From: a virus
DNA length: 64,000 nucleotides
Strand: one strand, 5' to 3'
IMG/VR virus record: IMGVR_UViG_3300037189_006220
Location: 1-64,000 of that record
Made by a program: the position numbers and the translations under genes. Below are positions 1 through 64,000 of this stretch, piece after piece. How positions within the stretch are numbered: the stretch's first letter is position 1; every line of letters starts with the position of its first letter. The notes beneath the pieces are model-generated. The model did not search any database, had not been told where the DNA came from, and was given only the letters and a program-made list of their open reading frames with translations.

Positions 1-1343
1 ATGTTCTGCTCTGCCTCACGAGCGTGCTGGATAAGACCAAGCTCGTTGTGGCGAGCGAGAAGCTCTGGGTACGCACGCGAGAACAGGTTACCGAACTGCA
101 TCTGGAGAGTAACAGCGTCAGTGTACGATGTCTGCTCCTGTGCAGCTGTAACAGTAAGGCTAGCCTTAGTTGAGCTGTTCGGGGTTGTGTCGGTTGAGTT
201 TGTCCAAACACCAACAGCGTTGTCATATGATGCCAATACTGGAGGAGTTACGTAGCGGATACCACCACGGTCTGCTTGGAACGAAGGAAGTGAGTCACGA
301 ACGGGACGGGCGTTTGAGCCAATTCCGAAGATGTCGTAACGAACCTGAAGAGGTGTGGCAAAACCACCCGAAGCGACAAGCGCCTTGGCTCCAACTACGT
401 TCTCAATCTTTGCGCGGTTCTCTTCTGGGTCAGTTCCGAGAGTACGAGCCTCTGGGTACTGGGTCGAGATTGAAGCAACGATGTGCTGCTCACCATCTCC
501 ACCATTGACGCGACGCAGTGAGTGGAGACGCTTCTCCATTGCGACTGCAACGTCGGACATTGAATCAATTGTGCTTCCAGCGGTGTAGCCCGGGATGTCG
601 GCACCAGCTGTGATAGCAACTGGAGCTGATTCGACAACTTCGAGCACAGGCTGACGGTCAACAGGAGCTTCGAAAGCTCCTTCTGCTGCGGCGGTCACGG
701 GTGCCTCTTCCTGAGCCTCTGGCTCAATAGTTGTGTTTTCTTCTGCTGAGAAGGTCTCTTCTTCAGCAACTGAAGCTTCAAGAACGTCTGATGTTGAAGC
801 CATAGGTGCTTCCTCAACAGGCTCTTTCTTCTCTTCTTCAGGTGTTTCTGTTCCCTCTTCAGCCGGGGTACCTTCAGCGGGAGCGCCCTCTACGGGAGCC
901 TCCTCTGCTGGAACCTCTGGCGAAGCGGGTGCTTCGTCAACGGGTGCGTTGTCGGTGGCGAACTCAGCAACTTCAGCCGAGTCAGTTGATGCCTCTGACA
1001 TGTTCTTCTCCTTGTTTTCATCTTGAGGGGTCTCGGTTGAGTCCTCAACAGGATTCTCCTCGGAGGGAACCTGCTCGGGGACTACATCTTCTGAACCGTG
1101 AACACGGTCAACAGCATCGGCAGCAGCAGCAGTAAGCTCTTCCGCCTGTGCCTCGCGACGAGTTACCTCGCCACGGACTGTGTCCAACATGTCTGCAAGA
1201 GTAGTCATTGCATCTACTGTCTCGGGAGTGGGGTCACTTTGCTCAACCGCCTCAAACTCGCTGACGATGCTTGTCTGAAGCTCAGCGACTTGCTCGTCGC
1301 TCAGCTCAGCTAGCTGGTCTAGCTGTGTTTTAATTTGGTCCAC
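1..1343 (-). CDS. Major capsid protein (actinophage type with long acidic N-terminal region), 3' end outside window
   Basis: Not in ORF track. GTG at 1343 after AAGGAGAGG; open frame MDQIKTQLDQL...ASGGFATPLQVRYDIFG...RPVRDSLPSFQADRGGIRYVTPP runs to the window edge, downstream of portal and protease genes. Confidence 0.85.
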   Translation of the reverse strand, partial: MDQIKTQLDQLAELSDEQVAELQTSIVSEFEAVEQSDPTPETVDAMTTLADMLDTVRGEVTRREAQAEELTAAAADAVDRVHGSEDVVPEQVPSEENPVEDSTETPQDENKEKNMSEASTDSAEVAEFATDNAPVDEAPASPEVPAEEAPVEGAPAEGTPAEEGTETPEEEKKEPVEEAPMASTSDVLEASVAEEETFSAEENTTIEPEAQEEAPVTAAAEGAFEAPVDRQPVLEVVESAPVAITAGADIPGYTAGSTIDSMSDVAVAMEKRLHSLRRVNGGDGEQHIVASISTQYPEARTLGTDPEENRAKIENVVGAKALVASGGFATPLQVRYDIFGIGSNARPVRDSLPSFQADRGGIRYVTPPVLASYDNAVGVWTNSTDTTPNSSTKASLTVTAAQEQTSYTDAVTLQMQFGNLFSRAYPELLARHNELGLIQHAREAEQN

Positions 1344-1472
1344 TGTACCTCTCCTTGGGCCAGTAAGGATGAGCGGAAGTCCCGCTCATCTTTGCGGATA
1401 GTCGGAGGTATAGGGACTTCAACACGCGATTGTGAAGAGGCACTACACCCACTAACTAATATTACATCAATT

Positions 1473-2219
1473 TTATGTTAGTAATCGAAGCATTCGGTTT
1501 AATTGAGACGAAATTTGCGACTGACTGTACACTTCTCCGCCAGACATGAAGTTTTTCAAATCCTTCGTGGCTACGGCTCCATCCTTAGGACCAATCTTCT
1601 TCTCAACTCGGTCAATGATATTTTGAGTGAGTTCTCGAAGAACAGGAGGTAAATCGCTAAAGCGAACCTTCTGTGCTTGGTCGTCGAATGGGAGGGGAAG
1701 ATTTGAAATAACCTTGCCAAGCTCAGTAGTCGTGGCACGCACGTTCTCTACAGACTTGGAGTTGAGTGCACCTGAATCAAGGCGGTCAACAGTACCAATA
1801 AGGTCATGGGCAGACTGTACAGCTTGCTTGTAGTTTCCTACGTTACCAAACTTCTCTGCTTCTTTAATCTTGGCAAGAACAACTTGATTTCCGTTAGGAC
1901 CCAAGTCCTGCTTAAGACGCGCTAGTACATCACGGAACTTGCCAGCCTCATCGCGGGGCTGAGTTTTACCGGGAACATACTTATCAAGAGATGGCAGTCC
2001 CTTATTAAGGTTGACAGGCTCTACAGCCTTTTCAATACCAGTCTTAGCGTTGATGATTGTCTTAGGAGCATCTCCACCGGGAACGGGGCGACCCTGCTTA
2101 GCTTGTTCTGCAGCGGTCTTAGCGTCCTCAACAAGATTCTTGAGTCGGTCAAGAGCACCAGCCACCAGTGGAGTCACTGGTGCTGGCGCTTCATTGATGT
2201 CTTCAGGAAGATTGTCCAT
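1473..2219 (-). CDS. Hypothetical head-module protein with QPRDEAGKF motif
   Basis: 248-aa ORF coupled to the upstream gene (TAATG overlap). Confidence 0.7.
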   Translation of the reverse strand: MDNLPEDINEAPAPVTPLVAGALDRLKNLVEDAKTAAEQAKQGRPVPGGDAPKTIINAKTGIEKAVEPVNLNKGLPSLDKYVPGKTQPRDEAGKFRDVLARLKQDLGPNGNQVVLAKIKEAEKFGNVGNYKQAVQSAHDLIGTVDRLDSGALNSKSVENVRATTTELGKVISNLPLPFDDQAQKVRFSDLPPVLRELTQNIIDRVEKKIGPKDGAVATKDLKNFMSGGEVYSQSQISSQLNRMLRLLT

Positions 2220-5200
2220 TACTCTGACTCTGTAGTACCTTCAGCAGATGCAGTGATGGCTTCGATACGAGCACGCATTGACTCAACGCTAGCTGTGATG
2301 CCCTGTGAGCTTGCTGTTGTCCAGCCCTCGGGTACGAGGTTTGACTTTCCAAGAGCCTCTGCACGCTTGATGATGTGCTTGCGAACCGCTGCCTTGTTCT
2401 TAGCGCGTCCGTAGGCGTGGATAGCCTTCTTCAGCTCCGAGGCATTGCGGATTGGGAATGAACCATCCTTGAGGGCAAATCCCTTTTCAGCTGCCTTTGC
2501 ACGGACAGCTTCCGAGATGTAACCAGCCTCATCGTAAGGAACACCTGAGGCAATGATTCCCTCGTCAGCGAGGATTGAGAATGCCTGAGCGTAGAACTGC
2601 TCTGCCTCATCTTCGTTAGCCTCGTCCGAGAGAGTCTGGAACTCCTCAGGGATAACTGAAGCGCGGAGTTGCCATGCCCACTTCTGGTGGTGGTCAATAC
2701 GCTCAGCGATGAAGTTAGCAATACCCTGCTCATTAGCTGCGGTGCAGACATTGAAGACCATCTTCAGCTCTTCGATAAGAGCGTTGTTAGCAATGAAGAG
2801 GTCGTATGCCATGTCGTGTGGGTTAGCTGTGTCGATGTCTGAGTCACCAATTGAGCGACCAGCCATGAAGTCACCAAGGTTGAATGGTGAGTCGTAGCCG
2901 AGCTTTACGATGTTCTCTGCGATTGGGTCGATTGAGCCATAGATGTCTTCGTAGATGTCTGAGAACAGCTCGTGGTACTGAGCGAAGTCCTGACCCTTGA
3001 CATTCCAGTGGTATCCGTGTGCACGGAAGTAGACCGAGACGACATCGGAGAGAAGCTTCTCAAGAACGTCAACAATGAGTGGCTCTTGCTCTTCAGCTTC
3101 CATACCCATACCATCAGCGGTAAGAGTCTCAACAGCTGGAGCAATGTTCAACTCCTGCTTGAGCGCATTAAAACGTGCGCGTGCTTCATCCATAGCGGAC
3201 ATTGTTTCTACTTTCTCCAGTCGCTCAAGGCGAGTTGATAGTTCAGTTACAGGGTCTGACTTGAGCTTGGCAAGTACTGAAGCACCAGCAGCTACGAGAG
3301 CCATAACCTGACCTGATGCGACGCGGGCGCGAGCAACAGGGAATCCGGGGACATTTACCTGACAAACAGCAACTAGCTCAAGGCTTCCCTTGATTGGTCG
3401 CCAGTCTCCCGAAGGAGCAGAAGCGCGTAGTGCGCGAACCTGCTCGGGTGAGCAACCGGGGCGAAGTGCGCCAGCAACCCAAATACCGTAAGCGTCTTCA
3501 CCAGCGTGGCAGTCGATAACTGCTGATGCGGTGTCATCGTAGTGCTTGACAGCTTCAGCAGCTGAAGCAGTAATGTCTGCGTGTCCACCAGCAAGAGTAA
3601 TCTGACCTACTGGAACATCTGAGCCATCCTCTGTACGGACAACACCAGTGTGGAAGTAAGCGTAGTTACTACGGCTACGAGGCGGGCGTGTGCCAAAAGC
3701 CATACCAATGTGGTCAACGTGCCATGCAGCGATGTGACCAAAGACACGACCATCGTCAGTAACAGTTAGCGGAGTTGGCTCCTTGAGAGCGGGGTTGTTG
3801 AACCACTCTTTGGGGGGATTAGTCGGAGCAACGCCAGCTACGATGCCACAAGCAACGAGTGCTGAAGCCTCTGTAGGGTCCATCTCATCGACGTAAACAC
3901 CGTCTGTAATCATTTTATCCTCCTGAGGATTGCCTTCTCCGTCGAGAAGATTAATTGTGCATTCTTGAAAAGCTGGCTTAGGTACAATTGTAACGCCCAT
4001 GACCCTAGCCTTATTTATAACAATTTTGTTTTTCTTGATTTCGCCTTCAGAGTTTTCTGTGGGAACCTCTTCTTCAGCCTCAAACTTGTCCATATCTGCT
4101 GACACTCCACGAAGGAATCCGTTACGGACAAGACGCTCAGCCTCGCGACCAAATGCGCCTGAATCGAAGACACCATAGGCGTTAGCAATGCCGTCTTCTG
4201 TGTGCTCCATCTTGTCGATACGTCCGACAACAACAGAACCGTCGTGACCAGCACCAGTCTTAATCTGCCACATGAGTGGAAGTGGGAGGTCACGCATGGT
4301 GATTGCATCCTTCTTAAAGATGCGTCCATCGCCGGACTCCTGACCCTCTGGAATAACTAGAGGAATGTAGAAGCCAGAACCTGACTCAGCAACTGTTCCA
4401 TCGGCAATAAGACCGTTCTGCTCAAAAGCATCTTCGACCTGTGCGTGTAGCTGACGGAGTTCGTAAATCTCGTCAAAGTCCTTGAGCGAGAAGTGACCGT
4501 GGTGCTCTTGCTGAGAACCGGGCCATACGCCGTTCATTTCCTTGTGGCGTAGTGCACAGTAACCCTTAGCACGAATACCAAGATACTTACCAAGGTGACG
4601 AACGCAACGCTTCCAGTCGCCCTCAACGCCCCACTTAATCTTTGCGCCACCCTCACCGATAGTCCAGTAACGGCGAAGCTGTTCTGCATCTCCGTGGCTA
4701 CGGTCAATTCCACCAGCAGCTACGAGCGAGAAGAGAATATCATTGGCTTGGTCAAGATTCTTGAGGAAGAGAACAATCTCCTCGTCTGGCTCCCAGTCGT
4801 CATCGTATGAGTCATCTGGCTCTTCAATGATGTCATGGATAGGCTGAGCCATTTCATTCTCAGTAACCTTTGTGAAGGCTGGTGTAGCTTCAGCGTCCTG
4901 CGACTCTGCAACTAGGTCAGCAAACTGCTCAATTGCAGATGCAGCGTGCTTAGCCTTCCTGTCCATCTTGGCGTGAGTAGAAGTATAGAATCCGAGAGCA
5001 TCCTTGTGACGGAGCTGGCAGTAGCCCTTTGCACGGACACCGAGGTACTTGGAGAGGTGGCGTACACAACGCTTCCAGTCTCCACCAGTTCCCCAGCGAA
5101 TCTTTGCAGCTCCTTCGCCGTGCGTCCAATACTCGCGGAGCTTCTCTGCGTTACCACGGTTACGGTCTGCACCACCAGCTGCAACGAGTGTCGGTCCAAA

Positions 5201-7213
5201 CAGAACGGACATAATCAGCGAAGCAGTAACTGCTGTAGCCTCATCAACCTGCTTAATAACATCCTGAAGAGTAGCATCATCAAGAGGAACTACTGGAGGA
5301 GGAGTAGCTGACTGAAGGTCAGCAAGGGTCTGAGCATCAGGAACCCACTTACCATCCTTACGAACGAACGTAGCTGGCTTAGTAGACGAATTAGATGATG
5401 GGACAAGGCTAACTAGCGAAAGAACAGCCTGTGGGTCGTCTTGGTCAACAACAGCTAGGTAGATTGGGGCAACATCTGAGTTCTCTGGAGTAACCTGAGT
5501 AGGTGCTTGACCCGGCTTAGCGGGGGTTACCTTTTCTGGCTCAGCAACTTGGCTGTCACCAGCAGCACGCATTGGAACAACAGGGCTGTACCAAATAGCG
5601 TTATTAGTTCCACTACGCTTGTCCTTTTCGTGTAGCCACTTATTGAGAAGTGGGTTACCGTAAGGATTCGTGTCAAACTTAGCGTCAGCCTTCTTTTCGT
5701 AGGCACGACCAGCGTCTCCAATGTCAGTGCTGTTCTTTCCTTGAACAGCTACATCCTTGGGGCTTGGGTTAGCACGGAATGAATCACGCTCTGACTTAAC
5801 CCATGCTGAGAAGTTTCCAAGAACCTGCTTGAGGCTGTCATCAGTCATAGCAGGAAGAGTTCCGGGAAGCTGTGCGCCAGCCTTACCAACAGGCATACGA
5901 GGCTCGCCAAGGATACCTGTAACATCTACAGGCTCAACCTGAACTGGCTGACCGGGGATAGTAGCTGTGTATGAACCGGGCTGGAGAATCTTTCCGGGAA
6001 CAGTAACAGTCTGACCGTTCTTAAGCTTTACATCTGCTGTTCCGTTAGCACTATTCATAGCTGTAACGGTTCCAGTACCCCGTGGGTCGCCACCTACGGT
6101 AACAGGAGCACCCATCGAGGTGAACTTACCAGTTGCGTCACGAACCTGCTTAGAAGCATTCTGTGAACGCTCTTCGCCTGTGTACTGGTTGTCTGATGAG
6201 GGAACAGTATCTGCACCAGCTGGAGCAGCTGCGGTAATTGTCTGGTCTACAAAGTCCCAGTCCTCAGCAAATACGGCTTCAACAGCAAGTTCAGACTCGT
6301 GGGAGTCAATCTCATCAATAGTGACATTCTTAAATGGGCACTCGTGAAGGTGAGCAGCGATGATGATTGCTGAATCCGGGTCAATCATCAGGTGAGAAGT
6401 TTCTACGTTATCGTAGGGGTCGTCAAGTGCACGGTCATAAGCCCAGATATCTCCGCTAGGAAATCCTAGGCTATCCCAGTCTCCATCGTCCCAAACATAG
6501 ACATGGCTATCCGAGTCAATCTTGTAGAGTCGGTCAATACCAGAACCATCAAGACGAACACGGGCGAGGAACTCTGGAGCAACAACTTCTTGCTCTTTTA
6601 GTGACTTCTCAAAATCCTCAAGCTCAATGTAGTGATTAGGCTTATCAAACTCGTACACACCAGCAGCAGTTACAGGCTTCTTGTCTTCACGCTCAACAAT
6701 TGCCTGTGCCCAACGCCATGCAGCGTCACCGCCCCACAATGCCCACGCGATACGACCCTTCGAGGGGAAGCCATCCTCCTTAGGAGACCAGCCTTTACCC
6801 TTTTTGTCTACCTCGTGGCGGGGGAAGTACTTAGCAATGTGGCGAACCTTGTGAATACCGATTTGTCCACCAGCAGCGAGAGTGCGAGCCGTATTAAGAC
6901 CAACAGAGGTACCACCACGGTTGTACTTTTTGTGCCACTCAAGCGACTTCTTAGCTTCAGCTTTTACTCCAGACGGAATTGTGTACATACGACCAGTAGA
7001 TGCTGTAATAGAAGCGGTCATAGAAAGAACACCTAGGTCAGCTAGGTCAGACTGAAATTCATCACCGCGTACAGGCTCCCACTCGTGGGACGCAGACATA
7101 ATGTCCATCGAGCCAGAGGCAACAATGACATTAATAGAGGAATCAATAATTACCCCAACACTGCCTTCAGTGAAAAGGTAAAGATTTCCAGAGCGTCCAG
7201 CAAGCTGAGCCAT
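2219..7213 (-). CDS. Capsid maturation protease polyprotein with duplicated Cys/His domain, Dps/ferritin domain and DUF6582-like tail
   Basis: GQESGDGR..RDLPLPLMWQ..GHDGSVVVGRI..GVSAD protease-like block; Dps motif HGYHWNVKG..YHELF..DPIAE; tail DGSFPIRN..KAIHAYGRA; lies between portal and capsid. Confidence 0.8.
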   Translation of the reverse strand: MAQLAGRSGNLYLFTEGSVGVIIDSSINVIVASGSMDIMSASHEWEPVRGDEFQSDLADLGVLSMTASITASTGRMYTIPSGVKAEAKKSLEWHKKYNRGGTSVGLNTARTLAAGGQIGIHKVRHIAKYFPRHEVDKKGKGWSPKEDGFPSKGRIAWALWGGDAAWRWAQAIVEREDKKPVTAAGVYEFDKPNHYIELEDFEKSLKEQEVVAPEFLARVRLDGSGIDRLYKIDSDSHVYVWDDGDWDSLGFPSGDIWAYDRALDDPYDNVETSHLMIDPDSAIIIAAHLHECPFKNVTIDEIDSHESELAVEAVFAEDWDFVDQTITAAAPAGADTVPSSDNQYTGEERSQNASKQVRDATGKFTSMGAPVTVGGDPRGTGTVTAMNSANGTADVKLKNGQTVTVPGKILQPGSYTATIPGQPVQVEPVDVTGILGEPRMPVGKAGAQLPGTLPAMTDDSLKQVLGNFSAWVKSERDSFRANPSPKDVAVQGKNSTDIGDAGRAYEKKADAKFDTNPYGNPLLNKWLHEKDKRSGTNNAIWYSPVVPMRAAGDSQVAEPEKVTPAKPGQAPTQVTPENSDVAPIYLAVVDQDDPQAVLSLVSLVPSSNSSTKPATFVRKDGKWVPDAQTLADLQSATPPPVVPLDDATLQDVIKQVDEATAVTASLIMSVLFGPTLVAAGGADRNRGNAEKLREYWTHGEGAAKIRWGTGGDWKRCVRHLSKYLGVRAKGYCQLRHKDALGFYTSTHAKMDRKAKHAASAIEQFADLVAESQDAEATPAFTKVTENEMAQPIHDIIEEPDDSYDDDWEPDEEIVLFLKNLDQANDILFSLVAAGGIDRSHGDAEQLRRYWTIGEGGAKIKWGVEGDWKRCVRHLGKYLGIRAKGYCALRHKEMNGVWPGSQQEHHGHFSLKDFDEIYELRQLHAQVEDAFEQNGLIADGTVAESGSGFYIPLVIPEGQESGDGRIFKKDAITMRDLPLPLMWQIKTGAGHDGSVVVGRIDKMEHTEDGIANAYGVFDSGAFGREAERLVRNGFLRGVSADMDKFEAEEEVPTENSEGEIKKNKIVINKARVMGVTIVPKPAFQECTINLLDGEGNPQEDKMITDGVYVDEMDPTEASALVACGIVAGVAPTNPPKEWFNNPALKEPTPLTVTDDGRVFGHIAAWHVDHIGMAFGTRPPRSRSNYAYFHTGVVRTEDGSDVPVGQITLAGGHADITASAAEAVKHYDDTASAVIDCHAGEDAYGIWVAGALRPGCSPEQVRALRASAPSGDWRPIKGSLELVAVCQVNVPGFPVARARVASGQVMALVAAGASVLAKLKSDPVTELSTRLERLEKVETMSAMDEARARFNALKQELNIAPAVETLTADGMGMEAEEQEPLIVDVLEKLLSDVVSVYFRAHGYHWNVKGQDFAQYHELFSDIYEDIYGSIDPIAENIVKLGYDSPFNLGDFMAGRSIGDSDIDTANPHDMAYDLFIANNALIEELKMVFNVCTAANEQGIANFIAERIDHHQKWAWQLRASVIPEEFQTLSDEANEDEAEQFYAQAFSILADEGIIASGVPYDEAGYISEAVRAKAAEKGFALKDGSFPIRNASELKKAIHAYGRAKNKAAVRKHIIKRAEALGKSNLVPEGWTTASSQGITASVESMRARIEAITASAEGTTESE

Positions 7214-7218
7214 ATGAG

Positions 7219-7833
7219 TTACTTACTCTCTGTGGTGTCGTCAGGTGAGGTTGTGTAGTTCTCTGCATCAGCAACGGTCATGTTGCCTTTGTCGTATTCT
7301 TTGACAAACTCTTCTGCTGTGTCAGCATTTACCATGTAAGGAATGGTGTCATCAAAAGTGTCGTCAGACGGCTTAACGCCAACCCACTGTCCGTTGTAGC
7401 GAATGAACGCGCCAAACTTATTGACATAGAGGACACCGTAGATGTCTTTGCTATCTGGCTGGCTAAAAGCAACCATTGTTTCATTAGCATCTTGTAGGTA
7501 TGGCATCTGTCCCAGTCCCTGTTCCTTAAAAAGCATTTTCGTGAGGATGTTCGTAGGCAAGTCTACCCCATAATCCGAAATCCACTCGCCGTCTTCTGAC
7601 TCAAGTGGGCGGATTGTGTAGGTATCGCCATCATCCGTGGTAAACGAAACTAAACCATTATTGTATGGTTCTATCTTACCGTCTTTGACGGGGAATGAGT
7701 CAACTGAACCACTAACATACTCAACATTCAGTGTTGAGTCGTCTGGCATAGAAGCGGATTTAATAGGCTTTGGGTCTGACCCGTCTGCCTTTTCGAGTAC
7801 TCCGGTAGTTGGATAGATGAGTCTATTAGGCAT
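7219..7833 (-). CDS. Hypothetical protein
   Basis: 204-aa ORF in operon context. Confidence 0.7.
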   Translation of the reverse strand: MPNRLIYPTTGVLEKADGSDPKPIKSASMPDDSTLNVEYVSGSVDSFPVKDGKIEPYNNGLVSFTTDDGDTYTIRPLESEDGEWISDYGVDLPTNILTKMLFKEQGLGQMPYLQDANETMVAFSQPDSKDIYGVLYVNKFGAFIRYNGQWVGVKPSDDTFDDTIPYMVNADTAEEFVKEYDKGNMTVADAENYTTSPDDTTESK

Positions 7834-8188
7834 TTTCGTCTAGCTCCTCATTAGCTTCTTCGCTGTTATAGAGATACTCGTCATCTTCTTCAGGGGTTTG
7901 AGGAGGATTTTCCTCATATGCTGCCTGAGCCATATTGAGCATATCAATAAGACCCTGAACTGAGTCGTATGCTTCTTTGCTAACATCGAATGTTCCAGAT
8001 GATTCTGAGTAAATATTTTCGAAACCATCTTTGTGTTCAGTCTCAAGGCTATACTGAGTTCCGAGTGAGCCATCCTGATATAGAAGAACACCGTTATCGA
8101 ATGTTGCAAGCAACTCTCCGTCGGGAGTTACATGCGTCGCTTTTACAGTCACCATATTAGGTGTATCTGCATTAGTATTAGTTTCCAC
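7826..8188 (-). CDS. Acidic hypothetical protein
   Basis: GTG start at 8188 with AGAGGA RBS preferred over the ORF-track start. Confidence 0.6.
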   Translation of the reverse strand: METNTNADTPNMVTVKATHVTPDGELLATFDNGVLLYQDGSLGTQYSLETEHKDGFENIYSESSGTFDVSKEAYDSVQGLIDMLNMAQAAYEENPPQTPEEDDEYLYNSEEANEELDENA

Positions 8189-11100
8189 GGTTATTCCTCT
8201 GATTCTTCTTTGCTTCGTTCTTAGCAATATCCTTTAGGCGCTTTGCCTTAGCCTCTTCGAGAGTGGGGATACGGCGTGTACCCAACCAGTTACTACCATT
8301 AGTAAGCTCACGACCAAGCGTACCACCATGAGTGGGGTAGCTAGAGCGTTGACCCTGAATGTTGGCAATCTCCCATGCGTGAACCTGTACACCAGAATTT
8401 ATCTTCTGAATAATCTCATTCAGCTTCTGAGCATCAAAAAGTCGGTTATTAGCAATAGCCATACGAAGTTGAGTCTTCAGACGAGACTTAATTTCAGTAG
8501 GAACTTTACCGCCATTGTAGTCAAAGCCGGTCTTACCCCATGTGTAGCCACCGTCTTCAAGAGCAGCGTGTACCTGCATAGTATTGACTCCATAGGCGCG
8601 ACCAAAGTCATCCCATGCCTCGAAGTAGTTGGTAGAGAATCCACCACCACGGTCTGGCTTAGCCGGGATGTACATGTAGTCGTTGTAGATGTACATTTCA
8701 CCATTGTTATCGAACTTAAAGGTACGAATCGTGTAACCAACATCTTTACCGTCTTTATTAAAGATAGTAAATTTGAATGAACGACCGCCCTGAGATACTG
8801 GTGCACCTAGGGTGTGAATACCAAACTGCTTACCAGTGAACTGGTCTTCTACCATTTGGAGAACTTTACGCCTATTATTTGGGTCATCCATGTTCTTGAC
8901 GAGGTCTTTAAACTCTTCAGGAGTCATAACCCCTTCATAGCTACCGGGTTCATAGGTATACTCGATAGGTCCGCCACGGCGAGCAACTGCTGGAACTGAC
9001 GGGTCTAGGTCAGCAGGTGTGATGAGGTCAGAGTTACGGTTAGAACCGCGAGACGAAGCGACTCGCATGTTATTGATGATAGAGGTAGCTTGTCGCGATT
9101 CTGGCGTGTGGTAAATAGCCGAACCATTGCGACGAATAAAGTCTGCTACCCAAACTTCATCCCGTGTGTGCGTAGCACCTGTAGGTGAGCCTTGCGACCA
9201 CGAGCCATCTGCATTCTTACGGAACCATCGACTCTGACCGCCAGTAGTTGAGCCAGACAGGTGAGTACCTACTGGAACATTACGCAGGTCAGAAGCTGAG
9301 CTAACCGTTACAGGCTGGTACTCAGGGGCAGAGGGGTCAAAAGTAGGTCGTGCAACAACTGAGCTATTTGCTTCACTAACACGGCTAGCAATACTAGAAG
9401 TGTATGCAGTCTCTCCACGGTCTTGGTTGACCCAGATGTCCGAGCCAGCATAAATCCATGTACGTGAACTTCCATCTGGACGAGTAACTGTGACTCGTGC
9501 TCCAACTGAAGCATTCTCGATATAGGATGGGTCAGTTACAGCTGAACCATCTGCTTGAGGCTCCCAAACCTGAGTAGGAATGGTGCTACCCTCGCGCTGG
9601 AAGAGATTAGCATTAGCCATATCTTCATTGCTTGAACCAGTCTGAGGACGGTTGTTGTCCTCAAGAAGCTGAGAGTACCACAGACCATCTTCCTTCTTGA
9701 TGTAAGTAGCACCATTTACAGTTACTACAGAACCAGTAGGAGCATTAGCAAATGACTCTGGGTTATTGATAGGAGTGTTCTCAGGAATTGATTCCCAGTC
9801 TGGGCTTGTCAGTTCTCCAGTATTTACTACAGGAGCTGGAGTTGCCTCTCGGGGAGCTTGTGGAGCTTCCACCTTATTAGTAGGGGTATTATATGTTGCG
9901 GGAGGAGCTGGAAGTGGGGCTGGTTCGGGGAATCCAGAGTCCTCTAGACGAACCTCTGCGGGTGCTATACGGTGGACTCGTCCATCAGCTAGAACACGGT
10001 CAAAAGCATTCGCTGGTACATCTTCACTAGTGCGGTCACCAAGTGCGTTTACTCGGTGCCACTGACCATTTACATCTTTAATGTAAGCATCGTTGGAGTT
10101 TGATAGTCGAACAATTACTCCAGTAGGAGCATTCTCCATCCAAGCCATATCTGGGATATTAGCTCCAGCGGGGAGGTCAGACCAGTTTGATTCTGGCTGG
10201 GCTTGCGTCGGTGCAGGGGTGCGGTCAAGGGATAGTGCCTGATTGTCAGCTTTACGATACATTGAGGCTTCGCTCATAGTAGCGCCGGAGGACGTGTTCT
10301 TCCATGTTCCGTCTTCTTGCTTGACGTAGTTAATGGGGTCACCCTCATTGTCAACCTCAAATACCACGGTGCCAGCCGGAGTGTGCTGTAGCCAGTCACG
10401 GTTGGGGATGGGGTCACCTGAGTTGATTTGCTCTTGCTCGTGCTCTTGTCTCTGAGCCTCTGCGTTGTTCTCAGGGACACTGGAGATTAGCCAGTCATTC
10501 AGGGTGAAGAACTCTGAGGTATACCTAGCTGCACCCGCACGGTCTGACTGCCATGTGCCGTCAGCTTGCTTGGTTCGAGTTTCTACTACTGTACCGTCAC
10601 CATCAACACGGCTGACCTGAGTACCTACGGGAGCATACTGAAGCCACTCGGTGCTTGGTACCTCTTCATTCTCAAGAGTGTCACGATTCAGCTCAGCGAA
10701 ACGCTCCTCCGGTGAGGTAGCTGGTGAAAGTGCCTCTTGGTTATTCTCAAGCTCGGAGGTACGAATCTTAGCCTCGTTGACAGCATTAGAGACATCAACC
10801 GTGTCGTCTGGCTTCGAGTCAACGATACTACTAGCTAGGTCATTAACAGCCTTAGCGTTCTCTTCTGGAGTTGGCTGGTTACGACGAGGAAGAGCTGAAA
10901 GCTCGCGAGCAATGTCATTCATCTGCTGGGCATTGAATGTGGTGTCACCCTCACGCATACGCAGGGCTTCCATGACTCGGTTGAGTTCATCTGCGCTAAG
11001 TCCCGAGGTGTCTGCCTCGCGGAACTCTGCGAATACGCGGTCAATCTCGTTCTGAGTAGCAGCTTCTGGTGTGGAAGCTTCTCGGGTACGGTATGCCTCA

Positions 11101-14100
11101 AGGCTGTCGAGGCTGTCAAGGTTTACGGTGTTAACGAGTATGCGTGATGTAGCTGAGCCGTTCTGCCCAACAACAACTGTGCTGACATCGTATCCACCGT
11201 CGGGGTTCTCTTCAATGGAGAGAATCTCGTGAATCTCTAGTTCACCAGTCTGGTCATTAACTCCCGGTACGAGGTCGTGAACTTGTACATCACCTTGGAC
11301 GTAGTCACGCTGGGAGAGAAGAGCAGTGTCGCTTGCGCTCATTTCTACTGGCTTACCGTCACCAAGGTCAACAACCTTCTTGCCGCTGTCTGGGTTGGTA
11401 GTAACATCTACCTCGCGGGGAGCAGTGGCAGGAGTTGTGTTCAGTGGCTCTGTACGGCGAGGAGCCTTCTCAGCCTGAGGTGCTTCTGGTACTGATGGTG
11501 CTTCTGCATTGGCAGGACGGTTTCCAACACGACGCTCTGAACCATCGGTACCTGACTTAGTGCTGATAATTGTCAGGTTACGCGAGGTAATGTTGCGCTG
11601 TGAGATAGACCATGAGCCGTCTGGGTTCTGGAACTTAACGAATACATAGTCGGTGTAGTTGTATCCACGGGTAAAGTGGCTACCAATACGGTTGACAACG
11701 TAACCGATACGACCATCCTCGTGCTGAACAATGTCTCCAGCTTCGATTGGTGTCATGTGGTCGCTAGAAATCCATGTGTCGTAGTGGTTCTCGACATCCA
11801 TAGCGTGCATATTAATAGCGGTAATAAGTTGCTGGAGTTGCTGGTTGCTTAGACCAGTCTCTTGGCGAAGACGGGAAACAATGTCATCCTCTAGACCGTA
11901 GCGAGTTACGTTATTGAATACCGAGTGGATAACTGCATCAGTAACCTCATCGAGCGAGCTTGCATTACGAATAGCTTCGATGGTCTCGCGCTGAAGTGGC
12001 TGGTCACGAAGGTGCTCTGGGCGACCTGTCTCTGGGTTGATAGAGTCGCGCTGGATTGAACCACGACCATCTGTATTACGGTTAAATGTACTCTCCGGGT
12101 TACCGTACATCATCTTGTAGTAGACCGCGTATGTCTTGTTGTTGAGAGCGCGAGCTGACTGTGTGAATGTGGTAATTCGTCGAGACTGTACCTCTCCACT
12201 CGTGAGGTTTGTCTCACGCATGTAAGTGTAGAAGAACTCGTCAGTAGTACGAATCGTAACGAGGTCGTAACGCATACGAGTACCGTCTGCACGGGTCGTT
12301 TCGCGAGAAGCAAGAACAAGCTCGCCATCCTCGTTGTAGTGAGCGTCAGGGTAGACAGCTTTCATAGCCTCTAGAACCTGACCGGGGTCAGTTAGACCAC
12401 GACGAATAGCTGGGGGAACCTCGCGGAATCCACGCTTGAGGTTGACATCTCCGGGAGCTGCTTCAGGAAGCTGAGAGAGTTCGTCAATAACAGCTTGAAC
12501 ATCTTCGGCAGATGGGTGCTCCTGTGCGAGGATGTCTCGTACACGAGTACGGTCTTCCCTAGAAAGCTCACGGTGCTCGTAGAGGTGCTGAGCAAGGTAG
12601 ATTTTTCCGAATGAAGCCTCATTACCTGTTTCGCTAGGCTCCGGGATTGCGCTGTTATTAGGTGTTACGTTCTCGGAAATAGTGTTGGTATCGCGACCAC
12701 GCATCTGGAGAGCATCACGAATAGCCTCAGTTGGAATATCAGCTTCCGGTCCGGGCTGGTTACCCTCACCGGGGAACTGAAGACGTACAGTCTGGTCACC
12801 ATTCTTAAGAGCGTTCTCAAACGCAGTCTGAAGCTCTTGTACATTGTGAGTATTGGCAATAACAGATGGGTCATCTGATGTACCGTCAATGCCTATCCCC
12901 TTAGACTCGTATGGAGCTGGGTCTAGAGCAAGCTCGGTGTTTGTAGCCTCGTTCTTGATGAGCGGAGCATGAGGAGCCTTATCTGGGTTAGCAGTTGTAT
13001 TGTCTTCCTTGTAGTTACTCATCTGGGTAAGAGTGAATCTCTTAGGCTCACCATCACCAGTAGTACCAACAAAGTTAGTGTTTCGGGTATTAGGGTTCTT
13101 GTCCTCTAGAAGAGTAGGAAGAATCTCTCGGTTCTTTCCTTTGTAGTAGAACTGAATTTTGTGACCATTTGTAATGGCATCACTAATCTGAGCCTTAATA
13201 GACTCAAGACCATTAGTAGTATCGATTTGTACAATCTTGCCAACTTCAGACTCTGGAGTTGGAGCTTCACCGGGGAGGGGCGATTCAGGAGCATTTTCTG
13301 GAAGCTTAGCTTCTACCTTTGGCTTTCCTTGAGGAAGTTCCTCGATGCTAGCTTGGTCTCCCGAGTAGTCAATAATTTGTTGGTTAGTGAGGACACCCTC
13401 TTCTCCATCAAAGCCACTGTCTTGGCTCCAGACGAAGCTAACATTCCAGCTATTGTCTCCAGTCTTCTCAGCTGTAAACATCTGGTCTTGGCGACTAGCT
13501 TCCTCATATGGGTATCCGGGAGTAGACCATGCAATCTTTGTGCCAACTGGAGCGTTCTCTACGAAGTTAATTCCACCAGTCTCGTCGCCCACCTTGTAGT
13601 CACTAACAAGAGCATATTTGTGCCACTGGTTGATAGCAGGAACTACCTCATTATTGAAGTAGTCAATACGAGCTTGCTTAGCATCCTTGTATGCCTGTGA
13701 GGTGCTGTCCTTGGTTCGCTCTTCCCTCTCAGTAGCAATAAACTTTGAGTATTCTTCGTTCTTTGCGTCGAGGTTTGCAATTGCTTCCTCGCGGTTTGTG
13801 GGAGCAGAGGTTGGTGCAGTAGGTAGATTAGCTTCGGGCTTTGCCTTACTCTCTACGAGGTTTCCCTTTTCATCCACCATGTAGGAGTAGTCAATGCCGC
13901 GACGACGAGCCTCATTACGGTAAGTTTTATCGTTGAATGTCTTAGAGCGACCAATGCCAATGCGACCCTCCTTCTCGCGAGCATTTTCCTCAGACATATG
14001 CTGTTCTGCTTCTTCAGACTGAGCAAGACGCTTAATTTCGTCATCAGTGAAGTCCTTAAGCTCTTTCTTTGAGCCGTCAGGATTAGTAAGCTCTACGCCA

Positions 14101-15029
14101 TGTCCCCAAGGGGTGGGAGCTTGGGGCTTCTCTGCGGGAAGCTCTGCTACCTTCTCCTGTGCAGGAGCGTTCTCTGGGTTGTTCTGGATGTCAGCAATCT
14201 GACGGTCAATGTCAGCGTTCTCTTTTTCGAGGTTGTTGTACAGCTGACCACGGCGGTCAAGACCACGTTGCATGTTTGTGTTCTCGCGACGGTCACGGCG
14301 GAGCTGTGCAATCTTAGCTTGCTGTTCTGCGGAAAGACCGTTTGCGTCTGCGTTAGGGGCAGATGGGGCTTCGGGAGCATTGCCCTTTTCGCCAAGACGA
14401 GCTAGAACCTTGTCGCCGGGAAGTGGAGTCGGAGACTTTTCACCTTCGCTGAGCTGACCGTACTTATGAATAACCTCTGCCCAGTTATCAGCCGAGAATG
14501 ATTCTCCGTTTACGCCAGTAACATTGAACTTTCCGTCCTCCTGCTGGAGGGCAGTGTACTTGCCATCGTTGCTGTGGAACATACGAGGGTCTTTAGCATC
14601 CTGTGACCAGTTCAGAGGAGCGTTCGAGTATCCCATCTGGTCGATGTTTGGGATGTCTTTGTTGAGACGGTCACCAACATCGTGACCCTCAGCGTGCTTA
14701 CCAAGCTCAATACCGCGAGCCTTAAGGTACTCTGGGTCGAGTGAGCCAAGGATTTCCTGTACGTTTCCTGATTTGAGGTTGTAGAAACCGTCTTTTAGAC
14801 CCGGAACGTCGTGTACATAGAACTGACCTTCGCCCTCGTTACCTGTTCCACCAATGAAGGTACCCTGACCAGACATGGTCTGACCATTACGGTTGCGGAA
14901 TTTGAACTTTGCGCCGCGTCCCATCTCAATCCAGCGACCAAAACGGTCACGAAGCTGGGTACGCCACGACTCGTGGAAGTTTCCTGCTGAGATGATGGGG
15001 TCGATGTTATCGGGCACGTTGTTCTCCAT
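8178..15029 (-). CDS. Giant multidomain putative virion protein (WYL-like domain, internal repeats, C-terminal GNAT-like domain)
   Basis: 2283 aa; N-terminal RDRFGRWIEMG; AITNGHKIQFYYKGKNREILP..KRFTLTQM; C-terminal DRGGGFST..VHAALEDGGYTWGKTGF. Confidence 0.7.
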   Translation of the reverse strand: MENNVPDNIDPIISAGNFHESWRTQLRDRFGRWIEMGRGAKFKFRNRNGQTMSGQGTFIGGTGNEGEGQFYVHDVPGLKDGFYNLKSGNVQEILGSLDPEYLKARGIELGKHAEGHDVGDRLNKDIPNIDQMGYSNAPLNWSQDAKDPRMFHSNDGKYTALQQEDGKFNVTGVNGESFSADNWAEVIHKYGQLSEGEKSPTPLPGDKVLARLGEKGNAPEAPSAPNADANGLSAEQQAKIAQLRRDRRENTNMQRGLDRRGQLYNNLEKENADIDRQIADIQNNPENAPAQEKVAELPAEKPQAPTPWGHGVELTNPDGSKKELKDFTDDEIKRLAQSEEAEQHMSEENAREKEGRIGIGRSKTFNDKTYRNEARRRGIDYSYMVDEKGNLVESKAKPEANLPTAPTSAPTNREEAIANLDAKNEEYSKFIATEREERTKDSTSQAYKDAKQARIDYFNNEVVPAINQWHKYALVSDYKVGDETGGINFVENAPVGTKIAWSTPGYPYEEASRQDQMFTAEKTGDNSWNVSFVWSQDSGFDGEEGVLTNQQIIDYSGDQASIEELPQGKPKVEAKLPENAPESPLPGEAPTPESEVGKIVQIDTTNGLESIKAQISDAITNGHKIQFYYKGKNREILPTLLEDKNPNTRNTNFVGTTGDGEPKRFTLTQMSNYKEDNTTANPDKAPHAPLIKNEATNTELALDPAPYESKGIGIDGTSDDPSVIANTHNVQELQTAFENALKNGDQTVRLQFPGEGNQPGPEADIPTEAIRDALQMRGRDTNTISENVTPNNSAIPEPSETGNEASFGKIYLAQHLYEHRELSREDRTRVRDILAQEHPSAEDVQAVIDELSQLPEAAPGDVNLKRGFREVPPAIRRGLTDPGQVLEAMKAVYPDAHYNEDGELVLASRETTRADGTRMRYDLVTIRTTDEFFYTYMRETNLTSGEVQSRRITTFTQSARALNNKTYAVYYKMMYGNPESTFNRNTDGRGSIQRDSINPETGRPEHLRDQPLQRETIEAIRNASSLDEVTDAVIHSVFNNVTRYGLEDDIVSRLRQETGLSNQQLQQLITAINMHAMDVENHYDTWISSDHMTPIEAGDIVQHEDGRIGYVVNRIGSHFTRGYNYTDYVFVKFQNPDGSWSISQRNITSRNLTIISTKSGTDGSERRVGNRPANAEAPSVPEAPQAEKAPRRTEPLNTTPATAPREVDVTTNPDSGKKVVDLGDGKPVEMSASDTALLSQRDYVQGDVQVHDLVPGVNDQTGELEIHEILSIEENPDGGYDVSTVVVGQNGSATSRILVNTVNLDSLDSLEAYRTREASTPEAATQNEIDRVFAEFREADTSGLSADELNRVMEALRMREGDTTFNAQQMNDIARELSALPRRNQPTPEENAKAVNDLASSIVDSKPDDTVDVSNAVNEAKIRTSELENNQEALSPATSPEERFAELNRDTLENEEVPSTEWLQYAPVGTQVSRVDGDGTVVETRTKQADGTWQSDRAGAARYTSEFFTLNDWLISSVPENNAEAQRQEHEQEQINSGDPIPNRDWLQHTPAGTVVFEVDNEGDPINYVKQEDGTWKNTSSGATMSEASMYRKADNQALSLDRTPAPTQAQPESNWSDLPAGANIPDMAWMENAPTGVIVRLSNSNDAYIKDVNGQWHRVNALGDRTSEDVPANAFDRVLADGRVHRIAPAEVRLEDSGFPEPAPLPAPPATYNTPTNKVEAPQAPREATPAPVVNTGELTSPDWESIPENTPINNPESFANAPTGSVVTVNGATYIKKEDGLWYSQLLEDNNRPQTGSSNEDMANANLFQREGSTIPTQVWEPQADGSAVTDPSYIENASVGARVTVTRPDGSSRTWIYAGSDIWVNQDRGETAYTSSIASRVSEANSSVVARPTFDPSAPEYQPVTVSSASDLRNVPVGTHLSGSTTGGQSRWFRKNADGSWSQGSPTGATHTRDEVWVADFIRRNGSAIYHTPESRQATSIINNMRVASSRGSNRNSDLITPADLDPSVPAVARRGGPIEYTYEPGSYEGVMTPEEFKDLVKNMDDPNNRRKVLQMVEDQFTGKQFGIHTLGAPVSQGGRSFKFTIFNKDGKDVGYTIRTFKFDNNGEMYIYNDYMYIPAKPDRGGGFSTNYFEAWDDFGRAYGVNTMQVHAALEDGGYTWGKTGFDYNGGKVPTEIKSRLKTQLRMAIANNRLFDAQKLNEIIQKINSGVQVHAWEIANIQGQRSSYPTHGGTLGRELTNGSNWLGTRRIPTLEEAKAKRLKDIAKNEAKKNQRNNRGN

Positions 15030-15057
15030 GAGTAAATACTATAGCAATTTCCGCAAA

Positions 15058-15588
15058 TTAGGCGGAAATAGCCTTATCTGCTGTAGAAATAATGATTTCT
15101 GTGCTAAAGCCTTTGTCGTGCATTTTGAGCTTGGCTTCGTAGAATTTTCGTGTAGCGGTGTTTGGCTCTGCTTTGAGGGCAGAAGCAAGAATTGGACGTA
15201 CTTCGTCCTCAATTTCGGCAGTTTGAGCCATGTAAGACGCAACAATGGCACGCTTCTGGAAACTTGATACCCAGCGAGTAGACAGCGGGTGACCTTCGGG
15301 GAGGAGGTCAGTGTGCTGAGTAGGTCGTTTTGTGGCTGGATTCTCTACAGTAGCGAAAAAGTTGGCTACAGCGCGTTGAACAACAGCATCTCCGTTATGC
15401 TCTTCGCGGGCAATAATTTCGTCAATTGTAGAATAGGACACATATTGCACGTCAGCGAAGTTTTCGTTCTGAGAATCGGCAAAAGAGCGCAGTGAAGCAA
15501 CAAGAGACAGTGGAGCAATAGGCTTCGCACCAAATACAGGTTTTACAGGCTCGCGCTCTGCCATATCAATCAGAGAATTGATGGACAA
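15058..15588 (-). CDS. Hypothetical protein
   Basis: 176-aa ORF, GGAG RBS before TTG. Confidence 0.6.
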   Translation of the reverse strand: MSINSLIDMAEREPVKPVFGAKPIAPLSLVASLRSFADSQNENFADVQYVSYSTIDEIIAREEHNGDAVVQRAVANFFATVENPATKRPTQHTDLLPEGHPLSTRWVSSFQKRAIVASYMAQTAEIEDEVRPILASALKAEPNTATRKFYEAKLKMHDKGFSTEIIISTADKAISA

Positions 15589-15664
15589 TTATGGCTCCAT
15601 TCACAGAAAATTCTACGTCTTTACTATCATACAGGTTTGTTTGATAGTGACTTAGATTTTATGT

Positions 15665-17380
15665 TTAGGAAACCTGAGAGTCTTTTGTGTTTTCTCCGGG
15701 CATCGCTGCCTTTTTAGCAGTCTTAGCTGGTACCTTAGGAGCTGGCTCTTCAATAGACGCTGTTGCCTGAGGTACTTCTGCCGGTGGTGTCTGCTCTGCT
15801 GGAGTAGCTTCTGGGGTTGCAGGGGCTTCTGGAGTTGTGGGGGACTCGGGTGCGCCCATTCCGAGTGCTTGCTCAACATTTGGTGGAAGCGGAGCAACAG
15901 ACTGCTCTTGGCTAGTCTGGCGAGCCTTGCCCATAATGTCCGGCGCAATCGTTCCAAGAAGAGCCTCAGTTAGCTCGGGGCTAATTGAACCCTTCTGGAT
16001 AAGCATACGGATTGCTGTCTCAGTAGCGTCGGGAGCATCTGCCTCCGAGAAGCCGTGAGCGTGTCGCCATGCTGCATATGAGACAGCCATCTTGTCGAAT
16101 CCCGAGTCAGCATCTGCCGCGCGGTCATTACGAGTCGAGATAGCCGAGGGGTCATACCAAACAACAAGACGGTTGACATCTGCCTCATCGTATCCGAGTG
16201 AACGGAGGTATGGACGCAAGTAAACAACGGTCAGAGCATCTGAGATAAGAAGAAGCAGAGGCTCGATATGTGCCTTGTAGAGTGACTCGTCAATCTGTAG
16301 AGCGTTCGAGTACTTAACATTAGCAAGACCAGTAACAACATCTTTAGGAACGTCGAGTCCTTGCAGGATACGCTCTAGTACGCGGTCTGAGCGCTCAGCT
16401 AGCGCGGGGTCAAATGAACGCTCAAACTTGAACTGCTTAATCTTGTCACCCAGTTCGGCGGGACCGCGGATGATAAGAGGGACAACAGCAGAGGCGGATG
16501 CTTCATCGGAGATGGGCGTAGTCATCGCGTCGATGAGCTGCTCTTCAAACTGGTCTTCTTCTTCCTCCGCAACAACTCCCGTCGGGTCGCCATTCTCATC
16601 GTATGGGTAGTCGGGGTCGGTAGAAGAGGCAACGGATAGACCATCTGGCAGGTATAGCGCACCAGCGTTAAGACGTGAGCGAGCCGTGCCACGGAAGGTA
16701 CGGTTCAGGAGCAGAAGCTCGGCACATAGGTCAAGAAGACCCTTGAGGCTCGAATCTGGCTCGTCTGAGAAGCGGGGGTGTGCACGCCAGATGCGTCCAA
16801 TGAATGAGGACGAGGGCAGTGGAATATTGTGTGCAGTTGTGGAGTCGTGACGAGGGCGAATCTGGTAGTTGCCCTTACCGTCCATCGAAAGCTCGTCAAC
16901 GGAGCGGATATCCCAAGACTCGGGGTAGCCAGTACCAATACGAGCGGGCATCTGTACGAGGTAGCACTCTCCGGTAACAGAGAGGTTAAGAGCTGCATCG
17001 CGGAGAAGCCCAGCCTGTCCACCATACGCAGAGTCAAGACGCTGTAGAGCGCGTTCCGCTGCGGCGGAGAGTTCAGGGCTAATCTTGTCGGACTCTTTCA
17101 CTGAGATAGGAGTCTCGGCAGGATTCTCATTTACTGCGGCATATAGACGGATGCGGGAAACAACGGAGCCAACCAGATTGAAGGCGTACTTGATTTCACC
17201 AATTGCGTCGTAGTATTCCCACGCCTCTTGTTGCCACTGGGTGACAGAGGATGCGCGACGAGCCTTAAACTGGTCTGATTCAGTTTTGTCACCAATCTTT
17301 ACCTGAGCTGCGGCAGCTGTAAGCGCACGCGGAGCCGAGTAGACGGCTGGTACTGGTGAGTCTTTTCTGAAAACAGCCAC
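15665..17380 (-). CDS. Portal protein
   Basis: WQQEAWEYYDAIGEIKYA, LNLSVTGECYL, RIWRAHPR, ASAVVPLII motifs typical of actinophage portals; 571 aa. Confidence 0.85.
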   Translation of the reverse strand: MAVFRKDSPVPAVYSAPRALTAAAAQVKIGDKTESDQFKARRASSVTQWQQEAWEYYDAIGEIKYAFNLVGSVVSRIRLYAAVNENPAETPISVKESDKISPELSAAAERALQRLDSAYGGQAGLLRDAALNLSVTGECYLVQMPARIGTGYPESWDIRSVDELSMDGKGNYQIRPRHDSTTAHNIPLPSSSFIGRIWRAHPRFSDEPDSSLKGLLDLCAELLLLNRTFRGTARSRLNAGALYLPDGLSVASSTDPDYPYDENGDPTGVVAEEEEDQFEEQLIDAMTTPISDEASASAVVPLIIRGPAELGDKIKQFKFERSFDPALAERSDRVLERILQGLDVPKDVVTGLANVKYSNALQIDESLYKAHIEPLLLLISDALTVVYLRPYLRSLGYDEADVNRLVVWYDPSAISTRNDRAADADSGFDKMAVSYAAWRHAHGFSEADAPDATETAIRMLIQKGSISPELTEALLGTIAPDIMGKARQTSQEQSVAPLPPNVEQALGMGAPESPTTPEAPATPEATPAEQTPPAEVPQATASIEEPAPKVPAKTAKKAAMPGENTKDSQVS

Positions 17381-17383
17381 TTG

Positions 17384-17674
17384 TTAGTTCCTATCAAGAA
17401 TGGTACTAATAATTCCGGTCAGAGCAGAAAGACTGAGACCAGCAAAAATAATGAGCATAACGCTAGGTACAAGTATATAAGAGATTACAACAAGTGTTGC
17501 CACATAAATGGAAATACACCAGTCGCAGGTCAGCAGGTATCCGAGTTGCGTTGAGGGTGGGAAACGCTTCCAAACACGATTGCGTAGAGGGGCGGTGATT
17601 TGGTCTCGCGTAATAAGTCGCGTCAGACGGAAAGTGGCAAGGGCAAGAAGAATAAGTGGAATGGGTTCAAACAC
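17384..17674 (-). CDS. DUF1360-like membrane protein
   Basis: LATFRLTRLITRD..LLTCDWC pattern. Confidence 0.75.
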   Translation of the reverse strand: MFEPIPLILLALATFRLTRLITRDQITAPLRNRVWKRFPPSTQLGYLLTCDWCISIYVATLVVISYILVPSVMLIIFAGLSLSALTGIISTILDRN

Positions 17675-17677
17675 TGG

Positions 17678-18037
17678 TTAAGCCTCCATTACCGAGTATG
17701 CGTTCCACGAGCGTAGGCGCGAGCCACAGCCACAGTTCTCATCTTTACGGAAGGCAACCTTAGTCCCGCTGGCGGTGGCGAGATACGAGTCGGTGGTTGA
17801 GACGTTTGAGGCTTTGCTAAGAGTTGCGGGGTCGTAGGGGTCATTCATAACAATGACTGGTCCGTCAGAGCCGTCTATAGCAACAATGATTTTCGTGTTC
17901 GTGACTACAACTCGGGCGGTAGAGACTTGGTGTGAGTTAGGGGACGGCGGGGCAGAACGGAGTTCTTCGAGGGGGAGCGGGTCTGCACCTGCGAGGAATG
18001 AGACGAAGCAGGGAAATAGGTCAATCTTGATACTCAT
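17678..18037 (-). CDS. Hypothetical protein (CGCGSRL motif)
   Basis: 119-aa ORF in operon. Confidence 0.65.
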   Translation of the reverse strand: MSIKIDLFPCFVSFLAGADPLPLEELRSAPPSPNSHQVSTARVVVTNTKIIVAIDGSDGPVIVMNDPYDPATLSKASNVSTTDSYLATASGTKVAFRKDENCGCGSRLRSWNAYSVMEA

Positions 18038-18519
18038 GGGGTTAATTTAATCCTTCGATACATAGCACGGTAGGTAACACCCGCGAGGTTGGCAAGCTCC
18101 TGAATGGGAACTCCTAATTCATTGTACTGGCGACAGATATCAGTAAGTTCCTTATTTGCTTTTGTCGCCGGATGCGAGGGCGTATAAGTAGAGCGATACG
18201 AGCGGGCGATGGGGGCAAGCTGAGCAATACGCGACTGGATGTCCTCGGGGATGCCCGGGGAGGGAGGCTTCTTATGTACGTACTCTTTATTGATAGGAGT
18301 TGGGATAGGACGAATCGCAGGAGAGTTTGGAGTCTCCGTTACCCAGACCCGGACGGTTGAGCGGGGGCGGTTGATGGGGGAGCCAATGGCAGAGAGTGTC
18401 CAACCTGCTTGGTAAAGGTGTTGGCACCGTGAGCGTAGTTGCATTCCGGTGAGGGACTGGAGGAAGAGGGCTTCATCTTCGGGCAGAGACTGGTTACGAG
18501 CTGAACGGCGCATGGTCAT
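18034..18519 (-). CDS. Double helix-turn-helix DNA-binding protein (paralog 1)
   Basis: GWTLSAIG..RSTVRVW and GVPIQELANLAGVTYRAMYRRI. Confidence 0.7.
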   Translation of the reverse strand: MTMRRSARNQSLPEDEALFLQSLTGMQLRSRCQHLYQAGWTLSAIGSPINRPRSTVRVWVTETPNSPAIRPIPTPINKEYVHKKPPSPGIPEDIQSRIAQLAPIARSYRSTYTPSHPATKANKELTDICRQYNELGVPIQELANLAGVTYRAMYRRIKLTP

Positions 18520-18670
18520 AGTCTACTGCATCGAGGGCATTGTACAAAGCGGAGAAAGTAGTACCTTACGCTAATAGCTTTTGGTCGGTGAGAAGCCAGC
18601 CGTTTAGGAGAGGCGCGTCTCTAATCGTTTCCATATGTGTACTGAGTATATAGATAGATAGTTGAAAAAT

Positions 18671-18808
18671 TCAATCATTAAAATTCTCAATCATTTATAA
18701 AGTCAATCATTGAAAAAATAAATCATTGACAAAGTCAATCATTGAAAGTCTCAATCATTGAGGAAGTCAATCATTGAGGAAGTCAATAGTTGTAAGTGTC
18801 AATGGTTG
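18671..18808. repeat. Nine units of a 16-bp-period repeat, core TCAATCATT(GA)
   Basis: Cores start at 18671, 18687, 18703, 18719, 18735, 18751, 18767, 18783, 18799. Confidence 0.9.
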
Positions 18809-18841
18809 TAGATATCTATAGTCAGGGTACTGACTAATCTA

Positions 18842-18899
18842 ACTAAGCAAGTGCTTAGTCTACTGAGTAGATAGTTACCTAACTAAGCAAGTGCTTACT
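18842..18899. promoter_or_regulatory. Two copies of the palindrome ACTAAGCAAGTGCTTAGT (TetR-operator-like)
   Basis: 18842-18859 and 18882-18899 (second has one mismatch), 40 bp apart. Confidence 0.6.
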
Positions 18900-19047
18900 T
18901 GTGGATAACTTATACACAGGTTGTTGATAAGTTATACACATGTTGATAAGTTATACACAGCCTGTTGATAACTTATACACAGGCACTTGCCTACTTGTGG
19001 ATAACTTATACACAGGGGGCTTTACCCTTGTGGATAACTTATACACA
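18900..19047. promoter_or_regulatory. DnaA-box cluster 1 (six inverted pairs)
   Basis: TGTGGATAA or TGTTGATAA, 1 nt, then TTATACACA, six times. Confidence 0.85.
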
Positions 19048-19196
19048 GGCTAGTTACTCACAGAGCAATCCAACTATAAGCAAACACAATAGCTGCTATC
19101 AAAAGACTTAGTGTTTATGACTTGACTAATAGGCATAAGAGAGTATCGTTAGTTATGTACCTAGTTAGGTACAGAAACTAAACAGGGAGAAACAAA

Positions 19197-19304
19197 ATGC
19201 TAAAGACAATCACCAAGGTAGCAACCAAGGCACTCGGGAGCGTCAGCATTAGCGTCACGATAGACAAGTCAGGCGTAGCAATCAATCTAAACACAGGCAA
19301 GTAG
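19197..19304 (+). CDS. 35-aa peptide MLKTITKVATK... in its own cassette
   Basis: TTGACT at 19122, AGGGAG RBS, terminator hairpin 19306-19338. Confidence 0.65.
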   Translation: MLKTITKVATKALGSVSISVTIDKSGVAINLNTGK

Positions 19305-19350
19305 CAAAGTAGGGGTTAGGTAACTAGCCCCTACTTTTGTGCCCGCAATC

Positions 19351-19510
19351 AGGCGCACAGGGCAGACACGCGCACAGGCACAGGCGGGCAACACAGGCGG
19401 GCACAGGCAACACAGCGGGCAACCCCGCAACCCCCACAGGCGGGCGAGTCAAGGCGGGCAACCCTACGCACAGGCAACCAATAGGCAAGCCATAGGCAAC
19501 AACCCGCAAC
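19351..19510. repeat. T-poor ACAGGC / GCAACC repeat tract
   Basis: No T on the + strand over 19351-19448; repeated CACAGGC and GGCAAC. Confidence 0.7.
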
Positions 19511-19519
19511 GCGGAAGGC

Positions 19520-19833
19520 TGTGAATAACTTATCCACATGTGGATAACTTTTGTAGGTAGCCTGTGGATAACTTATACACAGCCTGTGGATAACTTCCCC
19601 GCACTTGTGGATAACTTATCCACAGGTTGTGGATAACTTTTTCAGCAAACTCACAGGAAACTCACAGGAAACTCACAGGAAGTTTTTACGGCAATGCCTG
19701 TGGATAACTTATCCACAGGTTGTGGATAACTTTCATAGGAAACTCTCAGGAAACTCACAGCATTCTTACAGCAAACTCATAGGCGTATTCTCACTAACTA
19801 CCCTGTGGATAACTTACGGCAACCTGTGGATAA
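19520..19833. promoter_or_regulatory. DnaA-box cluster 2 (14 boxes)
   Basis: Repeated TGTGGATAA, TTATCCACA and TTATACACA. Confidence 0.85.
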
Positions 19834-19887
19834 CTTTCTCAGGAAACTCACAGGTTTCTCACAGGGTTCTCACAGGAAACGCATAGG
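19651..19887 (+). repeat. 11-bp-period direct repeats TCACAGG-N4 in three blocks (about 13 units)
   Basis: Units at 19651/62/73; 19733/44/55/66/77; 19837/48/59/70/81. Confidence 0.85.
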
Positions 19888-20208
19888 CGGGTAACCCCGC
19901 AAACAACCCCGCAACCCCTGCCACAGAGCAAAGCCAAAACGCAGTAACAGCTGCTGCTGCGAAAAACGCATTGACGCAAAACGCGTCAAAAACATTCACC
20001 GCATAGCGCGACACGCCGGAAAAACGCCGTTGAGCAAAAAAAGTTTTGCCCTATTTTTCCGCGTAAACAAAGGGAAGTAGCCCCGCACGGCAAAAAACTT
20101 TGCCAAAATGGTTTTGACAAGTCAAAAAGTGCGATATCTTTGTATTTGTCAGCAACCGCAGACAAGCACCACCTAACCAGCACCACCTAGTTTCAGGGAG
20201 AAACGAAA

Positions 20209-20526
20209 ATGACCGCAACGACAATCGCCACCGCCGAAGCAACCGCTAGCACGCTCCGCGCATTCGACTCGTTTATGGAAGCAAAGCGTCTCGCAAAGCA
20301 AGCCGAAGCACTCAAAGCCGAAGCCGAAACCGCGCTCCGCGCTTTTATGGCACAGCACGGCGTGGAAGCAATCACGGTTGAGGGACGCACCGTTGTCACT
20401 CTCGCAAAGCGCAACCGCACCGGAGTAGACACCGCGCTACTCAAGTCAGCATTCCCCGAAGCGTTCGAAGCCACGCAGACCGCAACCGCCTACGACTTCC
20501 TACGCACCGCCGGAGTCACGGAGTAA
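20209..20526 (+). CDS. Hypothetical early protein, paralog of 35030-35332
   Basis: TTGACA at 20114, AGGGAG RBS, downstream hairpin terminator. Confidence 0.8.
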   Translation: MTATTIATAEATASTLRAFDSFMEAKRLAKQAEALKAEAETALRAFMAQHGVEAITVEGRTVVTLAKRNRTGVDTALLKSAFPEAFEATQTATAYDFLRTAGVTE

Positions 20527-20834
20527 CACGCACCAAAGCGAGAGAGTGCCTAGCCCTTAGGGGTTAGGCACTTTTTCGTTTGCCCTAGCGTTTTCGCACT
20601 CACCGCATAACCCCTACCGAAGCATTCACCGCATAGCAAAACGCAGGGCAACCCGTGGACGGCATACATTCACGCAGGACGCACCGTGACCCGTAGGCGG
20701 GCGTATACGGGCGCAGGGATACCTAGACTCACCCGTGACCCGTTAGCGCGTCAGCGTGGCGCACAGCGCGTTAGGCAACCGTGACCCGCAGACACGCACC
20801 CGTAAACACGCACAGCGGGCAGACACGCACACCC

Positions 20835-20900
20835 TGTGGATAACTTATCCACAGCCCCACACCCTGCCTGTGGATAACTTTTGCCCCCGCCTGTGGATAA
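20835..20900. promoter_or_regulatory. DnaA-box cluster 3 (4 boxes)
   Basis: Boxes at 20835, 20845, 20869, 20892. Confidence 0.8.
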
Positions 20901-21064
20901 CTTTTTCGTCGGCGGGCGTTCCGGTTACACGGAAAAACTACCCGCCCGCAAAACTACCGCGACACGCCCGGGAGTCAATACATTTTGCGTTTAGCCGTAG
21001 GTACAGTATGCTTGGAGTATCAAGCAATAACCGCTTGACTTAGTAACTAAATAAGGGAGTCATA

Positions 21065-21259
21065 ATGACCGCAGTCGCAGAATACCTAGTCAAGAGTCTG
21101 ACCGCCCTCGCGCTTGCGCGTGAGTACGAAGCAAGTCACCCTACGGTGGCAACGCCTAAGGTACGCGTCACTTGCCCCACTTGCGGAAGTGACAACGCCC
21201 ACCGTTTGTGGGTAAGTCTCACCGCCCGGTGCGAGTCTGAATGGCATAACGACAAGTAG
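21065..21259 (+). CDS. Small Zn-ribbon protein
   Basis: CPTCG..C; AAGGGAG RBS; terminator follows. Confidence 0.7.
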   Translation: MTAVAEYLVKSLTALALAREYEASHPTVATPKVRVTCPTCGSDNAHRLWVSLTARCESEWHNDK

Positions 21260-21405
21260 CCAAAGAAAGTGCCCCTAGCAATCGCTAGGGGTATTCTTTT
21301 GCCCACGCTCACCCGCACAATCGCGGGCGGGCAATTTTTTCGCGGGGTAACTTTTCCGTGTAACTATCCGCACCCGCGCCCGCAGAAAAAACTTTTGCTT
21401 TCGAC

Positions 21406-21434
21406 TTGACAATCAACAATCTTGGTCTTATGCT
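21406..21434 (+). promoter_or_regulatory. SigA-type promoter TTGACA-17-TATGCT (representative of the array)
   Basis: Similar promoters with TAGACT/TATGCT/TAGGCT -10 boxes at 22949, 23304, 23657, 24043, 24380, 24919, 25251. Confidence 0.85.
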
Positions 21435-21468
21435 TAAACTATAAGCAAACCAAACAAGGGAGAACAAA

Positions 21469-21723
21469 ATGCTTAGCAACCAAAACTACACAATCGCAAG
21501 CCCGCGTATCGGTCAGCGCATTTTCACTTTTGAGAATGGCTACGGCGCAAGCGTCATTCAGTCGCGTGACTTTCTCACGCTCGCACCGACGGGGCAGTAC
21601 GAAGTCGCCGTACTCGACGCAAGTGGAGAAATCACTTACGACACACCCGTCACCGACAACGTCATTGCCTACTTGGACGATAGCGGTGTGTATGAAGTGT
21701 TGGAGCGTATTCAGTCGCTCTAA
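21469..21723 (+). CDS. Hypothetical protein (FENGYGASVI family)
   Basis: Promoter-RBS-ORF-terminator cassette. Confidence 0.8.
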   Translation: MLSNQNYTIASPRIGQRIFTFENGYGASVIQSRDFLTLAPTGQYEVAVLDASGEITYDTPVTDNVIAYLDDSGVYEVLERIQSL

Positions 21724-21964
21724 GCGCGTCAGCAAAGTGCCCCGCTTCGGCGGGGTATTTTGTTGCCTAACGCGCCCGTAGGCGCAATCCGGCAAAAGTT
21801 TTTTGCCCTATTTTTCCGCGTCATTCCGGGCTTTTTCTTCCTACCGGAAAACTTTTTTGCCATTTTGGTATTGCGTGAATGTTCAGACGGTGTATAGTCG
21901 AAGTATCGGAACAATCCGATAGGCACTACCGGACAAGCAACACTTAGTTTCTAGGGAGAAACGA

Positions 21965-22222
21965 ATGAACAACTTTGAGAATGTAATCGTCACCGAGTCG
22001 GCTACCGAGCGCGTCTATGCTTTTGAGAACGGTAACGGCGCACACTTGGTTGTCGAATGTAACGACAACGGTTTCCCCACCGGAACATATATGTTCGCGT
22101 CAATCTTGCGTGGCAAGGTATCGCGCTACGCGCTTAATGTGACAATGAGCGAAGTTGTTTGTGCCCTTGACGCAATCAGCAAGTTTGACGCCGACGCGCT
22201 GGATATGGCACTAGGGCGATAG
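21965..22222 (+). CDS. Hypothetical protein, N-terminal paralog of 21469
   Basis: RVYAFENGNGAHLV vs RIFTFENGYGASVI. Confidence 0.75.
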   Translation: MNNFENVIVTESATERVYAFENGNGAHLVVECNDNGFPTGTYMFASILRGKVSRYALNVTMSEVVCALDAISKFDADALDMALGR

Positions 22223-22376
22223 AACCCCGTGAGGGAACCCCGGCGAGTGCCGGGGTTTCTTTATGCGCCAGAATGAGCGCGTACAGCGCGGGAGAGACTT
22301 GGACTTGCGTACCAAACAAAAAGGGAGTAAGGTCCCTTATGTAGGCAACAACGCCTACCAAACAAGGGAGAACACA

Positions 22377-22502
22377 ATGACCGTTACAGCAATCTTCGCA
22401 ACCGGCACACCAATCAGCATTGAGTGTGACCCGTGGCTAGTGGAAGCGGCAGTCGAAAGTTTCTACGATATCGGAGCAATCGCAGTCAGTACCAAAGCGT
22501 AA
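22377..22502 (+). CDS. 41-aa peptide
   Basis: AAGGGAG RBS, ATG at 22377, terminator follows. Confidence 0.65.
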   Translation: MTVTAIFATGTPISIECDPWLVEAAVESFYDIGAIAVSTKA

Positions 22503-22673
22503 AGCCAAAGAAAGTGCCCCGGGAAAATCCCGGGGTTTCTTTTTGCCCGCGCCCGGGAGTCTCGTTACACGGAAAACTATGCGCCCCGCTCGCGCACAAA
22601 CCGACACGCGGGGATTTTGCGTTTTTGACAATCCATAGTAAGATGAGTGTAGGCACTCAAACAAGGGAGAAAA

Positions 22674-22871
22674 ATGCCACTCACCAAAGACCAAGTAACC
22701 GCATTGGTATCCACGCAAAGCACCTACGGGTGTGGCGCAGACAATTGCGTGGCTTGCTACCCCGTACAGTACGGGTGCGAGTATTGCGGGGAAACCTACC
22801 CCGCGCCAATTGCTAACGGGGAAGTCTACACTTGCCCCGTGTGCGACTACACGGCTAACGCCCCCGCCTAG
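22674..22871 (+). CDS. Cys-rich Zn-binding protein
   Basis: Three CxxC pairs; RBS and terminator. Confidence 0.75.
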   Translation: MPLTKDQVTALVSTQSTYGCGADNCVACYPVQYGCEYCGETYPAPIANGEVYTCPVCDYTANAPA

Positions 22872-22983
22872 CCCGTAGTCGAAAGCCCCTAGTCACCCCC
22901 CGGCTAGGGGCTTTTTTCGCGCCTATGACACGCCGTAGCAGAATGGACTTGACAACCCTAAACCTATGCTTTAGGCTTAGGGT

Positions 22984-23190
22984 ATGAAGAAAAACACAGC
23001 TCGCAGTAATCGCGCCCTAGTCGCAGTCGTCTCGCTCATTCTCGCCGGTATCGTATCGGCAGACTTGCTCGGACAACTACGCGCAGGAAACGATTACAAC
23101 ACGCCCCTCGCCCTGACCGTAATCATTACGGCTACCGCGCTCGCAGTCACGCTCTTTACGGTGAATGTAGTTACCTACCGCAAACGATAA
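22984..23190 (+). CDS. Two-TM membrane protein, probably leaderless
   Basis: ATG 6 nt after the TAGGCT -10 box, no SD. Confidence 0.7.
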   Translation: MKKNTARSNRALVAVVSLILAGIVSADLLGQLRAGNDYNTPLALTVIITATALAVTLFTVNVVTYRKR

Positions 23191-23377
23191 CCAACAATCA
23201 AAAGAAAGCCCCGCCAAACACGGCGGGGTTTTTCTTTGCCCGCGTTAGCACTTACACGGAGAGAGTGCCAATCCGTATTCAGAAAAACATTAGTGCGGTG
23301 GACTTGACAATCGAAGCAATAAGTCTTAGACTTGATACATCAAGCACGGACTTGATACAAAGACAAAAGGAAACAAA

Positions 23378-23533
23378 ATGGATATCGACGAATTAATCAT
23401 CAAGCTTCAGGAAAAGCTCGGTTACGACACTCGCTCGGAAGTATTCCCGTACATTGTTGGAATGATGCGCGGTGTAATCACGGAGACGCAGTACAAATTC
23501 CTACTCGAAGCGGCGGAAAATATATCCCGCTAA
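23378..23533 (+). CDS. 51-aa peptide MDIDELIIKL...
   Basis: Promoter at 23304, AAAGGA RBS, terminator. Confidence 0.7.
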   Translation: MDIDELIIKLQEKLGYDTRSEVFPYIVGMMRGVITETQYKFLLEAAENISR

Positions 23534-23728
23534 CAAACAAAGAAAGTATCCCGGTTTGCGCCGGGATATTTTTTTGCTTCCGCCGTACACGGAAAACATA
23601 TCGATTAAAAATTTTTAACGGGAGACAAAAAATCTTATTTACTTAGTCGCTTCGACTTGACAATATGGCAACTACGGTGCTATGCTTGATACATCAAGCA
23701 AGACCGAGTAACTAAACAGGGAGTAAGA

Positions 23729-23917
23729 ATGAACAAGGCAATCGAAGAGATGACCGTATCAGAGCTGGAAAGCGAGCTGGACTGGATGGAAAGATACTTC
23801 GCAGAGTGCGCCACCAGCGGTGACGGTATCAGCACAAAGGAAACCGTGCGACACCGCGCAATGATTACCGAGCTACTCAAGCGGGGAGTCATCTACCAGT
23901 CGCTAGAGCTTTACTAA
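23729..23917 (+). CDS. Hypothetical protein
   Basis: Cassette architecture. Confidence 0.75.
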   Translation: MNKAIEEMTVSELESELDWMERYFAECATSGDGISTKETVRHRAMITELLKRGVIYQSLELY

Positions 23918-24118
23918 GGAACAAGCCCCGGGAAACCGGGGCTTTTCTTTTGTCAAAAATCCCCCCGCCCAAATTTTTTATTCGTATAGTTTTCCGTGTA
24001 ACCGTACTCGTAAAAATATATCTAACAATTTTTGCTGTTGATTTGACAAAATAGAAAAAAGCAATAGACTTGATATATCAAGTAATTTACTTGATAACAA
24101 CTAAACAGGGGAGTCATT

Positions 24119-24334
24119 ATGACCATTCACCGCGACATCAGCATCACTATCCCGTGGAACGAAAACCCGGGTGTAGAGACGCTCGTCAGTATGACAGAGC
24201 GCGCGCTGAGACTTGCCGGGGTACAGCGGTTCTACCGCGTACAATTCGCTGAGTCTGCCCGTGGTAAAAGCCGGGACGAAGTGCTTGACTTGATTAGGAA
24301 ACAAGTCGTCATCAAGTACGAAGACCGTGACTAG
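24119..24334 (+). CDS. Hypothetical protein
   Basis: Cassette architecture. Confidence 0.75.
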   Translation: MTIHRDISITIPWNENPGVETLVSMTERALRLAGVQRFYRVQFAESARGKSRDEVLDLIRKQVVIKYEDRD

Positions 24335-24458
24335 GAATTGCCCGGGCAACACGCCCGGGCTTTTCTTTTGCCACTTGACTTGACAATGCGGCAAATAGTT
24401 TATAGACTTATTACATCAAGTGAATTACTTGATACCAACTACATAGGGAGAAACCAAA

Positions 24459-24695
24459 ATGGCTAAGACCAAATTGGCACAGACGCTCAAGCGTAACGAC
24501 ACCGTACTGAACACGGGTCAAGAGAATGAATGGTATTACCGCCTAACCGTTCTCACCGCTAAGCAAGAGGATTACGATGACGGGTGGAGCAAATTCCCGG
24601 CAGTCAAAGTCGTTCTTCAATCCAAGCGTCCAGACGGTCAGACATTCGAACACAATGTCGTCTACCGTCTCGATGAGGAAGTCGCAGTAGCGTAG
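24459..24695 (+). CDS. Hypothetical protein
   Basis: Cassette architecture. Confidence 0.75.
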   Translation: MAKTKLAQTLKRNDTVLNTGQENEWYYRLTVLTAKQEDYDDGWSKFPAVKVVLQSKRPDGQTFEHNVVYRLDEEVAVA

Positions 24696-24984
24696 CAACC
24701 GAGAGGAACCCCGGCTAACCACCGGGGTTTTTCTTTTGCCTACCGAGTGGAGACTACCAAGAACCAGACGCGCTTACGAACGAAGATGCGTGTGAAGCGT
24801 GTAAGTAATTAGTGGAGATACCCCCGTGGAAGCGGGGGTATTTTCTTGCCCCGCGTTACACGGAAAACATACCACCTTAAAAAAATTTCGCCCGCTGGAA
24901 AATAGTTTTGGTTTGGACTTGACAAGATGCTTTAGCTGCTATAGACTTATTACATAAGCAATACAAACCAACAAGGGAGTAACA

Positions 24985-25206
24985 ATGAATAGCATCCAGC
25001 TTCGACTTCTCGTAATGGGACTCAAGCTCGAAATCAAAACTTGGGGAAGCGGTACTCGTCTCCAAATGACTCGCGAGTCGTCACTCAACACAATCAAGCG
25101 ACTGACCGGCGAGACTTTCGGAAAGGGACTCAAAGCCCGTCAGGAAGCCCTCGAATGGCTTCTCGAAATCGCCCGAGACAACGGAATCGAAATCGATACC
25201 AAGTAG
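24985..25206 (+). CDS. Hypothetical protein
   Basis: Cassette architecture. Confidence 0.75.
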   Translation: MNSIQLRLLVMGLKLEIKTWGSGTRLQMTRESSLNTIKRLTGETFGKGLKARQEALEWLLEIARDNGIEIDTK

Positions 25207-25285
25207 GCAGGAAGCCCCCCGAAAGGGGGGCAACCCCCCTACCGTAGGAATTGACAATCAGGAACAAAGTCGGTAGACTATAAAT

Positions 25286-25353
25286 ACAAGATAACTTTTC
25301 TCCCCCAGAAAAGAAACCCCCGGCACTTCTCCCCCGCCGGGGGTTTTTCTTTT
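25286..25353 (+). ncRNA. Candidate ~65-nt sRNA with two C-rich loops
   Basis: TTGACA(25251)-17-TAGACT promoter, no ORF; hairpins CTTTTCT-CCCCC-AGAAAAG and AAACCCCCGGC-ACTTCTCCCCC-GCCGGGGGTTT plus T-run. Confidence 0.65.
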
Positions 25354-25390
25354 ACCTAAAAATTTTTAAGGTAACAAGTTTTCCGTGTAA

Positions 25391-26806
25391 CTACCTAACG
25401 CGGAAACGCCCACTCCCGCTTCCGCTTCCACCTCGACGGCCCATATCCATTCGACGGGAAGCCATTGAGTGTGCGCTAATACGCCCACCAACAAATCCTT
25501 GTGGTGGCTTGATAAGCAAAGCTGTAAGCGCGTGTACCAAAGCATCTACTCGGTCAGGGGACTTGCCCTCGCCGGGAACCCAGCTAATCATTTGACTTTC
25601 CAGCTCAGCAAAGTAACCGACGTGGTGGACACGCCCTTGCTCGTATGCTAGTGTTACCGGCTCAGCGCGGAGTGCCTTACCAAACTTCGAGTGGACTTCC
25701 AATACTTGTACCGTAGGGTCAATAGTATGGATGGCTGCCTTGACAAGTGCGCCACCTTGATTAACTTCAGCAACCACGGGGCATCCCCACTTCTTAGCCA
25801 TAGCGACTACGCGTTGCGCCCAGACCGATGGTGCGCCCAGAACCGATGCGTCCTCGAGGACCCACGCGTTGCGCTTATACAAATCCCGGTCAGCGGTAGA
25901 ACCGACGACAACGATACCGCATTCGTCACGCGGGTTTTCAGCAACCGACGGGTCAACCCCAATTACACGGAAAGGCGTTACCGATGGCATCGTACTTTCT
26001 CGGTACATATCAATAATCTCGTCATTCCAAAGTGCGCCTTCAACCGCATCAAGCATCTCGCCATAAAGTTCTTGCGCAGCTAGACGCGTTCCAGCGTAGA
26101 CTCCGGTAATAGCATCCATATAAGACTCGGACAAGTTACCAGCGTTATCCATTGTTGAGCCACGGGATACACGGATTTTGTCAGGATTCTTCTCCGCTTC
26201 ACCAAGCAAAGAATAAAGTAGCGGTACGCGCTTCGGTGTGGTAGTAACTAGAATCTTCGGTTGTCTACCAAGACGCGTACCGACGCGCAAGTTATCGAAC
26301 GCAGTCATTCCAGCTGCGTCAGGGGTTTGTCTCCACGCTGCAACCTCGTCACCCCACGCGTGAGTAAATTGAGGACCACGCAAAGAGTCTGGCTCATCGG
26401 CGGTAAAGCAAGTAGCCGTATTACCATTGGGCCAAGTTAGTCGTCGCTTCGACGGCTCGTACAAAGGCATCTCGCTCGGTGCGGAAACATTGAGAATACC
26501 AGACTCACCTTCTACAATAACGTCACGCACGTCAGCCGCGGTACGTGCTACTAGAGCGAAGCGTCGCTTCCCGTCACTTGTTACTCGGGCTTCCTCGCGT
26601 ACCCACTCAGCCGCGCATCGGGTTTTACCGAAGCCACGCCCAGCAAGCAACAACCATATCGCCCAATCACCCTCGGGCGCAAGTTGCTCAGGTCGACCCC
26701 AGAAAGACCAATCCCACAAAAGCGAGTCGGGGTTGATTCCCTCGAGGGCCTTAGCGCGTTCTTCCTCGGGAAGTTCAGCAACAATTTGTGCGAGTGACTT
26801 AGCCAA
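25391..26806 (-). CDS. terL: Terminase large subunit
   Basis: AGRGFGKT Walker A, LRGPQF..WGDE, TTTP, GVDP nuclease, SPDRVDA. Confidence 0.95.
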   Translation of the reverse strand: MAKSLAQIVAELPEEERAKALEGINPDSLLWDWSFWGRPEQLAPEGDWAIWLLLAGRGFGKTRCAAEWVREEARVTSDGKRRFALVARTAADVRDVIVEGESGILNVSAPSEMPLYEPSKRRLTWPNGNTATCFTADEPDSLRGPQFTHAWGDEVAAWRQTPDAAGMTAFDNLRVGTRLGRQPKILVTTTPKRVPLLYSLLGEAEKNPDKIRVSRGSTMDNAGNLSESYMDAITGVYAGTRLAAQELYGEMLDAVEGALWNDEIIDMYRESTMPSVTPFRVIGVDPSVAENPRDECGIVVVGSTADRDLYKRNAWVLEDASVLGAPSVWAQRVVAMAKKWGCPVVAEVNQGGALVKAAIHTIDPTVQVLEVHSKFGKALRAEPVTLAYEQGRVHHVGYFAELESQMISWVPGEGKSPDRVDALVHALTALLIKPPQGFVGGRISAHSMASRRMDMGRRGGSGSGSGRFRVR

Positions 26807-26905
26807 TTTCTTCCTTCGTTAGTTACACGGAAAAGTATACCATCCCCGCAAAAAAGAAGAAGGGCGAAAGTTTCCCTTCGCCCTTGCGTTCTTTCTTGTT
26901 TTGTT

Positions 26906-27469
26906 TTAGAGTGCGCGGTTCGCTGTAACAATCGGCTGATAAACCTTTGCGCTTGACTCCGTAGTCTTGTAGCCGTATCGTACAAGACGGAAGCGCAATG
27001 CGCCGTGCGTAACGCCAAGGTCTTTAGCGAGACGATAAAGCGAGACTCCGCGTGTTTCGTGTTCGTAGTTGAGGATACGCGTGTATTCCTCGGCTTCGGC
27101 ACGGTAACGCGAAACGCTTGCGCGTACTTGCTGAGCAAGTGGCTGAAGTTCTTTGAGTCGTTCCAAGTTCTCGGGGAGAGGCTCGGGGCGATAAATCTTT
27201 GCTCGGACGGGAGCGTGAGGTGGCTCGGGTACAATGAAGCCAGCGCGTCGTGCCTCGTCAAGTGCGTGAAGCACGTCAGACTTTTGAGCAATCAGTCGGA
27301 CATTCTCGCGTGTCATTCCAAGTGGCTCGGCAATACTTTCGAGAGTCCAACCGCCCATTCGCAAAGCGGTAACAACCGACGGAAGAAGAGCGCGATTAGC
27401 CTCGACCTCGCGAAGATGCTCCGCAGTTTCGTTTGGCAAAGTCAAATTGACTTTTCGGTATTTTGTCAT
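26906..27469 (-). CDS. Double HTH DNA-binding protein (paralog 2)
   Basis: GWTLESIAEPLGMTRENVR; GVSLYRLAKDLGVTHGALRFRL. Confidence 0.75.
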   Translation of the reverse strand: MTKYRKVNLTLPNETAEHLREVEANRALLPSVVTALRMGGWTLESIAEPLGMTRENVRLIAQKSDVLHALDEARRAGFIVPEPPHAPVRAKIYRPEPLPENLERLKELQPLAQQVRASVSRYRAEAEEYTRILNYEHETRGVSLYRLAKDLGVTHGALRFRLVRYGYKTTESSAKVYQPIVTANRAL

Positions 27470-27607
27470 TAGTTTTGTTTTCCTTGTCTTTTCTTATTTT
27501 TCTCCATTCCCCCTGTTATGGTATGTTATCCACAGCCTAACAGACAACCCTATCTAGCGCAACTCTGCATAAGAAAACCCCTCCGAAGAGGGGTTAGGCT
27601 CGGTGAG

Positions 27608-27937
27608 TTATCCCCACTGAACCTTGCCCCCCTCGGCAAAAGCCTTCTCCGCAATGTCGCGGAGTTCACCGAGACGCTCGTCGAAGTAACCTTCACGACG
27701 ACCAGCGTCAATGAAGTTTCCTTCCTGAGTCGCCGGAACGCCAGCGTCGGCAGGGTTTACCGCGAGCGCGATAAGGACGCGCCCAAGGAAATCCTCGGCG
27801 GGAAGCGAACCGCCATTCCAGAAGTTCTCGGTGTTCTCCGGCGTAATGCCAAGGAGACGGAGAACGCCGACAGCGTTCGCGTTGGAGAGGTTGACCTCGT
27901 TGTCGAAGTCGATGGTGGAAGAAAATGAGATGGACAC
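27608..27937 (-). CDS. Hypothetical protein
   Basis: GGAGG RBS before GTG at 27937; TTGACA upstream. Confidence 0.7.
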   Translation of the reverse strand: MSISFSSTIDFDNEVNLSNANAVGVLRLLGITPENTENFWNGGSLPAEDFLGRVLIALAVNPADAGVPATQEGNFIDAGRREGYFDERLGELRDIAEKAFAEGGKVQWG

Positions 27938-28071
27938 GAAGTGCCTCCAAGAGGTTGGGGAGCGACGAGTTCGCTCCGCGTGAGAACAGTCTACGACATA
28001 CATCATCAACTTGTCAAGTCATACGCATAAAGAAAACCCCCCGCATAAGCGAGGGGCTTCTTAGAGTTCAA

Positions 28072-28545
28072 CTAGGGGAGAACCCGAACATTCGTGTCGC
28101 CTTCAAATAGTGAGGACAGCGTGTCGTAGTTAGCAAACCCTGTTGCTTCCAAACCTCGAAGAGTCTGGAAATCTTGTGTTGCCTTGAAAGTTGAGTCTCC
28201 GTAGAAACCTTCTTGGTCGTCAATCGGAAATCCCCACTCGCGGAGACGACGCTGAACGTGGTACACGGAAAGTGAGCGTTGCGCGTGAACATTCTTGTAG
28301 ATGACGCGAGACGCAAAAACGTCATCAACTTCACCTTCACCAAATACAGCGTATTCAGTCGGAGGAACATCATTCTTTTTCTTCGCGGGGATTGGCTCGG
28401 CAACTGGCTCGGGAACCACTTCTTCCGTGTAATCTTCAGCGGGAGCGGAAGTTTCCTCGACAACCTCGGCTACTTCTTCAGCCGGTGTTTCGACTACAAC
28501 TTCCTCATCAGAGGGCTTGGCATTGGGGGTATCGTTCTTAGGCAT
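28072..28545 (-). CDS. Peptidoglycan-binding-domain protein with acidic N-terminus
   Basis: VYHVQRRL..GFYGDSTFKATQDFQ..GLEATG. Confidence 0.7.
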   Translation of the reverse strand: MPKNDTPNAKPSDEEVVVETPAEEVAEVVEETSAPAEDYTEEVVPEPVAEPIPAKKKNDVPPTEYAVFGEGEVDDVFASRVIYKNVHAQRSLSVYHVQRRLREWGFPIDDQEGFYGDSTFKATQDFQTLRGLEATGFANYDTLSSLFEGDTNVRVLP

Positions 28546-28563
28546 ACCCCCATAATACCAAAC

Positions 28564-29106
28564 CTATCGAATACCTAATTGACGAGCGCAGTCAGGACCA
28601 AACCCGCGTTCGCGAGAGGCTTGGTCGGTAAGGTTCGCGCCACACTTGCCACAAACCGTAAAGTGCGTTCCGAACAACTTGATAAAGCCGAGCGAGTCGG
28701 TACGCAGTACGCCCGCGATAGCGCGAGTGTCGCGAGCAGACAACTTGGAGCGATTAAAGTCGCCGGGTGCGCCGTGTACCTCGCGCATATAAACCGTGCC
28801 ACGAAACTCGTCAATGACAACGAACATCAAGTCGTTGTTGACAACCGAGTCCGCGAGCGCGTTGTTCGCAACCTCGGCGGGAATAGCATAGAAAGACTTA
28901 GGCAGTCCGTCAAATGCGGGAGTGCGAGGCGTGTTGTTGTTCGCCGGAAGAGCGCGAAGTTCGTCAATGATAGCCGAAGCCTCACGCTTGGTCATCGTGT
29001 CCCACGCGTGAGTAAGAGCCTCGCGGGTAGCAAGGGAAACCTCGCGCTGGGCGAGAAGCGAAAGGATAAAATCCTTCTGGGCGGTGGTGGCGTATGCGTC
29101 ATTCAT
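28564..29106 (-). CDS. DUF6011-like Zn-finger protein
   Basis: CGKCGANLTDQASRERGFGPDCA. Confidence 0.75.
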   Translation of the reverse strand: MNDAYATTAQKDFILSLLAQREVSLATREALTHAWDTMTKREASAIIDELRALPANNNTPRTPAFDGLPKSFYAIPAEVANNALADSVVNNDLMFVVIDEFRGTVYMREVHGAPGDFNRSKLSARDTRAIAGVLRTDSLGFIKLFGTHFTVCGKCGANLTDQASRERGFGPDCARQLGIR

Positions 29107-29141
29107 ATCTTCAGCATACACCAACCAACAGCCAATGTCAA

Positions 29142-29315
29142 CTACTCGGAACGAATAGCGAGAAGCGCGTAAAGAAGAGCGTTAGCCGATATCGCGACAA
29201 CGCAGTCAGTAATGCCTCCCTTGAGAAGCGCAATAACAATCGCAAGCAACCCGAGGAATGAAGCGGAAATCGCAACCCACTGGAGGCTACGAATAAAGTA
29301 GAGCAATCTACGCAT
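29142..29315 (-). CDS. 57-aa membrane protein
   Basis: MRRLLYFIRSLQWVAISASFLG..., TAATG coupling. Confidence 0.6.
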   Translation of the reverse strand: MRRLLYFIRSLQWVAISASFLGLLAIVIALLKGGITDCVVAISANALLYALLAIRSE

Positions 29316-29473
29316 TAGTTATTGTCCTTGTCAATAGGAAGAACAACCCCGAGAAGAGGTTGGACTTGCTTGCTTTTCCGTGTAGTGCGAATAGAAACGA
29401 TAACGATGAACGAAATCAACGAAATCGCAACTACTCCGAGTACGGATAGAAGAATGATAATTTGAGTATCCAT
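29315..29473 (-). CDS. 52-aa membrane protein
   Basis: MDTQIIILLSVLGVVAISL... Confidence 0.6.
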   Translation of the reverse strand: MDTQIIILLSVLGVVAISLISFIVIVSIRTTRKSKQVQPLLGVVLPIDKDNN

Positions 29474-29477
29474 CTTT

Positions 29478-30443
29478 CTACCGTACTACATTGTTGTAGA
29501 TATTTCCAACAACATTTGCCCAAATGATTGGAGTCCAAGTCTCGGCTTGGTATCCACCCGCTCCGCCAATAAGAAACTTGTCAGCCCAAGTTGATACCAT
29601 ATTCGAGGCTTCGTTGTAACCTTCGAGAGTCCACTTCATTCCCCAGTATTCTCCGTAGTGTCCATCCGCTCCCGTAGCCAGAAGAATGACATCCGGCGCG
29701 TAGCCAGCAACAATGTCCTCGGCTTCGTCAAGGGCAGACAAAAGCGCGTCGTCGCCCGAACCCAACTCGATATTCCAGTTGTAGAAATGGCGTTCCGTGT
29801 CGTGCCAAGTATGTGCCTCGCCAAACTTATCAGGATGGTGGTTACCCATCCCAGCCGGAAAGATACCTGTTCCGTGTATCGAAAGCGTAGGAATATCCGT
29901 ATCTTCCAGAAGGTTCTGTACGCCATCTCCAGCGTGAACATCCCAGTCAATGTAGAGAGGCTTCAGTCCTTCTTTCTGAAACTTCCGTGCAGCCCACGCC
30001 ATATCGTTAAATACGCAGAAACCCGATGAGTTTTTGTATCCAGCGTGATGCTTCGCACCTTGAGGATTGAAAGCGACAGTAGCATCGCCATCGAGAACCA
30101 TCTCGGTGAGTCGAGCCGTGCCCGCAAACATCTTCAGCGCAGTCTCGGCATTATCCTTAGATACGCCATCCCAGTCCCAAGCCTTGTATTTGTCAAGTAC
30201 CTCGGCAACATAACGCTTGTCGTGGATAAACTCCAACCTAGCGCGGTCTTTCTTATCAACCGTCGGCTCGATGATATTTACGTCGTCACCAAACATATCA
30301 ACCAAATGCTCGGTAGCAAGTTTTGCGCGAATTGGGCGCGTCGGGTGCGAGCCATCGCCAGTCCCCAAGTTCCACTTCAGGTAATCGTCGCTGTACGCAA
30401 TATGTAGTTTATCGTTCATTTTTCTCGTTTCGTTATGTGTCAT
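29478..30443 (-). CDS. Zn-dependent deacetylase, histone deacetylase/AcuC family
   Basis: HP, HHA..SGFCVFND, IDWDVHAGDG, GADGH and GGY motifs intact. Confidence 0.9.
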   Translation of the reverse strand: MTHNETRKMNDKLHIAYSDDYLKWNLGTGDGSHPTRPIRAKLATEHLVDMFGDDVNIIEPTVDKKDRARLEFIHDKRYVAEVLDKYKAWDWDGVSKDNAETALKMFAGTARLTEMVLDGDATVAFNPQGAKHHAGYKNSSGFCVFNDMAWAARKFQKEGLKPLYIDWDVHAGDGVQNLLEDTDIPTLSIHGTGIFPAGMGNHHPDKFGEAHTWHDTERHFYNWNIELGSGDDALLSALDEAEDIVAGYAPDVILLATGADGHYGEYWGMKWTLEGYNEASNMVSTWADKFLIGGAGGYQAETWTPIIWANVVGNIYNNVVR

Positions 30444-30674
30444 TAGTTACAGTCTACTCGGTAGACCTTTGTTTGTCAAATCGTCACGGAGATGAGCGTA
30501 GAGTTCCTCAACCCAACCGCGAGCGCAGACTCGCAACATTCCCTCGTCATCACCTTCTTGGTAGATGCGAGAAACGATTTGTTCGATTTCTCGTTCGTGT
30601 GCCATTTCTTCCGTGTACTTTCTAGAGAGAACAAAGCCCTCGGAAAAGGGAGTAAACCGAGGGCTTTGCGTTTG

Positions 30675-30881
30675 CTATCGTGCCTTGACAAGCACGAAAG
30701 TTTTGTGGTGGTATCTCTTCTCAGGTCTTCCGTCAGTCTTTATCCGAAGGTATTGTCCCTCGTAGACTACTTTAGTTACCCGAGAAGGATAGCCATTTAG
30801 CGAGACTAGCACATCATTAGGCGCTATGTCATACGCTCGCATTTGGCGTGTCCCCGGTACAATTACCGCTTGTCCAGCCAT
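30675..30881 (-). CDS. Hypothetical protein
   Basis: GAGGA RBS, ATG at 30881. Confidence 0.6.
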   Translation of the reverse strand: MAGQAVIVPGTRQMRAYDIAPNDVLVSLNGYPSRVTKVVYEGQYLRIKTDGRPEKRYHHKTFVLVKAR

Positions 30882-30899
30882 TTGCTTCCTCATTTCTTT

Positions 30900-30986
30900 A
30901 GTATACCGACTCGAAGATTTCAACCTCTTCCATACGGCTTCCCGAGTCCTTTCGCCGTGACAGGGCGACTCTTTCGGTAAGTTGTT
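30900..30986 (-). ncRNA. Structured leader or ncRNA candidate
   Basis: TTGACA(31021)-17-TAGACT promoter; multi-stem fold closed by TACCGA/TCGGTA. Confidence 0.4.
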
Positions 30987-31025
30987 ATCCCGAGTCTACA
31001 GACTCAGAAGTCTTTTGTCAAGTTG

Positions 31026-31103
31026 AGTTGAGGCGGGCTGTAGAGTTCTTCTACACTTCACGGGATTTCCGCTGTCGCTTACCCGCCTCAACTATTTGCT
31101 TGT
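31026..31103 (-). ncRNA. ORF-less structured RNA candidate
   Basis: TTGACA(31138)-17-TATGCT promoter; 12-bp closing stem AGTTGAGGCGGG/CCCGCCTCAACT with inner hairpin. Confidence 0.45.
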
Positions 31104-31127
31104 AGTTACAGCATACAGACCATTTGA

Positions 31128-31397
31128 CTATTTGTCAAGTCCATTTCCGAAATAGACTTTCGCAATCGCCTTTTCTTGCCGAGCAAGTCGCTCGTACAAC
31201 TCTTTGCCCGCATTGCCTTCAGGCATCACGCGTTCCTCGAGGGCCTCCGTAAAGGTAGGTACAGAAGGTTTCTTAGCAATCTTTTGACTTTCCTCGTAAC
31301 GCTTGGTTGCTTCCTCGACGCGCTTGTCAAATAAGTGGCTTGAGTACCATTTGATAAATACAGGCGCGAACGCAATGAGAATGATTAGAAGTAACAT
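31128..31397 (-). CDS. Membrane-anchored hypothetical protein
   Basis: N-terminal hydrophobic helix. Confidence 0.6.
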   Translation of the reverse strand: MLLLIILIAFAPVFIKWYSSHLFDKRVEEATKRYEESQKIAKKPSVPTFTEALEERVMPEGNAGKELYERLARQEKAIAKVYFGNGLDK

Positions 31398-31513
31398 ACC
31401 TGAAGCATACCAGCATTATCCCGCGAGCGCAAATCCTGAAGCGGTGGCGTTACACGGAAAACTTATAGACGCGAAAAGAAACTCGCCCGAAGGCGAGTCC
31501 CTTTCTTAGTCTG

Positions 31514-31801
31514 TTACCAATCTCCGTGAGCCTCGCGAGCCTCTTGGATTGTGTCGTAAGGCGAGTCATCGTATTCGATTGTGCCTTCGTATGAGCCTTC
31601 GGTGTTACAAGTCGGGCAAATGAATGTTCCCCACTCGTCGGAGCCGTAGGACTCCATATCGACCATAAAGTCTTTCTGGACATCGTAGTCAGCGCAATCC
31701 TCGTTACCGCAGTATGAGGCGCGTTCCTCGGTGTATTCGCGGTCAGCCCCGGCAATCGCGTATTCGCGCCCGGTAACTCCGTCTGGATAGTTTCCACTCA
31801 T
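31514..31801 (-). CDS. Acidic Cys-containing hypothetical protein
   Basis: NYPDGVTG..C..C..CPTC; AAAGGA RBS. Confidence 0.7.
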   Translation of the reverse strand: MSGNYPDGVTGREYAIAGADREYTEERASYCGNEDCADYDVQKDFMVDMESYGSDEWGTFICPTCNTEGSYEGTIEYDDSPYDTIQEAREAHGDW

Positions 31802-32106
31802 CTGTTTTCCTTTGTTTGTCGTTGTGTTTTTCCTGCCCGCCACATCCTACTTTCAGTCCGACTCTGTACACAAGTCGTTCGGGAGTGGCGGTGTTTTGCT
31901 AGTTTACATCTTGTTCCTTTCCGCCCTTGTTGTCTGGCTGTTTGAGGTGGCGGTGGCTTTCTGCCTTTGCCTTATACTCCTACCTTAGCAGCTATCACTG
32001 ACATCCGCAAGTTCAACTCGCAAATCTCCCGCGTAGCAAGTTTTCCGTGTAATCGTAGGAAAAAAGAAACCCCGCTTTCGCGGGGCATCTTTCTTTCACA
32101 AGGGAG

Positions 32107-32439
32107 TTATGAAAGTGTCTTGACGAACCATTCGACCTGTTCGTCGGTAAGTCCGAGAGTCTCTCCTTCGTCGTCTGTTCCTCCGGTGAATACGACATTA
32201 CCGACAACGATATCAACCGCGCCAAACTTGGCTTGGAACACTGCCGTAGCGAAAGAGTTGGTGAGGTAGCCTTCCAACTTACCTTCCTCGTTGAGCCACA
32301 TCGTGAGGTCGTTCTTGAGGTCAATGGCTTGTACCCAGCCGTCAACGGCATCCTGAAGAACCTTGAGCGAACCTTCGGGAGCGTCAAGGTCAATAACCTC
32401 GAGGTCCTCCGAGAACGAAACCTTTACTGCTTTTCTCAT
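32107..32439 (-). CDS. DUF3846-like protein
   Basis: LQDAVDGWVQ..NEEGKL..N..A..IVGNVV. Confidence 0.8.
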   Translation of the reverse strand: MRKAVKVSFSEDLEVIDLDAPEGSLKVLQDAVDGWVQAIDLKNDLTMWLNEEGKLEGYLTNSFATAVFQAKFGAVDIVVGNVVFTGGTDDEGETLGLTDEQVEWFVKTLS

Positions 32440-32523
32440 TTCATTTCCTTTTGTCGTTTGTTTGTGTTGCTGTTGATACAAGCATAAGGGCAGACTCAAC
32501 ATTTGTCAAGTCTGCCCTGACGC

Positions 32524-32754
32524 TTACTGATTGGCGTGGAAGTAGTCCTGAACCTCCGCGCCACTCTCAAAGGCGTGAGCCTCGAAACCGGCGGAGGTGA
32601 GGTTGAGAACCGTGTGGCTCGTGATGAGGTCGCTAGGTGACGACCAGACATCGAAGACCTTGTTGATACCGACCAGCGGAGTTACCTCGTAGGTAAATCC
32701 GAGGTTGAAGTCACCGAGGTTCTTACGCTCCGTGTTTTCGATGATGATGAACAT
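32524..32754 (-). CDS. Hypothetical protein
   Basis: AAGGGAG RBS, own promoter. Confidence 0.65.
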   Translation of the reverse strand: MFIIIENTERKNLGDFNLGFTYEVTPLVGINKVFDVWSSPSDLITSHTVLNLTSAGFEAHAFESGAEVQDYFHANQ

Positions 32755-32858
32755 TTGTTCTCCCTTGTTGGTTTTGCTTACATACTCAATATAGCAGCTG
32801 GCTCTGACATCCGCAAATCGAAGTTGTGTTCTGGCGTGTCGCCCGAGGGCAAGGAGGC

Positions 32859-33239
32859 TTACGCCTCCTCGTCCTCCTCGTCCTCGTACTCGTCGTCGTA
32901 GCAAGAACATTCGGACTCGTACTGCCCGCAGTCCTCGCACTCGTCCTCGTCGGACTCACCTTGTGCGATGAGGCTCATAAAGCCGTCGTTCGCGTCTCCG
33001 TCAATGGTACGAACCGCGCTCACGAAACGGAGCGCACAAGAGTCGTCAAACCATTTCTTGACCGTGGTGAGCATCTCATCGGCGGACATCTCGTCCGCGC
33101 TAATCAGAGCCTCGTAGCCGTACTGTTTCATCAAGTCCATTTGGTGGTCATCCATAAGGACATAAATCTTGTGGCAGGTATCGAACGCGATGCCTCGCGC
33201 GTCGTGGATTGCGTCCTCAACTTTGTCAAAAGTAATCAT
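32859..33239 (-). CDS. Hypothetical protein with acidic tail
   Basis: FDTCHKIY..SCALRF; RBS. Confidence 0.75.
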   Translation of the reverse strand: MITFDKVEDAIHDARGIAFDTCHKIYVLMDDHQMDLMKQYGYEALISADEMSADEMLTTVKKWFDDSCALRFVSAVRTIDGDANDGFMSLIAQGESDEDECEDCGQYESECSCYDDEYEDEEDEEA

Positions 33240-33366
33240 CTTGGTTCCCTTTCGTCGTTTCGTAGCATTTGCTACATAACCCATAATACTCACATTCAGA
33301 CTCGTGTCAAGTCCATTTGGCAAATATTTTTTATTGGGTCATCTTCCGTGTAGTTACGGGCAAAAA

Positions 33367-33531
33367 CTAACCCGCGAACCGAAGTTCACGGGCTAGGTTT
33401 GCCGAGCGGGTTCTTGCCCGCTTGTCACGCTTGTCAGCGTGAGTCCCCGCAGCGCTTGACATACGCTTTCCGCGCATTGCCTCCGCGAGCGCGGGATTGG
33501 CTATCCCACGGTGTTTCTTGGCTTTTGCCAT
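33367..33531 (-). CDS. 54-aa highly basic peptide
   Basis: MAKAKKHRG..SSAAGTHADKRDKRARTRS; AAGGGAG RBS. Confidence 0.7.
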   Translation of the reverse strand: MAKAKKHRGIANPALAEAMRGKRMSSAAGTHADKRDKRARTRSANLARELRFAG

Positions 33532-33668
33532 TTTCGACTCCCTTCGTCGTTATCTAAATATAACACACTTTCAGTTAGATACAAAACTCAGAAGTTCCGC
33601 TATTTTCCTAGGTAGTACTTTTTCCGTGTAACCGTGACAAAACAAAAACCCGCCGAAGCGGGTGATTG

Positions 33669-33854
33669 TTACGCAACTGACTTTGTAAACCGAGAAAGTT
33701 TGTAAACATTCACGATATTCTCCACCGAGTCAAAACCGTAGGGCATTTCGATTTCGCTTTCGTATCGACCTTCTTGCGCCTCGGCAATGGCAAGTGCGAT
33801 GTATGGATGTAAGTCCTCGGGATAAAGTTCCCTTCAGGTAGTTTCGTTCGTCAT
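33669..33854 (-). pseudogene. 61-codon ORF with in-frame TGA at codon 7
   Basis: AAAGGA RBS, MTNETT*RELYPEDLHP...KSVA, then terminator. Confidence 0.55.
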
Positions 33855-33912
33855 TTGTTAGTTCCTTTGTTCAGTCGGATTGTTCCGATAGGGAGAGTTT
33901 ATCAGCCGGTGG

Positions 33913-34224
33913 CTAGTTTGTCAAGTCAAGTACGGGTGACTCCCAATGCCACACGATTTTGCTTGTGTTGCTATCAAGGACTCGGACTGCCGGAAGTGCC
34001 TTGCCCAACTCTTGTGCCTCGCTTGCGTGAGACAAGACATTACAAGCATAGTCACGCGCTCGCTCAATAGCCTCGTCCAAGTCCGTGTGAACAAAGCCGT
34101 GGCTTGGCTCTGATATCCGGTAGCCGTCCCATACGCCTTGTACGCGATAGACCGTAACCATTACCTCGTCCTCGCGAGCGTACTCGCTCCCGTCTTCGTT
34201 GTTTCGTCTGTTCGTCTTTCCCAT
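33913..34224 (-). CDS. Hypothetical protein
   Basis: 103-aa ORF with RBS. Confidence 0.6.
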   Translation of the reverse strand: MGKTNRRNNEDGSEYAREDEVMVTVYRVQGVWDGYRISEPSHGFVHTDLDEAIERARDYACNVLSHASEAQELGKALPAVRVLDSNTSKIVWHWESPVLDLTN

Positions 34225-34228
34225 TTTC

Positions 34229-34387
34229 CTAGTCCTGTTCCTTGTTACAAAACTCGCAATAAGTTTCGCCTTTGTCTTCGATAAACTTGTGTTCGCCCGT
34301 CTGATAACACTCGTGGCGACATTCTCCGTGGCAGTCAGACTCTCCGCAACTTTCGCAGATTCCGGTTGCTCCCCAACTGTTTACCAT
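34229..34387 (-). CDS. 52-aa Cys/His-rich peptide
   Basis: MVNSWGATGICESCG..CEFC; AAGGGAG RBS. Confidence 0.65.
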   Translation of the reverse strand: MVNSWGATGICESCGESDCHGECRHECYQTGEHKFIEDKGETYCEFCNKEQD

Positions 34388-34511
34388 TCTTGCTCCCTTG
34401 TTTGTTTCGGTGTGTTGCTTGATATCAAGAGTCTATACCATACCTCTGACAACTTACAAATCGACGCGCCGGAAGAAAGAATACCCGCCTTTCGGCGGGT
34501 ATCCTCACTTG

Positions 34512-34916
34512 CTAGTAGTCCTCGTCTTCGCCTTCCGGCACCGGCACGATTCGGAAGAACGCGCCCAACTCATCGTGGCTCGAACGGGAGCAAGTCAACT
34601 CTGTTCCGTCAAGCGTGAATCGGAGTGTGTAGTCGCTGTTGATTGAGAGTCCGTCGAGAATCTTGTCTGCCGTAATGTTCAGGAATCCTGAAACTCCGCG
34701 CCAGCCCATTCCGTATCCTTCGATTCGGACTCGGGTGTACTCGTCCCAACCATTTGCGTCAAGCCACGGAGCGAGAACGCAGTAGCGGAAGTTTTCTTTC
34801 TCGTCTTCCCAACAACCGTAGCAATAGTCGCTGGCAACGGATTCGCCCGTCTCTTCGTCGTAATACTCGCAAACGCACTGAGTCGTTAGCTCAAACTGAG
34901 TTTTCGTCGTTTCCAT
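34512..34916 (-). CDS. Hypothetical protein
   Basis: MGWRGVSG..SHDE motifs; cassette. Confidence 0.75.
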   Translation of the reverse strand: METTKTQFELTTQCVCEYYDEETGESVASDYCYGCWEDEKENFRYCVLAPWLDANGWDEYTRVRIEGYGMGWRGVSGFLNITADKILDGLSINSDYTLRFTLDGTELTCSRSSHDELGAFFRIVPVPEGEDEDY

Positions 34917-35029
34917 TTGTCTTTCCCTTGTTCGTTGTTTCTTGTTCGGAATTGCTTATACGGAGAGTCTATACCCTACCTCTGACAATGAGCAAGTGGA
35001 CGCGCCGAAACGCGTCCACTCGCTATGTC

Positions 35030-35332
35030 CTAGACCGTATCTAGGAAGGTGTATTCGGTGCGTCGGAGCGTGAGGTTGTAAACCTCGGGAGCAATTTCCA
35101 GCATCACCTTGCGGTCGAACGAAGTGTTCACTCCGTCCTTGACGACGATAACGTCAAAGCCATTTGCCGTACCAACGAGAGCCGAACCAAGTGCCTCACG
35201 AAGAATCTTCTCCGCTTGCTTCTTGCTTGCTTTGGCAGCCGCTTCGGCTTCCTTAGCGATTCGGAATTGTGCGAGTGCCTGAATAGCAACCGCGTCCAAC
35301 TCGACCTTAGCCGAGACTTCCTGAGTAGACAT
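35030..35332 (-). CDS. Hypothetical protein, paralog of 20209
   Basis: Ala/Lys helix then FDRKVM..PEVY..YTFL. Confidence 0.75.
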   Translation of the reverse strand: MSTQEVSAKVELDAVAIQALAQFRIAKEAEAAAKASKKQAEKILREALGSALVGTANGFDVIVVKDGVNTSFDRKVMLEIAPEVYNLTLRRTEYTFLDTV

Positions 35333-35490
35333 TGTGTCCCTTTCGACCTGCCAAACTTTGGCATTGAGATAAAGATACCGCATATGACTGACACTCGCAA
35401 ATCGACGTGAATCCCGGGCGTGTCGCGCCGTGGCGGAGATTACACGGAAAACCCGTACCTAAAAGAAAAACTCCCCGAAGGGAGTTTCCT

Positions 35491-35589
35491 TTAGTGAGTT
35501 GCGAATACGATACTCGCAACAACCGTGAGTCCAATGTCAAGGACTAGTAACGCTGTTGCTATCCTGAACAACTTTTGTTCCCGAGTCAC
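35491..35589 (-). CDS. 32-aa membrane peptide
   Basis: GTG overlaps upstream stop; hydrophobic; terminator follows. Confidence 0.45.
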   Translation of the reverse strand: MTREQKLFRIATALLVLDIGLTVVASIVFATH

Positions 35590-35981
35590 TATTCGACCTT
35601 TCCGTCATTACCGTATATGTTCTGGAAGTCTACCGCAATAGAGATAGCGTCGTCAAGCGTGTCGTAGACATTTGAGATTTCGTCTCCGTTTTCGTCGTCG
35701 GTGGAGTCCCAAACCTCAAACCAAGAGTTGTTTATCCACTCAAAGATACCGTCGTAGGTATTTCCCTTGTCTGACCAAGTTTGTAGTTCCTCGTCGGTCT
35801 TGATTCCGAAGTCCATAAGTTGGTCGGTGTAGCGGATAATGTGGCGCGTTCCTTTGTCGTCAATAGCGTTGATACGCATTTCGCCATTACGAACGACATA
35901 GAACCGAGGATTCGCCTCGTCTCGCCAAACCATTTGTGGCGTGTTGTGGTCGGTGTAAAAAGCCGAGTCCTGATTTGTCAT
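35589..35981 (-). CDS. Hypothetical protein
   Basis: 130 aa, coupled to upstream gene. Confidence 0.75.
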   Translation of the reverse strand: MTNQDSAFYTDHNTPQMVWRDEANPRFYVVRNGEMRINAIDDKGTRHIIRYTDQLMDFGIKTDEELQTWSDKGNTYDGIFEWINNSWFEVWDSTDDENGDEISNVYDTLDDAISIAVDFQNIYGNDGKVE

Positions 35982-36184
35982 TACTCCACCTCCTTGACAA
36001 TGCGAAACTCCAAGCCCTCGCCCGTGAACGCATCACGGTACTCGGACTCCTTGGAGAAGTAGAAGAAGATATTGGTATCGTCCTCATCAAGTGAGTTCCA
36101 CGCCTCGTCGATTGAGACGGTGGTCAACAGGTGTTCGCCAATGTTGTCCTTCCACTCAATGAGGACTTTCTTTTCGTAAGCCAT
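35981..36184 (-). CDS. Hypothetical protein
   Basis: ATG at 36184 with AAGGGA RBS. Confidence 0.7.
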   Translation of the reverse strand: MAYEKKVLIEWKDNIGEHLLTTVSIDEAWNSLDEDDTNIFFYFSKESEYRDAFTGEGLEFRIVKEVE

Positions 36185-36318
36185 TTCTTTCCCTTCGTCA
36201 TTTGCGGGCAACTGCCCTACTAAGAACCTTACCAAAATATGCGAGACTCCGCAAGTCAATGTTTTCCGTGTAGCCACGCCAAAGAAAAACTCCCGATTTC
36301 TCGGGAGCCTTTCGGTGG

Positions 36319-36642
36319 TTAGAAAGCGTAAGCCGGTTTCCAAAGTGCCACGCTGACCTCTTGCCACGCCTCTGCGTCGTGACCGCCGATGTTCCACTCA
36401 ATGCGTTCTTCCGTTTCTGGCTTGCCGAGTTCGTAGCGTTTCCAATCGTAGATTGTGGCAACGACTCCGCTGTCAAAGCGGATTACCCATTCCGTGGTGA
36501 CTTTCTCGTTTACGTCTCCGTCGTCCCAAGTCGGTGCGCCAAACACTGCCTCAATCTCGGCGCGAGTCGCTTTGACATATCCGCGGAGGCTCGTGCCATT
36601 GGAAGCATCAAGTGCCTCGTGTGCCGTGAGTGCCTTTGTCAT
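36319..36642 (-). CDS. Hypothetical phage protein (GTSLRG..TIYDWK..WNIGG)
   Basis: Recognisable motif set; cassette. Confidence 0.8.
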   Translation of the reverse strand: MTKALTAHEALDASNGTSLRGYVKATRAEIEAVFGAPTWDDGDVNEKVTTEWVIRFDSGVVATIYDWKRYELGKPETEERIEWNIGGHDAEAWQEVSVALWKPAYAF

Positions 36643-36713
36643 TTTGTGCCTTTCGTCATTTATGGGATTAGCCCCATACCCTAAGCGTATCAGAGTATGG
36701 GGCAATCCGCAAG

Positions 36714-37100
36714 TTACTTTTCTGCCGAGATGCTTCGGGCAGTTTCAGGTCGGTTCCAATCAGACTCCGACTCCAGAGTTGCCCAATCGTCTTCAGTCCA
36801 CTCGCTCGTGTCTACAAGCGCGAGTGACGAAGCATCTCCGTAGTTACCATCTTCGGCAAAGTAGGTGAGCGAGTTAGGAAGAACATTCCCATTATGGAAG
36901 CCAAGCGTATTGCTCAACTTTGCGTGGATATCCCAATCAAACTCATCACCATTTTCCATTACCTCATCGGGTCGAACCCAAGTCTGCGTCTCGGGGTCGA
37001 ACCAAGAGTTCGTGCCTTTCCACGCCATAAGAGTTTCGTCGTCGATGAAGAACCGATTGGTGTTCGTGTCGTAGTGGACTACGAAATGGATTTGCGCCAT
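36714..37100 (-). CDS. Hypothetical protein
   Basis: Cassette architecture. Confidence 0.75.
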   Translation of the reverse strand: MAQIHFVVHYDTNTNRFFIDDETLMAWKGTNSWFDPETQTWVRPDEVMENGDEFDWDIHAKLSNTLGFHNGNVLPNSLTYFAEDGNYGDASSLALVDTSEWTEDDWATLESESDWNRPETARSISAEK

Positions 37101-37255
37101 TTCATTTCCTTTCGTCGTTTGCTAGGCAACTTGCCTACATTCATTATTACAGGTATTGACCGCGAGCGCAAGTCCAAGTTCCTAAGCCGGAAGTTACACG
37201 GAAAAAACCTACAGATAAAAAAAAAGAAAGCCCCGCATTTCTGCGGGGCAATCTT

Positions 37256-37771
37256 TTAGTGGACTCGTTCCTCACAAGTCTCTAGAAACTCGCTATCCGA
37301 CGGCAGGTTATTCAGGTCAAACTGCGCGATAACTTTTCCGTCAGTCCAGACTTGGAGGTTGTCGAAGTCCAGCCGTACCGTGTACGCCCACTCGCAATCC
37401 GGCTCGGTGATGAAGTCACGGTTGTCCACAAGCGGAAGTTCCGTGAATGGACTCGTAGCAATCACCTCAAGGATTTTTCCTCCGGTGTCTCGGGAGAGTT
37501 CGGGGTAAGCGCGACTAAATCGCACCGACTCATCCATTGACATCATTCCGTCGCCTCGCTCTGAAAACTTGGCGTGGACTGCGTTCGCCTCATTCTCGGT
37601 AATCCAGCGTACTTGCGGAAGTCGCTCACGAAGTGTAGCGAGGTTGTCCGAGTTGCGGAGGAAGTTCAGAATGGTGATGCCCTGCCCCGAGGGGTAGCCA
37701 TCCCATTGACCGTACTGCGCGACGCGAACCTCGCCTTTATCAATGACCTGTACCAAGTGTCGTGTTCCCAT
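37256..37771 (-). CDS. Hypothetical phage protein (MGTR..QWDGYP..EWAY)
   Basis: Motif set; RBS. Confidence 0.8.
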   Translation of the reverse strand: MGTRHLVQVIDKGEVRVAQYGQWDGYPSGQGITILNFLRNSDNLATLRERLPQVRWITENEANAVHAKFSERGDGMMSMDESVRFSRAYPELSRDTGGKILEVIATSPFTELPLVDNRDFITEPDCEWAYTVRLDFDNLQVWTDGKVIAQFDLNNLPSDSEFLETCEERVH

Positions 37772-37912
37772 TATTGTCCTTTGTCGTTTGTCAAGCCGTG
37801 TTGCTTGATAACTAATCTTCTCATACATTTGTCAAAAACGCAAATCAAGTTTTTCCGTGTAACCGTCAAAAACGAAAAACCCCTACCGAAGTAGGGGAGT
37901 TCCGTTGGGGGT

Positions 37913-38149
37913 CTATCGGGCTGGCTCGTAGATTAGCGAACCTGCTCCGTTGCCTTCTGCGTCGCTTGACGGTATCACGAACGAACCGTCAGAGAAGAAG
38001 ATAACGAAAGCAACCGTTCCGCCGTCAAACCAGAAAAGGTTTTCGAGTTCGTCAGCCATAAGCGGTCTTACGGCTACAACGGTCTTTCCTACGAGTGAGC
38101 CGTACTCTGCCTTGATGAGGTCGAAGTGCGGGATTGTCGGTGTCGTCAT
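37913..38149 (-). CDS. Hypothetical protein
   Basis: DGS..PSSDAEGNGAG motif. Confidence 0.75.
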   Translation of the reverse strand: MTTPTIPHFDLIKAEYGSLVGKTVVAVRPLMADELENLFWFDGGTVAFVIFFSDGSFVIPSSDAEGNGAGSLIYEPAR

Positions 38150-38218
38150 TGTTGTCCTTTGTTAGGTGGGCTTGCCCCACGCCCCTATGTTACCAGAGCG
38201 TGGAGCAAACCGCAAGTC

Positions 38219-38605
38219 CTAGACTGTTGCGAGGGACTCGGAGGGAACCGAGACGCGAGTGAAGTCACTCGTACCCCAGTACATATCGTGCCCGATAGTC
38301 CTCGCCTCAATCTCGACGGTAGTGCCCGAGCGGTCGGTGTTCTCCCAGTCGCGGATACGCAGGTCGCCCACGATAACTACGCGGTCGCCCTTCTTGATTG
38401 ACTCCGCCGAGTTGCTGGCAAGGTTGCGGAACGCCGAAACGGTGTACCAGTTGGTGTCAACCGCTACGCTCTCGCCACGGTCATTGGTCTTGTATTGACT
38501 TGACGCGAGTCGGAACGAAGTGATTGCCAGACCCTCGGAGGTTACGAGGTGGCGCGGAGTCGTAGCAACGAGTCCGGTTACGGTAATGGTGTCTCTCTGA
38601 AACAT
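38219..38605 (-). CDS. ssb: Single-stranded DNA-binding protein (short, no acidic PF tail)
   Basis: ITVTGLVATTP..SFRLAS..WYTVSAF..KGDRVVIVGDLRIRDWE. Confidence 0.9.
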   Translation of the reverse strand: MFQRDTITVTGLVATTPRHLVTSEGLAITSFRLASSQYKTNDRGESVAVDTNWYTVSAFRNLASNSAESIKKGDRVVIVGDLRIRDWENTDRSGTTVEIEARTIGHDMYWGTSDFTRVSVPSESLATV

Positions 38606-38690
38606 TTTTTGTCCTTTGTGTCGTTTGTTTTTTGTTGAGCGGTTTGCCCTACACCCTAAGCATATCAGAGTGTAGGACAAAGCGCAAGTC

Positions 38691-39338
38691 CTACGCGGAA
38701 ACCGTTTCCCGAGGGCAGTCGGCAAAGAGGTAGTCCTCGTCGCCCCACATACAACCACGGCACTCTTGGTCAAGTGCCTCGTAGTCGGCGTGGCTTGCTG
38801 GAATGTCCCACTCCTTTACAAGAGTAGCAACTCCGTTTTCGATTTCGATAATGCCACCCCAGCCCTGCTCTTCCTCGAAACGGATTTCGACGGAGAGTTC
38901 AGGATGCTGTTCTGCGAGCGCGTTCCATACCGGCATAGGCGTAGACCACGCCGTGTTGATTTGATATGAGATTGAGCCATCGCCGTAGTCGGAGAAGTCT
39001 TCCACGCCAGCGTCCCACTTGGTATTCCAGTTGGAGTTGTTCCACTCGTACCAGTTCCACTCCGTATCACCGAGGCGTTTTCCATCCTTGTACCCCGAGG
39101 TTGAGAAGTAGAGTTCCCACTTGTCTTTTGGCGGAGCAATCAAGTTCCAGAATGAGAAGTCGCCCTCGTCAGAAGTCTCGGGAATGTACCACTCGCCTTC
39201 GACATTTTCGGGGTAGTTCTGTCCCTCGACCAGCGTGGTCTTCTGTTCGGGACGCGGTGCGGAAATCTTGGCGCGGAACGCCTCGACATCCTCGGGCTTG
39301 CCTCCGATGGAGACATAGTTGTAAACCCAGTTTGGCAT
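38691..39338 (-). CDS. DUF1281/YubB-like protein
   Basis: MPNWVYN..WYEWNNSNWNTKWD..TAWSTP. Confidence 0.8.
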   Translation of the reverse strand: MPNWVYNYVSIGGKPEDVEAFRAKISAPRPEQKTTLVEGQNYPENVEGEWYIPETSDEGDFSFWNLIAPPKDKWELYFSTSGYKDGKRLGDTEWNWYEWNNSNWNTKWDAGVEDFSDYGDGSISYQINTAWSTPMPVWNALAEQHPELSVEIRFEEEQGWGGIIEIENGVATLVKEWDIPASHADYEALDQECRGCMWGDEDYLFADCPRETVSA

Positions 39339-39425
39339 TTCTTGTCCTTGTCGTTTGTCGTTTTATTGGAGGCGGTGTGCCTCTTAGATAACCTTACCAG
39401 TTATTGAGGCACACCGCAAGTTCTG

Positions 39426-39950
39426 TTAGAAGTGGAAGTCCACCGGAACGAGATACCAGTCCTCGGCGTTGCCGTCGGCAATATCTTGGAGAAGGTACTT
39501 GAGCGTCGCCGTGTGGTTCTCAAGGTCAAGGAAGAACGAGTTGCTATTCCAGTTCTCCATAACCATATCGAGAGCCTTGCTAACGCTGTACCCAGCCATA
39601 CTGAACCGCGTCTCCGCGTCAGGCTGACCTTCGGTAGCGATATAGTTCTCAATCGCCGCATTGAGGTCGTACTCTTCGACTGCTTTACGAAGGTAGTTCA
39701 TCTCCTCGACGCGATTGTGGCGAACGCGAGCAATCAGTTCCTCAAACTTGAGAGGGTCTTCGACATACGAGATTGTGTTGACCTCGGTGTCGTGGTACTG
39801 GCTGTCGCCAATAAAGCGTCCACCACCGACTACGAACCAGTCGTACCAGTTTCCGTATGGTCGCTCGTCGCCCTCAAGTATGAGTTTGACATTATCAGTT
39901 GCTTCCTCGGCACTTTCGTCCTTGACCGCAATAAATTGTAGAGTGTGAAT
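39426..39950 (-). CDS. Hypothetical protein, apparent ATT start
   Basis: Frame is open 83 codons upstream of the called ATG; SD sits 8 nt before ATT. Confidence 0.6.
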   Translation of the reverse strand: MHTLQFIAVKDESAEEATDNVKLILEGDERPYGNWYDWFVVGGGRFIGDSQYHDTEVNTISYVEDPLKFEELIARVRHNRVEEMNYLRKAVEEYDLNAAIENYIATEGQPDAETRFSMAGYSVSKALDMVMENWNSNSFFLDLENHTATLKYLLQDIADGNAEDWYLVPVDFHF

Positions 39951-40033
39951 GTTTCCATTCCTTTCGTCGTTTGTATAATACGAACTTAGCCTATGGGGGA
40001 GAACCTTGTCAAGTCCTCCCCCACAAGCGGAGA

Positions 40034-40234
40034 TTATGAGACGGAAACCCAGCTCATAGTGGTACGGAGCAAGTGGTCGTAGTCACCGGCAGTTGCCTCA
40101 GTGAAGTAAGCGTCGCACTCGTTCTTTGCCACGCCAGCCCGCTTGAGAGCATTGGAGACGCGACCAAGAATTGCGAAGGCGTTTCCATCTTCGCCAATGA
40201 GGTTGACCTCAACCTCGGGGTACTTTACGGACAT
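40034..40234 (-). CDS. Hypothetical phage protein (GEDGNAFAILG..GDYDHLL)
   Basis: Motif; cassette. Confidence 0.8.
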   Translation of the reverse strand: MSVKYPEVEVNLIGEDGNAFAILGRVSNALKRAGVAKNECDAYFTEATAGDYDHLLRTTMSWVSVS

Positions 40235-40371
40235 TGTGTTCCTTTCGTCGTTTCGGGCTTTCTGCCCTACTAACAAGATAGCAGCTAATGCGTACCTTGT
40301 CAAATCCTTTTTATATTAGATTTTTCCGTGTAAATCGTGGCATAAGAAAAGGCGGGTTTCCCCGCCCCTTC

Positions 40372-40779
40372 CTAGTATGCGACCTGCGTTACGTTCTTAC
40401 CGAGCGAGTGTGCGTAGGTGTCAATCTCTTTCGCGAGGTTGACCTCAAAGGTTTCGCCCTTGTTGTTGACCGCGAGCGCGTATCCCTGAAACCAGCGATA
40501 ACCCTCCGAGCCAACCTCCATCAAGATTGCTACCCAGTCGTCAGCGAGGTGTTCCGCGAGAACCTGCGTCCACTCGATTTCGAGTTCCATCATGTCGTCG
40601 GTGTAGTAGTTCCACGACCAGCCGTCGCCGTCCTGATTGTCACAGAGCGACCACAACTGCTGTTCGCCGTCCTTCTTGCCGACAACCTGAACCGGATAGT
40701 TTTCCATGTCGGCAAGGAACTTTGCCTCGTCCTTGACCGCGAAGTAGTTGGTTCGCGACTGTCCAATGTAGTTCGTCAT
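40372..40779 (-). CDS. Hypothetical protein
   Basis: SRTNYFAVKD..MEVGSE; cassette. Confidence 0.75.
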   Translation of the reverse strand: MTNYIGQSRTNYFAVKDEAKFLADMENYPVQVVGKKDGEQQLWSLCDNQDGDGWSWNYYTDDMMELEIEWTQVLAEHLADDWVAILMEVGSEGYRWFQGYALAVNNKGETFEVNLAKEIDTYAHSLGKNVTQVAY

Positions 40780-40957
40780 TTCATTTCCCTTCGTGGGCGT
40801 TTGCCCTCACTTAGACAATAGCAGCTGAATGCCATCCGTGTCAAATCCTTTCTATAGTAACTTTTTCCGTGTAAACCTTCAGCGGATTTTTACACGGAAA
40901 AACCATCGGGACAAAAAAGAAATCCCCCCGAAGGGGGATGAGGGGATTTCTCTTTTC

Positions 40958-41158
40958 CTAGTCGTCCAGTTCGTCGCAGAAACGGAATGTGTTTCCGTCG
41001 CTGTCTGACGTGTACGACTCGGTGGTTTCTGCATACTCAAACTCACCGTGGACTTCGATTTGAGCCTGAGCAAGTTGCTTAGCTTCGTCTTCGTTCTCAG
41101 CCTCGACGGTCACGGTGTGCGTAATCGTCTCTTCGTAGGTAACTTCGTATCGAGCCAT
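40958..41158 (-). CDS. Small acidic protein (VEAENEDEA motif)
   Basis: Cassette architecture. Confidence 0.7.
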   Translation of the reverse strand: MARYEVTYEETITHTVTVEAENEDEAKQLAQAQIEVHGEFEYAETTESYTSDSDGNTFRFCDELDD

Positions 41159-41212
41159 TTTGGTTCCCTTTCGTTGTTGGTAGTTCTAACTTACCGTATC
41201 GGTAAGCCGGTG

Positions 41213-41398
41213 TCAAATCGTACTTGCGATAGCGAGCGAGACAACTTTTCCGCCTCCGTCAATGACGGTAGTGTAGTCGCCTTTCCAAAACTTCTTGCTC
41301 GCCTCGTGAAAGTCTGTTGCCTCCACATTGACCACGCCAATGCTAGGCTTGCCATCTTTGAGCGAGATGCTGGTAGTGGTGATTTGGTAGGTAGCCAT
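41213..41398 (-). CDS. Hypothetical protein
   Basis: Cassette architecture. Confidence 0.65.
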   Translation of the reverse strand: MATYQITTTSISLKDGKPSIGVVNVEATDFHEASKKFWKGDYTTVIDGGGKVVSLAIASTI

Positions 41399-41535
41399 TT
41401 TGATTCCCTTCGTCATTTGGTGGTAGCGGTTGCTACATAACCTACTTTACTGGCGCACGCCACCCTTGTCAAGTTAGAGTTCCAGCCGGGAGCAAACAGG
41501 GGGAATAGGAAGGGTAGCCCCCGGCTGGAAGTTTG

Positions 41536-43359
41536 TTATCGGCGTGAGCCAATCGCGGTCAGAGCGTCCGCAGCTGCCTTGCCGATTGCGTCGGAGGCAC
41601 TCGTTGCCGAGCCTTCCATGCGAACGAACTTGGCGGTCTTGAGTCCGTCGGTAAACCGCTTGCCGAACATCGCGTCCTTGCCCGCTCCAATCCAAAGTAC
41701 CGCCACGCCTGACTGCTCACAACGCTTGAGCCACTTCTGCGCCGCGCGTACCTCGTTGCCACGGTAATAGCCGTCCGAGACGATAACCAAGAGCCTCGCC
41801 CCGGTTCCGTGGAGCAAGTTCATCTGACCGTCGAGTGCCATGAAAGCGTCGTCGAATCGCTCGGTTGCGTCCGGTGCCGAGTAGACGCGAACCTTCTCAA
41901 GGTGCTGACCGGGCTTGAGCGTAGCGAATACGCCCGAGCCGTAGTAGACCATGCTCGCCTTGCCCTGAATCCGTCGGACTGCCTCGGAGAGAATCCATGC
42001 GGCGCTCGCCATCGGTTTCATCGCGGAGTTCATCGAGCCGGAGATATCAACCATAACGCCAACGGTCAGCGTCGGGTCGTCTACGTTCTTGTGCTGTACG
42101 CGCTTGAAAGGCTGTTCGTTGCCGGTCAGCCCGCGAGACTTCAACGCCTCGCCCTGAACCAGCGCACGAGTGCGGAGTCGTCCCGGTGGGATATCGCTAC
42201 CCGAAACCACGCGGTCACGGTCACGGTACTTCGCCTTGTCGAGTGCCTTGCCAATCTTGACTGCCGAGGCTCGCTCGTCTGCCTTGGGCGCACGCTCTTC
42301 GACCAACTCGGAGTAAGTCGTAGCGCACTCGGTTGGGCCAGTCCCGGCACCGAATACTTCGCTCGCCTTTGCCTTAGCCTTGGAACGCTCCTCTGCCTTG
42401 GAGTTGGAAGACTCAACCTGTTCGCGGTAGTCCTCGGTGGTCTGCTGTTGCTCGACATCCATGTTGCCCTCAACCTCTGCGTTCTCAGCAGCATCCTTGA
42501 GTGCCTCCATGAGTGCCTTGGCAAACTTCTGTCCGGGAGTAGGCTCGCCACTCTCGCCCTCGCCAGCCTCGCCTTCGCCACCGCTCTCGCCCTCTTCCTC
42601 GCCAGCCTCTTCTTGAGCCTCAACGATAAGAGACTCCCAGAGTTCAGCCAGTTCGTACATGCGCTCAACGTGAGCCGTAGCGTCCAGAGTCTGGAACTCG
42701 CGCCATACACTGCGGAAGTCCTCGAACTTCTCGGGTGAGAGAACCGAATCCAGAATCGAACGGAAGACTTCAACATCGTCCTCAAGCAGAACGCCAGCGT
42801 CAACGCGAGCGTAGGTCAGTCCGAGAATGTGAGCTGCCTGTCGAACAGTAGACATCTTCGCCAGACCCTTCTCGTCAGTATCTCCGAGAACAATCTCCAG
42901 AGCGCAAGTACGCAGGAACGCCTTGTTGTCCGGGAAGTGCTGAATACCGCGTCGCTCAATGCGCGACTCCTCAAGAAGGTGGAGTGCCTCGAATGCTCGG
43001 GGAGTGAGTCGAGCCGCAGCTGTGGGCAAGTCCCACGTTGAGAACCGAGCGTGCATTGCCTCGTGGAAGATTGCGCCAGTTGCCTTGGGGAACTCGAACT
43101 GGTTGGTGCGCTGACGGAGGTCGCCAACCTGAACCGGGGTAACGTGACCGAAGGCAACAGTAGTGTTTACCTCGACCTGTGCGCTCGCCGGGTTGAAGGA
43201 CGCAGGTGCGCCGGAGGCTTTACTTGCCTCGCTCCCGATGTAAGCGATGATATCAGTGCGCTCTGCCCACTGGTTAACGATTGAACCAATCTGGCTACCA
43301 GTTGCGAGCCAGTCATAATCAGTTGCCGAAATCTCGACGGTAGTTCCGAAGTGCGTCAT
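41536..43359 (-). CDS. HExxH metallopeptidase-like plus VWA domain protein (MoxR partner)
   Basis: FHEAMHARFS, EESRIE, MIDAS DISGSM, VSDG. Confidence 0.9.
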   Translation of the reverse strand: MTHFGTTVEISATDYDWLATGSQIGSIVNQWAERTDIIAYIGSEASKASGAPASFNPASAQVEVNTTVAFGHVTPVQVGDLRQRTNQFEFPKATGAIFHEAMHARFSTWDLPTAAARLTPRAFEALHLLEESRIERRGIQHFPDNKAFLRTCALEIVLGDTDEKGLAKMSTVRQAAHILGLTYARVDAGVLLEDDVEVFRSILDSVLSPEKFEDFRSVWREFQTLDATAHVERMYELAELWESLIVEAQEEAGEEEGESGGEGEAGEGESGEPTPGQKFAKALMEALKDAAENAEVEGNMDVEQQQTTEDYREQVESSNSKAEERSKAKAKASEVFGAGTGPTECATTYSELVEERAPKADERASAVKIGKALDKAKYRDRDRVVSGSDIPPGRLRTRALVQGEALKSRGLTGNEQPFKRVQHKNVDDPTLTVGVMVDISGSMNSAMKPMASAAWILSEAVRRIQGKASMVYYGSGVFATLKPGQHLEKVRVYSAPDATERFDDAFMALDGQMNLLHGTGARLLVIVSDGYYRGNEVRAAQKWLKRCEQSGVAVLWIGAGKDAMFGKRFTDGLKTAKFVRMEGSATSASDAIGKAAADALTAIGSRR

Positions 43360-43492
43360 TTTGGTTTCCTATTCCCTTGTTTGACTTTGTATCTACAACT
43401 TACACCCTGCGAGCGCAAGTTGTCAAATCGTCGTTTAGAAAAGTGGGTGCCGGGGAAACGACGAAGAAAACCCGGCACCCGATTCCGGCGAA

Positions 43493-44533
43493 TTAGATTC
43501 GAGCCGGAAGTGCGCTCTCACCGTAGGCACGAGAGAAAACGTCCTGAACAATTGGACGGTCAATCTCGGGTGCTACTGCGAGAAGATTGGCGATTGCGAA
43601 CTTAGTACCGTAGAGGCTCTCGGTCTTCTTGAAGGCGAGAAGTTCACGGAACTGCGGTGCCCAACTTACCTCGTCAGAGGCTTGTTTCTTGGCGAGGTTC
43701 TGCGCGGCGGTTACTGCTTGAGTTGGTACTCCCAACTTACGAGCGAGCGACCAGTCAGTCGTCATTTCAACCTGCAAGGTGAAACGCGAGAGAAGAGCCT
43801 CGGACAAGCGCACGCCGGGTGCGTTCGGGTTGGTCGCGCCGACGACGTAGAAACCGTCCTTCGCCTTGACCACGCCACGCTCCGGGTTCGCCGTCACGTT
43901 GTACTCTTTGCGTCCGTCCATAAGACCGTACACAATCGAGAGAACCTTGGGGTCAATCAGACCGACCTCATCGATGAGCAGTGGGGCACCAGCCTCAGCT
44001 GCTTTGATAAGAGGTCCGTCCTGCCAAGACCAGTCGCCACCCTCGGTGCGAACGTAGCCACCAACAAGGTCAGCAACTTCGGTATCGCCCGAGCCAAGAA
44101 CCGTAAACAGTTCTTCGCCAAAAGCAGCCTCGACCAGAGCAGTCTTACCGCAACCGGGTGCGCCGTACAGCAGTACGAACAGCCCCTCGTTACGAGCAGT
44201 CTTGAGAACCGAGACATCCTCGATGTCAGTCCACTTCCGGGTGTAGTAGTAGTCACCATTGGGACGCAGGTACTTGTCCTTGGTCTCGCCAGTGTTAGCC
44301 ACGCCAGTCACAGCAGGAGCCTCCACAGTTCCAGAAGTCGAACGAGTGCGTGCAACGCTACCCTTGTTTGCGTACTCATTAAGGATAGCAGTTACGCCAA
44401 CCGAAGACTGCAACATGGTTGCCCCGAGCAGTGTAGTGAGACCGGGGAACAGGTGTTCCACGTTTGGTTCTTGCGTGACCTTGCGAGCCATGTCTGCGCG
44501 AAGGATTTCGCGATTAACAATTGTGTGTGTCAT
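43493..44533 (-). CDS. MoxR-family AAA+ ATPase
   Basis: GAPGCGKT, WQDGPL, LLIDE, ATNP, ALLSRF. Confidence 0.9.
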   Translation of the reverse strand: MTHTIVNREILRADMARKVTQEPNVEHLFPGLTTLLGATMLQSSVGVTAILNEYANKGSVARTRSTSGTVEAPAVTGVANTGETKDKYLRPNGDYYYTRKWTDIEDVSVLKTARNEGLFVLLYGAPGCGKTALVEAAFGEELFTVLGSGDTEVADLVGGYVRTEGGDWSWQDGPLIKAAEAGAPLLIDEVGLIDPKVLSIVYGLMDGRKEYNVTANPERGVVKAKDGFYVVGATNPNAPGVRLSEALLSRFTLQVEMTTDWSLARKLGVPTQAVTAAQNLAKKQASDEVSWAPQFRELLAFKKTESLYGTKFAIANLLAVAPEIDRPIVQDVFSRAYGESALPARI

Positions 44534-44577
44534 TTCTTGTCCTTTGATTTCGTCGTTTAGTTAACGCTGTTGCGTTA

Positions 44578-45072
44578 CTAGAGAGTGTACCCTGCTGGTG
44601 CAGGAGTTGTCAAACTGACCGGCTCATTGAAGAGCGAGTCAGTGAATCCTCCCTCTTTACGAGCAACCAGTACTCGGCGGAGCAAAGCGTTCGGAGTCTT
44701 GGTGTCCGCGATGTCCATGAGGTCGTCAGTGGTCATTTCAACCATGAGCGGAGTCTTGTACATCAACCACTCGCCAGCTGCATAGCCGGAGAGGAACGAG
44801 GCGATTTCTCGAACCAGTGGTGCAGCGAGGTCAACAGCAACCTCGTAGTTCATCTCTGGCTCCATGATTGGGTCAGCCTTGGAACTGTAGAAACGCCATG
44901 AGCGACGCTGAACAGTGGGGTCGATGTTACGAGTGAGCAGTACCATTTTCTGGCGCATGCCAGTAATCGGGTTCATCATCGGAGGGATGACGAGTACCTG
45001 TGACGTGTCGCGCCCACGGCGCATTTCCATGTACAGGGCATTGCCTACAATTTTCTTTGCCATGAGTGGCAT
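44578..45072 (-). CDS. Hypothetical protein
   Basis: 164 aa with the conserved leader motif. Confidence 0.7.
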   Translation of the reverse strand: MPLMAKKIVGNALYMEMRRGRDTSQVLVIPPMMNPITGMRQKMVLLTRNIDPTVQRRSWRFYSSKADPIMEPEMNYEVAVDLAAPLVREIASFLSGYAAGEWLMYKTPLMVEMTTDDLMDIADTKTPNALLRRVLVARKEGGFTDSLFNEPVSLTTPAPAGYTL

Positions 45073-45117
45073 TCCTTTCGTCGTTTTTGTCTTGCGCTTT
45101 CTGCGCTACTAGGTACC

Positions 45118-45375
45118 TTACACGACTACCGCTTGGATTGCAAATCCTAGACAACTATCGCATGTCGATACTGCATTGTGTTCCGAAACAAGAATCATTC
45201 CGGTGGGCGTTAAGTCAACGTCCTGAGAGAACTCTATCAGAGTATTGCATAGCTCGCAACTCATACTCAAGAACTCAGTGTTAGTAGCGTCGGGGCCGGA
45301 TTCGAGCAACCCAGCAATGTGCGCTAGCTCAACGTCGCGGGGAGATTTAACTACGTGTAGTTCTAGATGTTCCAT
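45118..45375 (-). CDS. Small CxxC protein
   Basis: CELC..CDSC. Confidence 0.5.
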   Translation of the reverse strand: MEHLELHVVKSPRDVELAHIAGLLESGPDATNTEFLSMSCELCNTLIEFSQDVDLTPTGMILVSEHNAVSTCDSCLGFAIQAVVV

Positions 45376-45532
45376 GCCCGAGAGTCTATTACATATTTTT
45401 CCGTGTAACTGGAATTGAAAAAGCCCCCCGCAGGAAGGCAAAACCGCGGGAGGCTCTTTCGTGTAAGAAGCGTGCACAACCTCGTTGTTGTACACGGAAA
45501 AAATCTATCACACTTTTCCGTGTACTGCTGAA

Positions 45533-45751
45533 CTATTTCACGTTTCGTTTATGTGCCCAGTCCTTGGTCATGTGGTAGTGACCTTTGTTGAAAGCGCATT
45601 GATAGATGCGGACAGACTTTGAAGCGATTTGTCCAACCAGTGCCTTACGAGCATCGTGCTTTGTGCGGTAGCTGACCTTATCGGCTTCCTCGCAGAAGTC
45701 GCGACGGAGTCGCTCGGTTCCTTCTTCGTTTCCGGTTTCGTAATGATTCAT
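45533..45751 (-). CDS. Small Zn-finger-like protein
   Basis: C..KVSY..A..RIYQC..HYHMT. Confidence 0.65.
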   Translation of the reverse strand: MNHYETGNEEGTERLRRDFCEEADKVSYRTKHDARKALVGQIASKSVRIYQCAFNKGHYHMTKDWAHKRNVK

Positions 45752-45763
45752 CTCGGTTCCCTT

Positions 45764-45979
45764 CTATCGGTTGATTATCCATGTCATCCCACTGTCATCG
45801 GTACGCAACTGCCCAGCTACGTGGCGCAACTGCATGATGGCACGGTTCGAAGACTGAGCATCCGGGTACGAGTCGAAGATGTACTGCCGTTGGTACCCGT
45901 TCTCACGGAACTTCTTCCGTTCCATCTCGAGCAGGTCGAGCAGGAAGGCGTGTAGGGATATCGGTTGCATGCGTCCCAT
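45764..45979 (-). CDS. Hypothetical protein
   Basis: 71-aa ORF below a TTGACC promoter. Confidence 0.55.
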   Translation of the reverse strand: MGRMQPISLHAFLLDLLEMERKKFRENGYQRQYIFDSYPDAQSSNRAIMQLRHVAGQLRTDDSGMTWIINR

Positions 45980-46011
45980 ACTACCCGCACGCCCCCCTCA
46001 GGTCAAGTCGG

Positions 46012-46803
46012 TCAATTACCGTTTACACGGAAAAAGTGCGGTTGGCGTTTCGCAAGCTCGGTTAGCGTGTGTTCGTCCGGTTCACCCGTTGCATTGATGA
46101 GTCCGATGCTCCGTTGGAACTTCGCGAGCGCGGACTTCGTCTTCGCGTTGAAGATGGCGCGGTCTGCGTTGCGTAGTCCAACTTCAGCGGAAAGCGCATA
46201 CTGAACCGCTTCAACCGCACGCCGTATATCCGGCTTGGCGCTCGCCGTTGCTTGAGCGGTGGTGCATCGGTTGAGATGTGCGGGGAGCACGGTTATTAAG
46301 TTTGATTTTTCCGTGTAACCGTTGGCGCTCGCCGGTTTCTTTTTCGGACGGGCAAATCCCAGAACGTCATACTCATGCCGTTGACGTTCATAGATTCCGT
46401 CATTAGCGGTTCCACCCTGCGGAAGTCCCGTTGAGACTTGCGCTTCCACTGAGCGGAACATACGGTGCTTCCGCCAGCTGGAAACATCGGTTACGATGCC
46501 AACGTGCGGAGCGGACATGTTGTCACCCGTTGTGAAGTTGAAGAACACAATATCACCCGGTTTAGGTACACGGAAAATACGGTTGCTCTGGATGTACTCT
46601 GCGAGCGCGGTTACCGTGTGCGCGTGCGAGATGCCGTTGTAGTCGGTTTCGTGTAGCACGGTATCAATGAAGGAACCGTCCCAGTTGAACTGCGAACCAT
46701 TATAACCCGTTGCTGAGCCGAACGGTGTTAGCCCGTTACGCGCGGTGAACCCGACGTAAGTGCTCGCCGTCTCTACTAGCGGGTGTGCCTTAAGCTTTCT
46801 CAT
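46012..46803 (-). CDS. CHAP/NlpC-like domain plus PG-binding domain, catalytic Cys apparently absent
   Basis: NWDGSFID (WC expected), PKPGDIVFF, HVGIV; C-terminal TKSALAKFQ..ATG. Confidence 0.7.
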   Translation of the reverse strand: MRKLKAHPLVETASTYVGFTARNGLTPFGSATGYNGSQFNWDGSFIDTVLHETDYNGISHAHTVTALAEYIQSNRIFRVPKPGDIVFFNFTTGDNMSAPHVGIVTDVSSWRKHRMFRSVEAQVSTGLPQGGTANDGIYERQRHEYDVLGFARPKKKPASANGYTEKSNLITVLPAHLNRCTTAQATASAKPDIRRAVEAVQYALSAEVGLRNADRAIFNAKTKSALAKFQRSIGLINATGEPDEHTLTELAKRQPHFFRVNGN

Positions 46804-46859
46804 CCGTCGATTTTTCCGTGTAAGGGTCGGGCACGCCTCGCCCGCAGGTGCACTGTCCG

Positions 46860-47051
46860 TTACACATTATAGGAACCCTTCTCTGCGTTACACAACGCTT
46901 CGAGCAATTCTACCAGACGGTTAGCCTCGAACGCAAGCTGAGTCAAGCGCACATGCTCAAGTCGAGTTGTTGCATTTTTAATGTCGCGTGAAAGATTATC
47001 CGCGTGCACCCTTGCGCTCGCCGTTACCTCTTCTAGCTCAGGCATCTTCAT
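46860..47051 (-). CDS. Small helical protein
   Basis: Overlaps the upstream stop. Confidence 0.55.
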   Translation of the reverse strand: MKMPELEEVTASARVHADNLSRDIKNATTRLEHVRLTQLAFEANRLVELLEALCNAEKGSYNV

Positions 47052-47979
47052 CTTCTTCCACTTCGACGGTTACATAACCGTAGTTGGACGCATCTGCTTC
47101 TTCATCAGACGGTTCGTCTTTTGATTCTATAACAATAATGTCATCTTCGTTGTTGCGACTCACTAGTGACGGTTGTAAGCGATTAAGCCGTTCCATAATT
47201 AGCTCGGCTGCGGGACGGACTTCAACTTCGAGTTTACCGTCGATTTCAATTCCGCCTCGCACGCCAGCACGGTCAAGGAGTTCGGTTGCAGCTTTCAGCT
47301 TGACGGGTTCAGACTCAGCGGTTTCCATCAGGTGTTCGAGAATCTCTACTGCCTTAGGTGCTGATTGGTATACCCGTTCGCGTGCGCGGGCAACAGCCCC
47401 GGAGGTATTGCTCGCCCGTGTGCCCAAGTGGACTCGACACAGGTCGTCGTCATTGGTTCGCCCCGTTGTCCACATCATGCATCGCACGCCGTCTGATTTA
47501 ATCTTTCGGCATCGAGCGGGCGGGCCAGAGAACTGCGGTGACTTCTTCGGGTCGGTCTTCCTCGCCTCTCGAATCCGAATCCATGTGCGGGTCGCCTGTG
47601 ATACCCACATCGGAATAAGGTGGTCGGCTTGTTCCTCAACAAGGAGAGCTTCCTCGGTTAGGTAGTCCGAGTTTTTGTCGCGCTCGTCGGTTAGTATAAT
47701 ACGCCGGTCTTCTAGAGAGCGAGCGGTCTTCGCCTGTTCCATCTCCGGGGAGAGTACGCGGATGTTGCCGGTTGGCTGACCGTTGTCATTATAAATAACT
47801 TGGTAACCCATGCGAGTAGCTCGGAGGATGGAGCGGTTCTCGTAGGAGTCTTCGCACACGCCGCGTTCTACTTCTTCGATGCCGTAGAGACTGAGGTCGG
47901 GGCGGAGGTCGAAGGGTGCGTCGGATAAGTCAGCATATTCCATATCAGGAATATCTTCTTTGTCAAGCTCTGATGACAT
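47038..47979 (-). CDS. Putative terminase small subunit-like protein
   Basis: RC..SDGVRC..CRVHLG Zn knuckle and VKLKAATELLDRAG motif. Confidence 0.55.
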   Translation of the reverse strand: MSSELDKEDIPDMEYADLSDAPFDLRPDLSLYGIEEVERGVCEDSYENRSILRATRMGYQVIYNDNGQPTGNIRVLSPEMEQAKTARSLEDRRIILTDERDKNSDYLTEEALLVEEQADHLIPMWVSQATRTWIRIREARKTDPKKSPQFSGPPARCRKIKSDGVRCMMWTTGRTNDDDLCRVHLGTRASNTSGAVARARERVYQSAPKAVEILEHLMETAESEPVKLKAATELLDRAGVRGGIEIDGKLEVEVRPAAELIMERLNRLQPSLVSRNNEDDIIVIESKDEPSDEEADASNYGYVTVEVEEDEDA

Positions 47980-48089
47980 GGGGATATATTCTCCAAAACG
48001 AATATTTGGCGCGCGGTGCGAGACGGAAGGCATTTTGCCCTCAAACCCTAATAATACACCCCTGTTTATAAAGGTGATTTCCGGCTTTT

Positions 48090-48374
48090 TTAGTTCTGAC
48101 GTTTTGGCGGTTGAATGTTGTATTGCTGACGGTGAATCTTTATAGACTTACGGCACTTGTTGCACTTACAACTGGGCCATTTCTGACCCTTATTCTCATT
48201 ACACTTGCGACAAGAAATGACATAGTTAAACCGTTCCGAGCGACCACCGAGACTCGATGGCACGATGTGGTCTACGGTTCTGTCGCGGTGGACTTTGATT
48301 TCAGACTCGCAGTAATGGCAGAACTCGGGGGGGTCGCCGGGGAGATGTCTCCGTGCTCCGTGCCTATTTCCCAT
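48090..48374 (-). CDS. HNH endonuclease
   Basis: CHYC..TVDHIVP.SLGG..N..SCRKCNENK. Confidence 0.85.
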   Translation of the reverse strand: MGNRHGARRHLPGDPPEFCHYCESEIKVHRDRTVDHIVPSSLGGRSERFNYVISCRKCNENKGQKWPSCKCNKCRKSIKIHRQQYNIQPPKRQN

Positions 48375-48379
48375 AAACG

Positions 48380-48706
48380 CTAGAGGATAACGTGGCTAGA
48401 CAGCAGAGCATCCAGAGCACCTCGCGGTTTAGCTCCGGGAATCCGAGTCACAATCTCGGCATTGTTGATAAGCAACATAGTTGGAATGGAGTTGATGCTG
48501 TATTGCTTTCCAAGTTCTGGTTCTTCGTCAATGTTTACTTTGACAATCTTGAGGTTGTCACCGTATTGGTCAGCAAGAGAATCGAGAATGGGGTTCATCG
48601 CGTTGCACGGACCACACCATTCTGCCCAAAAATCAACCAACACGAATCCGTGGTGGAGGACTACATCTTGCTCAAATGTCTCAGTCGTTGTCTTCACTAC
48701 TGGCAT
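48380..48706 (-). CDS. trxA: Thioredoxin
   Basis: LVDFWAEWCGPC, SIPT. Confidence 0.95.
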   Translation of the reverse strand: MPVVKTTTETFEQDVVLHHGFVLVDFWAEWCGPCNAMNPILDSLADQYGDNLKIVKVNIDEEPELGKQYSINSIPTMLLINNAEIVTRIPGAKPRGALDALLSSHVIL

Positions 48707-48917
48707 TGTCGTCTCCTTCAGTTTCTGGTTCTGCGTCGTCATTTAATTTTACAGGTTCAGAGCCATGCTTAGAAAAGTTGTCGCAAACATTACAGCCACA
48801 GATATATTCTTTGCCAGCCCACTCAAGAACTGGCAAACATTCAGCATGACTGTTGGTGATGCACCAGCCACAGGGTGCTTTCATAAAGACTTTCTCAGCC
48901 ATGACCTATCCGTTCTG

Positions 48918-49262
48918 TTAGTTAAGCGGTGGGTCAATCTTACTGGAGATAGAGTCTTCTAGCAAACCTGATACTCGAATCTTGCTTTTGTTGTACCACT
49001 GGAACACAGCATCGGTTACTTCATTAAACGAGTAATCCGAAAGATTCTCAGAGTCTGCCGGATTGACGACTGCTAATCGGAAGAGTTTTATCATACGACC
49101 TAATTGCTCAGGTCCACCGACGCTCATCATTTCTTCGACACTCGATACGGGCATCTCATAAAGCTCAATAGCCTCTAGTGAGATGTTCTTAGTCTCGATA
49201 TGAACAGTCTTAATATCAATCTCGAAATCATCAAGTTCGCTCACTTGGAATCCACCTCCCAA
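48918..49262 (-). CDS. Hypothetical protein, possible paralog of 58919
   Basis: L.EMP..MI.L..A pattern. Confidence 0.6.
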   Translation of the reverse strand: MGGGFQVSELDDFEIDIKTVHIETKNISLEAIELYEMPVSSVEEMMSVGGPEQLGRMIKLFRLAVVNPADSENLSDYSFNEVTDAVFQWYNKSKIRVSGLLEDSISSKIDPPLN

Positions 49263-49608
49263 ACTCGTCTCGTTCTACAGCGGGAAACATACTCGACGCT
49301 GGAACTGCCCAAGTCGAACTCTTACCAAGAGTCGTACCAAGTGTGTACTCAGTGGAGTAAAGAAGCCTAGGTAACTCAAGCACTGCTCCTCCTCCAAAGT
49401 ATCCAAGAACAAAGTTCGATAGCTCGACTCCGCCATGATACTCAACATAAGTCATAAGCTCCTCGACGGTACTGCCGTTGAACTTAAAAATCTTAACTGC
49501 GCCTCGGGTAATATCCTCACCGGCAAGTTCTTCTAGCTTGCTTAGAAAATGCTCGGCAGTTCCGGGAGTTAGGAAGACAGCTCCATAGTTGAAGTCACTC
49601 GTTGTCAT
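49231..49608 (-). CDS. Hypothetical protein
   Basis: 125-aa ORF. Confidence 0.6.
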   Translation of the reverse strand: MTTSDFNYGAVFLTPGTAEHFLSKLEELAGEDITRGAVKIFKFNGSTVEELMTYVEYHGGVELSNFVLGYFGGGAVLELPRLLYSTEYTLGTTLGKSSTWAVPASSMFPAVERDEFGRWIPSERT

Positions 49609-49921
49609 CCCACATACGCTCCAGCGTCTCTTGCTTAATCAAGGGCATTTCATCTGCGGTCTGCAACAGAACAGCGCAAGCACACGCAACAGAATGTCCA
49701 ACATTCTCTTCCATGTACAACAAGAAGTCTACAACAGAATTATTCTTTGGTGCCTCGAAAAACAAATACTTAATCGCAGGGTCAGTAGCAATCGAACCGT
49801 ATCCTTTCCACAAGGCTCCAACCAGAAACTCAGCCGTGCCAATCTCCAGATACTCTTCCTCCCGAAGAGTCATCTGAATCATCTCCGGTTCCCGGCTCTC
49901 CGGCTCCTTCGATTCCAGCAT
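49595..49921 (-). CDS. Hypothetical protein (start uncertain)
   Basis: ORF in operon. Confidence 0.5.
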   Translation of the reverse strand: MLESKEPESREPEMIQMTLREEEYLEIGTAEFLVGALWKGYGSIATDPAIKYLFFEAPKNNSVVDFLLYMEENVGHSVACACAVLLQTADEMPLIKQETLERMWDDNE

Positions 49922-50435
49922 CTCCAAATAGTCCGTAGCCTCCCGGTTGGGATTGTTCCCAGAGGTATCGGTCTTCGGAGTTGCAGATGCCACAGAGGAG
50001 TATCGTCTTTCCGACGAACTCCCGAATCTCTCTCTGAGTTTTGCCCTCAGAGTCTGTAGCCAGCGCAACAAAGTCTCCATCCCACTCAAGACCGCAACGG
50101 TCACAAGTGTCTATCAACCATTCTACCCAGACTCCAACCTCACGAGCTTTTCGCAATCCACCAGTAAGCGGATGTTCTAGTGGCTTATCCACCCAATGGT
50201 GTCGCTTAAAGAATCGCGCATAAGTCTTAGTCATGCTCGAACCGTCAGGATTTTCCTCGACTCGCAACACAGCACGGCATCCGCCTACCTCAGAAACACA
50301 GTGGCATTTCTGCGGATAGACAACGCTACATCGAGCGTACTCAGTCTTAGCAAGTTCATGTCTAGACACGGGATGTCCACAGACACATACGTCAAAGTAG
50401 GTAAATCCCGCGTCTGGGATTAAGCGCCGTTCCAT
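49830..50435 (-). CDS. Cys-rich protein, paralog of 50420
   Basis: VCVCGH..H..C..CHC..HPL..CDRC..LCGIC. Confidence 0.7.
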   Translation of the reverse strand: MERRLIPDAGFTYFDVCVCGHPVSRHELAKTEYARCSVVYPQKCHCVSEVGGCRAVLRVEENPDGSSMTKTYARFFKRHHWVDKPLEHPLTGGLRKAREVGVWVEWLIDTCDRCGLEWDGDFVALATDSEGKTQREIREFVGKTILLCGICNSEDRYLWEQSQPGGYGLFGDAGIEGAGEPGTGDDSDDSSGGRVSGDWHG

Positions 50436-50881
50436 GCGTCAAAACAGGTCTTGCACAGAATCTTGTTGATTCGTGTGCTTGTGTTGGACAAGCGTTGTGA
50501 GTCTGGGTCAATCGCTACAGGATAAACACCTTGCGCTACTTCCAGACAGCCATCGCACTTCAACGGATTCTCCAAGAATCGGAATCCTGCTCCACGCTTG
50601 CGTGACGCATTGACACCCTTACCGAGTGCATGGTCTTCTGCCGTACCAGTTGTGATGTACATAAACAACCGAAGATTGTCTGCCTCAAGAATCGGACGAC
50701 CCTCTGCACAACGGCACGACGAAATACGAGCCGGTGCACAAACTGAACCTCGACCCGGTACATCTGTGTGGTAATTCATCGAGTGCCCGCACACGCAGAC
50801 TTCCCGACTCTTGATACGAGTGCTCTGACCGGCAGTGAACTTCTCCAATGCCTCGTCACTCATAATGCTGAACTCACCCAC
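50420..50881 (-). CDS. Cys-rich protein
   Basis: VCVCGH..H..C..CRC..HAL..CDGC..LCKTC; AGGAGG RBS. Confidence 0.75.
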   Translation of the reverse strand: MGEFSIMSDEALEKFTAGQSTRIKSREVCVCGHSMNYHTDVPGRGSVCAPARISSCRCAEGRPILEADNLRLFMYITTGTAEDHALGKGVNASRKRGAGFRFLENPLKCDGCLEVAQGVYPVAIDPDSQRLSNTSTRINKILCKTCFDAWNGA

Positions 50882-50894
50882 GAGTCCTCCTTAA

Positions 50895-51260
50895 AAGTAA
50901 TAACTAACTACTAACCAACACTCTAGCACACTCCCCAACCCAACTGACCCCAAACCCTCCGACCAACCCCACTTCTTACTATGGTATATTCCCTCTGTCA
51001 AAAACATACTAAACAAACTAATACACACTAAAGTCACTAAACTCACTAAATTCCTTAGTAAGGTGCACAGCGTACACACGTCACGTATAGAAGATTTTAG
51101 TTACTTTAGATACTTTAGATAGCTTTAGTTGACAGTTAATAGTGTAAATCCAACTAATAAACCGTCGCAACTAAATGCTTACTAACTACCATTCCAACTA
51201 AACCAACTAACCACGATAAGAACCAACTCAACCAAAAAACCTTATATACCCTAACTAATG
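50895..51260. repeat. Non-coding, G-poor region with ACTAA(A) repeats facing TTTAG repeats (possible origin)
   Basis: ACTAA x5 at 51008-51050, TTTAG x4 at 51096-51128, more AACTAA to 51258. Confidence 0.6.
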
Positions 51261-51327
51261 AAAAAAGGTGCTGACCACTAATTAGTCAGCACCCACAGAA
51301 AATTCTGTCAAGTTAGTACCCCAAAAT

Positions 51328-51873
51328 CTACCGCTTTTCGCCCTCCGCCTCAGCAGCTTCTAGTATCAATTCAAGTGTCACAAGCATGTCTCTACCAATG
51401 CCCCAGTCCGCATTTACGGATGGAACAAATGACCCCGGCGTACTCAAGAACCCAGAGTACTCAGCATTATCCCGAAGCTCCCAGACTCCCGAATCAAACC
51501 AAGCCCAATGCTCCCGACCAAATCCAATCCGGCTATCCTCCCAGATTGCCTCGACCTTCCAGTACACAGACGGAAACGAAACAGCCCCACCCAAAGGACG
51601 CAGTATCTTTGCATTCATGCCCCAGTCGCCAAGACCCACGACCTCAGCAACCTTCCGGCAATCATCTTGCCAAGTAGAAACCCAGACCAATTCCAGCGAA
51701 GGGTACTCAGCATGTAGCTCCAGCAACCTCGCAACCATCTCCTCAGACCACATCACAGGATAGCCAAGCACTTCCTCAGAGCCGTAGTCCCAGCCCTCTA
51801 TGGAATTAAAGCCCCACTCCTCGGACGCACGGAAAGCATTAATAACTCCGTCTACATCCAGATAGAGTTTCAC
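51328..51873 (-). CDS. HAD-superfamily protein
   Basis: LYLDVDGVIN, WVSTW, WK, AWFD. Confidence 0.75.
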   Translation of the reverse strand: MKLYLDVDGVINAFRASEEWGFNSIEGWDYGSEEVLGYPVMWSEEMVARLLELHAEYPSLELVWVSTWQDDCRKVAEVVGLGDWGMNAKILRPLGGAVSFPSVYWKVEAIWEDSRIGFGREHWAWFDSGVWELRDNAEYSGFLSTPGSFVPSVNADWGIGRDMLVTLELILEAAEAEGEKR

Positions 51874-52220
51874 TCGGAGTCTCCACTCAAGCCCATAGGC
51901 TCATCAAAAGTGATAGCCCACATTCCCGGAGCAATTTTCCTATCAATCCAGCCAAACTCGGTACAACCGCCTCGACCAGTTTCAAGGAATGAAACCTTGG
52001 AGCCAACCGCCAACTCCTCATCAGCGTCCCACGAACCCCACTCAGAGCGAATAAACCATGTCTGCTCTACCCTGTCCCACAGCACAGGAGAGGTTACGGC
52101 GGGGGTGGTAATTTCCTCCCATGTTCCACCAGCCTCAAAGTATTCCACAATCAACTGCGCCAACAAACGGTTAGCACGCTTGCGCTTACGACGCTCTGCC
52201 ATCTTAGAAAAGATATTCAT
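51870..52220 (-). CDS. Hypothetical protein
   Basis: 116-aa ORF. Confidence 0.6.
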   Translation of the reverse strand: MNIFSKMAERRKRKRANRLLAQLIVEYFEAGGTWEEITTPAVTSPVLWDRVEQTWFIRSEWGSWDADEELAVGSKVSFLETGRGGCTEFGWIDRKIAPGMWAITFDEPMGLSGDSE

Positions 52221-52229
52221 AAGAGCAGC

Positions 52230-52502
52230 CTACTCTATTCCATAGGGATTTTCAACGTCGTCTCTGCCCTCACTAGAACCCGCACTCCACCCAAGCTCCC
52301 ACGCATCCCAAAGCATCTGACGCAAAGTATTCGACCCCAGAACAGCCTCCGCAATCTTGTCCAAAGACAAGACTCCATTACCTGTATAAGGATTACGCCA
52401 AATGTATCCGCCGTTGTGAACCTGCGCTGCTTTGATGTCATCCACCAAATCTTGATGTTGTGGGCACGCAAACTCGAAATTGTCGTCCGACTCAACAGCC
52501 AT
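52230..52502 (-). CDS. Hypothetical protein
   Basis: AWELG..NPY ending; TAATG coupling. Confidence 0.6.
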   Translation of the reverse strand: MAVESDDNFEFACPQHQDLVDDIKAAQVHNGGYIWRNPYTGNGVLSLDKIAEAVLGSNTLRQMLWDAWELGWSAGSSEGRDDVENPYGIE

Positions 52503-52667
52503 TACGAACCACCGCCCCATGTAGGTACTTCAGTAATCGAACATCTCGCACAGCGATAGTGCTTAATGATTACCGTTCCACGCTTCGTCTCAGCTACCTC
52601 AGCAAACCAATCATGCCGACCAATACGACACTTCCAGTTCTTCCATGACCAAACCCTAGAACCCATA

Positions 52668-53309
52668 TCAAATCAATTCCCATCCGTCTTCCATAATGCG
52701 CTTACCTCGCGCATCTCGTTTAATTCCTTTTTCTGCGTCACTCTTACTTACTGACTCAGCTACCGAAGAATTAGACTTCTCTGGCTTCTTACGAGCACTT
52801 CCCTTACCCGGAGAATCAAGCAACCCAAGACGACGCGCATGAGCCAAACGCTCGTGAATAGTTCGCACAGAATCCATTGCTTCTACCCCGGCAATAACCG
52901 CTGCAGGATTGGAAACTCCAAACTGAAGAGCACACTTATATAGCACCGCTGTATACGCAGTTGTAGACATCACACCTAGCTTGTCCTTCTGCTCTGACAA
53001 ATGCTTTCGGCAATGAGCCTTACGCACTACATCTACAGTTCCGTCTACAATGCCACTTCCAAATCCAGCCCACGATACAAAGTCCAAAACCTCGTCAGCA
53101 ATAATTCGGCACCGACGCTCGGCATCTTCCCGAGTGTTACCAAAGATAGGAAGTTCGAGATGACCCACTACCCGTAAGTCATCACCAGAGTTACTGGATA
53201 TCCACCAGTCTGACACCCACCCATACTCGGTGGCACGGAGATTTACTGTCGCAAAGCGACCCTCCAGCCAAACTTCAATTAGTTCCACTTGATATACGGG
53301 GTCACTCAT
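52668..53309 (-). CDS. Hypothetical protein with possible C-terminal HTH
   Basis: SVRTIHERLAHARRLGLL. Confidence 0.6.
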   Translation of the reverse strand: MSDPVYQVELIEVWLEGRFATVNLRATEYGWVSDWWISSNSGDDLRVVGHLELPIFGNTREDAERRCRIIADEVLDFVSWAGFGSGIVDGTVDVVRKAHCRKHLSEQKDKLGVMSTTAYTAVLYKCALQFGVSNPAAVIAGVEAMDSVRTIHERLAHARRLGLLDSPGKGSARKKPEKSNSSVAESVSKSDAEKGIKRDARGKRIMEDGWELI

Positions 53310-53348
53310 CCTGTAAGTCTACCGCTTTCTTACTAGTTTGATTTATTT

Positions 53349-54146
53349 CTACTTTTTCTCTGCTGACCGAAAAACCTTGACGGCAATCTTGTCTGTCGCA
53401 AATGCCAAAAGAATAGGTGCTCCACCAGAGATAATCGCTCCAATAAGCAACTGCGCTGAATCACTAGCAGTCGAGACAACCAGAGTATGAAGAATGTTAG
53501 CCGTTGCCGAAACTGCTGCAAATGCCCCAATAGCCATCCAAGTCCAGCGAACTTTATCTCCACGCTCACGCTCTACGAACAGCGACAGAGTAAAGGCAAT
53601 GATTGAGATGTCCAGCATGATTGGCACAGCAAACTGCAAGGCAGGGTTACTTCCTACCGCCCACGCAGCAGCAGCGTACAAACCAGAGAACGACAAGTAG
53701 AACGAAGCTCCAGCCATTGCAGTAATAAGGAATAGCAATACTCCAAGCACAAATGGCGTATCGGCATGGAACCGCTTGACACCTTTATGAGCCGTCTCAC
53801 GTATTTCAGAAATAACTGTCTCTGGTTCTACAGCAGTAGTAGGAACACCAAGAATATCAGCACCAACCAAAGTGTCGGCAGAAGTAGCATCAACAGCCAC
53901 GACCCCTGAATCAGGAACGTCACTAAAACTAAACTCGGGGATAGGAGGAACAGTGTAAGTAGAAGTCTCATTAGGTGTTTGTTGTGACCCATTGTTTTCA
54001 TATTCCATGTTGTTTTTCAGACCTTTCTCTTCAGTATTAGAAGGAATGATTTCAGCAAAGCCAGAAGTTGGCGGTAGTGGAGCAGGAGCAGGTACTTCTG
54101 GTTGCGAAGCATCTCCCCAAGGAAAGATAAGTTCATTACGTCCCAT
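53349..54146 (-). CDS. DUF2637-like membrane protein
   Basis: FYLSFSGL..AVPIMLD..SATANILH..API; four TM segments. Confidence 0.75.
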   Translation of the reverse strand: MGRNELIFPWGDASQPEVPAPAPLPPTSGFAEIIPSNTEEKGLKNNMEYENNGSQQTPNETSTYTVPPIPEFSFSDVPDSGVVAVDATSADTLVGADILGVPTTAVEPETVISEIRETAHKGVKRFHADTPFVLGVLLFLITAMAGASFYLSFSGLYAAAAWAVGSNPALQFAVPIMLDISIIAFTLSLFVERERGDKVRWTWMAIGAFAAVSATANILHTLVVSTASDSAQLLIGAIISGGAPILLAFATDKIAVKVFRSAEKK

Positions 54147-54247
54147 ACCAATAAGTTTACACCAAAGTTGCGTTATACCAATAACTGTGCTTATAATGAG
54201 TTCACGCTCAAAACGAGCAAACGACAAACAACAAGAAACAGGTAAAA

Positions 54248-54727
54248 ATGACAACCAAGGCTAAGAAGACTGAACTCCTCAATGAGTTCCTTCCCAAACT
54301 TCAGCCCCTCGTAGAAGAGGCAACCAAGGCATTCGGTTCACGCGCAACTGAATCCCACGCACACGACATCAGCCGTATGTACACAGAACTCCTCGTTGAG
54401 TTTGACGCTAAGGGTGGCTCACTCCTTCAGATGGCAACAGCACTCGGTACTTCGTACCCTGCACTTCGTCGTCGCGTAATGACCTCCGCCGTCGCTCCGC
54501 TTGCTCGCTCCAAGAAGTCCAAGGCTACGCAGGACGACTACGCAGAGGCAGTCCTCTACATCAAAGAGGCAAAGACTCACGGAACTACTGTTTACCACCA
54601 CGCAATCAAGAACCTTTACGACAGAGGCATCAGCCTCAACAAGCTTGCTAAGGCAATGGGTCTTGGCTCGGCTTACCCTCTTTACTACGGACTGAACAAG
54701 GTTCGTCTCAACGAAGGAGAGAAATAA
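54248..54727 (+). CDS. Double HTH DNA-binding protein (paralog 3)
   Basis: ATGACAACC reads on the + strand (the track's minus label is wrong); GGSLLQMATALGTSYPALRRRV, GISLNKLAKAMG. Confidence 0.8.
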   Translation: MTTKAKKTELLNEFLPKLQPLVEEATKAFGSRATESHAHDISRMYTELLVEFDAKGGSLLQMATALGTSYPALRRRVMTSAVAPLARSKKSKATQDDYAEAVLYIKEAKTHGTTVYHHAIKNLYDRGISLNKLAKAMGLGSAYPLYYGLNKVRLNEGEK

Positions 54728-54730
54728 CTC

Positions 54731-55015
54731 ATGACTGACAACAACGAAAGCTACCGCCAGATGATTTTTTCTCCAGAGGTTTTTGCTAACGCATTTAGTG
54801 AGGGTCTTAAGGAGCAACTCAGCCACTCGTTTGGCGATACTGGACACCTCGAAGACTTGGTTGCTCATGCATCTATTTACGCGGAGAATGTGTATCAGTT
54901 CGTCTCGGCACTCTCCGCACTTAACTCAGCTCACCACAAGGACGACAACAAGCACGGTAAGCACGAGGAAGAGAACTACATCTACGAGGTAGAGCAGGAG
55001 CCAGAAGATGCCTAA
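54731..55015 (+). CDS. Hypothetical protein
   Basis: AAGGAG RBS. Confidence 0.65.
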   Translation: MTDNNESYRQMIFSPEVFANAFSEGLKEQLSHSFGDTGHLEDLVAHASIYAENVYQFVSALSALNSAHHKDDNKHGKHEEENYIYEVEQEPEDA

Positions 55016-55144
55016 GATTGACCTGACTGACCTCGACACGCAGATTGCTCCTATGGAGGCAATCAGCCAAATCCTCAAGGACTTCCACGGAGGATTTACT
55101 TCCTCCATCGAAACTCTCGAAATCATCAATGCCGTTACATACGA

Positions 55145-55381
55145 ATGGAATCACTAGTGGACATTCAGCCCCACAACTACACCGAACTCTTCAACCTAGC
55201 AATCGCTAAACTGAAGACCGAAGACATGTTTCAAGATGAGCATTATCTTCCCATTACGGAAACCCTCATTAATCTATTTCGACACACACGCAGTATGGTC
55301 ACAGAAATCCCTGATGAGAGTGACTTTTCTGATATCTACCGTGAGCAGATTGCTACAGCGGAGGCGATTATTAATGGCTAA
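55145..55381 (+). CDS. Hypothetical protein
   Basis: ORF in operon. Confidence 0.55.
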   Translation: MESLVDIQPHNYTELFNLAIAKLKTEDMFQDEHYLPITETLINLFRHTRSMVTEIPDESDFSDIYREQIATAEAIING

Positions 55382-55671
55382 GGCACTCATGTACGGCACA
55401 GGAACGACCCTTTTTATGTGGGCACTAACTGTGTTTGATATCAACTTCTTCCCCATTGCGCTCTCCTTCGGGGTAGTCGCAACCGTCATTATGTACCTCC
55501 TTGTACGAGGAGAGAACTAGTGACTGTAGAATGTTCACGATGCAAGGGCACAGGACTCAATCAGCGCGTATCTAAATACCGCGAGAAGATTATTGAGAGC
55601 TATATGTTCTGCAACGGTGTTGGATTTATCATCCTCACGGAAGACGCACCAAATAAAGTTAGGTAACTCAA

Positions 55672-56277
55672 GTGGCACTACTTGAAGGCAACTACACGGT
55701 TTCACTTTGTGACCGCAAAGACATTGAGAAGTTTATTGAAGAGCACCACTACTCGAAGTCTATCAATGGAGTTATGTCCCAGTACTGTTTTAAGCTGGAA
55801 CTCGACGGCACTCTTATTGGCGGAATGCTTTACGGTCAACTTGGTATGGCTAACGCATGGAAAAAGTACGCAGACGACCCCTCCAAAGTAATTGAACTGC
55901 GCCGTCTCTGTCTGATTGACGATACTCCCAAGAACTCAGAGTCCTTCTTTATTGGTAAGACTCTTCGGTGGCTTAAGCAGAATACGGATATCCAGACGGT
56001 TGTTTCCTACGCTGACCCCAACTACGGTCACCAAGGAACTATCTATCAGGCGACAAACTTCACCCTCGCAGGTAAGACTTCTAAGGGTCGTGTCATTATG
56101 CACAACGGACGCAAGTACCACGACAAGGCAATCCGCACTATGTATAACGGAAAGCTTAAGCCGTTTGCCCAGAGGCTCAAGGATGCACTAGAGGCTGGAG
56201 AGGCTTACTATGTTGACCAAGACCCCAAGTACATTTATGTTCGACAACTAAGGAGAGTGAAGAAGAGTGGCTCTTGA
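55672..56277 (+). CDS. Mom-like (GNAT-fold) DNA modification protein A
   Basis: HHYS, IELRRL, PKNSESFFI, VSYADPNYGHQGTIYQATNF. Confidence 0.8.
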   Translation: MALLEGNYTVSLCDRKDIEKFIEEHHYSKSINGVMSQYCFKLELDGTLIGGMLYGQLGMANAWKKYADDPSKVIELRRLCLIDDTPKNSESFFIGKTLRWLKQNTDIQTVVSYADPNYGHQGTIYQATNFTLAGKTSKGRVIMHNGRKYHDKAIRTMYNGKLKPFAQRLKDALEAGEAYYVDQDPKYIYVRQLRRVKKSGS

Positions 56278-56914
56278 GAACTACACCATCCGCGAACTCT
56301 CTTACCGCGAGGCAACCGACATGGTGGTCGAGTTTCACTACCTCCACCGTAAGGCTCCAGCATCATACTGCTACGGACTCTACCTCGAAGACAAACTAGT
56401 CGGTTGTGTTATCTACGGTAAACCTGCGTCCCCAGCACTCTGTAAGGGCGTAGCAGGACCAGAGGAAACCAGCCACGTCATTGAGCTAACGCGCTTGTGG
56501 ATTGCTGACACGACTCCTAAGAACGCAGAGTCTTTTCTTATCGGTAACTCCCTCCGCCTCCTCCCCGAACAGTACGACATCGTTGTGTCCTACGCAGAGA
56601 TTCAGGCAGGGCACATCGGAACGGTTTACCAAGCAACGAACTGGCTCTATACCGGAATGAGCGATAAGCACATTCAATGGACTCTTGACGGAGAGGCAAC
56701 CTCTAAGCATCACCGACACCTTTTTGATGAGCATGGTGGTATCAACAAAGCCAAAGAGTTTTTTGGAGAACGCATGATTGCTCACGAGCGTCCACGCAAG
56801 CATCGCTATGTAATGTTCCGTGGCTCACGAGCGCGTAAGAAGGAACTACGAGCAAAACTCCGCTACAAGGTTCAGGACTATCCCAAAGCCGAAGTTGACA
56901 TTTCGCAACAGTAA
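56267..56914 (+). CDS. Mom-like DNA modification protein B
   Basis: FHYLH, IELTRL, PKNAESFLI, VSYAE..GHIGTVYQATNW, KHRY. Confidence 0.8.
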   Translation: MALENYTIRELSYREATDMVVEFHYLHRKAPASYCYGLYLEDKLVGCVIYGKPASPALCKGVAGPEETSHVIELTRLWIADTTPKNAESFLIGNSLRLLPEQYDIVVSYAEIQAGHIGTVYQATNWLYTGMSDKHIQWTLDGEATSKHHRHLFDEHGGINKAKEFFGERMIAHERPRKHRYVMFRGSRARKKELRAKLRYKVQDYPKAEVDISQQ

Positions 56915-57139
56915 CCCATACAATGTAATAGAAAGGACAAAAATGACAAATAACAACGAAAACAAAACAGACATCCAGTACCCGCTTGGCGTAGAGTTTG
57001 ATTCAGAACTTGACACCCCTCAGGGACCTCTTGGCATTACTCGTCGTCAGGCTTACGACTGGGAGGCACGTCACCGTAAGTTCTGTGCGCTCACCCATCG
57101 TCAGCCCTGTAACTGCTCTGCTTGGGATTAGGGCTTACT

Positions 57140-57430
57140 ATGCTCCTCAAACAGAACCCAGAAACTGGCTACTGGACAGATACAGAAATTCCTAATATCC
57201 GTATTGCAGGTATTCACGCAATCTTTGATTGCCGTAAGCCATGCGCTATTCATAATTCACCATCAGACCACAAACTCTCCACTGCTCCACTTAATTGGAA
57301 CGAGCACAGGGGAATCCTTGAGCGCATCTGCTCTCACGGTTTGGGACACCCAGACCACGACTCCGCGTTATATTACAACTCAACTAACCAAGGAAACACA
57401 AATGTTCATGCTTGCGATGGGTGTTGCTAA
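57140..57430 (+). CDS. Cys/His-rich hypothetical protein
   Basis: CAIHN.PSDH..ERICSHGLGHPD..HACDGCC. Confidence 0.7.
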   Translation: MLLKQNPETGYWTDTEIPNIRIAGIHAIFDCRKPCAIHNSPSDHKLSTAPLNWNEHRGILERICSHGLGHPDHDSALYYNSTNQGNTNVHACDGCC

Positions 57431-57669
57431 TGGCTAATCGACCCAATAATAACAAACCAGTAGAGGATTACATCCTCGAAGAAATTGCCCCCCTTCGCGC
57501 TAAGGGACTATCCTTCCGAGCCATTGCCGAGAAACTCGGTATCGGAGAGTCTACGGTTCGTAAGCACCAGAACTACAAAGGCACTACCACCTCACCCGAA
57601 TACACATTTACCAAGCGTCAACTTGAAATTGCAATTGCTGCACACATTGCTAGGGAGCGTAAAAAGTGA
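57430..57669 (+). CDS. Small HTH protein
   Basis: GLSFRAIAEKLGIGESTVRK. Confidence 0.75.
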   Translation: MANRPNNNKPVEDYILEEIAPLRAKGLSFRAIAEKLGIGESTVRKHQNYKGTTTSPEYTFTKRQLEIAIAAHIARERKK

Positions 57670-57751
57670 AACCAGAAAACTGGTTCACCCTTGGTGTAAT
57701 TGCCGGAGGGTTTATTTCTTTCTTACTACTCGTATTGTTTGGAGTAATTAA

Positions 57752-58030
57752 ATGAGCGTCTTTGACCTCGCAAAGAATAACCGAGATAACAACGATGTCA
57801 CGGTAACAATGTCCTACGCGCGATTTGATGAGTACCTACGTATGGCGCAGACAGAGGCTCTTGAGGCTCAGTACTCTGACGGAATTGCTACTGCTGTTCG
57901 CGTTGGTAGGGATGCAGAACGCAACCGCATTATCGCGCTACTCGAAGATAACCTGTTTACTGACAAGGGACTAGGAAATGTTCGCGTTAGTGACCTTATT
58001 AACCTGATTAAAGGAGAAACAAATGACTGA
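57752..58030 (+). CDS. Hypothetical protein
   Basis: GGAG RBS; ERNRII motif shared with next gene. Confidence 0.65.
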   Translation: MSVFDLAKNNRDNNDVTVTMSYARFDEYLRMAQTEALEAQYSDGIATAVRVGRDAERNRIIALLEDNLFTDKGLGNVRVSDLINLIKGETND

Positions 58031-58205
58031 AAAAGAAACAAGAAACACCCGAGCATACCGCCAAGGAATCGCGCATGAGCGAGAGCGTATCTTGACTCTC
58101 ATTCGTAGACCCGGATTTCATGTGTGGGATGCAGATGGCAGTCACAGTAAAGACCATTGCGTTACATGTAATGCAATAATTCAAATTCAAGGAGAAAAAG
58201 AATGA
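58023..58205 (+). CDS. Hypothetical protein
   Basis: AAGGAG RBS; ERERIL. Confidence 0.65.
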   Translation: MTEKETRNTRAYRQGIAHERERILTLIRRPGFHVWDADGSHSKDHCVTCNAIIQIQGEKE

Positions 58206-58543
58206 GTCGTATGACCCGATACGAACGAGCAGTTCGTCGCATGCTTGACGACCTTAACCTTGAGGGAATCCTACACCGCGCTCTTACTCACCTAGAGCGT
58301 AGTGAAGATGAGTTTGCTGATGTCCATATCAAACTTCTTAATGAGCCACTGGACTTTGCGCGACGCACCAAGGTTCGTCTCTACCCCGAAGACTTTCCGG
58401 CACACTATGAGCTTGCTTACAAGATTCTTAGTCTTGACCTTCCCACAAAGAAACTAAAGAAAAAGAAACTTATCCGCAAGCGCAGGTCAACTTATATTGA
58501 CATGTGGCATGATGAGTGGGGTACAGACGATTACTACTTCTAA
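58202..58543 (+). CDS. Hypothetical protein
   Basis: AAGGAG RBS. Confidence 0.65.
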   Translation: MSRMTRYERAVRRMLDDLNLEGILHRALTHLERSEDEFADVHIKLLNEPLDFARRTKVRLYPEDFPAHYELAYKILSLDLPTKKLKKKKLIRKRRSTYIDMWHDEWGTDDYYF

Positions 58544-58558
58544 CAGAAATTATAGTTA

Positions 58559-58747
58559 ATGACTATTTTGCTTGTCTTTTTAGGAACAGCCCTACTTACC
58601 ATCGCACTTTTCAAGGCGAAGGAAGATACGACTCTACCCAAAGAAAAGCGTTTGTTTGTAGATACGGTTGCCACCGTATTCTCACTTACAGCAATCATTA
58701 TTGGTGTAACGGTCATTGTTACTCTCATTATTGAGTCTCTAAACTAA
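58559..58747 (+). CDS. Two-TM membrane protein
   Basis: Hydrophobicity pattern. Confidence 0.55.
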   Translation: MTILLVFLGTALLTIALFKAKEDTTLPKEKRLFVDTVATVFSLTAIIIGVTVIVTLIIESLN

Positions 58748-58917
58748 TGCCTACTTATCTTTATATTTGTGCTTGTGGATATCGAGAAGAAATTATTCAC
58801 GGTATAAATGAAGATGTTGTGGTCGAATGTACTGCTTGTAAAGTTCCTATGACTCGTAAACCCCAATTCAACTCCTACTCGTTCAAGGGTAAGGGCTTCT
58901 ATTCCACGGGAGGATAG
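58747..58917 (+). CDS. FmdB-family zinc-ribbon protein
   Basis: MPTYLYICACG..CTAC..M.R..FKGKGFYST; not in ORF track. Confidence 0.8.
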   Translation: MPTYLYICACGYREEIIHGINEDVVVECTACKVPMTRKPQFNSYSFKGKGFYSTGG

Positions 58918-58918
58918 T

Positions 58919-59215
58919 ATGAAAACTGCAATGATTGATATTCACAACTTTAAAGCTAAAGTAATCCCTCTTAGCGAAATGCCCGGAGTTCGACTCCTTG
59001 AGATTGCTTCTATGCCTCAGGACGAAAAGCAGTCACTCGCAATGATTCAACTCCTCAAAGATGCACTTATTGACCAGACTCAGACCGCAGAGATTGACAC
59101 CCTTTCGATGACCGTCATCACAGACATCATTGAGGCGTACTTCAATGCCACAGAGACTGAAGAGACTTTTGATATGTCGTTTATCGAAGACGCAGACCCT
59201 AATGCCAAAGAATGA
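58919..59215 (+). CDS. Hypothetical protein
   Basis: GGAGG RBS. Confidence 0.65.
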   Translation: MKTAMIDIHNFKAKVIPLSEMPGVRLLEIASMPQDEKQSLAMIQLLKDALIDQTQTAEIDTLSMTVITDIIEAYFNATETEETFDMSFIEDADPNAKE

Positions 59216-59319
59216 GAGACACTCTGAAGAAGACCTTGAGCTTCTCCAAAAAGTTCTCGCTATGCCCAAAGAGGCAATAGAAGATTTACAAAAGCTATTC
59301 GCAATTTGTGAGGAACCAG

Positions 59320-59856
59320 ATGACACGCACGACTTGGGATGAGACGTGGATGGCTGTTGCCGAGACAATGGCTCAACGCTCGCTCTGCACTAATCGTCAG
59401 GTCGGCTGTGTCATTGTGACTTCCAGCAACCGACCAATGGCTGTTGGATATAACGGTCCTCCGGCAAACTTTAATCGAACCACTCACGAAGGGCTACTCT
59501 CTTTTGCTAAATCAGAAGGATGTAACAACTGGTGTGACCGCGCTAAGTCGCAAGACCGAGGAACAACTTACTCCAACTGTGTCAGCGTCCACGCAGAGGC
59601 TAATGCTCTCCTATTTGCAGACCGCAGAGACTACGCAGGTGGCACAATGTATGTCACTAATCCTTGCTGTTGGGACTGCGCCAAGCTCGTAGCCAACTCA
59701 GGCATTAGTCGTCTTGTAGTGCGACTTTCAGAACGAGACGCTCACTACGATAATGAGTCGTCACTATCTTTCATCCGCTCGTGCGGAATACTTGTAGATA
59801 TCTTTCCTCCTAAAGAAAGAGGAGAGATTGGATACTGGGAAGAAGAAGACGCTTAG
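59320..59856 (+). CDS. dCMP deaminase
   Basis: RSLC..QVGCVIV..GYNG..HAEANAL..PCCWDC. Confidence 0.9.
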   Translation: MTRTTWDETWMAVAETMAQRSLCTNRQVGCVIVTSSNRPMAVGYNGPPANFNRTTHEGLLSFAKSEGCNNWCDRAKSQDRGTTYSNCVSVHAEANALLFADRRDYAGGTMYVTNPCCWDCAKLVANSGISRLVVRLSERDAHYDNESSLSFIRSCGILVDIFPPKERGEIGYWEEEDA

Positions 59857-60146
59857 TCTTTCTTAACCCGAACATCGTATTGCTTACGAGGTGGCGGAGT
59901 ATATCCACGCCTCAGACGACTACGCTCACGAGCGGTTGTTCCTCCCCAGATACCAAGCTCTTCATTCTCCATAGCCCACGCTAGGCACTCAATTACATAT
60001 GGGCATGAGGCACAAATTTTTTTGGCTAGTACAACCATTGTTGTAGAGTCACCAACACCAGTCTCTGGGAAGAACGCATCTGGGTCAGCACTAGCGCAAT
60101 GAGGCTCACCCTTCTCAAAAAAGTCTGGATACTCGGCTTTGCTCAT
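59853..60146 (-). CDS. whiB: WhiB-family Fe-S transcription factor
   Basis: C..DPDAFFP..AKKICASCP..CL..GIWGG..ER. Confidence 0.92.
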   Translation of the reverse strand: MSKAEYPDFFEKGEPHCASADPDAFFPETGVGDSTTMVVLAKKICASCPYVIECLAWAMENEELGIWGGTTARERSRLRRGYTPPPRKQYDVRVKKD

Positions 60147-60148
60147 AC

Positions 60149-61096
60149 CTATAGCTTAGATGTTGGCTCGACAAAACGCAAAGCTGAAATCACTCTTGTA
60201 ACGTCAATAGTTGCAACCCAAGAAGACAAATCATTTCGTCCGTAGCTGATGACAAACTTGTCTCCGTCTTGTATAAGACCAGAAGCAAACTCAACCCAAC
60301 CCTCGTGAAAAATAAACTTATTAGAAATAGCTTCGATGAGTCCATCTTTATTGTGCTTAACAAATACGTGAGAATAACTCCGTAGGTCTAGCGGTTCGTA
60401 ACTAAATGTTCTTGTATTGAATAGAACTTTCGGTTTCATTACCATATAGTGACCTACTGACAGGTAGCCATCCTCGAAAGGAATAAGCTGTGTTCCGCCC
60501 CGAAGCTTTTCAATTTCTTCAGGGACATCTCCAAGCTTGATAATTTTTTCGTCTTTAAAAATCTTGTTGGCTCCGTAGATATAGTCAAACCCGGGGACCG
60601 ACTCTCCGGCAACTACCCCCCAATTCTTTTCGACTACCTTAGGAGTTTCTGTATCATGCTTTGCAATATATGTAGCCGTACCAGCATCAGGGTCTAGCTC
60701 AAATATACCAACTCGCGCTATCCGAGTATGTTCTTTCTCAAGAATAATCGCAGTAAGTTGCCACTTCCCACCGCGCCAGAACAAACGAGCATCTTCGATG
60801 CCACGCTTAAACGCGAGTTCCCCAATAGTCATAATCTCAATAAGTTTGACTGGCTTATAATTTTCATCAAGCTCAGAGAAGAAGAGTCGGTTAGCTATGT
60901 CATTACCAACAGTAATTGCCTCGTACCTCTGATACTCACCTAGTACATAGTTACTTGAGCGAAAGGTGGCATATAGCTTCCCGTTCGGATGACGAGCAAT
61001 TGAAGGATTAAAAAGTGACCAATGCCTCTTGACCGGCTCTAAGGCCCGGGCAATCATGGACGTAGTGAAGTCACTTGCGTCTATTACATCACTCAT
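60149..61096 (-). CDS. Beta-propeller glycosidase-like protein
   Basis: FNPSI, GIEDARL, EKNW, LRGGT, VEFASGL, ISYG.ND. Confidence 0.7.
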   Translation of the reverse strand: MSDVIDASDFTTSMIARALEPVKRHWSLFNPSIARHPNGKLYATFRSSNYVLGEYQRYEAITVGNDIANRLFFSELDENYKPVKLIEIMTIGELAFKRGIEDARLFWRGGKWQLTAIILEKEHTRIARVGIFELDPDAGTATYIAKHDTETPKVVEKNWGVVAGESVPGFDYIYGANKIFKDEKIIKLGDVPEEIEKLRGGTQLIPFEDGYLSVGHYMVMKPKVLFNTRTFSYEPLDLRSYSHVFVKHNKDGLIEAISNKFIFHEGWVEFASGLIQDGDKFVISYGRNDLSSWVATIDVTRVISALRFVEPTSKL

Positions 61097-61125
61097 AGTA
61101 CCTATTCTACCGTTACACTAGAGTC

Positions 61126-61347
61126 ATGGAAGAAAAGCTCACGTCTCTTGACCGTTGCGATAGTTGTGGTGCTCAAGCCTATGTCCGTGTCAACCTCGAA
61201 AGTGGAGAACTACTCTTCTGCGGTCACCACTTTAAAAAGAATGAAGACACGCTTGTTCTTAAAGCCGTAAGTATTGACAGCGAACTAGACAAGCTTTACC
61301 CAGAACCTAAGGCTAAAACTCAGCCAGAACCTCAGGTAGTAGAATAG
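61126..61347 (+). CDS. Small actinobacterial Zn-binding protein
   Basis: DRCDSCGAQAYVRV..LLFCGHH. Confidence 0.75.
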   Translation: MEEKLTSLDRCDSCGAQAYVRVNLESGELLFCGHHFKKNEDTLVLKAVSIDSELDKLYPEPKAKTQPEPQVVE

Positions 61348-61683
61348 AAATGTGAAAACGCAAGTTTTCCGACATGAGTAATTTCGCTACCTACTCACAT
61401 AAAATCGCCATCCCCCTCCATCTGGTTGAGTACCACTCCTAGAATATGTGAGGGGGATGGTGTTTTCTTGACAAAAAATATGTCATGTCTTTTTAAGTTA
61501 TTTAACATATTTATTCTCACTAAGCTTAATGAGAATAAGCTGACAATAAATAATTATTATATAAGTTTTAGTGATTGTCTCGGTCTGTTGAGCAGCTCAG
61601 AATTTGCTAAAATAGAAGAACAAACAATCCCCCTCTTGACCAAGAAATTGGTCATTTTTCTTCTGCCCTGAAAGGTCACAAAC

Positions 61684-61767
61684 ATGAATGAATCACAAGA
61701 CACCGTTGGCGGATACTGCATCCCCGTAGACCCGATGGACATGCTTCAGTGCGATTCCTGCCAGTAA
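61684..61767 (+). CDS. 27-aa peptide resembling the RNR alpha C-terminal redox tail
   Basis: MNESQDTVGGYCIPVDPMDMLQCDSCQ*; GAAAGG SD; TGCTAAAAT extended -10 at 61605. Confidence 0.7.
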   Translation: MNESQDTVGGYCIPVDPMDMLQCDSCQ

Positions 61768-61856
61768 GAATCTAACCCTCGGGTTAACGCCCGGTGCTCC
61801 TCGTAGTAGAGTTGAGTACCGGGCTTCTTTCACCCCTCTAAGACAGCTAGGACATA

Positions 61857-62789
61857 ATGTACGCCCCTGAAACTCTGGTCTTGACATCGTCAGGACACAA
61901 GCCTCTTAGTGAGCTTGATGGACACATGGTGGACGTATGGAATGGCGAAGAGTTTTCGCTAGTCCTAGTTGGACAGGCTGGAAAAGATAAGCCTCTAGTT
62001 ACCGTTGTCTTTGATACCGGAGCAGAGATTACCTGCACTCCAGACCAAACGATGTTTGTCCAGAATGGATACTTCGACCACACAATTTCTCGTAAGCGAG
62101 TTGCAGAAGCACTGCCCGGAGAAAAGATTGTTAAGTCCGAGTTCCCACTCTTAGAGCACGGCACTGAGCTAATTCCTAATGCTTACACCCACGGCTTCTA
62201 CACAGGAGCAGAACGGTTTAAGCGTCGCCCCGGAGTTGTATCAAGACTCGCTATCTATGGTGGTCGCAGACCATGTCTAGATGAGCTTGACCTAGACCCT
62301 CGGACAGATAAGACTAACCTCTACTTCACTACAGAAATGCTTGGAGACTTCGAGGTTCCACTCAGCACTAAGTACTCACTAGAGTCCAAGCTTGAGTGGC
62401 TAGCTGGACTTTTTGATAGTGGTCTTATTAAAAGAAAAATTGGTTCACAACCAATGTGGCATCTCTACTCAAACAACTTTCAGTTTCTTAAAGACATGAA
62501 ACTTTTCATGCAGACTTTGGGAAGCGATGTTCGAGTAGTAAAAAACGAAGATATGAACCGTCTTGAATACACACTACGGTTCTCTGGAAGACCGATGCAG
62601 AACTTACGAAAGCTCGGAGTCCCAGCAAAGTATATCACCATCCCTGAAGTATCTTACAAACGACGTGGAGTTGGTTATCCACGAATTGTGAGCATCATCG
62701 ACAACAACCGCCGTGACACGGTTTACACGCTCATGGAAAAGAAAACTCACCGAGCAGTGTTCAACGGCATCTTAAACGCAACCCAATAA
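61857..62789 (+). CDS. Free-standing intein-derived Hint plus LAGLIDADG-like protein
   Basis: APETLVLT..G..VWNGEEFS, ITCTPDQ, WLAGLFDSG, VY..HRAVFNGIL; no exteins. Confidence 0.8.
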   Translation: MYAPETLVLTSSGHKPLSELDGHMVDVWNGEEFSLVLVGQAGKDKPLVTVVFDTGAEITCTPDQTMFVQNGYFDHTISRKRVAEALPGEKIVKSEFPLLEHGTELIPNAYTHGFYTGAERFKRRPGVVSRLAIYGGRRPCLDELDLDPRTDKTNLYFTTEMLGDFEVPLSTKYSLESKLEWLAGLFDSGLIKRKIGSQPMWHLYSNNFQFLKDMKLFMQTLGSDVRVVKNEDMNRLEYTLRFSGRPMQNLRKLGVPAKYITIPEVSYKRRGVGYPRIVSIIDNNRRDTVYTLMEKKTHRAVFNGILNATQ

Positions 62790-62808
62790 CTAACAAGGAG
62801 AAACAACA

Positions 62809-63798
62809 ATGGCAATTCTAGGAACCGGCATCCAAGAGGGACTCCTCCTGAAGCCAGTCAAATATCAGTGGGCAATGGACTTGTACGACCAAGCAGTTGC
62901 CAATACTTGGTTCCCCAACGAAATCCAACTAGGCGAAGACATCGCTGACTTCAAAAAGATGTCTGAGGATGAGCAACACGCTATTACGTTCTTGATGTCA
63001 TTCTTTAACCCATCAGAGCTTATTGTGAATAAGGCTCTTGCCTTCGGTGTCTACCCTTACCTAAATGCACCCGAGTGCCACCTCTACCTTGCTAAGCAGA
63101 TGTGGGAAGAAGCAAACCACTGCATGTCGTTCGAGTACGTCCTTGAGACGTTCCCTGTAGACCGTAAGAAAATTTATGAACAGCATGTTGCTGTAGACAG
63201 CATCAAAGCCAAGGAAGACTTCGAGGTCAAGTTCATTAAGCGCATGACCGAAGATACCATTGACATCAACACCGTAGAGGGAAAGCAGGACTTCGTCCGC
63301 AACCTCGTGGCTTACTCGGTCATCATGGAGGGTATCTGGTTCTACTCGGGCTTCATGGTGGCTCTGAGCTTCCGTCAGCGCAACCTACTTCGTAACTTTG
63401 CCTCACTGGTGGACTGGATTGTCCGTGACGAGAGCCTTCACCTCAAGTTTGGTATCAACCTCATTCTTGAGGTACTCAACGAGAATCCTGAAATTGTCAC
63501 AGACGAGTTCGCAGCCGAGATTCAGCAGATGATTTTTGATGCTGTTGACATGGAGATTACCTACAACAAGGAGCAGTTCCCCAACGGTATCCTTGGACTC
63601 AACGCTGACTATGTTAGCCAATACACCAAGTACCTCGCTGACCGCCGTCTTGAGGAGCTTGGATTCCCCCCACACTACAACGTGGGTAACCCTGCTAAGT
63701 GGATGGCTGCGGCTAATGATACTCTTCAGCTTGTGAACTTCTTTGAGTCCACCAACACAAGCTATGAATCAAACGCATCAGCTGCTACTGGTAAGTAG
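62809..63798 (+). CDS. nrdB: Ribonucleotide reductase beta subunit, class Ic-type residues
   Basis: W.P.EI, FFNPSE, EEANHCMSF, EGIWFYSGF, RDESLH, NFFE..Y. Confidence 0.93.
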   Translation: MAILGTGIQEGLLLKPVKYQWAMDLYDQAVANTWFPNEIQLGEDIADFKKMSEDEQHAITFLMSFFNPSELIVNKALAFGVYPYLNAPECHLYLAKQMWEEANHCMSFEYVLETFPVDRKKIYEQHVAVDSIKAKEDFEVKFIKRMTEDTIDINTVEGKQDFVRNLVAYSVIMEGIWFYSGFMVALSFRQRNLLRNFASLVDWIVRDESLHLKFGINLILEVLNENPEIVTDEFAAEIQQMIFDAVDMEITYNKEQFPNGILGLNADYVSQYTKYLADRRLEELGFPPHYNVGNPAKWMAAANDTLQLVNFFESTNTSYESNASAATGK

Positions 63799-63838
63799 TA
63801 AGTGATAGGCTCTTTAAAGAGTCAGTTGCTTTACCAAT

Positions 63839-63873
63839 AAGAAAGCCCCCACCAATCGGTAGGGGCTTTTCTT
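63839..63873. terminator. Bidirectional intrinsic terminator
   Basis: AAAGCCCC..GGGGCTTTT between convergent genes. Confidence 0.75.
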
Positions 63874-63880
63874 ATGCTTG

Positions 63881-64000
63881 CTACTTAGTCTGCGTAATCC
63901 GCACAACTTCGTAGTCTGGATACCAGATGGGGTGAAGACCAATAGTCTTACCGTCATTAGGAGAGTCGAGCATAAGCCCGTTTCCAGCCCAGAACCCAAT
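63881..64000 (-). CDS. C-terminus of a probable NlpC/P60 protein (partial)
   Basis: IGFWAGNGLMLDSPNDGKTIGLHPIW...*. Confidence 0.55.
   Translation of the reverse strand: MGFWAGNGLMLDSPNDGKTIGLHPIWYPDYEVVRITQTK

What the first reader, a model, noticed from the sequence alone, without database searches (positions are those of the whole stretch)
18600..20900. Non-coding patchwork of different protein-binding arrays: possible transcription-factor decoy platform or genome end
Seen: 2.3 kb with only two small ORFs but successive blocks of distinct motifs (16-bp repeats, palindromes, about 30 DnaA boxes, 11-bp direct repeats, T-less tract, CCGTGACCCG x3, CATTCACCGCATAGC x2), at the divergence of structural and early transcription. 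Known: the T5 terminal-repeat injection-stop region carries repeats and DnaA sites. Inference: a DNA sponge for several host regulators, an entry/packaging signal, or a composite origin.
Basis: partly seen in the sequence, partly recalled or inferred. Interest (0 to 1): 0.8.

Follow-up and report, generated by a model that had tools for sequence, protein, structure and literature searches.

The report
Phage terminal-repeat patchwork with DnaA-box array
A 2.3-kb largely non-coding stretch of an uncultured actinobacterial phage carries about 30 binding sites for the host replication initiator DnaA among palindromes and tandem repeats, built much like the injection-stop region of phage T5, and probably marks the inner end of a long terminal repeat.

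Summary
26 of the genome's 27 perfect TTATMCACA boxes lie in 18900-20900, 30 with one-off variants. The 16-bp repeats, six abutting palindromes, 11-bp repeats, a 99-nt T-less run and the two short repeat sets are all present.

The window is half of a 120.5-kb circularly assembled actinophage. The patchwork separates the leftward late operon (HTH gene, portal) from a rightward early region.

Relatives Pumpernickel and Cece have 18-20-kb direct terminal repeats ending in a 570-650-bp untranslated stretch. Contig depth here doubles across the region. T5's LTR repeat region 3 has the same make-up.

A second related contig has 29 boxes at the same place. No box is followed by DnaA-trios, unlike a control oriC. 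The phage has its own primase-helicase and PolA.

Best reading (0.5): the untranslated inner end of a long terminal repeat, carrying a pad that holds host DnaA and is not an origin. The terminus and DnaA binding are both inferred. New variant of a known kind.

The parts
18034..18519 (-). First gene of the leftward late operon: a 161-aa helix-turn-helix DNA-binding protein, followed by a 119-aa gene and the portal (15665-17380).
   Evidence: Weak HTH_23 match. Homologues are annotated as HTH DNA-binding protein directly after the terminase gene in Pumpernickel and Cece. Portal matches phrog_776 at 6e-107.
18583..18632 (+). Conserved leader element (GGYCNGTGAG..GGC, about 22 nt, AATCGTTTCC) at the left edge of the patchwork.
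   Evidence: Found in the same position and orientation upstream of the HTH gene in G000, G407 and 14 other portal relatives.
18654..18808 (.). AT-rich tandem array of about nine 16-bp units with a palindromic TCAATCATTGA core. GC is 17-23% at 18640-18720. The depth-inferred repeat boundary falls at about 18.64-18.69 kb.
   Evidence: Boundary arithmetic uses the depths.
18809..18897 (.). Six abutting palindromes, one of them repeated (TAAGCAAGTGCTTA).
   Evidence: Single-strand fold z = -3.4.
18897..19048 (.). DnaA-box cluster 1: 12 boxes (9 consensus, 3 TTATCAACA), start-to-start spacing 22/19/22/33/33.
19197..19304 (+). 35-aa ORF with a GGGAG ribosome site and a promoter-like site at 19122-19149, followed by a hairpin and T-run at about 19308-19340.
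   Evidence: Sequence. No family match.
19350..19448 (+). 99-nt T-less run inside the T-poor tract 19320-19512, with CACAGGCGGGCA and CCGCAA repeats.
19513..19889 (.). DnaA-box clusters 2-4 (14 boxes). Three roughly 100-bp modules each hold a box triplet (-,+,-) followed by 3-5 copies of the 11-bp repeat AAACTCACAGG.
   Evidence: (family D4).
20209..20526 (+). 105-aa ORF of unknown function, followed by a hairpin and T-run at about 20548-20580.
   Evidence: Weak match to the C-terminal part of phrog_434. Only 3 homologues were found. The fold model is poor, pLDDT 62.
20597..20794 (+). CAYTCACCGCATARC twice (a third copy lies at 19993) and CCGTGACCCG three times.
   Evidence: families D10, D11.
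20835..20903 (.). DnaA-box cluster 5: 4 boxes.
20924..20936 (+). First of 28 copies of the early-region motif gTTACACGGAAAA. It marks the right edge of the patchwork.

Best explanation
The stretch is the untranslated control and terminal region between the leftward late operon (HTH protein, portal, head, tail) and the rightward early region of an actinophage. Its relatives have 18-20-kb direct terminal repeats.

It is built like repeat region 3 of the T5 left terminal repeat, the injection-stop region: a chain of palindromes, about nine short tandem repeats, further repeat families and DnaA boxes. Its left edge, at about 18.65 kb, is most likely the inner boundary of a long terminal repeat, and therefore one physical end of the virion DNA.

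Set into it is an oriC-grade array of 30 host DnaA boxes with the same extended consensus as actinobacterial oriC boxes (AAGTTATCCACAGG). Nineteen point one way, and the boxes are helically phased. There is no DnaA-trio unwinding element.

The array therefore most likely binds and holds host DnaA without firing replication. Such a pad on the terminal repeat could do three things: tether or pause the entering DNA end, as proposed for T5; occlude the divergent early and late promoters; and drain DnaA from the host origin as phage copies multiply.

Shown: the anatomy, the synteny, the second phage with an array, the absence of trios, the depth step, and the terminal repeats in relatives.
Inferred: the position of the terminus, DnaA binding, and every consequence of that binding.
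For: 1. Box enrichment: 26 of the genome's 27 perfect boxes lie here. There are 15 co-oriented copies of TGTGGATAACTT, against at most 7 in any of 401 sampled Actinomycetota genomes.
2. The same extended box flanks dnaA in three actinobacterial genomes. The phage has no PF00308 (DnaA) gene of its own.
3. A second contig, G407, has 29 boxes in 560 bp at the same place, directly upstream of the HTH gene. Its portal is 70% and its HTH 39% identical to ours. Only the boxes align between the two regions.
4. BUS test: 0 of the boxes of G000 and 0 of 36 boxes in G407 have 4 or more trios within 16 bp. The control oriC of G119 shows TTATCCACT-TATCCACA-ggcc-TTA TTA TTA TTA.
5. The phage's own primase-helicase and PolA lie at 84-97 kb. 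Five near-complete relatives have no box cluster anywhere; two of them, G001 and G002, were shown to share that replisome at 67-68% identity.
6. Terminal repeats in relatives. In Pumpernickel the last 10,096 bases of the record equal 9868-19963 of its left end. In Cece the repeat ends at 18,079. Both end in 570-650 bp of untranslated, repeat-rich DNA, followed by a reverse cassette, terminase, the HTH gene and portal. Our 47.9->26.9 kb is collinear with Pumpernickel 0.1->18.2 kb. The 187-aa HTH homologue occurs twice in 7 of 7 Microbacterium phage records.
7. Contig depths: 36.1 up to 17215, 50.8 for 17186-19635, then 74.1, 70.6, 75.3 and 78.4 out to 33.6 kb. A sharp doubling inside the 50.8 contig would fall at 18.64-18.69 kb.
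8. The whole-genome cumulative G-C skew has its maximum at 19 kb and its minimum at 100-105 kb, near the replication genes.
9. T5's record annotates the same kinds of parts at 9194-10409, straddling the LTR end at 10139. T5-like phages carry 8 paired DnaA boxes there.
10. Of 80 portal loci, 49 are cut by a contig end upstream. Thirty of those 49 are cut 1-4 kb upstream of the portal start. Twenty named loci whose contig ends 0.4-2.4 kb upstream of the HTH gene all have the HTH gene but no TerL upstream.
Against: No terminus was seen directly. The only run is held as contigs, each with a single depth figure.

Contig breaks at 17186, 20244, 25572 and 28791 are not caused by internal repeats, and 13 of the 24 contigs laid were only 90-99% alike. 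Related strains are therefore present. Their summed depth could mimic the doubling, and strain variation could also explain the contig-end hotspot.

A repeat running from 18.65 to at least 33.6 kb would include TerL (25391-26806), which lies outside the repeat in Pumpernickel and Cece.

The Pumpernickel/Cece end motif is absent here, and nothing distinctive marks a second boundary near 48 kb.

Box orientation bias is opposite in G000 (19 on the - strand, 11 on the +) and G407 (20 forward, 9 reverse), so no polar mechanism is conserved.

DnaA's role at the T5 stop signal is itself only a hypothesis from a single-author preprint.

The BUS control was clearly positive in only 1 of 3 oriC loci.

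An AT-rich stretch lies 180 bp from cluster 1, and phased weak sites are features of an origin.

The host is unknown, so it is assumed rather than shown that its DnaA prefers TTATCCACA.
Confidence: 0.5

Rival explanations
1. DnaA-dependent (auxiliary) replication origin. Host DnaA assembles on the phased boxes and weak 11-bp sites, melts the AT-rich 16-bp repeat region and loads a helicase.
For: There are 30 boxes with 11-bp-multiple phasing. GC is 17-23% at 18640-18720. The region lies in a divergent intergenic position with a skew switch at 19 kb. The box count is in the range of bacterial origins, up to 31 per 2.5 kb in 120 chromosomal loci. A unidirectional origin could also give a step in depth.
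Against: No DnaA-trios follow any box, while a control oriC shows them. The skew extremum is a maximum, the terminus-like polarity, and the minimum lies near the replication genes. The phage has its own primase-helicase and PolA. Five near-complete relatives have no box cluster anywhere; two of them were shown to share that replisome at 67-68% identity. Depth stays flat or rises from 20 to 33 kb instead of decaying. In T5 the boxes are not at the origins (paper passage).
Confidence: 0.18
2. An internal regulatory region only, with no genome end. Divergent early and late promoters are gated by host DnaA and by unknown binders of the other repeats. As phage copies rise, DnaA is diluted over many arrays and late transcription is released, making a copy-number timer.
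For: Promoter-like sites face both ways at 18645-18674, 19073-19102 and 19122-19149, on either side of cluster 1. The conserved leader of the late operon abuts the array. The early-region motifs begin right after the last box. Strain mixture can explain the depth step.
Against: The near-exact 2.0-fold plateau over at least 13 kb would be a coincidence. Relatives do have long terminal repeats. The palindrome chain plus tandem repeats match a terminal-repeat patchwork. Box orientation is not conserved between the two phages.
Confidence: 0.2
3. The 12-mers are iterons for a phage-encoded protein, such as the adjacent HTH protein, and only resemble DnaA boxes.
For: The conserved unit is longer than 9 bp (AAGTTATNCACAGG in both phages). 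An HTH gene abuts both arrays.
Against: The core is an exact match to the DnaA consensus in all 27 and 29 boxes. Variation is confined to the position that the consensus leaves free. The same extended box flanks dnaA in actinobacterial chromosomes. The HTH gene is present in relatives without any boxes.
Confidence: 0.07
4. Captured host oriC fragment or assembly chimera.
For: The box density equals that of chromosomal origins.
Against: No dnaA gene is present in the genome; dnaN was not searched for. The embedded ORFs carry the phage's own ribosome-site and terminator style. Independent contigs span 17186-19635 and 19704-25601 without differences. A second phage has an array at the same place.
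Confidence: 0.03

Closest known systems
Phage T5 left-terminal-repeat 'repeat region 3' / injection stop signal (record AY587007; Davison, bioRxiv 10.1101/866236; abstract, passages and section 3.3 read)
   Same: A large untranslated stretch at the inner end of a long terminal repeat that carries early genes. It holds a chain of palindromes, inverted repeats, several direct-repeat families including nine copies of a roughly 15-bp repeat, and paired DnaA boxes. It is not the replication origin.
   Different: T5 has 8 boxes in pairs 3 bp apart within two 131-bp inverted repeats. Here there are 30 boxes in five clusters, in pairs 1 bp apart and in 22-bp phased arrays. The region is 2.3 kb against 1.2 kb. 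Two small ORFs are embedded. The phage lineage and host phylum are unrelated. The terminal-repeat boundary here is inferred, not mapped. Homologues of A1 and A2 were not looked for.
Terminal repeats of Microbacterium phages Pumpernickel and Cece (NC_073468, OP068343)
   Same: Related portal (60-66%), HTH and terminase. Both have an 18-20-kb repeat of small early genes ending in 570-650 bp of untranslated, repeat-rich DNA, next to a cassette of oppositely oriented small genes and the terminase-HTH-portal module.
   Different: No TT[AG]TCCACA box in Pumpernickel 1-32000; Cece was not scanned for boxes. The untranslated end is four times shorter. The terminase lies outside the repeat. The cassette has the opposite polarity relative to the untranslated stretch.
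Bacterial oriC / basal unwinding system (Pelliciari et al. 2021, PMC8287927; passages read)
   Same: Many consensus DnaA boxes with the extended actinobacterial flank, phased by helical turns.
   Different: There are no DnaA-trios next to any box, no dnaA gene nearby, and the skew polarity is the opposite.
E. coli datA and DARS loci (PMC8682772; passages read)
   Same: Non-origin clusters of DnaA boxes that act on DnaA itself. The DARS core has oppositely oriented boxes, as in the (-,+,-) triplets here.
   Different: Those loci have 3-5 boxes plus IHF and Fis sites. No such sites were looked for here, and any effect on DnaA is untested.

Membership tests
T5-type terminal-repeat patchwork (injection-stop region) | Lies at the inner end of a long direct terminal repeat | tested here: inconclusive
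   Depth doubles across the region (36 to 74), and the arithmetic places the boundary at 18.64-18.69 kb. Relatives have 18-20-kb repeats. Strain mixture is not excluded.
T5-type terminal-repeat patchwork (injection-stop region) | Large untranslated stretch packed with palindromes, inverted repeats and direct repeats | tested here: met
   compared with the T5 annotation.
T5-type terminal-repeat patchwork (injection-stop region) | Paired consensus and near-consensus DnaA boxes | tested here: met
   30 boxes, 11 of them in inverted pairs 1 bp apart. T5-likes have 8 boxes in pairs 3 bp apart.
T5-type terminal-repeat patchwork (injection-stop region) | Two-step DNA transfer that depends on pre-early genes (A1/A2) | not testable with these tools
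   Homologues of A1 and A2 were not searched for. Transfer kinetics need an isolate.
oriC-type DnaA-dependent origin | Cluster of DnaA boxes | tested here: met
oriC-type DnaA-dependent origin | DnaA-trios within 16 bp downstream of a box (basal unwinding system) | tested here: not met
   None of the boxes has 4 or more trios. The control G119 oriC is positive, and two Bifidobacteriaceae controls are weak or negative.
oriC-type DnaA-dependent origin | AT-rich unwinding element adjacent to the boxes | tested here: inconclusive
   GC is 17-23% at 18640-18720, but this lies 180 bp from cluster 1 with palindromes in between.
oriC-type DnaA-dependent origin | Cumulative GC-skew minimum | tested here: not met
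   The global maximum is at 19 kb and the minimum at 100-105 kb.
Iteron-type phage or plasmid origin | Tandem iterons next to the gene of their initiator | tested here: not met
   Repeats are present. The neighbours are a packaging-module HTH gene and small ORFs, and the primase-helicase lies 65 kb away.
datA/DARS-type DnaA-regulating locus | Box cluster with IHF or Fis sites that changes the nucleotide state of DnaA | not tested
   Only the opposing box orientation was noted.

The most novel reading that the evidence does not exclude
Long-terminal-repeat phages of unrelated lineages (T5-like phages of enterobacteria, and these actinophages) have independently placed arrays of host DnaA boxes at the inner end of the repeat. 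Capture of host DnaA by the entering DNA would then be a general, overlooked step.

In this reading the array first anchors or pauses the genome end. As the phage replicates, roughly 30 sites per copy soak up the cell's DnaA. That shuts down host initiation and releases the DnaA-occluded late promoter, so the early-to-late switch is timed by genome copy number.
Probability: 0.22. Interest if true: 0.85.

Novelty: new variant of a known kind. Interest (0 to 1): 0.62.

Why it matters
The purpose of the DnaA boxes in the T5 stop-signal region has been open since 1987, and the only proposal is an untested one. An unrelated phage group has about four times as many boxes, in two diverged members, at what looks like the same structural position. 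That makes the question comparative, and testable in a second system.

If the array holds DnaA, it is a cis-acting host-takeover element. It would act on the host's replication initiator without encoding any protein, and gene-based annotation would never find it.

It also gives a practical marker. A chain of palindromes, tandem repeats and initiator boxes may flag terminal-repeat boundaries in circularly assembled metagenomic phage genomes.

Tried and rejected
- blastn of the region against INPHARED found no match.
- The only related locus for the 105-aa protein in IMG/VR is one distant hit at 44%.
- The single metagenome scan, with the 11-bp repeat dimer, returned 8 unrelated tandem repeats and no box arrays.
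- Sequencing runs: one holder, the probable source sample, kept as contigs. No RNA holder is listed.
- Rfam: nothing reached a gathering score.
- The 105-aa protein has no family or solved relative. Its model is poor (pLDDT 62), so no fold search was run.
- Host identification by scanning 401 Actinomycetota genomes for the 12-mer gave counts but no taxonomy.
- The end motif shared by Pumpernickel and Cece (CCGAAATA..AAGGRC|TTT) is absent here.
- The predicted second repeat boundary near 48 kb shows nothing distinctive.
- A dense repeat cluster at 66 kb of relative G001 proved to be a collagen-like coding repeat.
- The CCGCAA motif is shared by three of the four untranslated regions compared, but this is only weak similarity.
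- The Pumpernickel untranslated end has no nucleotide relative other than its own two records.
- Complex prediction was not used, because no protein pair was in question.
- Supplementary files of the T5 preprint, which hold its repeat lists, could not be seen.
Full report
WHAT THE WINDOW IS

The window is bases 1-64000 of a 120,518-bp IMG/VR virus record. Its 87-bp end overlap is a circular-assembly overlap, not a biological terminal repeat. GC is 48%.

The portal (15665-17380, minus strand) is 73% identical to that of the uncultured lake phage DSL-LC01. It is 59-66% identical to those of the 186-195-kb Microbacterium phages Pumpernickel, Cece and others. This is therefore an actinophage with an unknown, probably freshwater, host.

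THE OBSERVATION

- TTATMCACA occurs 27 times in the window, against 0.59 expected. It also occurs 27 times in the whole genome, and 26 of those lie in 18900-20900. One-off variants bring the total to 30.
- The real unit is the 12-mer TGTGGATAACTT. It occurs 15 times, always on the + strand, and nowhere else in 120 kb. In 11 cases it runs into a second, inverted box.
- Same-sense boxes are spaced 22, 19, 22, 33, 33 ... 22, 21, 22 bp apart.
- The 16-bp tandem array (18662-18803) has a palindromic TCAATCATTGA core and is very AT-rich.
- Six palindromes abut one another from 18809 to 18897.
- A 99-nt run without T (19350-19448) has no peer in the genome. The next longest run lacking any one base is 41 nt.
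- Three roughly 100-bp modules (19606-19889) each combine a box triplet with 3-5 copies of AAACTCACAGG.

Two ORFs carry the phage's usual GGGAG ribosome site and a hairpin with a T-run after them: one of 35 aa and one of 105 aa. Neither has a recognisable function.

SURROUNDINGS

To the left, a late operon starts at 18519 and runs leftward. It encodes a 161-aa HTH protein, a 119-aa protein, the portal, giant head-region proteins, and, across the record's start, the tail genes down to about 97.7 kb.

A leader element (GGYCNGTGAG..GGC, about 22 nt, AATCGTTTCC; 18583-18632) sits in the same place in G000, G407 and 14 other relatives.

To the right lies an early region.
- Perfect TTGACA-N17-TAGACT/TATGCT promoters occur only between 21.4 and 32.5 kb: 8 on the + strand and 6 on the - strand.
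- The motif gTTACACGGAAAA occurs 28 times, only between 20927 and 46813. The first copy lies directly after the last DnaA box.

The large terminase gene is at 25391-26806 on the minus strand. The replication genes lie at 84-97 kb: an 867-aa primase-helicase, exonucleases, Sak4, a helicase and PolA.

RELATIVES

None of the 80 best portal loci (of 597 confirmed) has more than one box within 10 kb. Five near-complete relatives have no cluster anywhere.

In G001 the terminase-to-portal interval is filled with co-directional small genes. The array is therefore not part of the family's core.

It is not unique, however. A pattern scan brought in contig G407 (18,280 bp).
- Its portal is 70% and its HTH protein 39% identical to ours.
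- It has 29 TTWTNCACA boxes in 560 bp immediately upstream of the HTH gene.
- These are followed by a T-poor CCGCAAG tract, a (GGGCTA)7 run and rightward small genes.
- Between the two phages only the boxes align.
- Both use AAGTTATNCACAGG, and variation is confined to the position that the DnaA consensus leaves free.
- Orientation bias is opposite: 19 of 30 boxes on the - strand here, and 20 forward against 9 reverse in G407.

A third relative, L486, has three boxes 2.5 kb upstream of its HTH gene. G407 was not among the 80 best portal loci, so the frequency of the trait in the family is unknown.

Among 267 viral loci pulled in by box-pair patterns, the next largest arrays after G407 have 14 and 12 boxes.

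ARE THESE HOST DnaA SITES?

The same extended box, often 22 bp apart, flanks the dnaA gene in three actinobacterial genomes. Phased pairs of it are spread over many bacterial phyla.

No genome among 401 sampled Actinomycetota has more than 7 copies of the 12-mer, against 15 in this 2.3 kb. That tally includes one genome flagged unpublished, G154, which has one copy and does not set the maximum.

The phage has no DnaA-family gene. Binding by host DnaA remains an inference, and the host is unknown.

ORIGIN OR NOT?

I applied the published rule for the basal unwinding system: a box, a spacer of at most 16 bp, then trinucleotide repeats (PMC8287927, passages read).
- None of the boxes here has 4 or more trios, and none of 36 in G407 does.
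- The dnaA-adjacent origin of G119 shows a textbook case.
- Two Bifidobacteriaceae origins were weak or negative, so the test is not fully sensitive.

The whole-genome cumulative G-C skew peaks at 19 kb and bottoms at 100-105 kb, beside the replication genes. That is the polarity expected for a terminus or a physical end.

The phage has its own replisome. Five near-complete relatives have no box cluster, and two of them (G001, G002) share that replisome at 67-68% identity. I therefore rate an origin at 0.18.

A GENOME END?

Pumpernickel's last 10,096 bases are identical to 9868-19963 of its left end. Cece's repeat ends at 18,079.

In both, the repeat carries small early genes and ends in 570-650 bp of untranslated, repeat-rich DNA. 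It is followed by a cassette of oppositely oriented small genes, the terminase, the HTH gene and the portal.

Our 47.9->26.9 kb is collinear with Pumpernickel 0.1->18.2 kb. The 187-aa HTH homologue occurs twice in 7 of 7 Microbacterium phage records.

The one sequencing run that holds this phage is kept as contigs. It is probably the source sample, so it is not independent evidence. Contig depths are:

| Contig span | Depth |
|---|---|
| up to 17215 | 36.1 |
| 17186-19635 | 50.8 |
| 19611-19728 | 60 |
| 19704-20273 | 67.7 |
| 20244-25601 | 74.1 |
| 25572-27698 | 70.6 |
| 27689-28820 | 75.3 |
| 28791 to about 33648 | 78.4 |

(All.)

- A sharp doubling inside the second contig would fall at 18.64-18.69 kb. 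That is the junction of the conserved leader and the 16-bp array.
- The 60-68 values fit a minor form (depth 10.3) that joins 19627 to 20834. The evidence for that form is a single contig with only 20 letters on one side.

Of the 80 portal loci, 49 are cut by a contig end upstream. Thirty of those 49 are cut 1-4 kb upstream of the portal start. Twenty named loci whose contig ends 0.4-2.4 kb upstream of the HTH gene all have the HTH gene but no terminase upstream, as here.

Against a terminus here:
- Depth is one figure per contig.
- Contig breaks at 17186, 20244, 25572 and 28791 are not due to internal repeats, and 13 of the 24 contigs laid were only 90-99% alike. Related strains are present and could produce both the step and the contig-end hotspot.
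- The repeat would have to include the terminase gene.
- The end motif of Pumpernickel and Cece is absent.

I put a repeat boundary at or in the patchwork at roughly 55-60%.

COMPARISON WITH T5

The T5 record annotates the left terminal repeat at 1-10139. At 9194-10409 it annotates palindromes C-J, inverted repeats D' and C', direct repeats B and C, and nine copies of direct repeat D straddling the repeat's end.

The preprint by Davison reports 8 DnaA boxes, in pairs 3 bp apart, conserved in 25 T5-like phages. It notes that T5's origins lie elsewhere, and it proposes that membrane-bound DnaA stops the entering DNA (abstract, passages and section 3.3 read). That proposal is untested.

The present region matches in kind and in order: boxes, then palindromes, then about nine short repeats, then the boundary. 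It has about four times as many boxes.

Searches for 'actinobacteriophage' with 'DnaA box', and for DnaA boxes with phage, intergenic region and terminal repeat, found no paper in the held library. A search on DnaA titration listed nothing about phage arrays among its top 15 results.

MECHANISM

Shown: the anatomy, the synteny, a second array at the same place, no trios, terminal repeats in relatives, and the depth step.

Inferred: host DnaA occupies the array without opening it. My rough split of what that occupancy does is:
- tethering or pausing of the entering end: 0.3
- draining DnaA from the host origin: 0.3
- gating the divergent promoters: 0.2
- other: 0.2

The 16-bp palindromic repeats next to the HTH gene are the best candidate for a packaging or end-recognition site. 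They are tandem, they sit at the inferred boundary, and they lie beside a packaging-module DNA-binding gene. This too is inference.

VERDICT

This is a real and unusual element. It is best filed as a new variant of the T5-type terminal-repeat patchwork, not as an origin. The terminus and DnaA binding both remain to be shown.

Noticed in passing
window 20927-46813: The motif gTTACACGGAAAA occurs 28 times, on both strands, and only in this 26-kb early region. It often lies just after a terminator and about 60-70 bp upstream of a TTGACA promoter. It is probably an operator or upstream promoter element of the early genes.
   Followed up: partly
window 21406-32509: Fourteen near-identical promoters (gacTTGACA-N17-TAGACT/TATGCT), 8 rightward and 6 leftward, occur nowhere else in the genome. 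The terminase gene sits between the converging sets.
   Followed up: partly
window 18583-18632; also loci L040, L050, L053, L070, L075, L087, L088, L090, L107, L108, L111, L113, L115, L392, L486: A conserved non-coding leader (GGYCNGTGAG..GGC, about 22 nt, AATCGTTTCC) lies upstream of the HTH gene across relatives whose flanks are otherwise unalignable. It could be a late promoter, a 5' leader or an end-recognition site.
   Followed up: partly
window 19627/20834: One contig (depth 10.3 against about 74) joins two DnaA-box repeats and skips 1,206 bp, including the 105-aa ORF. This may be a natural deletion variant or an array-length polymorphism. Only 20 letters lie on one side of the joint.
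   Followed up: no
window 2219-7213 and 8178-15029: Two giant minus-strand ORFs lie in the head module. The 1664-aa product combines a weak prohead-protease match with a ferritin-like domain (8.9e-13). The 2283-aa product is essentially unannotated.
   Followed up: no
loci L393 (1714-1906) and L394 (1936-2127): Two further IMG/VR contigs (7.4 and 12.4 kb) carry 11-12 DnaA boxes within about 200 bp, at a divergent junction between small leftward and rightward ORFs. They show no protein similarity to this phage. Box arrays at divergent junctions may recur in viral contigs.
   Followed up: partly
window 27526-27534: The genome's only perfect DnaA box outside the patchwork lies in the 49-bp divergent gap between the 187-aa double-HTH gene (26906-27469) and a 136-aa ORF.
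   Followed up: no
locus L373 6014-9136 (relative G001): A 1040-aa ORF is made largely of collagen-like G-X-Y repeats, presumably a tail fibre. It was first picked up as a dense k-mer cluster.
   Followed up: yes

Follow-up and report, generated by a model that had tools for sequence, protein, structure and literature searches.

A hairpin loop behind a phage VWA gene is complementary to, and co-evolves with, the ribosome-binding leader of the same gene

To our knowledge, only a few individual bacterial mRNAs, namely icaR, hbs, and hok, are known to form base pairs between their two ends. The virus record IMGVR_UViG_3300037189_006220, of which the first 64,000 nucleotides were analyzed here (the window), raises the question of why a strong hairpin directly behind a gene for a probable VWA-domain protein holds in its loop the complement of the gene's own ribosome-binding site. 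The features of this gene unit are as follows.

43397..43426, minus strand: putative VWA promoter, TTGACA (43426-43421), 18-nt spacer, TAAGTT (43402-43397), read from the sequence
43366..43383, minus strand: VWA leader arm, CAAACA (43383-43378), A, GGGAAUAGGAA (43376-43366), followed by ACCAAA and the AUG
41536..43359, minus strand: ORF of the putative VWA-domain (CobT-like) protein, 607 aa, AUG at 43359, stop codon TAA at 41538-41536
41480..41530, minus strand: VWA 3' stem-loop, with a G+C-rich stem of 11-14 bp, an open loop of 23-29 nt, and no U tract behind it
41493..41511, minus strand: anti-leader segment of the VWA loop, UUCCUAUUCCC (41511-41501), CC, UGUUUG (41498-41493)
41444..41472, minus strand: promoter of the next unit, TTGACA-17-TAAAGT, called by the promoter scan

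The VWA protein matches Pfam VWA_CoxE at E = 0.00096 with 19.1 bits, against a gathering cut-off of 26.4 bits; a VWA_CoxE match at E ≤ 0.01 was found in 26 of its 38 aligned relatives, and the DxSxS motif (D438, S440, and S442) is invariant across all 38. Searches of NCBIfam and PHROGs, and of the PDB by sequence, gave no match, and the homologue in the nearest named record is labeled "cobalamin biosynthesis protein." The putative promoter predicts a 5'UTR of ∼31 nt that starts near 43390. The consensus promoter scan made no call for it, and its -10 hexamer matches at three of six positions; the same arrangement, TTGACA-N18-TAAGTT, recurs before the gene starting at 41158. At the other end of the gene, the promoter of the next unit lies 8 nt behind the hairpin, and the VWA unit is therefore closed by the hairpin.

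The VWA stem-loop begins 5 nt past the stop codon, and its stem (41530-41520 with 41490-41480) is a perfect 11 bp, leaving a loop of 29 nt, or 14 bp with a loop of 23 nt if one mismatch is allowed; its minimum free energy is -28.4 kcal/mol. The sequence-only reading had described an 11-bp stem just after the stop whose loop is complementary to the gene's own leader, including the Shine-Dalgarno (SD) sequence, and this was confirmed: loop and leader are complementary over 11+6 bp, interrupted by a 1x2 internal loop, and the complement covers an SD-like AGGAA inside the leader arm, whose end lies 6 nt upstream of the AUG. In their local context, the two segments are predicted to be largely accessible, with mean unpaired probabilities of 0.92 for the anti-leader segment and 0.72 for the leader arm. 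When the 64-kb window was searched, the exact 11-mer was restricted to two sites, the VWA loop and the VWA leader, and the 18-mer with up to three mismatches gave 3 matches compared with 0.04 expected. The predicted loop-leader duplex reaches -24.1 kcal/mol, compared with -14.5 ± 2.5 kcal/mol for dinucleotide-shuffled loops, and was equaled by 3 of 1000 shuffles. By our own arithmetic, however, some exact 11-nt inverted repeat is expected ∼0.6 times by chance in 2.3 kb, and the weight of the observation therefore rests on the position of loop versus leader and on conservation in relatives rather than on the match alone.

Some energy calculations proved unsuitable for this geometry. RNAcofold of leader plus hairpin gave merely -1.2 kcal/mol over the monomers, a value that we rejected as a test because the loop-to-leader contact is a pseudoknot, which the program cannot represent; the duplex energy on the loop alone was used in its place. 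A 17-bp helix within a closed 29-nt loop would be topologically strained and lies beyond standard folding models. When loop-duplex energies were ranked over the full minus strand, G+C-rich windows dominated the top, and the ranking gave no information.

The gene upstream encodes a partner ATPase and forms a unit of its own, which repeats the VWA design with a different word.

44584..44613, minus strand: promoter of the ATPase unit, TTGACA-18-TACACT, called by the promoter scan
44549..44558, minus strand: ATPase leader arm, AAACGACGAA, at -25 to -16 from the AUG at 44533
43493..44533, minus strand: AAA_5 (MoxR/CobS-like) ATPase gene, 346 aa, partner of the VWA gene (Pfam AAA_5, 2.9e-20)
43445..43480, minus strand: ATPase 3' stem-loop, with a 10-bp stem and a 16-nt loop that contains UUCGUCGUUU (43465-43456)

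In PHROGs, the ATPase matches phrog_16448 (ATPase, 3.4e-56) and phrog_249 ("porphyrin biosynthesis," 3.9e-25), and its gene lies upstream of the VWA gene in 77 of the 82 loci examined. The segment UUCGUCGUUU in its hairpin loop complements the leader of the ATPase gene itself (duplex -13.1 kcal/mol, predicted unpaired probability 0.94), and in some homologous loci the ATPase pair covers the start codon itself. In three loci (L035, L040, and L050), the ATPase tail has two such loops and also matches the VWA leader over 8 nt. When 170 gene calls across the 120.5-kb genome were ordered by complementarity between a gene's own leader and tail, VWA and ATPase came second and third; the gene caller was rough, with errors in start codons and in some ORFs, and served only for this ranking. 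Similarly, among 19 large-loop hairpins, only those behind the VWA and ATPase genes have their best upstream match at the leader of the gene that they follow.

The sequence-only reading had named covariation in homologous loci as a check of whether loop and leader pair. An alignment-based scan, unlike a single-protein scan, which gave nothing, found homologous viral loci; the combined set, from related lake phages, comprised 162 loci, of which 145 were usable and 99 non-redundant. Homologues number ∼2000 in all. A search for near-identical DNA in the phage collection gave no match. A gene's own leader and tail are exactly complementary over at least 8 nt in 74 of the 99 loci and over at least 10 nt in 42, compared with 291 (20%) and 117, respectively, of 1469 cross-pairings between loci. 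In the 61 non-redundant IMG/VR loci and the window, the mean exact complement was 9.03 nt for own pairs, 6.37 nt for cross-pairings, and 5.50 nt for shuffled tails, and none of 5000 permutations reached the observed own mean. The word itself is not conserved: 44 distinct paired words fall into 15 classes without any common 7-mer, and at least 20 switches of class have to be placed on the tree of VWA proteins, with complementarity kept. The pairs cluster between -17 and -6 relative to the AUG, and nearly every position shows three to four Watson-Crick pair types. The nearest named relative, the metagenome-assembled DSL-LC01 (so described in PMC10611076; 47% amino acid identity), illustrates this, with an identical layout and a different word of 12-13 nt (GGACAAGTAAAC versus GTTTACTTGTCC). 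A pairing of loop and leader is strongly supported by this covariation, with own pairs that far exceed cross-pairings and with at least 20 class changes that kept complementarity, and is backed further by the separate pair of the ATPase gene.

Position and gene specificity are likewise maintained. In most loci the hairpin lies 3-11 nt behind the stop codon of its gene, and the paired segment lies inside the hairpin loop in at least 41 of 61 loci, a lower bound because some loop borders were mis-set by the parser. When the two genes of one phage are compared, the VWA tail is a better match for the VWA leader than for the ATPase leader in 45 of 56 loci (with 4 ties and 7 worse); the VWA leader likewise favors its own tail in 45 of 56. 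The feature is not universal: 25 of the 99 loci have no match of at least 8 nt, including several of the nearest relatives of the window (L090, L092, L093, L096, and L097), and 7 of 7 cultured relatives checked are without it. No pair was found at the VWA homologue of Microbacterium phages Pumpernickel and A3Wally and Gordonia phage GodonK, at cobS of cyanophages Syn9, S-PM2, and P-SSM4, or at the ATPase of Gordonia phage Sixama. The wobble test, in which G:U was compared with A:C, gave no sense-strand RNA signature (2 versus 4 for VWA and 2 versus 17 for ATPase), and its power is low because mismatches lie at duplex edges and composition favors A:C.

More familiar identities for the hairpin were considered and rejected. 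As an intrinsic (Rho-independent) terminator it has the stem, but its loop is 23-29 nt, it has no T run, and the scan called neither the VWA nor the ATPase hairpin terminator-like. The homologous hairpins are similar in this respect, with more than three U in the next 8 nt in only 4 of 41 and three or fewer in the other 37; consequently, the position of the mRNA end is uncertain. An antisense ORF served by the SD-like complement of the loop was dismissed, there being no plus-strand start codon within ∼20 nt. Rfam gave no matches at E ≤ 1 on either strand of 41000-45000, antisense RNA families included; a hok-type toxin-antitoxin system was also set aside given this result and the gene product, a VWA protein of 607 aa that has an ATPase as its partner and is not a small toxin.

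We consider it probable, at roughly 60% and judging from sequence, that a gene-specific pairing of 3'UTR with 5'UTR hides the ribosome-binding site and limits the gene's own translation, as in icaR. What we infer, beyond the complementarity, position, gene specificity, and co-evolution observed above, is pairing in vivo, repression, and action in cis. The VWA gene would be a self-contained unit of promoter, short unstructured leader, ORF, and 3' hairpin, as would, separately, the ATPase gene. The strong stem would keep a large, pyrimidine-rich loop open that is the antisense of the unit's own SD region and flanking leader bases, and once the 3' end is transcribed, the loop may pair with the leader of that mRNA. 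The tail of the 16S rRNA would then meet a competitor at the ribosome-binding site, initiation would fall, and the length of the duplex might attract cleavage as well. Each transcript of the ATPase/VWA pair would in this way yield a limited, gene-specific amount of protein; the dose of this chaperone-like pair must presumably stay low or balanced.

The closest parallel is icaR of Staphylococcus aureus, in which, as reported, an anti-SD motif in the 3'UTR pairs with the mRNA's own SD, blocks the initiation complex, and makes an RNase III substrate (PMC3868564). Like icaR, the VWA unit has a 3'UTR segment complementary to its own SD region, without sequence homology between the two. As described in that report, icaR is a bacterial regulator gene with a long 3'UTR (>100 nt) and a UCCCCUG motif, whereas the VWA anti-leader sits in a hairpin loop 5 nt behind the stop and extends over 11+6 nt with gene-specific flanks. 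Further, it occurs at two adjacent phage genes with covariation over ∼100 loci, and its pairing is predicted, whereas that of icaR comes from experiment. A 2025 preprint by Gill et al. describes that, in B. subtilis, anti-SD-like, pyrimidine-rich 8-mers hundreds of nucleotides downstream pair with the ribosome-binding site, inhibit initiation, and promote decay (PMC12697547). According to that account, these 8-mers are synthetic substitutions of a kind depleted from natural genes. The VWA anti-leader, in contrast, is natural, conserved, and co-evolving with the leader, which implies selection for it. A search of the openly accessible literature found no description of such loops for phage MoxR/CobS/VWA genes.

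The same complementarity data would also fit a regulator acting in trans: the G+C-rich hairpin would survive as a stable, small 3' fragment and pair with the leaders of new mRNA copies, providing a delayed, gene-specific negative feedback, a timer, and not self-silencing of each molecule. The strong stem (-28.4 kcal/mol) would presumably block 3' exonucleases, and the three loci whose ATPase tails match the VWA leader as well are in keeping with such an RNA. In addition, an ORF-less unit from promoter to terminator at 25251-25353 holds two complements of GGGAGAA, the ribosome site of six plus-strand genes, and makes trans-acting anti-SD RNAs look plausible in the phage of the window. Against this, every hairpin is specific to the gene that it follows, and a trans regulator would not need to be placed 3-11 nt behind the stop codon, whereas action in cis would gain local concentration; we therefore regard a trans-acting remnant as unlikely. 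A role in mRNA stability is a possible alternative to repression. The pairing might mainly protect or organize the mRNA without net repression, by shielding the 5' end against 5'-dependent RNases or by bringing terminating ribosomes beside the start. The paired segment is predicted to start 1-30 nt from the 5' end, in UTRs of 20-45 nt, and the B. subtilis hbs mRNA offers a precedent, in which, as reported, a 14-bp interaction of 5'- and 3'-UTR modulates RNase Y cleavage (PMC5737220). In hbs, as described there, the cleavage that is modulated falls in the leader, and the pairing has its center away from the SD. The pairs reported here do center on the SD (-17 to -6), and in some ATPase loci lie over the start codon, so that they should block initiation, as described for icaR and the distant anti-SD 8-mers. 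Protection without net repression thus appears distinctly improbable.

A further reading involves no RNA contact at all: purine-rich leaders and pyrimidine-rich loops, which raise the chance background, would match by chance, or the two gene ends would carry paired protein-binding or recombination sites at the DNA level. That 20% of cross-pairings reach 8 nt and that the wobble test was without an RNA-strand signature are both in keeping with it. Neither form accounts well for 0 of 5000 permutations and at least 20 word-class changes with complementarity kept; because the two neighboring genes of each phage have different word pairs, a DNA-level feature would have to involve two co-evolving DNA-binding specificities per phage. 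Moreover, the SD, on which one arm falls, and the local hairpin, whose loop always carries the other, are both RNA-level features. We find this reading scarcely credible.

If repression by pairing in cis is correct, these phages reverse the recent finding that distant anti-SD-like sequences repress and are generally avoided, here kept gene by gene, the VWA gene carrying its own pair separate from that of the ATPase gene. The ∼100 natural variants in which tail and leader have changed together provide evolutionary evidence that end-to-end contacts are selected, and make the lake-phage family a ready set of natural compensatory mutants. The layout of promoter, leader, ORF, and hairpin with anti-leader loop would also be simple and portable for self-limiting expression cassettes.

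How far repression might go is a further question. In the hok mRNA of the hok/sok system of plasmid R1, the 3' end of the full-length molecule pairs with the 5' end and renders it translationally inert; hok encodes a type I toxin, and its mRNA is turned on when the 3' end is slowly trimmed and is held in check by the antisense RNA Sok. The sequence-only reading had invoked hok, and the comparison holds as an analogy; a toxin-antitoxin context did not emerge, the VWA gene differing from hok in encoding a 607-aa protein, in having no evident antisense partner, and in shielding its anti-leader within a strong stem. The accompanying proposal that finished mRNAs silence themselves and are translated only during transcription is compatible with the modeled anatomy, an otherwise unstructured leader and an open loop. 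Extended to the lake-phage lineage, it would make both ATPase/VWA mRNAs self-closing, translatable only during their synthesis and shut once the emerging loop captures the leader; this we offer tentatively and think more apt to fail than to hold. Were it true, the protein dose per transcript would be set by transcription time and not by mRNA lifetime.

The record that holds the window is a 120.5-kb virus with terminal repeats, of which the window is the initial 64 kb, and the minus strand of the window carries a series of small units, each with a separate promoter. Here the genes for an ATPase and a VWA protein form a classic pair, with the following features.

43493-44533, minus strand: ATPase gene, 346 aa, AAA_5 (MoxR/CobS-like; Pfam 2.9e-20), phrog_249 ("porphyrin biosynthesis") and phrog_16448
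41536-43359, minus strand: VWA protein gene, 607 aa, VWA domain C-terminal
41480-41530, minus strand: VWA 3' stem-loop, starting 5 nt past the VWA stop
44558-44549, minus strand: ATPase leader arm, AAACGACGAA
43445-43480, minus strand: ATPase 3' hairpin, with a 16-nt loop containing UUCGUCGUUU
Minus strand: putative VWA promoter, TTGACA-18-TAAGTT, assigned by sequence reading

The putative VWA promoter fails the -10 criterion of the promoter scan, which called an ATPase promoter and a promoter downstream of the VWA hairpin. The Pfam VWA_CoxE match in the window protein is below threshold; the same family is found at E≤0.01 in 26 of 38 relatives, and DxSxS is invariant.

The VWA stem comprises 11 perfect bp, or 14 bp with one mismatch, and encloses a loop of 29 nt (or 23 nt) that reads UUCCUAUUCCC-CC-UGUUUG as mRNA. 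The leader, the stretch with the SD just 5' of the AUG, contains the arm CAAACA-A-GGGAAUAGGAA (43383-43366), which ends 6 nt upstream of the AUG. The sequence-only reading had held this loop to be complementary to the gene's own leader, and inspection of both sites confirmed the match exactly as claimed. The 64 kb holds the 11-mer at just these two sites, and for the 18-mer, allowing as many as 3 mismatches, the expected number is 0.04. The loop-leader duplex (-24.1 kcal/mol) was matched by only 3 of 1000 dinucleotide-shuffled loops. The stem is predicted at -28.4 kcal/mol and the leader alone is predicted to be nearly without structure (-3.7 kcal/mol), with predicted unpaired values of 0.92 for the loop arm and 0.72 for the leader arm. 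By arithmetic, ∼0.6 exact 11-nt inverted repeats are expected by chance anywhere in 2.3 kb, and the match in the window is by itself suggestive, not decisive. A 17-bp helix is under strain inside a closed loop of 29 nt; the leader arm lies close to the predicted 5' end, which may ease this. In the terminator scan neither the VWA nor the ATPase hairpin is a canonical terminator, the loops being too long and the U tract absent; in 37 of 41 relatives the 8 nt that follow the hairpin contain no more than 3 U.

The VWA protein has about 2000 homologues, and an alignment of 38 of them led to 80 IMG/VR loci and 80 metagenome loci. In most loci a strong stem begins 3-11 nt past the VWA stop and encloses a large loop with an exact 8-14-nt complement of the own leader, usually starting 13-20 nt upstream of the AUG. 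The complementary word varies by locus (e.g. GACGGAAGGA, GAAAGGACAA, GATAGTAAGG, AAGAATAGAA, GAGAGGAA, GGAGAAGA and CAAGAAAGG). The nearest named record, the metagenome-assembled Actinomycetia phage DSL-LC01 (47% aa identity), has the layout of the window with another word (leader GGACAAGTAAAC, loop GTTTACTTGTCC), and two-part words like that of the window, with an SD segment and a segment farther upstream, occur in locus L022 and in the group L021, L049, L032, L075 and L082.

Among 61 non-redundant loci, the own complement averaged 9.03 nt, compared with 6.37 nt for cross-pairings (the leader of one locus against the tail, or region 3' of the stop, of another) and 5.50 nt for shuffled tails, and none of 5000 permutations reached the own mean. 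The combined set held 162 loci, of which 145 were usable and 99 non-redundant; 17 were left out, for lack of an ORF >1400 nt or of a recognisable start motif, or because a flank was too short. An own complement of at least 8 nt was present in 74 of the 99 loci and of at least 10 nt in 42, compared with 291 and 117, respectively, of 1469 cross-pairings. The 44 distinct words fall into 15 classes without a common 7-mer, and in a FastTree phylogeny of the VWA proteins word class switched at least 20 times across 74 loci, and the own complement was gained or lost at least 10 times across 99. A mismatch-tolerant duplex search gave scores ≥9.5 for 34/60 own pairs and 78/708 cross pairs; pairs cluster between -17 and -6, and nearly all positions show 3-4 types of Watson-Crick pair. 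Loop and leader do covary, which was the check proposed in the sequence-only reading: own matches far exceed cross-pairings, and words change class yet stay complementary. Covariation in these sequences strongly supports leader-loop pairing.

The feature is absent from 25 of the 99 loci, several of the window's nearest relatives among them, and from all seven cultured relatives checked. In two Microbacterium phages the VWA homologue is apparently leaderless, with a -10 hexamer 6 nt 5' of the ATG. TTGACA-17-TAGGAT and TTGACA-17-TAGACT lie upstream of the VWA homologue in L083 (Pumpernickel) and L084 (A3Wally), respectively; the 3' hairpin loops of these two are not complementary to the start region (LCS 5-6). 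Directly behind cyanophage cobS lies the next gene. In a wobble test G:U was not in excess over A:C (2 versus 4 and 2 versus 17); since its mismatches sit at the periphery and base composition is skewed, we take this test as uninformative, not contrary.

The ATPase gene bears its own version of the leader-tail complement, and in relatives the match of ATPase tail to own leader uses further words: GGAAACGACGAA in L003, CACCCAATG spanning the start codon in L005, L007 and L023, and CACCTACA or CAACCTAC 5' of the SD in L034, L051, L056 and L063. In seven other loci (L021, L026, L032, L039, L043, L044 and L067) an unstructured anti-SD matching the own SD lies right behind the ATPase stop, often followed by a conserved CCTAGAT 5' of the hairpin, which is a second way to place an anti-leader. 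Three loci, L035, L040 and L050, have a VWA gene without an anti-leader hairpin; their ATPase tail holds two hairpins that share a TTCGTCGTTT loop and match the ATPase leader over 9-11 nt and the VWA leader over 8 nt. Just behind the ATPase hairpin of the window, AAACGACGA (43428-43436, minus strand) copies the ATPase leader word and could pair with the ATPase loop over 9 bp; read-through transcripts could then form an H-type pseudoknot or contain a local decoy. A comparable leader-word copy, GAAACGAC, lies downstream of the ATPase hairpin in L003.

Specificity within a phage was assessed in 56 loci with both leaders and both tails readable. The VWA tail preferred the VWA over the ATPase leader in 45 (4 ties, 7 worse) and the VWA leader preferred its own over the ATPase tail in 45 (5 ties, 6 worse); the ATPase equivalents were 36/56 and 39/56. 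Among 170 crude gene calls in this genome, the VWA and ATPase genes rank 2 and 3 for own leader-tail complement, rank 1 going to a questionable ORF that lies on a low-complexity hairpin. Only the VWA and ATPase hairpins, among 19 large-loop hairpins, have as best upstream complement the leader of the gene ending just before.

Because the VWA leader alone is almost unstructured, its default state would be "on". The stem would present the anti-leader as an open loop. When the 3' end has been synthesised, the loop could pair with the leader, so that the 16S rRNA tail would have a competitor for the SD. We give such repression by pairing in cis a probability of roughly 0.6 and regard the mechanism as plausible. 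Translation only during transcription of the message, as proposed earlier, would be a reasonable consequence of the cis model. The hok likeness proposed with it does not extend to type, the VWA unit being without toxin and without antisense partner. Action chiefly in trans, via a stable 3' fragment, is an unlikely alternative. A stabilising or organising role, like that of 5'/3'-UTR pairing in hbs (PMC5737220), appears improbable here. Chance or a DNA-level feature, to be set against the 0/5000 permutations, we regard as very improbable.

Repression by cis pairing would have a counterpart in icaR, in which pairing of the 3'UTR with the SD was shown to prevent initiation (PMC3868564), and would agree with the repression of B. 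subtilis genes by distant anti-SD-like 8-mers (PMC12697547). As in icaR, a 3'UTR anti-SD is directed at the own SD, here as predicted from sequence; unlike icaR, with which there is no homology, it sits in a hairpin loop just past the stop codon and in phage genes. No Rfam family matches the VWA/ATPase hairpin region, and our literature search found no description of such hairpins for phage MoxR/CobS/VWA genes. New here are the separate VWA pair, the within-phage specificity test and the tree-based lower bound on word changes.

Elsewhere in the window, an ORF-less unit (25251-25353, plus strand) has a TTGACA promoter followed by ∼65 nt in which TTCTCCCC occurs twice, once within the loop of a genuine U-tract terminator. 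TTCTCCCC is the complement of the ribosome site GGGAGAA, and GGGAGAA-N3-9-ATG is found 7 times (expected, 0.74), with 6 of these on the plus strand between 19 and 24.5 kb; the unit may encode a trans-acting anti-SD small RNA. The hairpin listing has dense clusters of TTATCCACA, which we take to be the DnaA-box consensus, at ∼19530-20900, many as inverted pairs. A hairpin at 61408-61460 has a 31-nt loop complementary (score 16.8, G:U allowed) to a stretch that lies outside the window, ∼5.6 kb further along the genome, and resembles part of a tRNA gene.

Follow-up and report, generated by a model that had tools for sequence, protein, structure and literature searches.

The question raised by this locus is why a phage ATPase gene should be followed by an RNA hairpin whose large loop is complementary to the leader of that very gene. 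The window analysed here, meaning the whole stretch of 64,000 nucleotides (positions 1 to 64,000 of the IMG/VR virus record IMGVR_UViG_3300037189_006220), carries on its minus strand a gene for a CobS/MoxR-like AAA+ ATPase of 346 amino acids (43493-44533; Pfam AAA_5, E = 2.9e-20). The protein matched ATPase (3.4e-56) and 'porphyrin biosynthesis' (3.9e-25) entries in PHROG and was 72.5% identical to the AAA ATPase of Actinomycetia phage DSL-LC01, while a megablast of 41500-45100 against phage records gave no match. A putative sigma-70-like promoter on the minus strand (TTGACA, 18-nt spacer, TACACT; 44584-44613) agrees with the consensus at 10 of 12 positions, and the leader is predicted to begin with a small hairpin, UAACGC-AACA-GCGUUA (44562-44577, minus strand, predicted fold). 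The Shine-Dalgarno sequence AAGGA (44540-44544, minus strand) lies 6 nt upstream of the ATG at 44533-44531.

Downstream of the gene, 12 nt separate the stop codon TAA (43495-43493) from a minus-strand hairpin at 43445-43480. Its 10-bp stem is formed by the arms GGGTGCCGGG (43480-43471) and CCCGGCACCC (43454-43445), which enclose the 16-nt loop TTTTCTTCGTCGTTTC (43470-43455, minus strand), that is UUUUCUUCGUCGUUUC. The original prediction had described a 10-bp stem with an unusually large loop, and both sequence and RNA folding agreed: the stem was reproduced in the fold of a 111-nt region with a minimum free energy of -41.9 kcal/mol (z = -3.9 against shuffles), and the hairpin folded alone gave -20.6 kcal/mol. 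Minimum free energy structures also placed another hairpin across the stop codon (43483-43509, minus strand). Judged as an intrinsic terminator, the 3' hairpin has a GC-rich stem (9 GC pairs in 10 bp) followed by a weak U tract, the tail ACTTTTCT (43437-43444, minus strand; ACUUUUCU) holding an interrupted 5 U in 8, and its 16-nt loop exceeds the 3-8 nt accepted by our terminator scan. The hairpin was for that reason missing from the output of the scan, and the other terminator-like hairpins that the scan found in this gene block have loops of 3 or 4 nt and longer T runs. The 16-nt loop is thus unusual within the block. Rfam covariance models run over 31000-49000 yielded no family covering the hairpins, the sole match with E<=1 being a sub-threshold istR at 35464-35580.

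Within the loop lies the core TTCGTCGTTT (43456-43465, minus strand), the exact reverse complement of a box, AAACGACGAA, in the leader of the same gene (44549-44558, minus strand), as had been predicted. This box, the proposed partner of the loop, sits 15 nt upstream of the ATG at 44533 and just 5' of the Shine-Dalgarno sequence. Both partners are predicted to be unpaired, with opening costs of 0.6 kcal/mol for the loop and 0.15 kcal/mol for the single-stranded box, and the predicted duplex between loop and own leader amounts to -13.1 kcal/mol.

The box is not confined to this leader. With one mismatch allowed, the window contains 24 copies (5.85 +/- 2.44 expected), a number reached in none of 100 shuffles, and outside the window the 120,518-bp genome holds only two one-mismatch copies. 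All but two of the 24 lie on the minus strand between 32167 and 47122, a block in which the loop of the CobS-like gene is the sole plus-strand, and hence inverted, copy. Seven minus-strand boxes are exact (33251, 34903, 37111, 39963, 40244, 44549 and 45077), six of them immediately preceding an AGGRA Shine-Dalgarno sequence and a start codon, so that the predicted match to several other leftward leaders was also found: the box is common to at least six leaders exactly and to some eight further leaders with one mismatch. It stands in constant register with the Shine-Dalgarno sequence, and the part of it nearer to that sequence is conserved in distant relatives. A leader of the form AAACGACGAA-AGGA would thus be the mark of genes regulated together as a block. 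When the cassettes were aligned by eye, small hairpins were seen ahead of the box in most of them. The stoperators of mycobacteriophage L5 are asymmetric repressor sites in one orientation, and the box too is an asymmetric site repeated in one orientation, 22 of 24 copies being in that of the transcribed strand.

The adjacent gene on the minus strand, encoding a vWA/CobT-like protein of 607 amino acids (41536-43359), provided the other instance of the anti-leader arrangement, of which the CobS hairpin had been described as a second case. The protein matched Pfam VWA_CoxE at E = 0.00096, below the curated cut-off, and its homologue in DSL-LC01 is annotated 'cobalamin biosynthesis protein'. A putative minus-strand promoter was read from the sequence at 43397-43426 (TTGACA at 43421-43426, 18-nt spacer, TAAGTT at 43397-43402); the promoter scan did not list it. 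The gene is followed by a hairpin (41480-41530, minus strand) with a 14-bp stem and a 23-nt loop, UACCCUUCCUAUUCCCCCUGUUU (41494-41516), which is antisense to a stretch of the gene's own leader (43366-43382, minus strand) consisting of AAACA (43378-43382), a single A and GGGAAUAGGAA (43366-43376), the last lying over the ribosome-binding site. The match comprises 11 nt exactly and 5 nt more across a 1x2 internal loop, with a predicted duplex of -20.3 kcal/mol between partners that again are predicted to be unpaired. The 11-mer GGGAAUAGGAA occurs twice in the 120-kb genome, namely in the vWA leader and, inverted, in the vWA hairpin loop, and the match of this loop to its own leader had a shuffle p of 0.0015. 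A gene on the opposite strand, starting after the Shine-Dalgarno-like complement of this loop, was also considered and rejected, as no start codon follows.

Chance matches were assessed by shuffling the loops with their composition preserved. Since T predominates in the loop and A in the leaders, such estimates are more stringent than simple counting of matches. For the CobS loop, p was 0.007 against its own leader alone, 0.026 against the four initiation regions within 2.5 kb upstream, and a weak 0.064 when the whole 2.5-kb upstream region was taken as target.

Evidence of another kind came from related uncultured actinophage-like viruses, for which a comparative set of 61+3 loci was assembled, all counts being made without a phylogenetic tree. 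The design recurs in these viruses, and loop and leader sequences differ from one to another and change together. The leader/loop pairs are ACCCACTACG/CGTAGTGGGT in L011, GACCACCACGA/TCGTGGTGGTC in L014, GACACCCAATG/CATTGGGTGTC in L041, GATACCCATG/CATGGGTATC in L051, GACACCCACA/TGTGGGTGTC in L062, GGACACCTA/TAGGTGTCC in L038 and CACCCAAA/TTTGGGTG in L055, and in some relatives (L014, L041) the loop matches gene-specific leader sequence including the start codon. In the published DSL-LC01 genome, the CobT terminator loop contains a 12-nt match to its own leader. The loop core of the window, TTCTTCGTCGTT, is invariant across 11 hairpins whose stems differ by compensatory pairs, and the CobS loop recurs on at least eight different stems. 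A loop that is not conserved had been named beforehand as grounds for abandoning the idea; this one is kept, and the loops of other relatives match their own leaders. A mobile element as the source of the repeated loop was considered and rejected, since the stems differ between copies.

The wider IMG/VR collection added three stems bearing the loop of the window, two of them tandem copies directly 3' of a CobS homologue (L103). A scan of that collection for TTTCTTCGTCGTTT returned at least 117 matches on at least 115 stretches; among the 117 listed, 105 had no flanking stem and appeared chance-like, and 12 had a stem of at least 6 bp, the convincing ones being L103 (two hairpins), L104 (on the same contig as L038) and L136.

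The signal is restricted to two genes. In an unbiased scan of 119 gene-hairpin pairs, complementarity to the own leader reached p<=0.01 in 9 of 40 CobS and 12 of 19 vWA pairs (21/59 for the two together) and in 0 of 60 pairs from other genes. When CobS hairpins with loops of at least 8 nt were compared with upstream initiation regions, p was <=0.05 in 16 of 36 and <=0.01 in 8 of 36, and for vWA hairpins against their own leader p was <0.01 in 11 of 25. The loops of 581 hairpins contained TCGTCGT seven times against none for ACGACGA, and CCTTTC 13 times against none for GAAAGG. The feature is absent from 12 CobS hairpins of relatives, which have small loops; in eight others the next promoter lies inside the loop or arm and complementarity was not found, and in Microbacterium phage Pumpernickel no hairpin was found. 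A matrix comparing the loop of each phage with the initiation regions of all of them was clean only for L011, L038, L062 and L063. For the window it gave no information, since the leader box is common to several phages: the loop was matched by 11 of 35 foreign loci as well as by its own.

The reading we prefer, at a probability of about 45%, is that the loop of the CobS 3' hairpin binds a translation initiation region, chiefly that of its own mRNA, and thereby limits ribosome loading. The leader of the same mRNA is a partner that is always nearby, and we therefore read the arrangement as a device for pairing the 5' and 3' ends. Related phages keep the design with changed letters, and it therefore probably lets each message limit its own translation, as far as sequence comparison can tell. 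From these data we infer pairing in vivo, repression by that pairing, and action in cis rather than in trans. On this model, 43445-43480 would be the terminator-type 3'-end hairpin of the CobS/MoxR-like mRNA, its stem presenting a single-stranded loop of 16 nt; once the 3' end is transcribed, the loop would pair with the AAACGACGAA box beside the ribosome-binding site and limit further ribosome loading on its own message, and the duplex may also mark the RNA for decay. The vWA/CobT-like mRNA would use the same device, its loop being antisense to a ribosome-binding site that is peculiar to that gene. At the CobS-like gene the pairing stops 5 nt short of the Shine-Dalgarno sequence, which makes plain occlusion less evident here than for vWA, and a closed loop of 16 nt would have to accommodate ten consecutive pairs, a steric challenge. 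No phage-encoded RNase III or dsRBD domain was found, and cleavage by RNase III would therefore need the host enzyme; its substrate, the loop-leader duplex stacked on the stem, would be a helix of some 20-25 bp. A search for sequencing runs matching 41400-45200 found no RNA runs and two DNA runs, one of them possibly the source sample.

The CobS loop may also reach other box-carrying leaders. The original prediction had raised action in trans as a 3'-derived sRNA. In a model of this kind the GC hairpin would survive decay of the CobS mRNA as a fragment, pair with all AAACGACGAA leaders and shut down translation of the leftward block as it accumulates. The box offers a seed shared by multiple mRNAs, several leaders are predicted to pair with the loop better than its own does (-15.1 to -17.8 against -13.1 kcal/mol), and in 33 of 40 CobS hairpins of relatives the own leader is a worse match than another leader. 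In L038 and L041-L054 the same loop is found behind another gene, with a separate canonical terminator after it, and the two tandem copies in L103, on different stems, recall multi-seed sRNAs. For a loop that pairs as well or better with other leaders, trans action is conceivable, and yet we consider it rather unlikely; the sister hairpin of vWA targets a sequence unique to its own leader. Among 19 vWA hairpins of relatives, the own leader was the best partner in seven, tied in six and worse in six, so that it was best or tied in 13, a gene-specific rather than a regulon-wide pattern. With a vWA target unique to its own leader, and an own-leader signal confined to two genes, action on the own mRNA is favoured at least as much as that of a trans-acting sRNA.

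A partner closer at hand was also weighed. An extra copy of the box, AAACGACGA (43428-43436, minus strand), lies 8 nt past the CobS hairpin and just upstream of the next -35 element, providing a 9-nt complement to the loop within 130 nt downstream (shuffle p = 0.018). In read-through RNA the two could form an H-type pseudoknot, either stabilising the 3' end or governing read-through into the next gene, and the upstream leaders would then play no part. Of 35 relatives, 13 have a complementary site within 130 nt downstream at p<=0.05, among them the L041 group with GACACCCA(A), 8-13 nt past its hairpins, and L063 with CACCTACTC, so that the pairing partner is ambiguous; however, p was <=0.01 in only 2 of 35, and the L041-group cases belong to one clade, in which the site coincides in part with the -35 hexamer of the following promoter. 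Furthermore, in L041 and L048 the 40 nt that follow the same loop contain no box, a downstream complement is likewise missing after the vWA hairpin of the window, and the site would be transcribed only upon failed termination. We hold this explanation to be quite improbable.

Similarly little credence can be given to the notion that the hairpin is an ordinary and rather poor terminator, with a loop whose likeness to the antisense of an A-rich repeat is due to chance or descent. The p of 0.026 obtained for the CobS loop with composition-preserving shuffles is compatible with it, as is the finding that 8 of 102 large-loop hairpins of the genome have matches of at least 10 nt to some site within 4 kb upstream, two of these eight being the CobS and vWA hairpins themselves. 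Against it stand the presence of the design in two adjacent genes, the conservation of the loop on different stems, its co-variation with the leader between phages, and the absence of the own-leader signal from the 60 pairs of other genes. Least credible is a stoperator-like operator of a phage DNA-binding protein, of which the loop would be one more inverted site, for although the box is repeated intergenically in one orientation relative to transcription and inverted boxes at 43428-43436 and 43456-43465 flank the 3' arm of the hairpin, an operator would not predict loops that match gene-specific leaders together with their start codons, the box is fixed in register with a Shine-Dalgarno sequence and conserved in its proximal part, its inverted copy is always in a hairpin loop whose stem changes by compensatory pairs, and a different repeat, ACACGGAAAA, is the one that behaves like a DNA site, being found in both orientations.

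Pairing of the two ends of each message, if true, would offer a simple, portable means of adjusting expression by way of the 3' end; the relatives would constitute a set of natural compensatory variants with which the mechanism is directly testable in reporters, and terminator loops would deserve inspection during phage genome annotation. The design is conserved and co-varies across dozens of uncultured viruses, confined to the AAA+ ATPase and its vWA protein. It is conceivable, if doubtful, that a freshwater actinophage-like group as a whole builds "self-closing" CobS-like and vWA/CobT-like mRNAs, whose terminal loops, antisense to their own initiation region, would set how many ribosomes a message can load and so act as a limiter of translation timed by transcription, loop and leader drifting together, with the shared-box CobS loop coupling this limiter to an early-gene regulon.

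Among open-access papers and preprints, no example came to light of a phage terminator loop that is antisense to a leader. The sib element of phage lambda, a hairpin downstream of int, controls int from the 3' side through RNase III cleavage of that hairpin and 3' decay; the hairpins described here likewise lie 3' of phage genes, and differ from sib in the proposed pairing of loop and leader. Well-known examples of sRNAs derived from 3' UTRs have their seed in unpaired sequence ahead of the terminator and are often Hfq-dependent, whereas the seed here lies inside the terminal hairpin loop; the hosts of these viruses are likely Actinobacteria. The 3' ends of bacterial mRNAs have been described as regulating the translation or decay of their own message, or as serving as reservoirs of trans-acting sRNAs (PMC5502269). 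Terminator loops as such have been reported as functional determinants for Escherichia coli SdsR, RseX and ArrS, in which the loops of the intrinsic terminators take part in the post-transcriptional control of fepA, acting 'likely without base-pairing' on a structure in the long 5' UTR and needing Hfq and RNase E (PMC11979758). In contrast to the loops in that account, those of the phage are long and overtly complementary to their target. A likeness in composition is offered by sRNAs of Gram-positive bacteria with C-rich loops, such as 6C of Mycobacterium tuberculosis (PMC6486639) and the Rsa RNAs (PMC2790875), whose pyrimidine loops, resembling an anti-Shine-Dalgarno sequence, are described as binding mRNAs without a chaperone. 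The vWA-type loops (CCUUUC, UCCUUCC) are of this kind, whereas the CobS loop is U-rich and is directed at a box other than the Shine-Dalgarno sequence; and while 6C and the Rsa RNAs are independent sRNA genes with multiple targets, the phage loops are parts of mRNA 3' ends and run on into flanks peculiar to each gene.

The nearest relative in logic is the icaR mRNA of Staphylococcus aureus, in which an anti-Shine-Dalgarno motif in the 3' UTR is reported to be complementary to the ribosome-binding region of the same message, the 5'-3' pairing blocking the initiation complex and creating a substrate for RNase III; its authors termed such end-to-end pairing in a bacterial mRNA "a singular example" (PMC3868564). 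Complementarity of a 3' UTR to its own ribosome-binding region was found for both phage genes, over 10 nt for CobS, in the box that lies 5 nt ahead of the Shine-Dalgarno sequence, and over 11+5 nt for vWA, and it has evolutionary support in the different loop/leader pairs of relatives and in the gene-restricted signal. As in the icaR motif described there, the vWA loop CCUUCCUAUUCCCCCUG is rich in C and U and covers the Shine-Dalgarno sequence; the CobS loop differs in targeting a box upstream of it. In contrast to the long 3' UTR reported for icaR, whose motif is not described there as part of a terminator loop, the phage genes have 3' UTRs of about 50 nt, with the motif forming the loop of a terminal hairpin. 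Unlike icaR, the arrangement is known here from sequence alone, and it involves two adjacent phage genes and is conserved with co-variation over a group of viruses. These phage genes would thus follow an icaR-like logic in a compact form, with the antisense motif placed inside the terminator loop.

The CobS/MoxR-like gene lies on the minus strand (44533-43493) of a virus record that spans 120,518 bp in full and carries direct terminal repeats; within the window, which is the first 64 kb of this record, domain searches also identified genes for a portal-like protein and for a large terminase of the T4 type. The product was assigned as CobS/MoxR-like because it matched the AAA_5 ATPase domain (Pfam E = 2.9e-20) and the PHROG annotations "ATPase" and "porphyrin biosynthesis". 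Among named relatives the nearest, at 72.5% identity, was the AAA ATPase encoded by DSL-LC01, an uncultured Actinomycetia phage, with Microbacterium and Gordonia phages ranking next. The adjacent gene (43359-41536, minus strand) encodes a 607-aa vWA/CobT-like protein with a weak vWA match, and its DSL-LC01 homologue is annotated as a "cobalamin biosynthesis protein". An actinobacterial host is predicted for DSL-LC01, and the accessible portions of that paper do not mention RNA elements (PMC10611076). Also in the window are a phage ORF whose product contains a complete histone-deacetylase domain (29478-30443, minus strand; Pfam Hist_deacetyl, E = 2e-42) and an Api92-like DUF1281_C domain protein (38691-39338).

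The original prediction, that the CobS-like gene ends in a hairpin whose large loop is antisense to a leader motif, proved correct as written on inspection of sequence and folding. The hairpin (43480-43445, minus strand) starts 12 nt 3' of the stop codon and consists of a 10-bp stem (GGGTGCCGGG/CCCGGCACCC) enclosing a 16-nt loop (UUUUCUUCGUCGUUUC), with ACUUUUCU directly 3'. Its loop core is perfectly complementary to AAACGACGAA, the leader box, at 44549-44558 in the gene's own leader. A loop of 16 nt is atypical, since in the remaining terminator-like hairpins of this leftward gene block the loop measures 3-4 nt and the T run is long. A second hairpin surrounds the stop codon (43483-43509, minus strand); its counterpart in the related loci L018, L019 and L028 presents an anti-Shine-Dalgarno-like loop (AACTCCTTCC) that contains the stop codon.

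AAACGACGAA is a genuine repeat: 24 copies with at most one mismatch were observed against 5.85 expected, a number reached in 0 of 100 shuffles. Twenty-two copies at this stringency are minus-strand copies from the 32.2-47.1 kb region, in agreement with the claim that the motif is also found in other leftward leaders, and a search of the rest of the 120,518-bp genome gave essentially none. Inspection of every copy in its context revealed a repeated cassette made up of a -35 (cTTGACA or cTTGCGG), a -10 and a small hairpin at the start of the predicted transcript, followed by AAAYGACGAA abutting an AGGRA Shine-Dalgarno (SD) sequence and then the start codon (promoters, transcript ends and termination being predictions throughout). 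The box therefore belongs to a shared 5' leader, and the CobS loop is its sole inverted copy within the block. A second repeat, ACACGGAAAA (36 copies with at most one mismatch against 4.95 expected, 20000-47000), is frequently found immediately 5' of the cTTGCGG/cTTGACA -35 and forms inverted pairs at 40862-40902 and 45490-45525; its presence in both orientations sets it apart from the one-orientation leader box and gives it the look of a site for a regulator acting on DNA. The DnaA-box consensus TTATCCACA had 20 exact matches in the window where 0.37 would be expected, 19 of them clustered at 18900-20900 in both orientations and some within hairpins, and this region is likely a replication origin using host DnaA.

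A second instance of the anti-leader design had also been claimed, and a genome scan for strong large-loop hairpins located one directly 3' of the vWA gene, with a 14-bp stem (41530-41480, minus strand) and a 23-nt loop (UACCCUUCCUAUUCCCCCUGUUU). Read as its reverse complement, this loop matches 11 nt of the gene's own leader exactly (GGGAAUAGGAA, 43376-43366) over the ribosome-binding site; the match is extended by AAACA across a 1x2 internal loop, and the 11-mer occurs exactly twice in the 120 kb, in the leader and in the loop. Thus both neighbouring genes end in large-loop hairpins antisense to their own leader. For the 102 large-loop hairpins of the genome, the 4 kb upstream were searched for the longest complement to the loop, which was mostly 7-8 nt and reached at least 10 nt in eight, including the CobS and vWA hairpins. 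Composition-preserving loop shuffles gave p = 0.0015 for the vWA loop and, for the CobS loop, p = 0.026 against four upstream initiation regions and p = 0.007 against its own leader. The CobS loop has a high null because a T-rich loop meets A-rich leaders, and its match is by itself suggestive; comparative data make it solid as a sequence feature.

A protein-guided IMG/VR scan yielded 61 loci with CobS-like genes (56-74% identity), which are not phylogenetically independent, and counts over them ignore kinship. A GC-rich hairpin, often large-looped, lies 3' of the CobS-like gene in most of these loci, and in many its loop can pair with a motif found in the leaders of that same phage, a motif that varies between phages. 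Leader and loop read GGACGAC and GTCGTCC in L006/L007, ACCCACTACG and CGTAGTGGGT in L011, CACCTAC(T) and AGTAGGTG in L037/L063, GGACACCTA and TAGGTGTCC in L038, GACACCCAATG and CATTGGGTGTC in L041, GATACCCATG and CATGGGTATC in L051, GACACCCACA and TGTGGGTGTC in L062, CACCCAAA and TTTGGGTG in L055, and CACCCAAG and CTTGGGTG in L058-L060; in L014 the leader motif GACCACCACGA, matched by TCGTGGTGGTC, comprises the start codon and codons. Within a related CACC-type set, flanking positions co-change in leader and loop. For non-redundant CobS loops of at least 8 nt (12 small-loop hairpins being left out), shuffles gave p ≤ 0.05 in 16/36 and p ≤ 0.01 in 8/36, kinship ignored. The feature is absent from many relatives, and no signal was found in eight CobS hairpins with the next promoter's -35 in the loop or 3' arm (L027, L030, L031, L035, L036, L039, L056 and L066).

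Many promoters lie within hairpins, with the -35 hexamer in a large loop or 3' arm, so that one gene's terminator overlaps the next gene's promoter; these occur in the window (about 32480-32520, 39990-40030 and 39372-39417), in L013, L027, L031, L035 and L066, and in Gordonia phage GodonK (L069, 4360-4410). The large loops of such promoter-containing hairpins showed no antisense to leaders. In L041 the 9-mer GACACCCAA, complementary to that phage's CobS loop, has four copies in 2.2 kb (2767, 3301, 3689 and 4902), located in two initiation regions, the upstream gene's coding sequence (codons K-T-P-N-K) and the next promoter's -35; copies stand at the same places in L044-L050, and the intragenic copy co-varies as well (L062 GACACCCAC, L038 GACACCTAA). 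A tRNA-gene-like sequence (GGGGAGATAGCTCAGTTGG...), a candidate by appearance, lies about 30 nt 3' of the CobS hairpin in L022-L024 and L034.

The window's own loop core, on whose conservation the original prediction turned in part, was kept in relatives: TTCTTCGTCGTT recurs in hairpin loops of L038, L041, L044, L045, L047-L051 and L054, and phages sharing it use the same AACGACGAAAGGA leader. Across 11 aligned hairpins the 12-nt loop core was invariant, and stem positions 3-9 showed several pair types, double changes included (GC/AT, CG/GC/TA). In the L038/L041-L054 phages the TTCTTCGTCGTT hairpin sits after another gene, whose window homologue lies at about 36.7-37.1 kb, and has a separate canonical terminator after it. 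A pattern scan of IMG/VR for the window's loop gave at least three additional stems among the matches listed, two of which are tandem hairpins directly 3' of a CobS homologue in L103 (2069-2180), both with the loop (C)TTTCTTCGTCGTTT(C) on unrelated stems; a third hairpin, whose loop is 16 nt long, comes next. Over 581 non-redundant large-loop hairpins, antisense words were enriched in loops against sense and reversed controls, TCGTCGT occurring 7 times (ACGACGA 0, AGCAGCA 0, TGCTGCT 2) and CCTTTC 13 times (GAAAGG 0, CTTTCC 7, GGAAAG 4). A one-orientation invariant loop on varying stems is the hallmark of a hairpin whose function would be to display that loop as single-stranded RNA.

When vWA hairpins were compared with their own leader, p < 0.01 was obtained in 11 of 25 tested, with matches of 9-13 nt (20 with a small loop or weak stem being left out), and the CobT terminator loop of DSL-LC01 has a 12-nt own-leader match. 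For an unbiased scan of 64 loci (the window's block, L006-L066, L103 and L136), ORFs of at least 60 aa with an SD-like start were collected, a simple SD rule serving to pick start codons here as in the other scans, and the best large-loop hairpin 3' of each stop was tested against the own leader. Over the 119 non-redundant pairs, kinship ignored, p ≤ 0.01 was reached by 9/40 CobS-like genes, 12/19 vWA genes and 0/60 of all other genes (1/60 at p ≤ 0.05). The antisense-loop design is specific to the CobS/vWA gene pair and, judged as sequence, is real and conserved.

The CobS leader box and loop are both predicted to be unpaired (opening costs 0.15 and 0.6 kcal/mol), with a predicted duplex of -13.1 kcal/mol; the corresponding predictions for the vWA pair are 2.4, 0 and -20.3 kcal/mol. 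At ACGACGAAGGGA-type leaders, such as that of the gene starting at 33531, pairing of the CobS loop is predicted to extend through the SD via G-U pairs (-17.8 kcal/mol). Pairing with the stem closed would be a pseudoknot, and so lies beyond ordinary folding prediction. We infer an antisense mechanism, whereby the 3'-hairpin loop would pair with a translation initiation region, lowering initiation and perhaps exposing the RNA to a double-strand nuclease. A search of the phage genome found no encoded RNase III or dsRBD domain, and double-strand cleavage would therefore need a host enzyme.

We put the probability that the loop acts in cis on its own mRNA at roughly 45%. This reading is favoured because the vWA loop matches its own leader uniquely, because that leader is the best or tied partner in 13/19 relatives, because the effect would be gene-specific, and because the L041 targets are initiation regions of two cistrons apparently on the transcript ending in the hairpin. 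Action in trans appears somewhat less likely, and would apply to the CobS loop especially. In its favour, the target of that loop is common to many leaders, the own CobS leader is a poorer partner than another leader in 33/40, an identical loop also follows another gene, and L103 has its hairpin in tandem copies. It is also possible that the loop pairs with an extra box copy (43428-43436, minus strand), which stands 3' of the CobS hairpin and ahead of the next -35, a position in which a leader would not be expected; as this copy is complementary to the CobS loop 8 nt upstream, a pseudoknot could form in read-through RNA, and downstream complements reach p ≤ 0.05 in 13/35 loci, but most of the 13 are of one clade. 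A DNA-operator role for the box is unlikely, given its fixed register relative to the SD, the finding that start codons and gene-specific flanking sequence are among the targets of some loops, and the co-variation of the hairpin stems.

Judging from the accessible parts of the literature, the closest known system to the CobS and vWA loops is the icaR mRNA of S. aureus, in which a motif in the 3' UTR base-pairs with the message's own SD, blocking initiation and yielding a substrate for RNase III (PMC3868564). A review covers regulatory 3' UTRs and 3'-derived sRNAs (PMC5502269), recent work showed that control of fepA depends on the terminator loops of E. coli sRNAs, "likely without base-pairing" (PMC11979758), and C-rich-loop sRNAs such as 6C work in Actinobacteria without chaperones (PMC6486639). 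No phage precedent for such loops was found in open-access papers and preprints. By analogy, the loops would represent a known kind of control, 3'-end to 5'-leader antisense, the new elements being an antisense motif in a terminal hairpin loop within a short 3' UTR, its occurrence in phage genes, its confinement to the CobS/vWA gene pair, and natural loop-leader co-variation over many genomes.
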